From a virus (taxonomy: Duplodnaviria > Caudoviricetes): a stretch of DNA of 40,720 bases. The stretch is taken from the IMG/VR virus record IMGVR_UViG_3300044513_002776, positions 1 through 40,720 of that record. One strand, 5' to 3'. Position 1 is the first letter of the stretch. Each line of letters starts with the position of its first letter. This document shows, in pieces, positions 1 through 40,720 of this stretch. The translations under genes were made by a program, and so were the position numbers. Under the pieces are notes generated by a model. It was not told the origin of the DNA. It did not search any database and worked only from the letters and a program-made list of their open reading frames with translations.

Positions 1-2
1 GT

Positions 3-182
3 GTATGGGCAATTGAGCAGTTAATTCGGTACGAGTCCTTTCTAGACCCTCGTATGTACGAGTGTGCAGACTATTATGCGTCTGCGTATGCTACTCAAGA
101 TACAAATTATCTATATACACTATGGGTTGAGTGGAAGATAGATAATCCCACTGACAATCCTCAGATAGTTAATCGTATGTAG
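3..182 (+). CDS. 3' part of a hypothetical phage protein (truncated by window start)
   Basis: Frame open from position 3 (VWAIEQLIRYESFLDPRMYECADYY...QIVNRM) to TAG at 180-182; the next gene starts 4 nt later. Not in the ORF track. Confidence 0.7.
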   Translation, partial: VWAIEQLIRYESFLDPRMYECADYYASAYATQDTNYLYTLWVEWKIDNPTDNPQIVNRM

Positions 183-186
183 AGTT

Positions 187-360
187 ATGTCCCAGAGATT
201 CACAACACATTTAGAGGAAGATGATTTTGGAGATTTGATTCTCACAATTCCATATGAAGCATGTGAGGAACTGGGATGGGATGTTGGCACAGAGTTAGAG
301 TATGATATTACAGAAGATGGTTCTGCATTTACATTGAGGAAAGCACAACAAAATGAATGA
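187..360 (+). CDS. 57-aa AbrB/MazE/SpoVT-like swapped-hairpin protein
   Basis: ATG187..TGA360: MSQRFTTHLEEDDFGDLILTIPYEACEELGWDVGTELEYDITEDGSAFTLRKAQQNE. LTIP-x4-EELGW-x2-G-x-EL...F-x-LRK matches the AbrB-family pattern. Overlaps the next start (ATGAATGA). Below the ORF-track cutoff. Confidence 0.7.
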   Translation: MSQRFTTHLEEDDFGDLILTIPYEACEELGWDVGTELEYDITEDGSAFTLRKAQQNE

Positions 361-628
361 AGAAGATTTTTTAACAGAAGAACAGAAACAAGAAATTCAA
401 AGATGGGAAGGTGTTTATACATCATTGAATACCATCAATGAATGTTTAGTTGCTGTTGGTAATAGACTTGAAGCAATTGAGAAATTTGTGAGTGAACTTC
501 CAACTCCAGATAAAGTATTTTACAAACCAAAAGGTTATGATGATTATTTGAATATGAAACAAAACTATGATGAGTTGTATGGTCGCATCATCAAATTAGA
601 GGAACGTATCGATGGGTTGCAAAACTAG
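353..628 (+). CDS. hypothetical protein, 91 aa, acidic and coiled-coil-like
   Basis: ORF track; overlaps both neighbours as in a coupled operon; amphipathic helical sequence. Confidence 0.75.
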   Translation: MNEEDFLTEEQKQEIQRWEGVYTSLNTINECLVAVGNRLEAIEKFVSELPTPDKVFYKPKGYDDYLNMKQNYDELYGRIIKLEERIDGLQN

Positions 629-1157
629 AAACACAGATATTTGTAACATCTTTGGTGGTAGTGTAAATTCTGCACATTGTTCTCCATATGTTCCAGGTGA
701 GGGTGTAACCTACGATTATGTGGAATACCCTGAGAATGAATCTCGTAATGGTAATTACAACATTCCTGGTAGGGATGATAATGCTGTAATGTATGGTTAT
801 TCAGAGGAATTTGTTAATACAGGAAGTGTTGGAGGGTCGGGTACAGCAGGTCAACCAACCTCAGCAAACTGTGGAAAACTTTCTCGGAGTTTGTGTTCTA
901 ATGCATTAGGTTCAGGAACAGTGTATCAGGATTATATTCCTGCATCATTATCTTTCGATTACAACTACTCTGACACCTTCTTTGCATACCTGTACGACAC
1001 GTCAGACGACGCTGGGAACGTCGGTACGCCCTGTTACTATATCATCACTAGGGAAACTAGCGCAGACAGCACTTCAACGAACCCAGAGAGCACTCCTACG
1101 ACGGATGTACAAACAGAATCCTCAAGAATGTGTTCCTTGCACAGCATTTTACTGTGA
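612..1157 (+). CDS. N-terminal part of a Cys-rich putative virion structural protein (probably continues into 982-3111 via a +1 frameshift near 1120-1126)
   Basis: Plausible G/S/T/Y/C-rich structural composition up to ...TDVQTESS; overlaps the downstream ORF in another frame. Confidence 0.6.
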   Translation: MGCKTRNTDICNIFGGSVNSAHCSPYVPGEGVTYDYVEYPENESRNGNYNIPGRDDNAVMYGYSEEFVNTGSVGGSGTAGQPTSANCGKLSRSLCSNALGSGTVYQDYIPASLSFDYNYSDTFFAYLYDTSDDAGNVGTPCYYIITRETSADSTSTNPESTPTTDVQTESSRMCSLHSILL

Positions 1158-3111
1158 TACCGCTTCCACAAATCTTAGATATACTGTTGAAGAAGATTTA
1201 ACGGGCGACCCCGACTGTCCACATCCCACGTTATTTGGATTTGGATCCACTAGCAACAAGCTTGCTTTTACTTATGATGAATTATCTACAGAGTTACCTA
1301 ATGGTGTAAATGACCTTTCTTTGTCATATGATGGGGTAACATACATTGATTCTTGGGATGGAAACCTAGAAGTTGGTATATCATACACTTCTTCTCAAAA
1401 TCCTTGGCAAACTGGTGACGAAGGACTTGATGACTTTGTTATTTACGATTTAAATTCTAGTCAATCAGTTACTGGTTTTCGTATAAAAGTGCGAATTCGA
1501 CCCATTTTTGATGATACAACTACTCCTGTTGTTTTTTCTGGCACTGAATGGATTGTTGAAGAGATTTTATCAAGCGGTACAGGGTATACTATTGGTGATG
1601 TTTTCTTATTGGAGTACGAACATACGCATCCAGACAACTCTACAACGAATTTGACAGTTAATTTGAAGATTGATGGTACTGGACCAGTGTCTGCTGTTGT
1701 ATCATCGAGCGGATTTGACATCTTAAGGACTGGAGATACCATTAATGGGCATGTAATTACACATACTTTTCACACCAATATTGATAGTTTTCCGTATCAT
1801 GTCCTTTACTTGGATGGTGATGGTGATGATTTTGTCAAAGAGACTCAATATACCTCTAATCGCAACCATGTCATTACCGCAAAAGCGGGTTTTGGCATTG
1901 TGGACCGCGCAATTTTGGTTGGACAATACCAATTTTTGAACAAATCTATCCAATATGCGATTGGTTCTATTAATAAAGACGCTCCAGACATCTATAACAC
2001 GCTAATTCAACCAAATATTGACCTACAAATCACAAATGGTAGTGTTTCTGGATTCACAATTGTCGATGGAGGCAGCGGTTGGGACCAATTGGGGAGGATT
2101 CCTGAGTTATCAGTCACTTCTCCTACAATTGAAAGCGGAAAAACTGCAAAAGTTAAAGGAACTTTCCTTGGTGGAGAGTTAATTGACTTAGCAATTCTTG
2201 ACCCAGGCAGCGGTTATGCGGAAAATGTTGGTAATACGGTGTATGTGAGTAATGTTCAACTGAATTCCAATGTTAGAGTTGCTAATGATGGGTATAGTCA
2301 AGATGCAATTGATGGATTTATTGCGGATATCAAGTCTATTCCTAAGACTGATGATGCATCTGTTACTCAAGATGAGATTAACTCATTTGAAGATACGTAC
2401 AATTCTCAAAATAAATTCACTGATATCTCAGGAACAGTGCCTACAATTGAAATGAGAAAAGACCCGAAACGTAACAGAACGGGGCAAATAGGTCAATCTC
2501 AGTATTCTAGAAAATCAGTTGACCCCATATTTGAGGTTATGGAGCGTCAAGATAACTTAGACTATTTGAATGATGCACCACTTCCAAAAAATATAAAGAA
2601 GACGATTACCGATGAGAGAGAAAGAGATGTAGAAAAACGCAAGCAAGACCTTGAAGATATTATTCAAGACCAAATTCCAGAGTTTGTTAACAATCAAGAA
2701 ACTTATATTGAGACTGTACAGGGGTCATTTGCAAATTTACCAAGGGCATCTACTTATACTAAGTACCATCTTAGGCAATATCGAGCGGATCCTGCTAAGG
2801 AAACCTCAATAAATATTACGTTATCATGTTCTCCCGTTGATGAGGGATGCCTTCATTTTGCATGTGCTCCCCCAGCAACTCCAGCTACTGCGACTGGTTC
2901 ATCTACAACAGATGATGAAGAAGTCGATCCAGAAACCGAACTTCCGTATCAGACTACGACTAATACCACCACAGTTGCTACAGTCTCTCCTTTACTTGGT
3001 CCTGGTTGTCAATCTTGGAGTGTATCGGGAAGTATGAAAATGTATCACAATTTGAGTAGAGCTGCTCAAACTGTTTCTTTAGCAACCGAAAGATACGGAA
3101 ACCCTTACTAA
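982..3111 (+). CDS. C-terminal part of a putative virion structural protein (credible coding from about 1105/1126)
   Basis: Long ORF with SGTGY/DGGSGW/DPGSGY repeats like those in gp7. The TTG start at 982 and the first ~45 codons look spurious; an in-frame ATG lies at 1105. Confidence 0.75.
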   Translation: MHTCTTRQTTLGTSVRPVTISSLGKLAQTALQRTQRALLRRMYKQNPQECVPCTAFYCDTASTNLRYTVEEDLTGDPDCPHPTLFGFGSTSNKLAFTYDELSTELPNGVNDLSLSYDGVTYIDSWDGNLEVGISYTSSQNPWQTGDEGLDDFVIYDLNSSQSVTGFRIKVRIRPIFDDTTTPVVFSGTEWIVEEILSSGTGYTIGDVFLLEYEHTHPDNSTTNLTVNLKIDGTGPVSAVVSSSGFDILRTGDTINGHVITHTFHTNIDSFPYHVLYLDGDGDDFVKETQYTSNRNHVITAKAGFGIVDRAILVGQYQFLNKSIQYAIGSINKDAPDIYNTLIQPNIDLQITNGSVSGFTIVDGGSGWDQLGRIPELSVTSPTIESGKTAKVKGTFLGGELIDLAILDPGSGYAENVGNTVYVSNVQLNSNVRVANDGYSQDAIDGFIADIKSIPKTDDASVTQDEINSFEDTYNSQNKFTDISGTVPTIEMRKDPKRNRTGQIGQSQYSRKSVDPIFEVMERQDNLDYLNDAPLPKNIKKTITDERERDVEKRKQDLEDIIQDQIPEFVNNQETYIETVQGSFANLPRASTYTKYHLRQYRADPAKETSINITLSCSPVDEGCLHFACAPPATPATATGSSTTDDEEVDPETELPYQTTTNTTTVATVSPLLGPGCQSWSVSGSMKMYHNLSRAAQTVSLATERYGNPY

Positions 3112-3112
3112 T

Positions 3113-3691
3113 ATGTTTGTTTTAGCACCTGGTCTTGGATGTGCTGCTCTCTTTCAGGGCGTAGATAGTGGACATGGCACTGGTCCTGGTGGTGTCTCTC
3201 ATCACCCTGGTCTTGGCGGAGGAAATATTCCAGTTTGTCCTCATATCTCTTTAGATACAAGAGTTGTTCCTAAACCTCTAATTGCAGTTGATAAAGTTGC
3301 AGTATGGCCACCTATATCGCAGTTGCCATTAGGTGTTGCAAAGGCTGCTGCAAATCCTCAAGGAAAGGTAGTTATTAATGGTCAAGTTCCTATTGTAGAC
3401 CAAGACATTCTTACTCCACATCCAACCCCCACTCAATTTACAACTACATCAACTGGAGATAAATGTTTAGTGACCTTGCCAACTCCAGCATATTGGTGTA
3501 CTATAGGTACTGTAGCAGGCAGAGAGGCACCAACTGGTCATGCTAGGAAAGCAATTGCGACTAGCAAAACGGTCTTTATTAATAAAGTTCGTGCTTGTAG
3601 ATTTGGTGACCCTCTGGGTGATGGAACTCCAGCATTCCCTTGCCTGTCTGTAATTACTGGTTCTAGTCCTAACGTTATTATTGGTATCTAA
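3113..3691 (+). CDS. PAAR-like baseplate spike-tip protein (T4 gp5.4 analogue), extended
   Basis: KVVINGQVPIVDQD, TVFINKVRACRFGDPL and C-terminal C-x2-VITGSSPNVIIG follow the PAAR repeat pattern; candidate His/Cys Zn ligands; lies just upstream of gp25. Confidence 0.8.
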   Translation: MFVLAPGLGCAALFQGVDSGHGTGPGGVSHHPGLGGGNIPVCPHISLDTRVVPKPLIAVDKVAVWPPISQLPLGVAKAAANPQGKVVINGQVPIVDQDILTPHPTPTQFTTTSTGDKCLVTLPTPAYWCTIGTVAGREAPTGHARKAIATSKTVFINKVRACRFGDPLGDGTPAFPCLSVITGSSPNVIIGI

Positions 3692-3693
3692 TT

Positions 3694-3840
3694 ATGGCAA
3701 AAGCAAAAGTCGGTCTTGTAAAATCAAATTACATTGAAGGCGCTCCTAAGAAGACTCGTCAAGGGCGTTCTAAAAACACTCACCTTGGAGCATCTTCTCG
3801 TAACGGTCGTAAGAAGCGTTATCGTGGTCAAGGTCGATAA
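3694..3840 (+). CDS. 48-aa highly basic protein ending KRYRGQGR
   Basis: ATG3694..TAA3840: MAKAKVGLVKSNYIEGAPKKTRQGRSKNTHLGASSRNGRKKRYRGQGR; starts 2 nt after the PAAR stop and fills the gap. Missed by the ORF track. Confidence 0.8.
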   Translation: MAKAKVGLVKSNYIEGAPKKTRQGRSKNTHLGASSRNGRKKRYRGQGR

Positions 3841-3843
3841 ATA
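3837..3843 (+). promoter_or_regulatory. T4-type late promoter motif ATAAATA
   Basis: ATAAATA overlapping the stop of 3694-3840, 55 nt upstream of the 3899 ATG; T4 late consensus is TATAAATA. Confidence 0.65.
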
Positions 3844-3849
3844 ATAATC

Positions 3850-3891
3850 AGGGATAGCAACCCCTCTAAAAGTTCTGGTCCACCAGTACTT
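3850..3891 (+). promoter_or_regulatory. two-hairpin structured 5' leader
   Basis: AGGG(3850-53)/CCCT(3862-65) stem, then AAGT-T-CTGG-[TCCA]-CCAG-T-ACTT (3870-3891), directly before GGAG(3893-96) and ATG3899. Confidence 0.4.
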
Positions 3892-3898
3892 CGGAGAT

Positions 3899-4093
3899 AT
3901 GGCAAACCATCCCGTTCCTGATAATGTACCCGAAATAATGAAAAAAGAATTTGGTACGTCTGTACTAATTACAGATCCTCGTTCCGATGCTTATTTGAAT
4001 CGTGTTAAACAAAATGTCCCACCTAAAGATAGAAATTCTAGATGGTGTGGCGGTAAAGGAGGATTTGACGATTACGTAGAAAGATGGCACTAA
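3899..4093 (+). CDS. hypothetical protein, 64 aa
   Basis: ORF track; follows the late promoter and GGAG; overlaps the gp25 start by 10 nt. Confidence 0.7.
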   Translation: MANHPVPDNVPEIMKKEFGTSVLITDPRSDAYLNRVKQNVPPKDRNSRWCGGKGGFDDYVERWH

Positions 4094-4503
4094 AAAAAGT
4101 CACTGGTAAACAATTTACGAAATCTCGTTCTTTTAAAGATTTCAGCATAGGTATGGAAAGAAATCCATTTACTGATGATGCTGCAGTGGTACAAAATGAT
4201 AGTTCTATAAAACAGGCAGTTAAAAATTTAGTTTTAACTTCTCCTGGAGAAAAACCATTTCAACCTTTAGTAGGGTCCAAGGTATCCAGACTTTTGTTTG
4301 AACCTTTGGACCCTTTTACTGCAGATACGATTAAGGAAGAAATCATAAATACCATTAACCAATATGAACCTAGAGTTCAGTTAACTGAAGTTCTAGTCAC
4401 ACCAATTTATGAAGGTAACAAACTCAATGTTTCTATAGAATACAGAATTGTCGGGTTACCTATTGTGGAAACAATCTCATTTGTTTTACAGAGACCTGAG
4501 TAA
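4084..4503 (+). CDS. gp25: baseplate wedge subunit gp25
   Basis: SIKQAVKNLVLTSPGEKPFQPLVGS...LLFEP...INQYEPRV are hallmark GPW/gp25 motifs; 139 aa; TAATG-coupled to gp6. Confidence 0.95.
   Translation: MALKKVTGKQFTKSRSFKDFSIGMERNPFTDDAAVVQNDSSIKQAVKNLVLTSPGEKPFQPLVGSKVSRLLFEPLDPFTADTIKEEIINTINQYEPRVQLTEVLVTPIYEGNKLNVSIEYRIVGLPIVETISFVLQRPE
4345..4351 (+). promoter_or_regulatory. candidate late promoter ATAAATA embedded in gp25
   Basis: cATAAATA, the same octamer as the intergenic sites at 30440 and 39685; about 150 nt upstream of gp6. Confidence 0.4.
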
Positions 4504-6530
4504 TGCAACCTACAAACCTAACTGCTCTAGATTTTGAAGATATTAAATCTTCCATTAAGTCGTATCTAAGAACTCGCACAGAGTTTACAGATTATGACTT
4601 TGAAGGTTCTTCATTGTCGTACCTTATTGATGTTTTAGCATATAACTCGTACTATAGTGCGTTTAATGCGAATATGGCATTGAATGAAGCATTTTTGCCA
4701 TCTTCAACAGTAAGAGATAATGTCGTTGCTATTGCAAAACTGTTAAATTATGTTCCTCGTTCAGTTAAAGCATCTCAAGCATGTTTGAAATTAGAGGTTC
4801 AAACTTCTAATGAAACTGGAACTTATCCAAGCACAGCAACATTAAAAAAAGGTCCAGTTGCAACTGGTGGTAATTATGTTTGGAACATTCTCAGTGATAG
4901 AACAGTTGAGGTTAATGCTACAACTGGAGTAGCAACATTTGATAATGTTTTAGTTCGAGAAGGTAGTATCGTAACATTTTCTTACGTTGTATCTACTTTT
5001 GGAAAACAAGAATATAAAATTCCTTCCCCCGATGTTGATATTTCTACATTGGTTGTTAGAGTTAAAGCTAACGAATCCTCTACATCTTCAGACCTCTATA
5101 CAAAAGTTGAAACCGTAACCAATTTATCTCCAACCAGTAGAGCATATTTTCTATCCGAGTCTGAGGATATGAGATATGAAATTAGGTTTGGTGATAATAG
5201 TGTTGGCAGAGAATTAACTGATGGCGAAGTTATTGAATTAGAATATCTTGTAACTGCTGGTTCTGAAGCAAATGGTGCAACTTCATTCTCTGCTATTGGT
5301 AGAATACTTGATAGTAATGGAAGAAGTTATTCTCCCACAACTGTACTTACAACTGTAAAAGAAAAGGGTTCTTTGGGATCTGCTGCAGAAACTATTGAAT
5401 CTATTAAGTATAATGCCCCTCGTTATTACTCTGCTCAGTACCGAGCAGTTACTGCTCAAGATTATGCAATTATCACTAAGAATCTTTACCAAAATGCAGA
5501 TTCTGTTGTGGCATATGGTGGAGATTCGTTGAATCCTCCCATTTATGGAAAAGTCTTTATTGCAATTAAAACAAAAACTGGCACAACTCTTAATGATGCC
5601 ACTAAGAAAGAGATTCAAACAAATCTTCGTGCATATGCCATGGCGTCTATTGACCCATTAATTGTTGACCCCGATAATCTTTACATCTACTTGAAAGCAT
5701 TTATTCTTTATGATAGTGGTTGCGGTTCAAATGCTACTGAAATCAAAACCGATGTACAGGCAGGAATTAAGTCTTGGGCAAATCAAACTCAAATTAATAA
5801 TTTTAACTCGGTATTTAGATCTCAGCAGTTGGAGAAGGCGATTTCTTTGTCCAACAAGTGTGTTACTGACTCCTCGTTACAGGTTAGTTTGTTAAAGTAT
5901 ATCTATCCCAACACTGGTCAAACAAATACTTATTGTGTTAGTACTGGTTCTGACCTTTATGATAGTGCTCCTAGCGGTTCTGATACTAACTGTAAGAAAG
6001 AACCCGTTCTCTTATCTGGAACGTTTAGAACAGCAGATAGACCAGGTATTGACCAACAATTTGAAGATGATGGTTATGGTAATTTGAGAACGTTCTATAA
6101 TACTGGTACTAAAAAGGTCTACACAAATAATACTGCAGGTACTGTTGATTATGGTACTGGTGAAATTTGTTTTGGTCCAGTCAACATTGTTGGTGCTGGC
6201 AGTAACCTTACTGCTTCGACAAACCTCACTATCACAGATAGTGTTACTGGAGTTGGAAGCGTAATTTCTACAGAACTTCTTCCAGTTGGACTTCAAATTC
6301 CTGTTACATTCATTCCTGCAAATAATACTACAATCCCAGCAGCAACTCCAGGAACGATTATTAACATCATTACACCTGAAGTTACTACAATCGCTGTTGG
6401 TCAGGGCAATCCTCCTCCAACAATACCTCTAAATAGTTTGACGCCAAACGTCTTTAATCAGACGCCAACACTGGTAGAAATTGACCCAATCGATACTACT
6501 GGTTCCGTTACCACTTCTAGTTGTTTTTAA
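4503..6530 (+). CDS. gp6: baseplate wedge subunit gp6
   Basis: LDFEDIK..K.YL...EFTDYDFEGS.LS.LIDVLAYN.YY, ETIESIKYNAP, QYRAVTAQDY and GTVDYGTG are T4 gp6-family motifs; 675 aa. Confidence 0.95.
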   Translation: MQPTNLTALDFEDIKSSIKSYLRTRTEFTDYDFEGSSLSYLIDVLAYNSYYSAFNANMALNEAFLPSSTVRDNVVAIAKLLNYVPRSVKASQACLKLEVQTSNETGTYPSTATLKKGPVATGGNYVWNILSDRTVEVNATTGVATFDNVLVREGSIVTFSYVVSTFGKQEYKIPSPDVDISTLVVRVKANESSTSSDLYTKVETVTNLSPTSRAYFLSESEDMRYEIRFGDNSVGRELTDGEVIELEYLVTAGSEANGATSFSAIGRILDSNGRSYSPTTVLTTVKEKGSLGSAAETIESIKYNAPRYYSAQYRAVTAQDYAIITKNLYQNADSVVAYGGDSLNPPIYGKVFIAIKTKTGTTLNDATKKEIQTNLRAYAMASIDPLIVDPDNLYIYLKAFILYDSGCGSNATEIKTDVQAGIKSWANQTQINNFNSVFRSQQLEKAISLSNKCVTDSSLQVSLLKYIYPNTGQTNTYCVSTGSDLYDSAPSGSDTNCKKEPVLLSGTFRTADRPGIDQQFEDDGYGNLRTFYNTGTKKVYTNNTAGTVDYGTGEICFGPVNIVGAGSNLTASTNLTITDSVTGVGSVISTELLPVGLQIPVTFIPANNTTIPAATPGTIINIITPEVTTIAVGQGNPPPTIPLNSLTPNVFNQTPTLVEIDPIDTTGSVTTSSCF

Positions 6531-6534
6531 TTAG

Positions 6535-9500
6535 ATGAATATCAATAAAGTTTCCCAGTCTATCAACGCACAGACTCCAGATTTTATCGAGTCAAACTAT
6601 CCATTATTCAATAAATTTCTTGAGTACTACTATAGGTCTCAAGAAAAAACGGGATTGGGTCAAAATATTCTAAACAATTTTTTAGAATATCTTGATATTG
6701 ACAAATTAGACATCAACATTCTTGATGGAGCATCAACTTTAGTAGAACCATTGACCATTGATGGTGATACGATTGTTGTAGAAAGTGTAGACACCTTTCT
6801 TGCCAACAACGGAACTATTTTAATTGGTGACGAGGTAATTTATTATGAAAATATTACCCCAGCACCAAACATTGCTCTTAGTCCTGGTATTTCCTATGAG
6901 CAAGTAAAATTAAAGTGGACTAGTCTTGCTAACCCAATCAACTCTTTTGATGGTAGCACTACTACTTTCTCTTTACTGTCGCAAGACACTCCGATTGCCC
7001 CTCCATCAGCGCAGCATCTTATTGTAAGTGTATATGGTGAAGTCTTAATTCCTGGAATTGACTACACTATTAGTGGTACTAATATTGTTTTTACGACAGC
7101 ACCGAGGACAAAACTTCCTGCAGATGATGAAGTTGGGACTTTCATCACATTTTTGAGTGGTTTTATTGATAATGAAATTGTTGGTATTGACAACCTTTCT
7201 AATTCTTTTGGTGATGGAAAAACTGAATTTAAGATGACTCGAAATGGGATTTCTTATGAACCCATTGTAGACGAGTTTATTATTGCTGTTTATGATAACA
7301 CACTGTTAGTTCCAAAAATTGATTTCTATATTGATAAGGATTTATTCATTTTCAAAACTGCTCCTACTAATGGAAGATTCCTTTCTTTATATTCTATAGA
7401 AGCACCAATTCCAAATTTTGGTTCTTCTGCCTCTGCATTTGCTCGTGTTGATGAAGATGGGGAAATCAGTAGCATTGTTGTAAGTGAATTTGGTGAGCAA
7501 TATCGTTATGAGTATCCACCAAAGGTAACAATTCAATCTCTTAGCGGTCAAGGTGCCTCTGCAACTGCCCTTGTTAACGGTATTGAATCGGTAACTCTCT
7601 TAAATGGTGGACAAGGTTATAGCGCCACTAACCCCCCAACAGTTGTAATTGAACCTCCCACTGATTCAGGTTCGATTCCAGCGCAAATCAGTGCCACCGT
7701 TACTAACGGTAGTATCACTTCTCTTACAATTGTAAGTTCTGGTAGTGGATACACATTTATACCCAGAATTAGTTTTAGACAACCAGGTGGTGCAAAAATA
7801 AATCCTCCAACAATTGTTGGGGGGTCAATTAGTGGAAATGTTACTGTATCTGATACTGGATTTGGATACACAACAGCACCAGAGATTTATATTGATGAAC
7901 CAACTGGTAATAATCCTATCAAAGCATCTCTAAGAGCTGTCCTAACAAATGGAGAAGTAACTTCTGTTCAAGTTTTAAATGCTGGTCAGGGATATCTAAC
8001 AACTCCTAGAATCGCTGTAATTGACCCAGTAGGTGCTAGTGTACTAGAGACAACTGTAGACTCTAATGGAAGACTTGTTGGGATTGAGTTACTCAATGGA
8101 GGTAACGGGTACACAGACGTTCCATCTGTCTACATTGTAGATAACAGACCTAATGGTGGTACTGGAGCAACTGCATCTGCCTCTATCTTTAACGGTAGAA
8201 TTACTGATATCAATATCACTAATTTTGGTAGCGGATATAGTGTTAGTCAACCGCCAACTGTTGTAATTCAGTCTCCTCCACAGGGTAAAGCATCTGCAAC
8301 TGTTGGATTGAACAAAGTTACAGGATTCACAGTCAATGCAACAGGTTCTGGTTATAGCAAGGCTAAGTTTGAGGGTTGTGCAAGAGCTGCTAGTGGTATT
8401 GTTAATTACCTTGAAGATGGTAATGCTGTATTCTCTAATAATACTACAGCATCTACTGCTGCCATAGGAACTTCGGTAAAATGTTTGGATGCTCTTTTTG
8501 TTAAGAGACTTCTTGATAAGTACACTGAGCAGTTTTTACCAGATGTACCTTCCTTAGATTACAAATCTATTGATGTCCGTACAGCAATTAAAACTATTAA
8601 AGATTTTTATTCTGCTAAAGGAACTTCATTTAGTATTAGTTACTTGTTTAAACTTCTTTATGGTGAACAAGTAAGCGTTTCTTATCCAAAAGACCAAATT
8701 ATCAAACCATCTGCAGCAACTTGGTCTGTAGATACTATTCTGCGTGCCACCTTAGTTAGTGGAAACCCTGCAAATATTAAAGATGCTCTGATTGTACAAG
8801 AAGAAGACATTGCAGACGTTAATGTTAAATTTGCAAGTGCTTTGGTTGAAAACTTTATTTCGATTAAAACTTCGGATGTAGAAATTTACGAACTTGTAAT
8901 CTCTGAAGAAACAATTGAAGGAAAATTTACTGTCCCATATAAGACAAAACTTGCAGAACCATTAGCAACTGATACTAGCATTATTACTGTTGACTCTACA
9001 ATCGGTTGGCCAGAAAGAAATGGAGAATTTGTTATTGGTGGTGGTGAAGTAGTACAATATAAAGAGAAGTCTCTTAACCAGTTTATTGAGTGTACTCGTT
9101 CAGTAAATGGTGTTGTTGAAGATTGGGATTCTGCTACAGAGGTAACATCAAACTTCCAAGTTTATTTGAACAAGGGAACGGCTCAAGAAGTCGTTATGAA
9201 TATTGTTGGTATTGTTGATGCTCAACAGACAACCCTAACAGATACAGGTTCTTATTATCTGCCAGGTGACAAATTAACGGTTTCTAAACTTGGCGGTACT
9301 AGTGAACTTCCTGAGTTGACAACTTGGTTGTATAATGTTAAAAAATTAATTAGCGTTAGTGATGTTCAATTTGGTGGTATTAACAATAGATTTGCGACTG
9401 TAACTTGCGAAAATCCTCACGGTCTTCTTGTTGGTGACCAAGTTACCGTTTACGGTGCAAATCCAATCATCTATAATGGATCTTTCTTAGTAACTTCTAG

Positions 9501-12500
9501 AGATAGCGAAACAGTTTTCCAATATCAATTGCCACAACCAGCAACGGTTGTTCCTCAAGGAAATATTCTGGTTTCTGTTGATTTGAATAAGGGTAAATCA
9601 ACTAATGCTGCTATTCTGAATGCTATTGGTCCTTACACCACCAACGTTCAAAATTCATTTTTTAATGATAATTATGTATATGTTGCCTCTACTGGAATTC
9701 CAAACTATGAAGTTGGACCTTTCCCAGGGTCTGCTTTATTACCTGGAAACCAAAGAAAATTAAATAGATTCCCACTGACTCCTATTACAATTTCGACCAA
9801 AAATCTTATTAATCCTGGACCAATTGGAACTTGGGTTAATGGTGTATCTATCTGGTCTTATAAGTCAACCGAAAGTAAAACTTTTGGTGCAGTTACAAGC
9901 ATTGATATTACAAATGTTGGTTCGGATTATGATGCAGCATCGCCACCAAACATTACCGTTTCGAATGGTGGTGGAACAGGTGCTACTGCTAGTGTAGTTG
10001 TTGATGGATCTGTTAGTGAAATTTCTGTAACAAATGGTGGTAGCGGGTATACATCATCTCCTCTGGTTTCTATCGTTGGTGGTGGTGGAGCGGGAGCTGC
10101 CGCTACAGCAATTATTACTAAGGGCGTAGTATCACGTATTCTTATTAACTCTGGTGGTAGCGGATACACTTCCCAACCAGCAATCACTATTGTTGGCGGC
10201 GGTGGAGTAGGTGCTCAAGGAACTGCCTCTGTTCGTGGACCAATTAAGTCCATCAGTGTTACTAATGGCGGCAATTCTTATACATCTAAACCAGATATTA
10301 CATTAAGTTCTGGAACTGGTGCAGTTGCTCAGGCAATTGTGAATGATGGTAGAATTATTTCTATCGCAATTATTTCTGCTGGTCAAGGATATACAACTGC
10401 TCCAGAAGTCACCATTCAAGGTGAAGGATTTGGTGCTGTCGCTAGAGCAGTGATTGATACAGATGGAGAAAATGCAGGTAGAGTCACAAGTATTCAAATT
10501 CTTAACAGAGGTATTGGATATTCTTCAGGAACTACTGTAATTAATTTGAATTCTATTGGTTCTGGAGCAACATTTAGTGCCAACGTTTTCCAATGGACCT
10601 ATAACTTACAAGAGACTTCTTTCTTAGATGCCTCTAAAGGTGGAGTTTTTGCTGGTTATAATAACCAGTATGGTGGTGAATATGCACACCTTTCGAATCC
10701 TCAAAGATTGAGATATATTTTGGGTGATAATTTATTCCAAAATACAGCAAATCAAATTCTTGAACAAGAAGACCAACTTGACCACTCACCCATTATTGGA
10801 TGGGCATTTGATGGCAATCCAATTTACGGTCCTTATGGATACGATGATCCTACAGACCAAAGTTCTCAAATTACAAGACTCAATTCTTCTTATAGACTGA
10901 AACCAAATATCGTTTTTAATGACATTACCAATCCATATCCATCTAGACAAGCAGGACCTTTGCTTACCGATGAGTCTGCTGGAACCTTTGTCGAAGATTA
11001 CGAATATGTCTTTGGATTGGGTGATTTAGACCAATATAATGGTCGTTTTTGTAAAACTCCCGATTTCCCAGAAGGTAGATATTGCTATTTTGTAACTATT
11101 GACACCACTGAAGCAGGAAATCCCGTTTTCCCATACGTTCTTGGACCAAGTTTTAACTCGGTTGTTGATTCTTGGAACTTGAATGCTGATGCTGTTCAAC
11201 AAAACATTCCAACTGGAGTTGTTAGATATCGTGATCCATATGAAAATGTAGATATTGATGTAGAAAGAGCTCCTAATGCGTCTACAAATTCTTTAACAAC
11301 AGAAGATGGTGATATTTTACTATTTGAAGTTGAAGATGAAAATAGAGATGGAATTATTTCTCAAGATGAAACTGATGATCCAGACCAAATCTTTGAAGAA
11401 TCGCCACTACAACTGTTTGACTACTTCCCTAAAGTAAAATTTGATTCTAAAGTTGATATTGAAGTAGAAACTACCACTAAATTTGAAAATGCTTCTGTAA
11501 CTGGATTTACAATTGAAAACGCAGGATTAAATTATCAAGTAAATGATAATTTAGTATTTGATAACACAGGTACAAGTGGAACTGGAGTTTCTGCTAGAGT
11601 TTCTAGAATCAAAGGTGAGGAAGTTAGTTCCCTTACCTTTGAAAATATTAGTGGAGATAATTTTGGTGTACTAACAACTACCAATCCTCATAATCTTGCA
11701 GTTTCGGACACAGTATATCTGGATTATAGTCCAGTAATGGACAATACAAACAAGGAGTTTACCGTCCGTCAATACAAAGGTATCGAAGAAATTGTTATTA
11801 ATCAAGTTGGTTCTGGATACAATGAAGATATTCCACCTACAATCATCATTGATGGTGACGGACAATCTGCAGAATTGCAAGCAGTTGTAAGTAGTGTAGG
11901 TTCCATTGACACCATTAATATTGTCAATTCTGGTTATGGTTACACTTCAAATCCTCGTGTAATCTTAAGTCATCCTCAGATATTCAAAAAAGCAGACTAT
12001 TATGTTTCTTTGATTGAAAATAATAACTATGTTAAGGTAAATGATGTTGTAGTTAATTCTAACAAAGAAGTATTTGTATGTGGTAAGACAAAAGATTCTA
12101 GTGGAAACACTGTTGCTTTTGTTTCAAAACTTTCTGCTACTGGTGTTAAAGAGTGGGAAAAAACTTTAGAGAGTTCTGCTGGATTAAACTATGCAGAAGC
12201 ACAAAAACTTTATGTTGATGGAAATGCTGTTTGGATTGTAGGTACTCTAAATTCTAATAGCCAAATTCTTAATGCATATAATCCAGATATTTTCCTTGCA
12301 AAATATAATCAAAGTTCTGATGGATTGTCTGCAACTTTAGCATTCCAAAATGCATATTCTGGTATTTCTGGTTCTACCAGAGCAGATTATGTAACTTCTA
12401 TTCAAAAGTACTCTGATACTAGATTTGTTATTGGTGGATACACAAATACTAATTCTACCAATCCTCACGATGCTTTTATTGCTACAATTGATACTACTGG

Positions 12501-15500
12501 TAATTTTGCAATTAAGAGAAAATTAGCATCGGCATCTAAGTCTGAAAAACTTACAGAGTTTGTAATTAATGGTGATAACATTTACTTCTGTTTAGAAACT
12601 GCTTCTAGTGATACTTCTAATGATGTATCCGTAGCATTTGGTAAAGCAACAATTGGAATTAGTGCAATTGTTGTTGATTGGATTTATAACATTAGCAATA
12701 CTTTATACTCTTTCTTAGACACTAGTATTGTCAGAGATGAATTTAATGAATATTATATTACTTCTACCCTTAGATTGAAGTCGGATAATGTTACTAAGGA
12801 TAGTTTCTGGGTTGGTAAATTTGATTCTACTGGCGATAATATTTGGAATAAGCGTTTTGTCGTTTCTGGTGGTTCGGTAACTGTTGCTGAAAAAACTGCA
12901 ATTGACATTTTTGGCGACTTAAACGTTGCTTTCACCAAAGTAGCGACGGCAGATTCTAAGAAAACTATTGAGTCTGTTAAGATTGGATATGATGGCGTCG
13001 TTAAAAATCACACTTCAAATGATTTTAATTTAAACAATATTGAAGGTATTACAGTACATTCTCTAGATGCTGACGTTTCTGGTGACGTACACTTATTTGG
13101 TCAAACTTCTTGGAACCGCAATGAGTTTATCTTCGAATTTGATGAAACTGATGACGCTACTGATAAGACAGGTCATTATACACCAACACTGATTGGAAAT
13201 GATGCTACGGAATCTCTTGCTCTTGTTGGTGATGGTGTAGCAAAACTGTTTGGTAAAGATGTTGCAACTCCTGCAAATTGGGAAAATGCTGCAATCAAAT
13301 TTGCTGCAGCAGATTTAGGTACTAAACTGAATGATGATTGGACCATTGAGTTCATGCTCTATAAGGACGCTACAAACTCTCAAACACATTCTCAGACCCA
13401 ACAGACATTAGTCGCAATTGGAGACGCTACAGACGCTACTGGAGGTCTCTGGTTGTATTATGACATGGGTACTGGGCAATTAGAATTGGTCGTTACTAAT
13501 AATACAACTTCAATCAATAGTGCTGGTTCTGGATTGTCTTCTACGCAAACAAATATGTTTGCTGATAATTCTTGGCAGTTTGTCGGACTTAAAAAAGAGG
13601 GTAATTCCTTTACTGCATATGTAAACGGTATTCAAATTTTCACAGGAACAATTGCCAATACCTCTCTTGGTGATAAAGACCTTCATTTTGGTAATATCCC
13701 TGGAAAGAATGCAACACCTGGAAGTTTTGCTGCCGTATACCAAGGACAGTACTATCTAGATAACCTTCGTTTGAGAAATAGGTCTGTAACACCGACTGTT
13801 CCTAGCGATATCACATCTCTTCCCCCTGTAGCAACGTATGTTCTTGCATTTGACTGGGTTGATGACGCATGGTTCACTACTAACTTAAATCAATATGATT
13901 ATATTGATTATGTTGGTTTTGGTATCAAGGTTGATAAAAATGCAGATAGTTCGAGATTAGGAAATAAAGGTGAACAATCTAATACTGGTATTGGACTTGA
14001 AAGAACCGCCGTTAGTATCGTTACTGGTAGCACTCTTACAATTACTTCTGTTGGATATGCCTTAGGTGATAGTGGATTCCAATCCTTAGATTTTGATGAT
14101 GCTATTACTACAATGTCTCAAGATACAGAGACATTAGATTATTCTAATGATGTTTGGGGTTCTAGAACTGCTACCGTTCCTTCTCCTGGTTCTAGAAAAT
14201 TAAATGTTACTGCTGTTGTAAAAGACCGTTATTTCTTTAAAGTCACTGATACGGTAAAAATTGATAATGTTCAAGAATTGACGATTAATCAATCATTTGC
14301 ATTTACTGTTGGTAGCAAACTAGTACTTAATAACGGTGCAAGTTTTGTTAATAGCGGTTACATTACAAAGGTTGATAATGCAAATAAAAAAGTTTATCTT
14401 GCAGTAAATAACAATAGTTGGTCTGATGATTTAAATTTAGGAGAACTGTCCACCGAGCAATTCTCCGAGCAAAACACATATGGAATCGTAGGACCAATTC
14501 CAAATGATATTAATCAAATTTCAGCATATAACTTTGGTCAAGTTGATAACACTACACCTGGAACTTTTGATATTGATTTAGCAAACTTTGATGCACCTGA
14601 AGGTGGAAGTAACAATTTGGATGAATTTGCCAAATTCAAACCATATACTGAAACCGAGTATAGTATTAGAATCGATGAAGTTTCTGCATCATCTTTTATC
14701 GTAGGTTCTGTAATTACTCTGAGTGGTGATGACATTAGCTTCAATTCTGATTACACAACTGCTCAGATTACTAATTTGACGGGTGTGTTAAAAATTAGTG
14801 TAGTTGCTAACTTAACAAAAGTCTTGCAAGTTACAGCAGTTTCCAATAGCGACGAGGTTTACGTCATTACAAGTACCAGTCACTATTTGAACGACGGTGA
14901 AGTCATTTTTGTAGACGGTAATCCATCCGAGCAAATTGGTCAGATTGTTTATGATGAATATGATGGTTCTTTCTCTGTAGATAGAGTAATCAGCCCACTA
15001 GAGTTTACATATAAACTTCCTCAAGTTGCTCTTACTTCTCCAGCAACAACGGCTGCAAATGTTAACATTTTTGTTAAATCTCCTGTTCTGAAGATGTATT
15101 ATGGTCATCAATATTTGTTTGACCTTAGTCATTCTTCAATGGCTGGTGGAAATCTTTCCTTCTCTAAGGATAATTTGTACAAACTTGAATATTCCTTTAA
15201 CTCTATTGAGCGTATTGGTACTCCTGGAGTTACTGGAGAGGGTCAACCAACCCCCACGGTTAAATTTAAGGTTGATGAAAATATTGTTACTAACATTTCT
15301 TATTACTTTGACCCATCAAGATCAGGTGCCGACTCTCCTGTAATTCCTGGAAGTTATTTGGATGTTACGTTCTCACCTTACAGAGGAACATTTACAATTA
15401 GTTCTATTTCTGGTGCCACAATTACTCGTGGAGCAGATACATTCAAGTTCCCACTACTGAATGAACCAGAAGGAGATGCGGTAGTAAGTAATGCTTCTTA

Positions 15501-18500
15501 TAGCACAAGTTCTGTAAAAGCAGTTGGTTCTATCTCAGACATTCGGATTGTCAATCCTGGTGGATTCTATCAAAAACTTCCTATTGTAACTGGCATTCAG
15601 TCAACTAGAAATATTGAAAGGGTTCAAATTAATGACCCTGGCACTGAATATGCAGTTGGTGTATACAATGGCGTTCCTATTTCTGGTGATGGTGAAGGTG
15701 GTTTTGTACAAATTACTGTTGCTGATGGAACGGATGATGAAGGAACTCTTATTCCTGGTCAAATTCAAAAAGTACTGGTAACTTCTCCTGGAAGAGGATA
15801 TACCACTGCTACCATCGATATTCCATCGATTTCTGGAATTCTTGGTCCTGGATTGACAGGTTCTGGTGCTGATGTAGAAGTTGTTATTCCGCCATTTGGT
15901 ACTGGAGCATCTATTTTTACCAGCGGTTCTAATGTTGGTAAGATTAAGAAACTGAAGAACAACAACTTTGGTTATGATTATCCTCATGATTATACACTGA
16001 GACCTGAGATTACATTCCCAATTAACTGTCAGTTAACATCTACCAGTATTCTGGATAGTATTACTGTTACGGATCCTGGTTCTGGATATTCTCAAGCACC
16101 TGCAGTTGTAATTGAAGGTGGTGGCGGTTCTGGTGCTATTGCTGAAGCAACTATTAGAAATGGTAGACTTGACCAAATTTTAGTCAAAGATCCTGGAGCT
16201 GGATATTCTTCTACACCTACAGTAACCCTGAAATCTTCATTCAACTATGTTATTAACGTTGACTTGGGTCTTTTACAGTTTGCTTTCCCCCATGGTATTC
16301 CTAATGGTTCGGAAGTTACGCTGAACGTTGTAGATACTGGAGATGGAGCAGATTTCCCACTTGCAGCTGGTGCATTGGGTAGATTGAACGGTTCCACCAC
16401 ATATTTTGCGATTACTGGTTCTGCAAACTCTCTTGAAGATGACCAGATGAAGTTGGCAATTACTGCTACCAACGCAGAACTTGGTGACGCTATCACTTAT
16501 GTTAATGCTGGTACTGGTCGTCAGCAAGTATTAACCGAGTCGTTTGGTGGTGCTGCAACTGCTAATGTTATCACTTCAACTTTCCTTGAAGGAGAACTTG
16601 TTTATCAAGGTGATTCTTTTGCCACAGCTACAGCAACTGGATATGTTTCCACTAACAGTGGATGGCAGATTGGTCCTAGAATTCTTAAAATTGTAGATTA
16701 CACTGGAGAATTTATTGAGAATCAAACTGTTACTGGTGTTGTATCTAAATCTTCTGGTGTAATTAGTGACCTCAAGATTGCTAAAGGTGTTCTTGATATT
16801 GGTTCTATTACTAAGACTACTGGACAATTTATTGACGATGTTGGTAAGCCCTCTGAAATTATTCAGAAAATTCAAGACTCCTACTATTATCAGGACTTCT
16901 CCTACGCTGTTAAGTCTGCGGTTTCCATCAGTGAGTGGAAAGATATTCTTATTAAGAATGTACACCCAGCATCGTTTAAAGTGTTTGGTGAATTGAATCT
17001 CAGTGAGTTTTCTAATATTCCAAACAAGAAAACTGATTTCCAGTTAACTAAATCTGTTGAACTGGCGCAGGAAGCAATTGTTCCCAATATTCAGAACTTT
17101 GCTCTGGTTGAACCAATTTATAGCGAGTTCAACAATACAGAAGTTCTTTTCCGTCAAAAGAGACTCACTTCTTCGGAGAACATTCTCACCTCTGTTGTAC
17201 AAAGAATTGACGATATTTCCAATTTGTTTGATGGCGAAAGAATTGCATTCCCATTAACTGTTGATGGTAACAACATTGTTGCTAATGCTAACCAGTTGAT
17301 GATTGTTTTGAATGGTGTTGTTCAAACTCCAAATACATCATTTGAAATTCAGAATGACTCTATTGTGTTTAGTGAACCACCAGCGCCTCCTGCTAGTGTA
17401 AAGTATGTAAACACTACAATTCAACAAATTAATACTGTTGAATTGCAATTTATTAACACTGGTGGCATTTTCCCCAATATTGGCAATACTCTTGTTGGTA
17501 CTGCTTCTGCTGCTAGACTAACTGTTACAAACGTTGCTGGAAATAGCATTTTTGGTTTTGTTACTCAAGGCACTTTCCAAAATGGTGAACTTTGTACTGT
17601 AGGTGCTACTGGATTTGCTGCTAACCTTTCCGCTGAAATTGCAGTATCTAATAATGGATTATTCATCTTTGGCGAAACTGTAACTGACCTTACGGGTGAT
17701 ACTGCAGTTGTTGAAAGTATCAACCTTGAAACAGGACAAGAACTGCCTCTTGCAAAACTGCGTTATACTATTGGTCCTTCTACAACAACATTTGAAGTTA
17801 TTGATTATTCTGCAGCAACAGATTCTCCTGTAGATAATGGTACATTTACTCCTGGTGAAACCTATCAATTTGGTTCTGAAATCTTCTTGGTTAACTCCAC
17901 CACCAATGGAGCAGAGTCCACAACGTTGAGTGTGACAAGAGCGCAGTCTGGCACATCTGCGGTGTCTCATCAAGAAGATATTCCCATTTATGGAACTCAA
18001 ATCTCCATTAATGATGAACTGACTTTGAGTAAGACCACTGGCACTTATCAGTCTACCCCAGGTCTTTTTGATATCCAACTTAATGATATTATTATTGGTG
18101 CTCAATCGGGTGTTGTTGCTAGAATTACATCTACATCAACGTATCAAGACCCAGTAACTCAAGAATTTATTGGTCAAGTTGATATTTCTGAAGGTTCTTC
18201 GTTCTTTGGTCTTCTGTTCAACAGAATTACCTCAGCATCTTATCCAAATGTTGTTATTGATGATATTTCTAAATCTCAAGTAACTGTTGTTGATTTTGAA
18301 GATAACTCTACTCCTTTTAACTCAGATTTCCCTGCAAACGAGTTAATTAACAACTATGTAATTCCTTATGATAATGAGAGTGGAGATTTCCAAGATAACG
18401 AGTTCATTAGAAATTATCTAATTGAATATGGTAATAGTAGTGGAGATTATGTTTCTGGTGAAGGTGCTGTAATTAGAAAAATTACTTTTAAAGACCAGCA

Positions 18501-21500
18501 AGGAACTGGATTCTTCGCTAGTGGTCAAATTCTCAAGACCCGAGATACAAAGGCAGAAGTCATTGGTTATAACCAAGCACGCAAGACAATCTATCTTGGT
18601 AAGATTGCTAGAATCCTTAACTCTGGTCAGGATTATCATACAGCAACTTTCAACAATAGTGCTCAGTTAGATACTGCTCAGAAGAAGTTTGGTCCTTCTT
18701 CATTATTACTGGATGATGCTACTACTGATTATCTTTCCATTCCAACTTCTACCGAATTTGGTTTTGGCACAGGTGCATTTACTGTTGAGTGTTGGATTCG
18801 CCCAGATGATGTTTCTGCTGGTGATAGACATATCTTTGATATGAGAGATGGTGGTGGTGATGCAAATGCTGGTAGACTTTATATTGCCACAGACCAAGTA
18901 CGCTTTAATATTGGCGGTAGTGACGTTGTTACATCTGGCGCAACAACGCTTTCTGCAGATACTTGGTATCACATTGCTATCACTAGAAGTGGTACTGATT
19001 TGAAGTTATTTGTTGATGGTTCTGAAGCTGGAAGCACCACTAACAGTACCGATTTAGGTTCCACAAAACGTCTCTTTATTGGTTCTAATTTTAGTGCTGC
19101 AAATACCTTCTCTGGTCATATTGATGAGTTTAGGGTTTCTAACACTGGTCGCTATAGCGCAGCGTTTACACCACGCAACGGTATCTTCCAAGGTGACAGC
19201 AACACCAAACTTCTTTTCCACTTCGATGGTTCTGATGGACAGGTATACGACCAAGATTGGTCTGGTGGAGAGTCCCTCACAAATGGTGAAGATTTCCATA
19301 ATGATTCAATCTTAGCAACCTCTAGACTTGCTGGTGCTCCTGTCGGATTTACTGGTAACTCTCACAGAGTTTATAATGCAACTACGTCAATTGCTTTGAA
19401 TAAGGACTTTATCGCTAAAGAAGTTGTATATCTGCTTCTTCAGCAATATCCTTCCCTTGTCATTCCTGGTGGTAATGTCAACTGTGAAGACGACATTCGT
19501 GATGTCTTAGACCAGATTATTGAAGACCTTAAGAATGGTTCTAACAGCCATATGTGGGATGCTGCAGCAATCTATGTTGATAGAACTCAGAATCCTGTCA
19601 CTCTCAATCATATTGAGACTGAAGTTGCTGAGACTATCTGGGCATATAATAAAGTTGATGAAATGCTTCAGTACATCATCAACAACGTTACTTGGACAGT
19701 TCAAGGTGACCATGGACTGACTCAGACTCTTAATACTGAGGCATCTAACATCTATGAAGGCGGTTCTCCAAGTCTCAGCAATTGCGCTGACGTTTACACC
19801 ACAATCAATAACCTGATTGATATCCTGACAGATACTCTTTCTGAAGCAGATACTCCTAGTGCAACTCCTGATGGTGACCATCTTGCAACTGTAACTAAGG
19901 TTGAACCTGCATTTGAGTTTGTTGGTGGAACAGTTGATGCATTCTATGAGGTTCCATTCACTGTAGATTATCATGATGGAAACACTGATGTAATCTATAC
20001 AAATCAAATTGATACTGATTCTAGAAATAGATTCTATGATGCAGCAAACTTGATTCTCAAGAATCGTGCTGTCATTATCGATAAAGCATCTGCAGACCTC
20101 ATCAACAGATATCCTGACCTTGCTCTGGATATGCCCAGAAACGAATCTGGAAATGGTGATGGAACTCTTCGCTGTAAGACTGATTTGGGTCTTATTTTAG
20201 ATGAGATTGCAGAAGATATTCGGAACGGTGGTAACATCAATACTGTTGGTGCTGCTAAGTTCTATCTTGGCACAAATGATGTTCTGCTCCATATTCGTTT
20301 ACAGGTATGGCAGTCTGTTTATGCACATAATCGCCTCGGTTTCTATATGAAACAGGCAATCAATGGTGATTTGGACTATAATAATACTACAAATATCATT
20401 GTTGGCGATTGGGGTATTACCAATGACCCAGGCGGATGTGCTGATGTACAAGCAGCAATTGATACTTTGATTGATACTCTTAATGATATTATTGCACCAA
20501 CTGATAATGATTATGCAATTGCTGCAGATAGACTTTACTTCAATAGAGATTATATTCGTGATGAAATCTTCGGGTTGATTAATGACGAACTGACATATAC
20601 TCTCAATAATATTAATTTCACCGCTTTTGTTTATAATAGTGAGTTGGATATTGAAGATTTAATTATTGCTATTATTTCCGACCTTCAAACTGGTGGTAAT
20701 AATAGTAGCGTTGCTGAGATGGAAAACTATTTGACCTCTGCTCTTAATTTGACGACTATCGATAATGTTCTTCCAGCAGCAATCTTTGCATTAGAGAAGT
20801 TAAAAGAACTTGGTGAGTATGCAATCAATAATGCTCTTTATAATAGAGGAACTACCGTTCCTGCTGGTCTCTATTCTGCTGTTCATGCAACTCAAACTGC
20901 ATATCAAGATAATGAGTCCCCAGTAACGATTGCAAACCCATACGCAAGATTTGGTGTACTTGTTGACTCTCTGAAGGGAATAATTTCTCCTGGTGGCGAT
21001 GAGGCAAGAAATGCCGCAAAACAAATCCAATATAATGAAAATTACTATAAGGATGAACTGGAGACAATCGTTAATGCTCAATTTGGTTCTGGTTCTTGGG
21101 ATTATGATGAATTTGTTGGAACAATCGTTGATAATATTGTCCATGACTTGATTATTACTGACACCACAGATACAACTACTGCATATTCAATTAGTATTGA
21201 AACCGTTACAGATTCCTTTATTGTTGGTGAGACTGTAACTTCTAGTGGTGGTGGAACTGCAGTTGTCTTTGAATATGATGAAGATTCTTCTAAGTTATAT
21301 GTTGGTCCTTTTACTGGAACTGCTTGGATTGCTGGTGATACGTTAACTGGTGGAGAATCTGGTGCTACTGCAACTATTTCTGGCGGTGGAACTGGTTCTG
21401 TATTCTTTGATGGTACTGATGACTATTTGAGAATTCCCTCCGTTAACTCGTCGTTTGCCTTTGGTACTGGTGCGATTACTTTCGAGTGCTGGTTTAGACC

Positions 21501-24500
21501 AACCACTACAGGAGGTGGACATATTACTGGATCTACTTCTGATAACTTCAATATTTTCTATGGAACTGGAAATATCGGTTTCTGGGGCGGTTCTGGAACC
21601 TTTATGAATTTTGGTGCCAATATTCAAGTAAATACTTGGTATCATGTTGCAATTGTTAGAACTGGAACTGGATTTAATCAAACCTCATTCTACCTGAATG
21701 GAAATAGAATTGGTTTTGGCACCTGGCAAACAAATTATGGTGGAATTGAACTGTTACTTGGTCGCCCCAATCTTAGTGGTGGCAATGAGTTGGATGGTTA
21801 CCTTTCTAACGTTAGAGTCCTCAGAGGTGTCGCATTGTACACTGGTTCTGGATTCCAAGTTCCTACAACACCATTAACTGCAATTTCTGGAACGGCACTC
21901 CTTACTTGTCAGGGTGCTTCCTTGACAGATGCTAGCTCTTACAATCATACGATTACTCCAGTCGGTAATGTTGTTGGTGGAACAACCCCATCTCCATTTA
22001 CCACTTCTGGCGGTGTAAGTTCTTCTTACGATTGGTACAATAATCCTGGTAATGTTAAAGTCCTTAATACTGCTAGAACTATTACTTCTCCAGTCGAAGG
22101 TCTGACTTCGACTACCAACATCTTCCCATCTCCAGAAGATTTGAGTTCTAGCGGATGGGTTGGCGGAGGCATTCAAGTTGTTACAGATAATTTGGATGCT
22201 CCAGATAATACATTGACCGCAGATAAATTAGTGGCAACTAGTGGAGTTTATGGATTCCATCAATGGTCCAAAGACTTTAATATTGATGCTTACACAACCT
22301 TTGATGATACTGCAATACGCTTTGACTCTGATACCGATACTTTTGATGCTGGTACTGCTGCGGCAGATGAAAATCGTACTTATACATTCTCTGCTTTTGT
22401 AAAGGCAGGAGAATCCAGTCAAATGCGTTTGGAAGTTATTCTTGACCCAGCCATAGGTGGTAAGATTGCATTTATCGATGTCAATCTAAGTACTGGAACT
22501 GTAGGAACAACATTTGTTGTTGGTAATATTTCTTCTCCTGATTCTGGTATTATTCCTTATGGTAACGGTTGGTATAGAGTCTATGTTAGTGTTACATTTG
22601 GATTTGGTATTTCTGTTATTCAAACTCGTTTCTGGGTTAGAAGTTCTACAGGACAATTTACCTATACTGGTAATGGTAACGATGGTTTATATGCTTGGGG
22701 TACTAAATTGAATGTTGGTCTTCTTGACCCATATGCAGCAGTATCTGGCAGAATATTCTACTCTGATACTGATTACAACATCAAGAACTATATTATGGAC
22801 GGACTTGAGGATTATATGAGCAAGGCGCTCAACAATACTCTTACTTCTCCATCCACTAATGCTGGTTTCTATAAGTTCTATGATTCTACTATTGCTTCTT
22901 CTTATACGAAGGAAACAATTGATTCGTTCATTAGATATCAGTTGAACATCATCAGAAATCAATTGGATAATAGCAACTACTACGTTGATATTACTAGCAA
23001 TAATGCAATTTCTGTTCCAACTAAGACTTATGGTACTCGTGATATTCCAGTAGGAATTGGTGGTGGCATATCTGGTTCTGAATACTTCTACGGACTTCAA
23101 AGTGATGTATATGGTGAGGTTGAGAAACTTTCACTTAATGAAGGTAAGATTGTTAAAGTTTATAAGAGATTCCGTATTGATGGTGATATCACTGATGGTC
23201 CATTCACAATGAATGAGTCTGTATTTAAACAGGGTTCTCCTTCTGTAACGGGTGTTGTTTATGGATTCTATGAAGATGAAAACTATAAGTATCTCGATGT
23301 CGAAATTACTGCTGGTCCATGGGCAATTACAGATACCATCATTGGTTCTTTAAATTCCACTTCAGCACAAATTAGTGCCATTGAGAATCGTATTCACATT
23401 ATTGATTTGATTGGTAATTTTGCTGAGGATATTCCATTCAGAGGATATACTTCTACTGAAACTGCTACACCAACAGGATTCCTGAAGATTGAAGCAGCAG
23501 TAACGAGTAATGTAGGTGGAGCACTTACAGTTGATACTGAGGGACTTACAGGACAGTTTGAAACAACTAGTGTTGTATATCCAGAAACATCTAGAGAATA
23601 TCTTGAAGTTTCTAAGTTTGCTGGTCTAGATGTTAAGATTGGAGATAGAATTGCTTCTAACGGATACATTAGACTTGGCGTCACATTTATTAGTGGATTG
23701 ACTGATTTTACAGTTGGAAATCGTGTTTATAACGTTTCTGGTGGTGTTCAAGATACTAACACATACGGTATTATTACTAGTGTTGATGTTGATAATAACT
23801 TTATTTACATTCAGGAATATCAAGGCACTTTCCAAAATGGTGACACCATTGGAGACTATGGACTTGGCGAAAGTTTCCCCGTTGGATATGCTTCAATCTC
23901 TACTAAAGTCACCGTGGCGGGTGCAGGTGCAGCAAGAGTACAAGATATTCGCGCTGCTGGTTTAAATACCAGACTCTATATTTCGGATATTGATGGAACA
24001 TTTGATATTAAAGACTCTATTATTGGTCCAGATAGTTATGAATCGGTTATTGTTTCTAAGGATGAACTAAAAGCGCGTGTTCAACGTGCATTTAGAGGAT
24101 TTGATGGTGTTCAAACTACATTTGACCTTACGATTGATAATGGTACTTCGTACCTTCCCGACCCTGAAGGTCACCTGTTGATATTTGTCAATGGTATCCT
24201 TCAACCTCCTGGCGCAACAAATGCATTCACCGCTTTCTCCAATCAAATTCAATTTACAGAGGCACCCGAACTTGGTGCGTCCTTTACTGGATTCTATGTT
24301 GGTAAATTGAGACAACTTGATGATATCTCGTTCGAATTTGATTCGTTGCGCCAGTCATTTAACTTGAAGCGTAATGATGTATTCTATTCCTTGACTCTCA
24401 CAGATGGTGTACAATCCAGCACTATTAGACCCGAGAATAATATTATCGTTTCTCTTAATGGTGTTATTCAGGAACCTGGTGTTGCGTTTGAGATTGTCGG

Positions 24501-25011
24501 TTCGAGAATCATTTTCTCCGAAATTCCTCGCGTAGGTTCCACATTTGTTGCGTTCTCTTATGTTGGTTCTGAGGCAGACGTTGATGCTGCTGAAGTCATT
24601 CCACCAATTGAACCAGGCGATTTCATCGCAATTCAGGGTGAAACTGAAGACCGCGAGGTTGCAGTTATCGAATCGTCAAACTCTCTTATTACGTTCGACT
24701 ATCTCGGTTCTGTATTTGGTCAAAACGCTGCAGCATCTGCAGTCCTTACTAGTGGATTCATTGATGACGTACAAGTTACAGCTGGTGGATCTGGATATAC
24801 TTCTAGACCAACGGTTAGACTTGACTCTATTTCTGGTTTTGATGGAAACATCAAAGCTCTGGTTGGCGTTGCTGGTATTGAAATTTCCAATGCTGGTACT
24901 GGATATGAAAATCCAAATGTTGTAGTTGAGACAAGTGTTCCTGATGATTGGACAGCACCCAATCTTGCTGATTATGGTGAAGAGTTAATTGACCCAGAAA
25001 TAGTTTCCTAA
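6535..25011 (+). CDS. gp7: giant baseplate wedge initiator gp7-like multidomain virion protein (6158 aa)
   Basis: Lies between gp6 and gp8. Core motifs PDFI...LFNKFLEYYY, IKDFYSAKGT..S..YLFKLLYGE and IQDSYYYQDFSY...HPASFKVFGE. Inserted GSGY repeats, YHYH-like, beta-propeller-like, LamG-like and helical repeat domains. Confidence 0.88.
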   Translation: MNINKVSQSINAQTPDFIESNYPLFNKFLEYYYRSQEKTGLGQNILNNFLEYLDIDKLDINILDGASTLVEPLTIDGDTIVVESVDTFLANNGTILIGDEVIYYENITPAPNIALSPGISYEQVKLKWTSLANPINSFDGSTTTFSLLSQDTPIAPPSAQHLIVSVYGEVLIPGIDYTISGTNIVFTTAPRTKLPADDEVGTFITFLSGFIDNEIVGIDNLSNSFGDGKTEFKMTRNGISYEPIVDEFIIAVYDNTLLVPKIDFYIDKDLFIFKTAPTNGRFLSLYSIEAPIPNFGSSASAFARVDEDGEISSIVVSEFGEQYRYEYPPKVTIQSLSGQGASATALVNGIESVTLLNGGQGYSATNPPTVVIEPPTDSGSIPAQISATVTNGSITSLTIVSSGSGYTFIPRISFRQPGGAKINPPTIVGGSISGNVTVSDTGFGYTTAPEIYIDEPTGNNPIKASLRAVLTNGEVTSVQVLNAGQGYLTTPRIAVIDPVGASVLETTVDSNGRLVGIELLNGGNGYTDVPSVYIVDNRPNGGTGATASASIFNGRITDINITNFGSGYSVSQPPTVVIQSPPQGKASATVGLNKVTGFTVNATGSGYSKAKFEGCARAASGIVNYLEDGNAVFSNNTTASTAAIGTSVKCLDALFVKRLLDKYTEQFLPDVPSLDYKSIDVRTAIKTIKDFYSAKGTSFSISYLFKLLYGEQVSVSYPKDQIIKPSAATWSVDTILRATLVSGNPANIKDALIVQEEDIADVNVKFASALVENFISIKTSDVEIYELVISEETIEGKFTVPYKTKLAEPLATDTSIITVDSTIGWPERNGEFVIGGGEVVQYKEKSLNQFIECTRSVNGVVEDWDSATEVTSNFQVYLNKGTAQEVVMNIVGIVDAQQTTLTDTGSYYLPGDKLTVSKLGGTSELPELTTWLYNVKKLISVSDVQFGGINNRFATVTCENPHGLLVGDQVTVYGANPIIYNGSFLVTSRDSETVFQYQLPQPATVVPQGNILVSVDLNKGKSTNAAILNAIGPYTTNVQNSFFNDNYVYVASTGIPNYEVGPFPGSALLPGNQRKLNRFPLTPITISTKNLINPGPIGTWVNGVSIWSYKSTESKTFGAVTSIDITNVGSDYDAASPPNITVSNGGGTGATASVVVDGSVSEISVTNGGSGYTSSPLVSIVGGGGAGAAATAIITKGVVSRILINSGGSGYTSQPAITIVGGGGVGAQGTASVRGPIKSISVTNGGNSYTSKPDITLSSGTGAVAQAIVNDGRIISIAIISAGQGYTTAPEVTIQGEGFGAVARAVIDTDGENAGRVTSIQILNRGIGYSSGTTVINLNSIGSGATFSANVFQWTYNLQETSFLDASKGGVFAGYNNQYGGEYAHLSNPQRLRYILGDNLFQNTANQILEQEDQLDHSPIIGWAFDGNPIYGPYGYDDPTDQSSQITRLNSSYRLKPNIVFNDITNPYPSRQAGPLLTDESAGTFVEDYEYVFGLGDLDQYNGRFCKTPDFPEGRYCYFVTIDTTEAGNPVFPYVLGPSFNSVVDSWNLNADAVQQNIPTGVVRYRDPYENVDIDVERAPNASTNSLTTEDGDILLFEVEDENRDGIISQDETDDPDQIFEESPLQLFDYFPKVKFDSKVDIEVETTTKFENASVTGFTIENAGLNYQVNDNLVFDNTGTSGTGVSARVSRIKGEEVSSLTFENISGDNFGVLTTTNPHNLAVSDTVYLDYSPVMDNTNKEFTVRQYKGIEEIVINQVGSGYNEDIPPTIIIDGDGQSAELQAVVSSVGSIDTINIVNSGYGYTSNPRVILSHPQIFKKADYYVSLIENNNYVKVNDVVVNSNKEVFVCGKTKDSSGNTVAFVSKLSATGVKEWEKTLESSAGLNYAEAQKLYVDGNAVWIVGTLNSNSQILNAYNPDIFLAKYNQSSDGLSATLAFQNAYSGISGSTRADYVTSIQKYSDTRFVIGGYTNTNSTNPHDAFIATIDTTGNFAIKRKLASASKSEKLTEFVINGDNIYFCLETASSDTSNDVSVAFGKATIGISAIVVDWIYNISNTLYSFLDTSIVRDEFNEYYITSTLRLKSDNVTKDSFWVGKFDSTGDNIWNKRFVVSGGSVTVAEKTAIDIFGDLNVAFTKVATADSKKTIESVKIGYDGVVKNHTSNDFNLNNIEGITVHSLDADVSGDVHLFGQTSWNRNEFIFEFDETDDATDKTGHYTPTLIGNDATESLALVGDGVAKLFGKDVATPANWENAAIKFAAADLGTKLNDDWTIEFMLYKDATNSQTHSQTQQTLVAIGDATDATGGLWLYYDMGTGQLELVVTNNTTSINSAGSGLSSTQTNMFADNSWQFVGLKKEGNSFTAYVNGIQIFTGTIANTSLGDKDLHFGNIPGKNATPGSFAAVYQGQYYLDNLRLRNRSVTPTVPSDITSLPPVATYVLAFDWVDDAWFTTNLNQYDYIDYVGFGIKVDKNADSSRLGNKGEQSNTGIGLERTAVSIVTGSTLTITSVGYALGDSGFQSLDFDDAITTMSQDTETLDYSNDVWGSRTATVPSPGSRKLNVTAVVKDRYFFKVTDTVKIDNVQELTINQSFAFTVGSKLVLNNGASFVNSGYITKVDNANKKVYLAVNNNSWSDDLNLGELSTEQFSEQNTYGIVGPIPNDINQISAYNFGQVDNTTPGTFDIDLANFDAPEGGSNNLDEFAKFKPYTETEYSIRIDEVSASSFIVGSVITLSGDDISFNSDYTTAQITNLTGVLKISVVANLTKVLQVTAVSNSDEVYVITSTSHYLNDGEVIFVDGNPSEQIGQIVYDEYDGSFSVDRVISPLEFTYKLPQVALTSPATTAANVNIFVKSPVLKMYYGHQYLFDLSHSSMAGGNLSFSKDNLYKLEYSFNSIERIGTPGVTGEGQPTPTVKFKVDENIVTNISYYFDPSRSGADSPVIPGSYLDVTFSPYRGTFTISSISGATITRGADTFKFPLLNEPEGDAVVSNASYSTSSVKAVGSISDIRIVNPGGFYQKLPIVTGIQSTRNIERVQINDPGTEYAVGVYNGVPISGDGEGGFVQITVADGTDDEGTLIPGQIQKVLVTSPGRGYTTATIDIPSISGILGPGLTGSGADVEVVIPPFGTGASIFTSGSNVGKIKKLKNNNFGYDYPHDYTLRPEITFPINCQLTSTSILDSITVTDPGSGYSQAPAVVIEGGGGSGAIAEATIRNGRLDQILVKDPGAGYSSTPTVTLKSSFNYVINVDLGLLQFAFPHGIPNGSEVTLNVVDTGDGADFPLAAGALGRLNGSTTYFAITGSANSLEDDQMKLAITATNAELGDAITYVNAGTGRQQVLTESFGGAATANVITSTFLEGELVYQGDSFATATATGYVSTNSGWQIGPRILKIVDYTGEFIENQTVTGVVSKSSGVISDLKIAKGVLDIGSITKTTGQFIDDVGKPSEIIQKIQDSYYYQDFSYAVKSAVSISEWKDILIKNVHPASFKVFGELNLSEFSNIPNKKTDFQLTKSVELAQEAIVPNIQNFALVEPIYSEFNNTEVLFRQKRLTSSENILTSVVQRIDDISNLFDGERIAFPLTVDGNNIVANANQLMIVLNGVVQTPNTSFEIQNDSIVFSEPPAPPASVKYVNTTIQQINTVELQFINTGGIFPNIGNTLVGTASAARLTVTNVAGNSIFGFVTQGTFQNGELCTVGATGFAANLSAEIAVSNNGLFIFGETVTDLTGDTAVVESINLETGQELPLAKLRYTIGPSTTTFEVIDYSAATDSPVDNGTFTPGETYQFGSEIFLVNSTTNGAESTTLSVTRAQSGTSAVSHQEDIPIYGTQISINDELTLSKTTGTYQSTPGLFDIQLNDIIIGAQSGVVARITSTSTYQDPVTQEFIGQVDISEGSSFFGLLFNRITSASYPNVVIDDISKSQVTVVDFEDNSTPFNSDFPANELINNYVIPYDNESGDFQDNEFIRNYLIEYGNSSGDYVSGEGAVIRKITFKDQQGTGFFASGQILKTRDTKAEVIGYNQARKTIYLGKIARILNSGQDYHTATFNNSAQLDTAQKKFGPSSLLLDDATTDYLSIPTSTEFGFGTGAFTVECWIRPDDVSAGDRHIFDMRDGGGDANAGRLYIATDQVRFNIGGSDVVTSGATTLSADTWYHIAITRSGTDLKLFVDGSEAGSTTNSTDLGSTKRLFIGSNFSAANTFSGHIDEFRVSNTGRYSAAFTPRNGIFQGDSNTKLLFHFDGSDGQVYDQDWSGGESLTNGEDFHNDSILATSRLAGAPVGFTGNSHRVYNATTSIALNKDFIAKEVVYLLLQQYPSLVIPGGNVNCEDDIRDVLDQIIEDLKNGSNSHMWDAAAIYVDRTQNPVTLNHIETEVAETIWAYNKVDEMLQYIINNVTWTVQGDHGLTQTLNTEASNIYEGGSPSLSNCADVYTTINNLIDILTDTLSEADTPSATPDGDHLATVTKVEPAFEFVGGTVDAFYEVPFTVDYHDGNTDVIYTNQIDTDSRNRFYDAANLILKNRAVIIDKASADLINRYPDLALDMPRNESGNGDGTLRCKTDLGLILDEIAEDIRNGGNINTVGAAKFYLGTNDVLLHIRLQVWQSVYAHNRLGFYMKQAINGDLDYNNTTNIIVGDWGITNDPGGCADVQAAIDTLIDTLNDIIAPTDNDYAIAADRLYFNRDYIRDEIFGLINDELTYTLNNINFTAFVYNSELDIEDLIIAIISDLQTGGNNSSVAEMENYLTSALNLTTIDNVLPAAIFALEKLKELGEYAINNALYNRGTTVPAGLYSAVHATQTAYQDNESPVTIANPYARFGVLVDSLKGIISPGGDEARNAAKQIQYNENYYKDELETIVNAQFGSGSWDYDEFVGTIVDNIVHDLIITDTTDTTTAYSISIETVTDSFIVGETVTSSGGGTAVVFEYDEDSSKLYVGPFTGTAWIAGDTLTGGESGATATISGGGTGSVFFDGTDDYLRIPSVNSSFAFGTGAITFECWFRPTTTGGGHITGSTSDNFNIFYGTGNIGFWGGSGTFMNFGANIQVNTWYHVAIVRTGTGFNQTSFYLNGNRIGFGTWQTNYGGIELLLGRPNLSGGNELDGYLSNVRVLRGVALYTGSGFQVPTTPLTAISGTALLTCQGASLTDASSYNHTITPVGNVVGGTTPSPFTTSGGVSSSYDWYNNPGNVKVLNTARTITSPVEGLTSTTNIFPSPEDLSSSGWVGGGIQVVTDNLDAPDNTLTADKLVATSGVYGFHQWSKDFNIDAYTTFDDTAIRFDSDTDTFDAGTAAADENRTYTFSAFVKAGESSQMRLEVILDPAIGGKIAFIDVNLSTGTVGTTFVVGNISSPDSGIIPYGNGWYRVYVSVTFGFGISVIQTRFWVRSSTGQFTYTGNGNDGLYAWGTKLNVGLLDPYAAVSGRIFYSDTDYNIKNYIMDGLEDYMSKALNNTLTSPSTNAGFYKFYDSTIASSYTKETIDSFIRYQLNIIRNQLDNSNYYVDITSNNAISVPTKTYGTRDIPVGIGGGISGSEYFYGLQSDVYGEVEKLSLNEGKIVKVYKRFRIDGDITDGPFTMNESVFKQGSPSVTGVVYGFYEDENYKYLDVEITAGPWAITDTIIGSLNSTSAQISAIENRIHIIDLIGNFAEDIPFRGYTSTETATPTGFLKIEAAVTSNVGGALTVDTEGLTGQFETTSVVYPETSREYLEVSKFAGLDVKIGDRIASNGYIRLGVTFISGLTDFTVGNRVYNVSGGVQDTNTYGIITSVDVDNNFIYIQEYQGTFQNGDTIGDYGLGESFPVGYASISTKVTVAGAGAARVQDIRAAGLNTRLYISDIDGTFDIKDSIIGPDSYESVIVSKDELKARVQRAFRGFDGVQTTFDLTIDNGTSYLPDPEGHLLIFVNGILQPPGATNAFTAFSNQIQFTEAPELGASFTGFYVGKLRQLDDISFEFDSLRQSFNLKRNDVFYSLTLTDGVQSSTIRPENNIIVSLNGVIQEPGVAFEIVGSRIIFSEIPRVGSTFVAFSYVGSEADVDAAEVIPPIEPGDFIAIQGETEDREVAVIESSNSLITFDYLGSVFGQNAAASAVLTSGFIDDVQVTAGGSGYTSRPTVRLDSISGFDGNIKALVGVAGIEISNAGTGYENPNVVVETSVPDDWTAPNLADYGEELIDPEIVS
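9890..10580 (+). repeat. Gly-rich protein repeats, I-x-V-x-N-G-G-S-G-Y-T-S-x-P-x-V-x-I-x-G-G-G-G-x-G-A-x-A-x-A (largest block)
   Basis: About six ~35-aa units here. Similar blocks at about 7400-8360, 15500-16230, 24730-24930 and 28600-29040, and in gp8. Confidence 0.85.
11335..11370 (+). other. EF-hand-type Ca2+-binding loop DENRDGIISQDE in gp7
   Basis: D1, N3, D5, G6, I8, S9 and E12 all match the canonical 12-residue EF-hand loop. Confidence 0.55.
12030..13120 (+). other. beta-propeller-like domain in gp7
   Basis: Repeated blades such as NDVVVNSNKEVFVCG..AFVSKLSATGVKEWEK, DAFIATIDTTGN and FWVGKFDSTGDNIWNK. Confidence 0.6.
18640..19230 (+). other. LamG/concanavalin-A-like domain in gp7 (further copies at about 13200-13800 and 21390-21990)
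   Basis: KFG.SSL, FTVECWIRP, WYHIAITRSG, LFVDG and FSGHIDEFRVS are LamG-3 pattern motifs. Confidence 0.85.
19366..22970 (+). repeat. four phycobiliprotein/globin-like helical repeats in gp7 (the fourth split by an insertion)
   Basis: Units at about 19366-19840, 20029-20493, 20509-20985 and 21001-21156 plus 22770-22970. Consensus A-x2-(I/L)-x2-N-x3-I...P...C-x2-D...I-x2-DL-x2-GGN...INN...CADV-x3-I-x2-L. Confidence 0.7.
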
Positions 25012-25020
25012 ATTAATCGA

Positions 25021-25027
25021 ATAAATA
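25021..25027 (+). promoter_or_regulatory. T4-type late promoter ATAAATA
   Basis: In the 36-nt intergenic gap, 20 nt before ATG25048. Confidence 0.75.
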
Positions 25028-25047
25028 ACTAAAAATCGTAGCAACTA

Positions 25048-26268
25048 ATGGCTAAGCAAACACTAGGTCTTGGTGCCGCCGCTAATGATAACACAGGTGA
25101 TACCCTTCGTACTGGCGGTGACAAGATTAATGACAACTTTAATGAGGTCTATGGAGCCATTGGTAATGGTTCAAACCTACAGATTAGTGTGTCAAATCCT
25201 GCTGTAGGACAAGTCCTCCGTTATAATGGAAGTACATTTTTACCTTCTGATTATAGTTTATTGACATCTGCTTTAGATGTCAATGGCAATTCTATTATTT
25301 CTACTTCAAATGGAAATATTAATGTTGCTCCTAATGGAACTGGGGATATTAACCTTTCTGCGGGTAGCGTAACTTCTACTTTTGATGGTGCTACGGGAAC
25401 AATTGATTTTCCAACGAGAGTTTCTTATAAAAATGAATACTCTTCGGTTGGTGTTGCTCCTTCTGCAGCATCTTATCCTGGATTCTTTTTCACCGTAGAT
25501 GGTGATGACAATCCATATGTGAACATGAATATTACCGCTGGTGGTGTTGGTGATACTAGAGTTGCTCTTTTAACTGAATACACTGGAATTGGTGATTTAT
25601 CTAACGTAGACTTAACTACTAATGCACCAACAGTAAATCAAATTTTGAAGTGGGATGGAACTAATTGGATTCCTGGTGATGATGCCGCTGGTGCTGGCGA
25701 ACAAAACATCTTTGCTACAATTGCTGCAGATACAGGTAGTACTACCGCAAATAGTTCTTCCGATACGTTTACAATTACTGGTGGCACCAACATTTCAACT
25801 TCTATCACTGGTGATGTAGTCACAATTGATTTTGATGGAACTTTAACTACTACATTTGCCGCTTTAACGGATACTAATGTTTCTGGTATCTCTCAAGGAG
25901 ATTCTTTGTACTGGAATGGAACTTCATGGGTAGTTACCAGAAGCCCAATTACATGGTGGGAATTGGGAGCTAATGGAAGTACAGACTATACATTTAATGG
26001 TCCTGGATTTGCTGCTGCAACAAACGATCCAACGTTGTATGTGTATAGAGGATTTACTTATGCATTTGATAACAGCGTTTCTGGAGGTGCCCACCCATTT
26101 AGAATTCAATCTACTCAAGGATTGACAGGGACACCTTATACTACTGGGCAAACTGGTAGTGGAACTTCTGTCCTTTATTGGACTGTTCCCATGGATGCTC
26201 CCACTACACTGTATTATCAGTGTACTATTCACGCAGCAATGCAAGGTACTATTAACGTCGTAAGCTGA
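25048..26268 (+). CDS. virion protein with gp9/gp10-type N-terminus and C-terminal cupredoxin-like domain
   Basis: MAKQ.L.LG..AND.TGDTLR.GGDKINDNF.EVY matches the T4 gp9/gp10 N-terminal motif; L.DV...GQ.L.W(N/D)GT.W fibre repeats; C-terminal HPF...LYYQCTIHAAMQGTINV. Confidence 0.85.
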   Translation: MAKQTLGLGAAANDNTGDTLRTGGDKINDNFNEVYGAIGNGSNLQISVSNPAVGQVLRYNGSTFLPSDYSLLTSALDVNGNSIISTSNGNINVAPNGTGDINLSAGSVTSTFDGATGTIDFPTRVSYKNEYSSVGVAPSAASYPGFFFTVDGDDNPYVNMNITAGGVGDTRVALLTEYTGIGDLSNVDLTTNAPTVNQILKWDGTNWIPGDDAAGAGEQNIFATIAADTGSTTANSSSDTFTITGGTNISTSITGDVVTIDFDGTLTTTFAALTDTNVSGISQGDSLYWNGTSWVVTRSPITWWELGANGSTDYTFNGPGFAAATNDPTLYVYRGFTYAFDNSVSGGAHPFRIQSTQGLTGTPYTTGQTGSGTSVLYWTVPMDAPTTLYYQCTIHAAMQGTINVVS

Positions 26269-26271
26269 TAA

Positions 26272-29200
26272 ATGGCAAGAATTGTTCCTGGGTCTGGCGC
26301 TTCAATCGAACCAATCTTTGACGAGGTTTTTGGTGTTCGTGCGGTTAGAGTAGTCAATGGTGGTAGCGGATATGACCCCGCTGATCCTCCTAGATTAACT
26401 ATTACTGGGTGTGGAACTCCTGAAGTTGAAGCATTATTGTATCCAATCATTGATGAAAATTCAGGGAAAATCATTCACGTTCGTGTTTTAGAAAGAGGTA
26501 GAGGATATAATCCCCTACGATTAAAAATTACACCTCAACAAGAAACTCCAAATATAATCAATTCTTTTGATATTAATAGAATTTGGCAGAATCATCCAAA
26601 TTCTCAAACAACATCTTCTTTTCAAATACAAAATAACGATGTAACTGATAGACTTCGTATTGTATCCGATAATCATCCAAAACCATCTCAAAATATCTTA
26701 TCGGAAAGAGAACCAGGAGGGTCTAATGTAATATTAGACAGAAATTTTGACCAAGTTTTTGTTTATAGGGGCGGAAAAGATGTTCCTACACAAGAACTTA
26801 GGGAAGTTCAATTAGATAAATCTTTAGGAATTTTAGCAAATGGTGGATTGTTACATACTCCAGATTGGGGTGTTGATGGTGGAGCACCAGCGGGGTATCA
26901 TTTAGATGCAGTAAAATATGATTACATCAAGAATACTAATGAATATGATGCTGTACTAGATAACAACACATATTATTATCAAACCAGTAAAGTTATAAAT
27001 GAGTTTGCACTTTCCAATGGTGTATTTGATTGGGGTCACTTTAGAGTATTTACTTGGAATATTCGGGTAGAATTTGACAATGTAATGATTCCAGTTGCTG
27101 ATGTAGATGAAACCATTGGTTCTGTAGAAGTTGGTAGAGTCATTGATGAGATTGGAGGAACTGGCAGAGCAGAAATTTCTAAAATTGTTAGAGATGAACT
27201 AAACCGAGTAATTAGAATTTATGCGCGACAAGTTACTGGAGACCCATTTTCTGAGGATGATTTAGTACTTGGTTCTAATGGATTCCAGTTTAGAGTTGCT
27301 GATGATATTCAAACCTTCCCCAATGGAATTTTCTACATTGATTTTGGTCCAGAAGCAGAAGAATTCGGACCATTTGTTCCTGGACAATTTTATTTTGCTC
27401 CAGAAAATATTAGAGTTCAAAGAAATTATATAATTCGTTGGAATCAAGAACACTCTTCTAATCAACCATCTGATGTGCATGTAAATGGACATCCAATGCA
27501 GTTTAGTACCACTCCTGATGGTCCTTTAAATCAAAATCCTGGAACCTTATATTATAATAGTACTGGAGCGTCTGCAGCACCTGCTACAGACTATGAGAAT
27601 GAATTTGCCCCACTATTCCTGATGAATAGTGACGAAACCAATAGAATTTATTACTATTGTAAATTCCATAACCATATGTCTGGTTATCTAGGTGATGAAG
27701 GGTATATGATTCTCGATACTGTTAATATTGACCCAGTTCCTAATACCAACACATATTATCAAGATAGATATTCGTATTCTGGGGACCAGTCTAGACATCC
27801 AGATGGACATTCTAAAATTCTTGGCATGTCTTTTGATGGATATCCCATTTATGGTCCTTGGGGTTACAATTCTTCTGGGGCAGTTGCTAGAGAAACAAGT
27901 TCTTATAGATTAAGACTTACCGAAGAACTTCCTGGAAGTCGTCCAATTGTTTCTGACGGTGGAACATCAAATTATACCGTCACCATATCAACTGGTAAGT
28001 TTTATATTGATGGAGTATTACAAAATTTCTTAAGTTTAAAGAGAGGTAATACTTATAATTTTGTTCAAGATGATTCTAGTAATGATTCTCTGAATATTTT
28101 ACTGTTTAGTGAAACTTCAAATGGATGGCACGACACGGCCGATATTGGAAATGTTAATTTTCTTTATCAGGATGGAGTTACATATTATCTTGAGAATGTT
28201 GCTGTAGATTATGTAACTTATATCAATGGGTATGAAAATGCCATTAATAGAAAGGTCATTATTCAAGTTCGTGCGGATGCTCCAAGAATTTTATACGCAT
28301 TTTCATATGCATCTTCATCTGCCAATCTCAGACTTGTACAAGATGGATATTTACTTGGAGATTTAGTAGAAGACTACATTTATGACTCTACAGTAGGTTC
28401 TTTAGATGAGTTTAATGGTAAGTTTACTAGAACACCAGACTATCCAAATGGAACGTATGCATATTTTCTAACAGAGGATGGAAGTGGAAATCCAGTTTAT
28501 CCTTATGGTGTTGGACCAAAATATTATGGAGATCCTTTATTTGAGGGAGACACTGTTCCTGATTTAGTATCAGTGTTCCCAACTGAGTCTGAAGGTAATG
28601 TCATTCTTAATGAGAATGGCAGTATCTCATACATTAAAATGACCAAAAAAGGTGATAACTATTTTGGTCCTGCTAGAGCAGAAATTCTTGGTGGGCGGGG
28701 GTCTGGAGCTGTTATAAGTCCTATTGTTCAGACCATTACTGGTTTATCTCTTCTCAATTCAGGTAGAAATTATGCAACACCTCCCACTCTAATTTTTGAA
28801 GGCGGCGGTGGACAAGGTGCTCAAGGCGCAGCGGCAATTGATACTTTGGGTAAAGTTACATCAATTAGTATTGTAGATGATGGAGAATTTTATCAAGAAC
28901 CTCCATATATTTTAATTACTGGTGGTGGTGGAACTGGTGCAAAAGCTGTTGCTAGAATTGACCAAGGTTCAATCGTTGGCATTGATGTCACCGACCCAGG
29001 CGAAGGGTATACAAATCCACCGAATATTATCTTTACTAAACTAGTAAATCTCAAACGTAAAACCAGAGCGAGACAGGCATTTAACTCTGGGGCAATTTAT
29101 CTGACAGGTCTTGTTCGTGATATTACTGCATCGGATTCTGTGATTTATGTTGATTCTACTGATGCATATCCTGGTTCTGGACAAATTATTATCAATACAG

Positions 29201-30435
29201 AAACAATTACGTATACTAATAAAAGTGTTGGTAGATTCTCTGGATTGACAAGAGGAGTAAACTTTAATTATGACCAGCGAGTAATTCTTGATGCGGGACA
29301 AAATGATGCTCAAGGAAATTCTACTTATGCATTTAATGTTGGGGATAGAGTTATCCGTAGAGTTGAAAATGCTAATAATAAAGTAGCAAAAGTATATGAT
29401 TGGAATCCCTCAACCAGAGAATTACTTGTAACATTTGAAGTTGATGAACTGGCATTTATTGATGGTGGTATCCCATCTACAGAAGATGCCATTGTTCAGT
29501 TTGATGCTGGTGTTGCTAGTAGTAGTGGCACTGGCATATTACCACATACTATCCTCAATGAAGTTGGTTCTACCATTTCACTATTAACAGTTCCACTTTC
29601 TACATTGCAGGATAGAGCATTTGAGGATGATGATGAGCAAGAAGGTGCTGGTGATGGAATTCCTGACTTAATTAATACAGGCACTGATTATGAAAGTCAG
29701 ATTAGTCTTGATGGTGGTATCTACAATTCTCTTTATGGTATTGAAGAGACTCAAGGCGGACAAAATACTACTCTCTTCCAAGTCGGTGATAATATTAAGG
29801 ATGGTGGTATTCCTTTCAAATTTGCAACAATTGTTTCTGCTGGTGGACTGAGTGAGGGTGTTGAGCACACAGCATTATTGGACATCTATTTGGATGCTAA
29901 CAATGGAAATGGTCAGAACTTTACTGTCAATGAAGTTGTTACTGGTGCAATTTCTGGAGTTACTGGTGTAGTTGTTTCTTGGGATCCAACTATTTCAAAA
30001 TTAACTGTCGGAAATATTACTCCGTATAACACGGGTAATGTAAACATTGGTATTGGCGGTTATTTGTATGAATTCTCAGCAAACGGTACAGTCGTAGATT
30101 TCATTATTCATGACCCTGGAACAAACTACACTGCAGCACCAACTCTTACTATCGAAGATGTTGGTGATATTCAATCTGTAGGAACTGTGAATATGACTGC
30201 TGCTGGAGACCAAGTTGCTTCCATTAGTATTACTAACGGTGGATATGGAATTGAGCAAACCGTAGATGGAACCTATAACCTTCATCCTACAGTAACATTT
30301 GCAAATGACCCTGCTGATACAACTGGATCTGGTGCATCTGCTCAAGTTATTCTTGGTGGAGAAACTCTAAGTGGAAATGCTGGAGCGTCTTACAGAATCA
30401 AGAGAATTGAGTATTCGACAACGGTTCGTTCGTAA
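26272..30435 (+). CDS. virion structural protein (1387 aa) with YHYH-related and cupredoxin-like domains and GSGY repeats
   Basis: HSKILGMSFDGYPIYGPWGY and LDEFNG...TPDYPNGTYAYF (YHYH-family C-terminal motifs); HPMQF...YYYCKFHNHM. Confidence 0.85.
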   Translation: MARIVPGSGASIEPIFDEVFGVRAVRVVNGGSGYDPADPPRLTITGCGTPEVEALLYPIIDENSGKIIHVRVLERGRGYNPLRLKITPQQETPNIINSFDINRIWQNHPNSQTTSSFQIQNNDVTDRLRIVSDNHPKPSQNILSEREPGGSNVILDRNFDQVFVYRGGKDVPTQELREVQLDKSLGILANGGLLHTPDWGVDGGAPAGYHLDAVKYDYIKNTNEYDAVLDNNTYYYQTSKVINEFALSNGVFDWGHFRVFTWNIRVEFDNVMIPVADVDETIGSVEVGRVIDEIGGTGRAEISKIVRDELNRVIRIYARQVTGDPFSEDDLVLGSNGFQFRVADDIQTFPNGIFYIDFGPEAEEFGPFVPGQFYFAPENIRVQRNYIIRWNQEHSSNQPSDVHVNGHPMQFSTTPDGPLNQNPGTLYYNSTGASAAPATDYENEFAPLFLMNSDETNRIYYYCKFHNHMSGYLGDEGYMILDTVNIDPVPNTNTYYQDRYSYSGDQSRHPDGHSKILGMSFDGYPIYGPWGYNSSGAVARETSSYRLRLTEELPGSRPIVSDGGTSNYTVTISTGKFYIDGVLQNFLSLKRGNTYNFVQDDSSNDSLNILLFSETSNGWHDTADIGNVNFLYQDGVTYYLENVAVDYVTYINGYENAINRKVIIQVRADAPRILYAFSYASSSANLRLVQDGYLLGDLVEDYIYDSTVGSLDEFNGKFTRTPDYPNGTYAYFLTEDGSGNPVYPYGVGPKYYGDPLFEGDTVPDLVSVFPTESEGNVILNENGSISYIKMTKKGDNYFGPARAEILGGRGSGAVISPIVQTITGLSLLNSGRNYATPPTLIFEGGGGQGAQGAAAIDTLGKVTSISIVDDGEFYQEPPYILITGGGGTGAKAVARIDQGSIVGIDVTDPGEGYTNPPNIIFTKLVNLKRKTRARQAFNSGAIYLTGLVRDITASDSVIYVDSTDAYPGSGQIIINTETITYTNKSVGRFSGLTRGVNFNYDQRVILDAGQNDAQGNSTYAFNVGDRVIRRVENANNKVAKVYDWNPSTRELLVTFEVDELAFIDGGIPSTEDAIVQFDAGVASSSGTGILPHTILNEVGSTISLLTVPLSTLQDRAFEDDDEQEGAGDGIPDLINTGTDYESQISLDGGIYNSLYGIEETQGGQNTTLFQVGDNIKDGGIPFKFATIVSAGGLSEGVEHTALLDIYLDANNGNGQNFTVNEVVTGAISGVTGVVVSWDPTISKLTVGNITPYNTGNVNIGIGGYLYEFSANGTVVDFIIHDPGTNYTAAPTLTIEDVGDIQSVGTVNMTAAGDQVASISITNGGYGIEQTVDGTYNLHPTVTFANDPADTTGSGASAQVILGGETLSGNAGASYRIKRIEYSTTVRS

Positions 30436-30440
30436 CCATC

Positions 30441-30447
30441 ATAAATA
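30441..30447 (+). promoter_or_regulatory. T4-type late promoter ATAAATA
   Basis: cATAAATA in the intergenic gap, 26 nt before the gp8 ATG. Confidence 0.75.
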
Positions 30448-30473
30448 AACAAGAGGACAATAGTACCTAAGAA

Positions 30474-32006
30474 ATGGCAGCCCTATTAACTGATCAATTT
30501 AGAATTTTTTCTGCGAAAAAATTCATTAAATCTCTTGAGGGTCCCGACCCAACTCAGAGTGATGATGCTGCAGGCGTCTCTCGTGACCGCCTGTATTTGT
30601 TTATCGGTAGACCTCAACCATGGGACAATGAGAACTCTCCACCACAAGCAGTGGATTCATTTGGAGAATTTTCTGCGTCTTTTGACGATATGATTTCTCT
30701 AAAAAGAGTTCTTGCTTCGGATACCATTCAGGTTGTTCGTAGAATTGACTGGGTTTCTCCAGAACAAACTACTGGTGGACTGGGTTTCACCTATGACATG
30801 TATCGTCAAGACTACTCTCCTAGTAAGACTGCTTCTTCTGGTGCTACAAAACTGTATGATTCCGACTTTTATGTCGTAAACTCTCAATATCAAGTATATA
30901 AGTGCATTTACAACGGAACTTCTCCTTCCGACCCCAACGGTAAACCATCTACAGTTGAACCTACAGGCACTTCTACATCTATCATTACTACTGGTGATGG
31001 TTATCGCTGGAAGTACATGTACACCATTCCCGTTGCTTCCGTCCTCAAGTTTTTCTCTAATGATTACATGCCAGTCTTTACCAATGATGCGGTAAAGACG
31101 AATGCAGTTTCTGGTGAAATTGACACTGTTGTTATCAATGCAGCAGGTTCTGGTTACAACAACGGAACATACGATAATGTTGCTATTAATGGTGATGGTA
31201 CTGGTGGACGTGTTTCCATTGTTGTTGATGGTGGTAAAATTATTTCGGCAACTGTAACTTCTGGTGGTACTGGATATACTTTCGGAAAGATTAGTATTGA
31301 CAATATCACTGGTATTGGTACTGGTAATGGAGCTCAAGTTGACGTTATTATCCCCCCTCCAGATGGTCATGGTGCCGATTCTATCATCGAACTTGGTGCA
31401 TTTAGAGTAATGGTAAACGCTAAACTCTCTTATGATGAGGGTGCAGGCGACTTCCCAATTGATAACGACTATCGTCGTATTGGTCTTGTTACCAATCCCC
31501 TTAAATTTGGTACAGCAGAATTAATTTCTGATTTGACAGTTTCTGCTACAAAAGCAGTAATTTTTCCACCAACTTTCCAGGGAAATTATGTTCCTGATGA
31601 AATTGTTACTCAAACAAGAGTTGTTGGTGGCACAAACGTTACTGCTCGTGGTCGTGTAATTTCATGGAATCCAACAACCAAAGTTTTGAAATATTATCAA
31701 AACTCGGTTGACGGTATTTTCCCTGAAGTCACTGGTACACAGAATGAATTTGACGGGTCCAACGTTGTTAGTGGTGCTACTTCTGGTGCTGCTGGACAAC
31801 CCGATATTAACTTCCCTGCAGTTCCCAATTCGTCGTCTAGAACTATCAACAATACTGAGTACGACTTGGGCATGAAGTTCAACAATGGTTATGCAAAACC
31901 CGAGATTGAATCAAACAGCGGTAACGTTGTTTATATAGATAATAGGAGATCAATTAGTCGTGCAAACGACCAGGTAGAAGACATCAAAATCGTAATCGAA
32001 TTCTAA
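30474..32006 (+). CDS. gp8: baseplate wedge subunit gp8
   Basis: LYLFIGRPQPW..EN.PP, RRIDW, FYVVNS.Y.VYKC..NG, GDGYRWKYMYTI and YIDNR..I.R..DQ.EDIKIVIEF are gp8 motifs. Confidence 0.93.
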   Translation: MAALLTDQFRIFSAKKFIKSLEGPDPTQSDDAAGVSRDRLYLFIGRPQPWDNENSPPQAVDSFGEFSASFDDMISLKRVLASDTIQVVRRIDWVSPEQTTGGLGFTYDMYRQDYSPSKTASSGATKLYDSDFYVVNSQYQVYKCIYNGTSPSDPNGKPSTVEPTGTSTSIITTGDGYRWKYMYTIPVASVLKFFSNDYMPVFTNDAVKTNAVSGEIDTVVINAAGSGYNNGTYDNVAINGDGTGGRVSIVVDGGKIISATVTSGGTGYTFGKISIDNITGIGTGNGAQVDVIIPPPDGHGADSIIELGAFRVMVNAKLSYDEGAGDFPIDNDYRRIGLVTNPLKFGTAELISDLTVSATKAVIFPPTFQGNYVPDEIVTQTRVVGGTNVTARGRVISWNPTTKVLKYYQNSVDGIFPEVTGTQNEFDGSNVVSGATSGAAGQPDINFPAVPNSSSRTINNTEYDLGMKFNNGYAKPEIESNSGNVVYIDNRRSISRANDQVEDIKIVIEF

Positions 32007-35000
32007 TGGCACAAAATACCAACCTTAACGTCACACCTTACTACGACGATTTCGATAAGGCGAAAAACTTTTATCGAGTATTGTTCCGTCCTGGTTTCCC
32101 AATTCAAGCAAGGGAACTCACGACGATGCAGAGTCTTTTGCAAAATCAGGTAGAGAGTGTAGGTTCTCACCTGTTCAAAGACGGTGCGATGGTCATTCCT
32201 GGTCAAGTAGGTTATGATTTAAATGTTGCTGCAATCATGCTCCAAGAGTCGTTCTTGGGTGCCGATGTTGAACTTTATAGGTCTCAATTAACAGGTAAGA
32301 TTATTACTGGTCTTGCCACTGGTGTTAAAGCAAAAGTTCTTTACAGTATTTCTTCTGCAGAGTCTGATAAGAATTATATCACTCTTTACGTTAAGTACAT
32401 CGAATCGGGTGGAGAACAAAATACTCAACAAACCTTTGGAAATAATGAACAGTTAGTTACGGATGCCGAAATCACTTTCGGAACTACTCTGATTGAAATT
32501 GGTTCTCCTTTTGCTCAACTGTTACCAACTGCAGCAATTCAAACTGGTTCTGTTGCTTATATCCAAACTGGTGTGTATTACATCAGAGGATTTTTTGTAG
32601 ACGTACCTTATCAATATATTCTTCTCGACCAATATGGAAGTAACCCATCCTATCGTATTGGTCTCAACATTCAAGAATCCATTATCACTCCCGAGGATGA
32701 CCTTAGCCTCAATGATAATGCTGCTGGAACATCAAACTATGCTGCTCCTGGTGCTCATAGATTTAGAATCACAACATCCCTGGTAAAGAAACTTCTCACT
32801 GACGAAGCAGATAAAGATTTCTTAGAATTGCTGCGTATTAACAATTCTAAAGTAGAAAAACTTGTTGACCGCAGTGCATATGAAGAACTCGAAAAGAGTC
32901 TTGCATTGAGAACATACGAAGAATCTGGAGATTATGTAGTAAAAGATTTTGGAATTAAAGTAAGACAAAATCTTAATGATGGATTTAATAACGGAATTTA
33001 TTCTACTGGAGCTACTACTTTTAGCGGCAGCACTGCATCCGAGGATAAGTATGCGGTAGAATTTGGTCCTGGTACTGCATATGTTAGGGGATATAGAATC
33101 AAGACCCTTTCTCCAACGTATATTGATTTAGACAAACCAAGAGATACATTATCTGCTCAAAACACAATTATTCCATTTGAAGTTGGTAATTACAGCACAG
33201 TCAATAACGTATATGGATTCCCCAATGTTTCTGGTGGTTCTGTATCCAATGCGTATCAGACAATCGAACTTAGAGATGCAGTGACTGTTACTCCAGGAAC
33301 TGCAACTGGCAATCTGATTGGTTATGCTCGTGTTGCTGCTTTTGAGCACACTGGAAACCCAGATAGCACCTTTGGTAATGCTGATGACACATATAAGTGT
33401 AATCTATTTGACATTCAAATGCTTACTGTATTAGAACTCGCTTCTAATCAGTCAATCTCCCAAGGATCTCTATTAATTGGTGCTTCTAGTGGTGCTAGAG
33501 CATATCTAGTTGATGCAATTGTTTCTGATGACCATATCATTGTTTATCAAGTTGAAGGTCAATTTGAACTTGGTGAGATGATTAATGTTGATGGAGAAAA
33601 TCTTGATACATTAGAAGCGGTGCATTATTATCAGTATTCTGACACTAGACAACTTATTGCTAGAGATGAAAGCACTCAAGCAGTTGAATTCAGTGCAGAT
33701 GTTCTTCTTGAAGATATTGTAATTGTTCAGGGTTCCACATTTACACTTACCACTAGTGGTACTCCATCTATTAAAGGTTTGAACTCAAACTTTGCTCTTG
33801 ATTTAAGAGTTGGTGATAGAATCTATTTCAATAATACTCAATATGTAACGGTCAATAAAGTAGACCCTACAGACTTAACAAATACGGTTTCTAGTACAGT
33901 TTTTGATTACGCTAACCAGACCGTCAATGTAACTTTACCATCTGCACCCGCTGCACCAGCTGCAGGAGATTATTCTGCTGCCCTTAGATATAGAACTAAG
34001 TTGTTTGATATTGAAAACGCAAACCTCTTCAGCCCAATGCCGAAGAAGTACATTAGTGCTATCTCCGACGAATCTATGGTTGTCAGGAGAACATTTGATG
34101 CACAAACTGTTGCTGCAAACTCAATTTCAATTACTCTCCCAGAAAATGAGCAGTTTGAGTCCATCACTGACGAGAACTACACATTTACAGTTCTTGCTGG
34201 AACAAATAGTACGCATCCAGTAGGTGACCAAATCACGATTAATACAACTAATTCGGGAGCTGTTGGTTATACCACGTTTACATCGAATGATAGAACTACT
34301 CTTCAGATTGAAAATCTGACAAACATTACATCGGTTAAAGTTACTGCTACAGTTTCTAAAAACGTTGCTACCAGAAAAACTAAATCTGGTAATGAAATGT
34401 TTGTTCTTAAAGTTATCAAAACTACAAAAAATCTTGACAAACAAAATTATAATTTAGCATATTCAAATTTATACGGAACTAGAATTGAGGATAGAGATAT
34501 TTCTCTCGGTCTTACAGACGTTTATAGACTACACGCTGTTTATGAATCTAATGATGATAACGATCCAGTAATTCCATCTTTGACTTTGGTTGAACCAGTG
34601 TTCTTTGCGAATGGAACTATTGTAACTGGTAGAACTTCTAAAGCTCGTGCTAAAGTTGTCAATTTTAGTTCTGGTACTCTAAAACTTTCTATAGTTTATA
34701 TCTCTGGTGTTTTCCAAGCAGGTGAAACTATCGATGGTTTTGACTCTAATGGGTCAACAATTAGTGCAATTATTAATGATAGTGTTGGTTCTGTAGTCGC
34801 TGGTTCTAAAGTTATTACAGACAACTATTACTTAGAAGTTGCACAAACAGGATTCATGTATGATTGCTCCAAGATTGTTCGTAAGAAGGGAGTAGCAACT
34901 CCAATTAGAAAAATTCTTGTAGTGGTTGATTATTATACTCACTCTTCTACTGGCGATTACTTTGGTGGTCAGTCATATCTGGATACATCATATACAGATA

Positions 35001-38000
35001 TTCCATTCTTCGGGGTAGATTTCCTTGCAGATTATCTGGACTTCCGTCCAGCAGTAAAAAATCTATTCAGTGGAACGGGTAGTGTTGCTTCTCCAGCATT
35101 TGTAAACTGCTCTACATTTGACTTTAAATCTAGAGTATTTACTAACTCAGGAAGTCCAACATCAACAATTTTTGACATTCCTAAACAGAATAGTAATTTC
35201 CGTTGTGACTTCTCTTGGTATCTTCCTAGAGTTGATAAGTGTTTTATTTCTCCAGACGGTAATTTTAGTGTTATTAAGGGCAAGTCTGCCGAACAACCTG
35301 TTGAACCCGATAATCTGGTTGATGGTATGCTTCTCGCTACATTAAGTCATAAACCATATGGTTTTGACCCAGAGGCAGACGTTGTTATCAAACGTTCTGA
35401 CAATAGACGTTACACAATGAGAGATATTGGTGCTCTTGAGCGCCGCCTTGACCAGGTTGAATATTATACTTCTCTCAACATGCTTGAGACTGACACATTT
35501 AACACAAGAATTATTGATGCTGATGGTAAAGACCGTCTGAAGAACGGATTTATTGTTGATGATTTTGCTGACCATAGTAAGTCTGATACTGCACATGAAG
35601 ATTTCTCTGCTTCTTTAGATTTCCAAAGAGGTGAGTGTCGTCCTTCTCATTACACAACGAACGTTCCTTTAGTCATTAACAATAACCTGTCTACAAATAT
35701 TCAACAGACTGGTCCTATTATCACTCTGCCATATACAGAGACCACAATTATCTCTCAACCATATGCGTCTCGTGTTGAGAATGTAAACCCATTCAACGTA
35801 TTTACTTACATTGGTAGAATCACTCTCAATCCATCTTCCGATGATTGGATTGATACTACCAGACTTCCCCAAAACGTTATTCAAATTGAAGGTGATTTCG
35901 AATCAGTTTCGTCTGAATTGAATGTAGACCAAAATGGTTTTGCGCCAATTCAATGGGGTGCTTGGAGAACTAACTGGACTGGTGAAACTACTATTTCTTC
36001 CACTACTACCAGAAATTCTGGATGGTTGGAAGAAGACCGTGGCAGGTCGCCTTCTCCTGGTGTATGGGGTGGTCGTGGTATGCGTCGTGTTAATAGAACA
36101 TCGACGATTGAAAGCATTCAAAGACAAAGTAGAAGTGGAATCAGAAGTAGAGTTGTTCCCAGAATTGATAGACAATCTCTTGGAGATTCTACCGTTTCTA
36201 CAAGTGTTATTCCTTGGATTCGTTCTAGAAACATTGAAGTTGATGTTGCTAGACTAAAACCAAGAACTCAATTCTTCTCGTTCTTTGATAATCAAAAAAT
36301 TGATGGGTACATTGTTCCTAAATTAATCGAAATTATTAAAGACCCCGATGTTGACACTCGTACAAACTCAACTCCGTTCGTTATCGGTGAAACTGTAATT
36401 GGTCAGACTAGCGGTTGCAGATTCAAAGTAACTGCTCCTAATGATTTTTACGAATTCAATCCATATACTGACGCAACTCTACCCGAATCATATTCTTCCA
36501 CAACAGAATATTTGAATATTGATACCGATGCTCTTGCTGAGCAAGCTGTAGGTACTTTCTATGGTAACTTCCAAATCGGTGAAGTCCTTCTTGGTTCTTC
36601 TGGTGCTCGTGCAGTTGTTAAGGATCGCAGACTTATTACTGATAGATTTGGTAAAGTAAAATCCTCTTTCTTTGTACCATCTCCAGCATTGGATACTAAC
36701 CCTCGTTGGGCAACAGGTACTAGAACTGTTAGACTTACTACTTCTGAGACAGATTCTCGTCTTGGTGGTGCAGTTGCATCCTCTGCAGAGACCATTTACG
36801 AAGCAAGTGGCACTTTGAACACTGTTCAGGAAAATGTTCTGGCAGTTCGTAACGCTGAGATTGTTCGTGATACGGTTACATCCGATAGAACTATTCGTTC
36901 GACTAGAACAGAAAGTCGTCAGATTGGTTGGTACGACCCTCTTGCACAATCCTTTATTAGTGATGAAACTGGTGGCGTGTTCTTAACATCTGTTGATGTA
37001 TTCTTCTTTGCAAAAGATGATAATATTCCCATCTCTATGCAAATCAGAACAATGGAGAATGGTTATCCAACTACAAACATCCTTCCATTCTCTGATGTCA
37101 CATTAGAACCATCTCAGGTTCTTCTTTCTGAAACCGCTGCAGTTGCAACTAGATTTACTTTTGCTGCTCCTGTTTATATTCCCCAATCAGTTGAACATTG
37201 CTTTGTTCTCTTATCAGACTCCAACTCTTATCAGGTTTGGATTTCCAGAATGGGTGAAATTGATATTACGGGAGATAGAACAATCTCTGAGCAACCCTAT
37301 GCGGGTGTTCTGTTCAAGTCGCAGAACGCATCTACTTGGACTGCTGACCAGTATGAAGACCTTAAGTTCAATATTCAAAGAGCATCCTTTGTAACTACAG
37401 AGAATTCAACTCTTATTCTGAATAATTCTGCACTTGACATTGGTAATGGTGGTAAGTTAAATCTACGTCGTGATGCAGTTCAGACATTTGTTCCTGAAAT
37501 TCAACTTCAATTAAATTCTACCACACTACCATACACAAATGGTGCGCGTATTTACCAAAAGACAACCTTAGCAGAAGGTACTATCACCAATGTTACCGTA
37601 GGTATTAGTGGTGTTATTTTGACAGTAAATGATATTACTGGCACTTTTGCTGCTGGTTCTAACACTGGTGGTGTTATTACAAACCGTATTGTTTCTTCTA
37701 AGACAACTGCAACTATGGTTGTAAGTGCTCCTACAGGAGACTTTACAGAGGGAGAAACAATCACTGGTAGTTCTGCAACTTCACCAACTGCTGAAGTTGT
37801 AACATGGGATAATGGTACAAACACACTAACTCTTCGCTATGTTTCTACCGATTTTGATACGATAACTCCCGAAACGATTAGTGGTGGTGAGTCTGGAGTA
37901 TCAGCATCCGTAAGTTCGGTTACTTATGCGGGTGATGCTATTGAATCTAGTGCTGTCAGCGATTCTTATCCAACTGCTTCACCAACTTATTCCAGCGCAC

Positions 38001-39217
38001 AAAGAAAAGTTAAGATTCTGCATAGCAATCATTGTATGCATAGCACTTCCAATAATGTTACTATTGAAGGAGTTATTTCGGAAGTTTCTGATACTTATCT
38101 AACAGCATCAATTTCGGATTCGGATACCAGTATTAGTGTTAATGATGCATCTGCATTCCACAAGACTATTAATGGTATTTCGATTAGCAGCAGCAATGTT
38201 GGATATATCAAGATTGATGATGAGATTATGTCATACTCTGCTATTAGTAATGATAACAAGACAATCACAGTTCATGAAAGGGGATTGGATGGAACAACTG
38301 CAGTTGCTCATGCGGATGAAAGTGTTGTTGCATGTTATAACTTAGATGGTGTTCCTCTTGTGGAAATCAATAAAACACATACTGGAATTCTGAATCCAAC
38401 CCTCGATAGTTATGAGTTAGCGACAAGTTCTATCGCAAGACTTGGAATTAGAGGAGGTGGAACATCTATAGTTGCTTCTCAGAATATTCAATATTCTACT
38501 TTAGTTCCATCTATCGAAAAACTCATTCTTCCTGGAACTGCATTAAATGCAAGAATCAACGTAATTAGCGGCACTTCTATTAATGATGGGTCTTCCTTAA
38601 ATCAAGCGTCATTCTCTAATGATGGTGTATTTACTGATGTAATCTTGAGTGAAGATAATTACTTACAGCATCCTGCTTTAATTTGTTCTAATATTAATGA
38701 ATCTTCTGAACTTAGTGGTGCTAAGTCTTTTAGAATGGATATCTCTCTTACTAGTAATGACGAGAAACTTTCTCCAATCATCGACACCGATAGAATGTCT
38801 TCTATCTTAGTAAGTAACAGAATTAATAATCCAACCAACTTTAATTCTGCAAAACTTTCTGTTGGTGATGAGCATGATGCAGTATATATTTCTCGTGTTG
38901 CTAATCTTGTAAATCCATCTGGTTCGATTAAGGTTATCTTTGCGGGTTACCGTCCACCCAACACTCAAATTAAAGTGCTATATAGAACACGCCCAGTTGG
39001 TTCTGCGGCATCGATTGAAACTTATGGTTTTGAATTCATGCCAACAGAAAATGCTTCTATTCCATCAACTACAGAGAGAATTATTTTCTCTGATTATGAA
39101 TATGAAGTAACTGGTTTAAACTTTAATCAATACCAGATTAAGATTTTGTTTGTCTCACCAGACCAAGCAAAAGTACCAGTCATCCAAGATTTGAGAGTAA
39201 TCGCACTTGCTGTATAA
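32006..39217 (+). CDS. large virion structural protein, VrlC/DUF4815-like (2403 aa)
   Basis: PYYDDFD..KNFYRVLFRPG.PIQARELT..QS.LQ.Q, APGAHR, RTYEESGDY, RRYTMRDIG.LE.R, KNGFIVDDF, DPLAQSF and FKSQNASTW...Q.EDLKF; TAATG-coupled to gp8. Confidence 0.88.
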   Translation: MAQNTNLNVTPYYDDFDKAKNFYRVLFRPGFPIQARELTTMQSLLQNQVESVGSHLFKDGAMVIPGQVGYDLNVAAIMLQESFLGADVELYRSQLTGKIITGLATGVKAKVLYSISSAESDKNYITLYVKYIESGGEQNTQQTFGNNEQLVTDAEITFGTTLIEIGSPFAQLLPTAAIQTGSVAYIQTGVYYIRGFFVDVPYQYILLDQYGSNPSYRIGLNIQESIITPEDDLSLNDNAAGTSNYAAPGAHRFRITTSLVKKLLTDEADKDFLELLRINNSKVEKLVDRSAYEELEKSLALRTYEESGDYVVKDFGIKVRQNLNDGFNNGIYSTGATTFSGSTASEDKYAVEFGPGTAYVRGYRIKTLSPTYIDLDKPRDTLSAQNTIIPFEVGNYSTVNNVYGFPNVSGGSVSNAYQTIELRDAVTVTPGTATGNLIGYARVAAFEHTGNPDSTFGNADDTYKCNLFDIQMLTVLELASNQSISQGSLLIGASSGARAYLVDAIVSDDHIIVYQVEGQFELGEMINVDGENLDTLEAVHYYQYSDTRQLIARDESTQAVEFSADVLLEDIVIVQGSTFTLTTSGTPSIKGLNSNFALDLRVGDRIYFNNTQYVTVNKVDPTDLTNTVSSTVFDYANQTVNVTLPSAPAAPAAGDYSAALRYRTKLFDIENANLFSPMPKKYISAISDESMVVRRTFDAQTVAANSISITLPENEQFESITDENYTFTVLAGTNSTHPVGDQITINTTNSGAVGYTTFTSNDRTTLQIENLTNITSVKVTATVSKNVATRKTKSGNEMFVLKVIKTTKNLDKQNYNLAYSNLYGTRIEDRDISLGLTDVYRLHAVYESNDDNDPVIPSLTLVEPVFFANGTIVTGRTSKARAKVVNFSSGTLKLSIVYISGVFQAGETIDGFDSNGSTISAIINDSVGSVVAGSKVITDNYYLEVAQTGFMYDCSKIVRKKGVATPIRKILVVVDYYTHSSTGDYFGGQSYLDTSYTDIPFFGVDFLADYLDFRPAVKNLFSGTGSVASPAFVNCSTFDFKSRVFTNSGSPTSTIFDIPKQNSNFRCDFSWYLPRVDKCFISPDGNFSVIKGKSAEQPVEPDNLVDGMLLATLSHKPYGFDPEADVVIKRSDNRRYTMRDIGALERRLDQVEYYTSLNMLETDTFNTRIIDADGKDRLKNGFIVDDFADHSKSDTAHEDFSASLDFQRGECRPSHYTTNVPLVINNNLSTNIQQTGPIITLPYTETTIISQPYASRVENVNPFNVFTYIGRITLNPSSDDWIDTTRLPQNVIQIEGDFESVSSELNVDQNGFAPIQWGAWRTNWTGETTISSTTTRNSGWLEEDRGRSPSPGVWGGRGMRRVNRTSTIESIQRQSRSGIRSRVVPRIDRQSLGDSTVSTSVIPWIRSRNIEVDVARLKPRTQFFSFFDNQKIDGYIVPKLIEIIKDPDVDTRTNSTPFVIGETVIGQTSGCRFKVTAPNDFYEFNPYTDATLPESYSSTTEYLNIDTDALAEQAVGTFYGNFQIGEVLLGSSGARAVVKDRRLITDRFGKVKSSFFVPSPALDTNPRWATGTRTVRLTTSETDSRLGGAVASSAETIYEASGTLNTVQENVLAVRNAEIVRDTVTSDRTIRSTRTESRQIGWYDPLAQSFISDETGGVFLTSVDVFFFAKDDNIPISMQIRTMENGYPTTNILPFSDVTLEPSQVLLSETAAVATRFTFAAPVYIPQSVEHCFVLLSDSNSYQVWISRMGEIDITGDRTISEQPYAGVLFKSQNASTWTADQYEDLKFNIQRASFVTTENSTLILNNSALDIGNGGKLNLRRDAVQTFVPEIQLQLNSTTLPYTNGARIYQKTTLAEGTITNVTVGISGVILTVNDITGTFAAGSNTGGVITNRIVSSKTTATMVVSAPTGDFTEGETITGSSATSPTAEVVTWDNGTNTLTLRYVSTDFDTITPETISGGESGVSASVSSVTYAGDAIESSAVSDSYPTASPTYSSAQRKVKILHSNHCMHSTSNNVTIEGVISEVSDTYLTASISDSDTSISVNDASAFHKTINGISISSSNVGYIKIDDEIMSYSAISNDNKTITVHERGLDGTTAVAHADESVVACYNLDGVPLVEINKTHTGILNPTLDSYELATSSIARLGIRGGGTSIVASQNIQYSTLVPSIEKLILPGTALNARINVISGTSINDGSSLNQASFSNDGVFTDVILSEDNYLQHPALICSNINESSELSGAKSFRMDISLTSNDEKLSPIIDTDRMSSILVSNRINNPTNFNSAKLSVGDEHDAVYISRVANLVNPSGSIKVIFAGYRPPNTQIKVLYRTRPVGSAASIETYGFEFMPTENASIPSTTERIIFSDYEYEVTGLNFNQYQIKILFVSPDQAKVPVIQDLRVIALAV

Positions 39218-39453
39218 TGCCTAATATTCCTGTAAAAGATGCAGACCATTGGTTTAGAGACTCAGGTTCTGGGTCTCTACAATGTTCGAACAAAACGGAA
39301 TATGAAAAATATATGGCAGCATACAAATCTTCAAAGGTAAAAGAAGGAGAATTCAAGACTTTACAAAATGAAGTTTCTGAGTTAAAATCTGAACTGGGTG
39401 ATATCAAATCACTTCTACTAACGTTAGTCCAAAATAAAAATCATGACAGTTGA
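39217..39453 (+). CDS. small hypothetical protein with C-terminal coiled coil (78 aa)
   Basis: TAATG coupling to the upstream gene; heptads LQNEVSELKSELGDIKSLL. Confidence 0.8.
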   Translation: MPNIPVKDADHWFRDSGSGSLQCSNKTEYEKYMAAYKSSKVKEGEFKTLQNEVSELKSELGDIKSLLLTLVQNKNHDS

Positions 39454-39652
39454 AAAGGTTTCGCAAGAAGATATGCTTGCACAATTTAAGCAGCGTTATG
39501 CTGCAATGATTGAAGAAAATCAAAAACTCGCAGCAAAAATTAAAGAGAACGAGGTTACAGCACTTAAACTTCAAGGTGCTATCGAAACTCTCGAATACTA
39601 TGGAACTAAGGAAGAAACTGAAACTGTAGATGAAGTTGATTCTGAAGAGTGA
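39443..39652 (+). CDS. small coiled-coil hypothetical protein (69 aa)
   Basis: Overlaps the upstream stop; KLQGAIETLE helix and acidic tail; followed by a terminator. Confidence 0.8.
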   Translation: MTVEKVSQEDMLAQFKQRYAAMIEENQKLAAKIKENEVTALKLQGAIETLEYYGTKEETETVDEVDSEE

Positions 39653-39657
39653 TTCTT

Positions 39658-39679
39658 GGGGCACATTGCCCCTTTTTTT
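39658..39679 (+). terminator. rho-independent terminator
   Basis: GGGGCA-CAT-TGCCCC stem-loop followed by T7, 5 nt after the stop at 39652. Confidence 0.85.
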
Positions 39680-39685
39680 ATTGAC

Positions 39686-39692
39686 ATAAATA
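39686..39692 (+). promoter_or_regulatory. T4-type late promoter ATAAATA
   Basis: cATAAATA immediately after the terminator, 36 nt before ATG39729. Confidence 0.75.
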
Positions 39693-39728
39693 ACTCAGAA
39701 GCATTAACTACTCGGGTTGTCGTAACAA

Positions 39729-40720
39729 ATGGCAAATAGAATTCAATTAAGAAGAGGTGGCGCTCAGGAATGGGCGAACGCTAACCCTACGCTTGCTCAA
39801 GGCGAATTAGGAATTGAACTTGATACGGGTCGTATCAAAATTGGTGATGGTGTTTCTCCGTGGAATACACTGAGATATGAGCGTCCTGTTGAATCTACTT
39901 CCAATACAGCAAATACTCTTGTGCAAAGAGATGCTGATGGTAACTTTTCTGCGGGTACGATTACTGCAACTCTGATTGGTAATTCTTCTACTGCTGCTCG
40001 TCTCGCATCTACTCGTCAGATTCAACTCTCTGGAGACGTTACTGCTTCTGGTGTATTTGATGGTTCTCAGAACTTGAACTTAAGTTCTAACTTAGGTTTA
40101 GTTTCTACCTTACCCCATTACGATGGCACAAATGTTCCAACAGGAACTTATACCAAGTTAGAGGTTGATGCAAAAGGTAGAATTGTTAATGCTTCCAATC
40201 CAACAACTATTCAAGACTATGGATTGAATACAAACATCGAAGGTACTGGTGCTCAACCATATGACTTAGACCTATCTTCGCTTGCTGCACTAACAACTAC
40301 GGGTATTATTTCAAGAACCAGTAATGGTAATATCCAAACAAGAACAATTACAGGTACTGCTACTCGTATCGATGTTAGTAATGGTGGTGGTATTAGTGGT
40401 AATCCAATTATCGACCTTATTGCTACAACTGTAGTACCAGGGGACTACAATACTGAGTCTCTTACATCCGTAACTGCATTAGGTCCTGCTAACGAACCTT
40501 TTGGTACAGAAACCGTAAACGCTGCGAAATTTACGGTCGATGCTTATGGTCGTTTGACATCTGCTACAAACGTACCTATTGCTACTGCTACTGAAGGCAG
40601 TAAGTATGCTACATATAATGCTGGGGCAACTTATTCCCGATATGACATCATCGAAGAAGGTGGTAACGTCTATCAAGCCATTCAAGATATTCTTGCGGGC
40701 GCTGGTGCCCCAGCTCATAC
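39729..40720 (+). CDS. tail fibre-like protein, 5' part (runs off the window end)
   Basis: MANRIQLRRGGAQEWANANPTLAQGELGIELDTGRIKIGDG..PWN.L (Mtd-N/hyaluronidase-type fibre N-terminus); fibre motifs LVQRDADGNF, TYTKLEVDAKGRI and FTVDAYGRLT; frame open to 40720. Missed by the ORF track. Confidence 0.88.
   Translation, partial: MANRIQLRRGGAQEWANANPTLAQGELGIELDTGRIKIGDGVSPWNTLRYERPVESTSNTANTLVQRDADGNFSAGTITATLIGNSSTAARLASTRQIQLSGDVTASGVFDGSQNLNLSSNLGLVSTLPHYDGTNVPTGTYTKLEVDAKGRIVNASNPTTIQDYGLNTNIEGTGAQPYDLDLSSLAALTTTGIISRTSNGNIQTRTITGTATRIDVSNGGGISGNPIIDLIATTVVPGDYNTESLTSVTALGPANEPFGTETVNAAKFTVDAYGRLTSATNVPIATATEGSKYATYNAGATYSRYDIIEEGGNVYQAIQDILAGAGAPAH

What the first reader, a model, noticed from the sequence alone, without database searches (positions are those of the whole stretch)
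19366..20493. Phycobiliprotein-like domains with both bilin-attachment-type cysteines inside a phage baseplate protein
Seen: repeat 1 reads RVYNATTSIALNKDFIAKEVVYLLLQQYPSLVIPGGNVNCEDDIRDVL...G. Repeat 2 reads RFYDAANLILKNRAVIIDKASADLINRYPDL...LRCKTDLGLIL...GG...SVYA...GITNDPGGCADVQAAI. Established: phycocyanin/allophycocyanin subunits follow R-x2-A-x2-(I/L)-x2-N-x3-IV-x2-A-x3-LF-x3-P-x-L-x2-PGGN...C-x-RD-x3-(I/Y)L...G. The Cys is the 82/84 bilin site and the Asp three residues on coordinates the chromophore. Beta subunits end in GIT-x-GDC-x-AL-x2-EI (Cys153/155 site). Both Cys positions are matched in order in both repeats (codons 19483 and 19783; 20173 and 20437). Inference: gp7 carries tandem globin/phycobiliprotein-fold domains and the virion might be covalently chromophorylated. 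I am not aware of this being described. Caveats: the alignment is by eye, the Arg of C-x-R-D is replaced, and Cys-Cys spacing (100 and 88 aa) is longer than about 71.
Basis: partly seen in the sequence, partly recalled or inferred. Interest (0 to 1): 0.88.

Follow-up and report, generated by a model that had tools for sequence, protein, structure and literature searches.

The report
Pigment-protein domains in cyanophage baseplate
A giant baseplate protein of a virus of marine cyanobacteria contains three copies of a domain related to its host's light-harvesting pigment proteins, two of which keep both pigment-attachment cysteines, so the virus particle likely carries a bile-type pigment and may use it to sense light before attaching to a cell; neither has been tested.

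Summary
Confirmed and extended. The region lies in a 6158-aa gp7-like baseplate protein of a T4-like cyanophage. It holds three complete repeats of about 160 aa, not two. Models of repeats 1 and 2 match the phycoerythrin beta chain best (Z 16.1 and 17.1, rmsd 2.1 Å). A phage-only profile retrieves phycobiliproteins from the PDB, and all four cysteines align with the beta-84 and beta-155 bilin sites. The family is large (1,597 clusters; up to 33 repeats per protein). In the widest sample every repeat with Cys84 has Asp87 (1457 of 1457), the two are lost together in independent lineages, and Cys84 mostly stands alone, which argues against a disulfide. Four psbA-less jumbo phages with repeats carry their own heme oxygenase and bilin reductase. 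In 12 hand-picked cultured phages, repeats and cpeT always co-occur, and the three with light-dependent adsorption carry repeats. Against: both repeats here lack Arg86, one near-complete phage has repeats but no bilin genes, and bilin binding is untested. Covalent bilin about 0.7; light-gated adsorption about 0.4. This scan noted the domain before in at least eight other genomes; I found no paper on it.

The parts
6535..25011 (+). 6158-aa virion structural protein, gp7-like baseplate wedge subunit, carrying the repeats
   Evidence: ORF; PHROG 701 over its length, PF23786 baseplate wedge E 2.2e-6, YHYH and LamG domains; lies between gp6 and gp9/gp8 genes; S-CAM8 orthologue annotated baseplate wedge initiator
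19366..19842 (+). Repeat 1 (aa 4278-4436), phycobiliprotein-fold domain with Cys4317-Glu-Asp-Asp4320 and Cys4417; Asn4281 at the beta-Asp39 position
   Evidence: profile E 2.2e-45; model pLDDT 91.6; Z 16.1, rmsd 2.1, 143 aligned to 5aqd_M
19483..19494 (+). Repeat 1 main bilin-site motif: Cys4317 (Cys84 equivalent) to Asp4320 (Asp87 equivalent); Arg86 replaced by Asp
   Evidence: alignment to CpcB Cys82; Cys kept in 117 of 120 orthologues
19783..19785 (+). Cys4417, beta-155 site equivalent in repeat 1
   Evidence: aligns with CpcB Cys153; kept in 119 of 120 orthologues, also where long inserts precede it
20029..20499 (+). Repeat 2 (aa 4499-4655), phycobiliprotein-fold domain with Asp4502, Cys4547-Lys-Thr-Asp4550 and Cys4635
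   Evidence: profile E 1.2e-51; model pLDDT 83.5; Z 17.1, rmsd 2.1, 145 aligned to 5aqd_M; Foldseek TM about 0.7 to phycoerythrin and phycocyanin beta chains
20173..20184 (+). Repeat 2 main bilin-site motif: Cys4547 to Asp4550; Arg86 replaced by Thr, with Arg and Lys flanking the Cys
   Evidence: Cys kept in 120 of 120 orthologues
20437..20439 (+). Cys4635, beta-155 site equivalent in repeat 2
   Evidence: kept in 118 of 120 orthologues
20509..20991 (+).
   Evidence: profile E 2.4e-35; not modelled
21007..22959 (+). Possible degenerate fourth repeat split by about 540 aa (N-half aa 4825-4886, C-half aa 5419-5475); no Cys at either site; weak
   Evidence: C-half E 7.1e-5; N-half only E 0.14-0.19

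Best explanation
The baseplate protein carries three phycobiliprotein-fold domains, two of them with both attachment cysteines, which likely bind bilin pigments covalently, so that the finished virion would be pigmented at its attachment apparatus and may use absorbed light to permit adsorption. Shown: fold, repeat structure, conserved cysteines and Asp87, lack of the X/Y helices that build antenna trimers. Inferred (about 0.7): while the protein folds in the infected cell, a host- or phage-made bilin is attached by thioether at the Cys84 site, held by Asp87, and in repeats 1 and 2 also at the Cys155 site, for which the phage T-type lyase CpeT would be the natural enzyme. Inferred more weakly (about 0.55 given pigment): light absorbed by the bilin changes the baseplate or fibres so that attachment works by day and not at night.
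For: Fold: best match phycoerythrin beta for both repeats. Motif: among 1511 repeats in 149 distant proteins, 1457 have Cys84; all 1457 have Asp87 and 1394 have Arg86. This is the CXRD motif of phycobiliproteins and of BBAG-1/3, which bind bilins without lyases (PMC10151467, passages). Co-loss: Asp87 in 149 of 149 Cys-bearing and 7 of 26 Cys-less repeats. In 10 independent pairs it follows the Cys in 7.0, opposes in 0 (median p 0.016); four control columns do not. Cys84 without Cys155 in 263 of 354 full repeats. Genes: psbA-less jumbo phages G011, G012, G034 and G055 have repeats plus adjacent heme oxygenase and bilin reductase, and G011 also a CpeT-family gene. Among 26 records picked by GroEL, all 3 with repeats have the reductase; the 5 near-complete ones have neither. 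In 12 cultured genomes, 6 have repeats and cpeT, 6 have neither. cpeT lies directly upstream of a repeat gene in G005 and 1.4 kb upstream in S-PM2. Phenotype: P-HM1 and P-HM2 do not adsorb in the dark and S-PM2's light-dependent adsorption needs no host photosynthesis (PMC6628666, passages); all three have repeats, while P-SSP7 and P-SSM2, which adsorb in the dark, have none detected.
Against: No binding or spectroscopy exists. Both repeats here lack Arg86, and this is fixed in their classes (CEDD 109 of 122, CKTD 107 of 122). Repeat 1 has Asn at the Asp39 position. Cys155-Asp39 coupling is not significant once kinship is allowed for (median p 0.625). In the widest set 37 of 54 Cys-less repeats still keep Asp87. 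Cys84, Arg86 and Asp87 are neighbours, so local turnover could change them together. Seven other cysteines of this protein are as conserved as the four. G054 (93% complete, 21 repeats, no psbA) showed no heme oxygenase, reductase or cpeT; G004 has repeats without cpeT; G012, G034 and G055 lack cpeT. Mosig and P-SSM2 have a reductase but no repeats. The phenotype link rests on 5 phages, and P-SSM2 adsorption is still enhanced by light. Tested BBAG holoproteins were photoinert. The cultured panel was hand-picked and is not phylogenetically independent. Hosts of the psbA-less phages are unknown (one search was uninformative).
Confidence: 0.4

Rival explanations
1. The domains bind bilin but do not switch: the pigment serves as a light screen, antioxidant or energy sink, or simply stabilises the fold of a structural module.
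For: All the evidence for bilin binding applies. Arrays of up to 33 copies per protein look more like bulk pigment than a switch. BBAG holoproteins were photoinert with low fluorescence (PMC10151467 passages). Most phycobiliprotein chromophores do not photoisomerise (recalled).
Against: The copies sit in baseplate and fibre proteins, far from the packaged DNA. P-HM2 and P-SSP7 decay rates were similar in white light and dark (PMC7112961 passages). The 5-phage adsorption pattern fits sensing.
Confidence: 0.3
2. The domains are pigment-free relics of a captured phycobiliprotein gene, used as helical spacers or as host-binding modules in the baseplate.
For: Repeat 3 here has lost both cysteines and is kept; about 15 independent losses of Cys84 occurred. 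Arg86 is absent from repeats 1 and 2. Long inserts interrupt repeat 1 in most orthologues. G054 has repeats without detectable bilin genes.
Against: An unpaired Cys with invariant Asp at +3 in 1457 of 1457 repeats is hard to explain without a ligand. Asp87 decays when the Cys goes. Bilin synthesis genes accompany repeats in four psbA-less phages.
Confidence: 0.22
3. The cysteines form disulfides or a Cys/Asp metal site that stiffens the virion.
For: Repeats 1 and 2 each keep two cysteines in nearly all orthologues; Cys155 almost never occurs without Cys84 (1 of 354). Virions are exposed to oxidising seawater.
Against: Cys84 stands alone in 263 of 354 full repeats. The models superpose over their whole length on a beta chain whose two sites hold separate bilins (site geometry recalled). 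No further metal ligands are conserved.
Confidence: 0.06
4. Chance resemblance of a generic helical bundle.
For: Single-sequence PDB hits are weak (E 0.017-0.04); sequence similarity covers only the first 60 profile positions; heme globins and sensor globins also score Z 10-12.
Against: Phycobiliproteins rank first by sequence profile and by two structure searches, at Z 16-17 over 143-145 residues, with both cysteines in register.
Confidence: 0.02

Closest known systems
Phycoerythrin / phycocyanin beta subunits (CpeB, CpcB; Pfam PF00502)
   Same: Globin core from residue 31-33 onward, long G-H loop, Cys84, Asp87, Cys155, and Asp39 in repeat 2.
   Different: No X/Y helices, so no alpha-beta dimer or trimer is expected; tandem domains inside a 6158-aa virion protein; Arg86 replaced here; 15-16% identity to 5aqd_M; below the Pfam cut-off.
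Bilin biosynthesis-associated globins, BBAG-1/2/3 (PMC10151467, passages read)
   Same: Bilin-binding globins outside the antenna, CXRD motif in BBAG-1/3, linked to heme oxygenase and bilin reductase genes, lyase-free binding.
   Different: Stand-alone bacterial proteins; the passages read mention phages only for bilin reductases. No tree with BBAGs was built.
Photoglobins / photocobilins (PMC8717448 passages; PMC10979010 listing only; PDB 8j2w, 8j2y)
   Same: Phycocyanin-like globin without X/Y helices used as a module in larger proteins; Z 10.4-12.9 to the models.
   Different: Cytoplasmic signalling proteins paired with B12-binding domains; score well below phycoerythrin beta; the photoglobin paper has 0 occurrences of 'phage'.
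Phage bilin genes ho1/hemO, pebS, pcyA, pcyX and cpeT (PMC10452541, PMC11480375, passages)
   Same: Found in many repeat-bearing phages; could supply and attach the pigment.
   Different: In the passages read they are interpreted as support for host antennae, phytochromes or BBAGs; no virion acceptor is proposed.
T4 gp7 baseplate wedge protein and cyanophage PHROG 701
   Same: Gene position and PF23786 hit.
   Different: About six times longer than T4 gp7 (T4 length recalled), with YHYH, LamG and phycobiliprotein-fold inserts.

Membership tests
Light-harvesting phycobiliprotein subunits (PF00502) | Phycocyanin-type globin fold | tested here: met
   Z 17.1 and 16.1, rmsd 2.1, 145 and 143 aligned to 5aqd_M
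Light-harvesting phycobiliprotein subunits (PF00502) | Cys84 and Asp87 at the start of helix E | tested here: met
   Repeats 1 and 2; repeat 3 keeps Asp but not Cys
Light-harvesting phycobiliprotein subunits (PF00502) | Arg86 of the CXRD motif | tested here: not met
   Asp in repeat 1, Thr in repeat 2; met in 1394 of 1457 Cys-bearing repeats of distant relatives
Light-harvesting phycobiliprotein subunits (PF00502) | N-terminal X/Y helices for alpha-beta dimers and trimers; stand-alone subunit | tested here: not met
   Superposition starts at chain residue 31-33; domains are internal repeats of a 6158-aa ORF. Sequence upstream of the repeats was not modelled.
Light-harvesting phycobiliprotein subunits (PF00502) | Pfam gathering score of 22.2 bits | tested here: not met
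   21.1 bits; several orthologues carry a precomputed PF00502 hit
Beta-type subunits (CpcB, CpeB) | Second attachment Cys155 after the G-H loop, with Asp39 | tested here: inconclusive
   Cys present in both repeats; Asp39 in repeat 2 only; Asp39 in 75 of 76 repeats with and 30 of 278 without Cys155, but not significant in independent pairs
Bilin-binding globins in the wide sense (phycobiliproteins, BBAGs, photoglobins) | Covalently or tightly bound bilin | not testable with these tools
   Needs expression or virion chemistry; no bilin ligand is offered for complex prediction
BBAGs | Gene clustered with heme oxygenase and bilin reductase | tested here: inconclusive
   Same genome but not clustered in G011, G012, G034, G055; absent from G054; this window's record is 23% complete
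BBAGs | Placement in the BBAG clades | not tested
   No BBAG sequences were fetched
Photoglobins / photocobilins | Fusion or pairing with a B12-binding domain and signalling output | tested here: not met
   No such Pfam domain in this protein or in the other large ORFs scanned
T4-like baseplate wedge protein gp7 | Wedge-module gene with baseplate-wedge domain, present in the virion | tested here: inconclusive
   Position and PF23786 E 2.2e-6, PHROG 701; virion presence rests on annotation of relatives, not tested for this phage

The most novel reading that the evidence does not exclude
Many aquatic tailed phages build coloured, light-sensing virions. Arrays of phycobiliprotein-fold domains in baseplate and fibre proteins carry covalent bilins and gate adsorption by light. 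Phage cpeT, and hemO plus bilin reductase in phages without psbA, serve the phage's own particle rather than the host antenna. This would explain light-dependent adsorption of S-PM2, P-HM1 and P-HM2 and give viral bilin genes a viral substrate.
Probability: 0.35. Interest if true: 0.96.

Novelty: categorically new. Interest (0 to 1): 0.85.

Why it matters
A virion with a covalently bound chromophore in its attachment apparatus has no described counterpart that I could find; at domain level this is a new family of the bilin-binding globins. It makes two standing questions directly testable with cultured phages. First, light-dependent adsorption of cyanophages is attributed to unidentified light-sensitive host receptors or tail fibres and does not need host photosynthesis (PMC6628666). 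Second, the purpose of phage cpeT and of hemO-pcyA/X cassettes in phages of hosts without phycobilisomes is open (PMC11480375). The domains, being monomeric and repeatable, could also be useful as fluorescent or light-responsive modules.

Tried and rejected
ESM Atlas gave no useful hit (best 0.79, unnamed clusters). No cellular relative appeared in a GTDB pattern scan with one repeat (390 candidates, none confirmed) or in plasmids; both are insensitive. hhalign to single CpcB/CpcA sequences was weak (probability 38% and 65%). The idea that every phage bilin reductase serves such repeats was rejected: Mosig and P-SSM2 have one without repeats. The idea that repeats always need cpeT was rejected (G004, G012, G054, G055). 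Cys155-Asp39 co-evolution failed the kinship-corrected test. A host assignment for G012 through GroEL gave only unnamed sequences. A protein search for a reductase in G054, G013, G028, G029 and G031 was empty and had no positive control. The window's own record is 23% complete, so its cpeT or pebS status is unknown; S-CAM8, the best cultured match of the repeat region, has cpeT and no reductase. No complex prediction was run. Literature searches that found no description of the domain; most subscription journals and all supplements were outside what I saw. The original phage CpeT paper was not held.

Full report
Setting. The window is the baseplate module of a T4-like cyanophage: gp25, gp6, a 6158-aa ORF at 6535..25011, gp9-like and gp8 genes. 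The record is a 40,720-base fragment, 23% complete. The giant ORF matches PHROG 701 and PF23786 and carries YHYH and LamG domains. Its presence in the virion is inferred from annotation of relatives.

The observation. Iterated searches show three complete repeats, at 19366-19842, 20029-20499 and 20509-20991, and a weak split fourth. Pfam PF00502 hits just under its cut-off. Single repeats already rank phycobiliproteins or their derivatives first in the PDB, weakly. A profile built only from 34 phage repeats gave 100 PDB sequences at E<=1; the 60 shown are all phycobiliproteins or derived from them. That match covers the first 60 profile positions, including the Cys84 motif. CpcB and CpcA from Acaryochloris beat all of 1000 shuffles each.

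The fold. Repeats 2 and 1 were modelled at pLDDT 83.5 and 91.6. Against 48,161 representative chains both match phycoerythrin beta 5aqd_M best (Z 17.1, rmsd 2.1, 145 aligned; Z 16.1, rmsd 2.1, 143 aligned), followed by allophycocyanins and ApcE, then photocobilins and sensor globins. Foldseek agrees for repeat 2. The superposition starts at residue 31-33, so the X/Y helices that build antenna trimers are missing. In a joint alignment the first Cys falls on CpcB Cys82, the second on Cys153, and Asp4502 on Asp39. The roles of Arg86, Asp87 and Asp39 in holding the chromophores are recalled; the CXRD motif is stated in PMC10151467 (passages). Repeat 3 was not modelled.

The family. tblastn with the three repeats matched 366 of 50,697 phage records, all named Synechococcus, Prochlorococcus, Cyanophage or Marine virus. 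The neighbouring gp8 matched 494 records, including phages of Sinorhizobium, Pelagibacter, Methylophilales and others. The profile matched 1,597 protein clusters at 50% identity. Of the best 150, 149 new proteins were analysed; they hold up to 33 repeats each, and the 10 scanned match tail-fibre and virion PHROGs. In L113 such a gene follows the capsid and neck genes, by my reading of the ORFs.

Are the residues kept for a ligand? The four cysteines are kept in 117, 119, 120 and 118 of 120 orthologues, but seven other cysteines of the protein are kept as well, so this alone says little. More telling is the dependence of Asp87 on Cys84. At 70% redundancy (175 of 714 aligned hits) Asp87 occurs in 149 of 149 Cys-bearing and 7 of 26 Cys-less repeats. 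On a tree built without these columns (221 rows), 10 independent pairs differ in Cys84; Asp87 follows in 7.0 and opposes in 0 (median p 0.016), Arg86 follows in 7.7, and four control columns show no such signal. In the distant set, 1457 of 1511 repeats have Cys84; all have Asp87 and 1394 have Arg86, though 37 of 54 Cys-less repeats also keep Asp. Hits were selected by a profile that favours these residues, and the three positions are neighbours; both caveats weaken the result. Cys84 occurs without Cys155 in 263 of 354 full repeats, which excludes an obligatory internal disulfide for the family. Asp39 accompanies Cys155 in 75 of 76 against 30 of 278, but this fails the independent-pairs test (p 0.625). 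The two repeats in this window lack Arg86, a fixed feature of their classes, so their pigment binding is less certain than that of the family.

Genes that would supply pigment. In 12 cultured genomes that I picked by hand, P-HM1, P-HM2, S-PM2, S-CAM8, S-CAM7 and ACG-2014f have repeats and cpeT; P-SSM2, P-SSP7, S-CRM01, Melnitz-3, Mosig and HTVC008M have neither (Fisher p 0.002 without kinship correction). For ACG-2014f, cpeT rests on annotation and tblastn, the Pfam search did not ring, and its repeat hits and those of S-CAM7 are partial. cpeT is directly upstream of a repeat-bearing gene in G005 and 1.4 kb upstream in S-PM2. T-type lyases serve Cys155 (PMC2327270, passages). I recall that purified phage CpeT bound phycoerythrobilin but was not shown to load host phycoerythrin; that paper was not held. 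Four jumbo-phage records without psbA (G011, G012, G034, G055) carry repeats and an adjacent heme oxygenase and PcyA-like reductase; G011 adds a CpeT-family gene. G011 and G012 are close relatives, and G034 is only 40% complete. Among 26 records picked by GroEL, 3 have repeats and all 3 have the reductase; 4 fragments have the reductase only; 19 have neither, including all 5 near-complete ones (p 0.013; two of the three are the G011 phage). Against: G054 has 21 repeats and none of these genes; G013 lacks them but is a 169-kb piece of a 271-kb type; 14 fragmentary records were uninformative and 3 loci were not searched; Mosig and P-SSM2 have a reductase without repeats. Hosts of the psbA-less phages are not known.

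Function. The domains sit in the adsorption apparatus. P-HM1 and P-HM2 do not adsorb in the dark, S-PM2's light-dependent adsorption needs no host photosynthesis, P-SSM2 adsorbs in the dark at a lower rate, and P-SSP7 is unaffected (PMC6628666, passages; PMC7112961, passages). The first three have 6, 6 and 13 profile matches; the last two have none. Five phages cannot establish a rule, and tested BBAGs were photoinert. I put covalent bilin at about 0.7 and light-gated adsorption at about 0.4 overall, non-switching pigment at 0.3, pigment-free module at 0.22, and disulfide or metal at 0.06. The light-sensing reading was prompted by earlier notes of this scan; the phenotype comparison is my own test.

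Membership and novelty. The domain works like a phycobiliprotein beta core but is not a light-harvesting subunit: it lacks X/Y helices and Arg86 and is an internal repeat. It is best filed as an undescribed phage family of the bilin-binding globin group. Searches found no description. Passages of PMC8717448, PMC10151467, PMC11480375, PMC10452541, PMC13198022, PMC9910659 and PMC9916406, and part 1 of 2 of 10.1101/2024.12.13.628456, do not mention it; supplements were not read and most subscription journals are outside the library. Databases do list PF00502 on some orthologues. This scan recorded the domain in at least eight other genomes and a hint of the link to phage bilin genes once; those notes are not independent evidence.

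Noticed in passing
window 612-1157 and 982-3111 (+): One baseplate gene (PHROG 719) is split over two overlapping frames: profile positions 1-176 and 174-830. Sequencing error or a real frameshift.
   Followed up: no
window 21007-22959: A probable fourth, Cys-less repeat is interrupted by about 540 aa that include a LamG-like region; repeat 1 of most orthologues also carries long inserts before its last helix.
   Followed up: partly
L241:2678-3364 (G011:C1 about 218.2-218.9 kb, minus strand): The CpeT-family protein of a psbA-less jumbo phage begins with a hydrophobic, signal-peptide-like stretch, unlike cyanophage CpeT.
   Followed up: no
L144:905-2079 and L145:1492-2633: hemO and a PcyA-like reductase overlap by a few bases next to groES-groEL in phages G012 and G011.
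   Followed up: partly
L043:4447-4689, L092:4167-4274, G003 145.0-145.8 kb: Short tandem copies of only the first 35 residues (helices A-B) of the domain precede full repeats in several fibre proteins.
   Followed up: no
L092 (AJ630128.1, 168.5-173.4 kb): tRNA features are annotated inside the 3779-aa S-PM2p218 coding sequence, on top of intact repeats; probably misplaced coordinates in the record.
   Followed up: no
L113:24530-25390 and L100:18330-19187: A small protein of about 287 aa with a single repeat follows the multi-repeat gene in the jumbo phages.
   Followed up: no
L213:1303-5630 (Pelagibacter phage Mosig): Genes annotated ferrochelatase, heme oxygenase and pcyA lie directly upstream of the neck genes in a SAR11 phage with no detected repeats; its bilin acceptor is unexplained.
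   Followed up: partly
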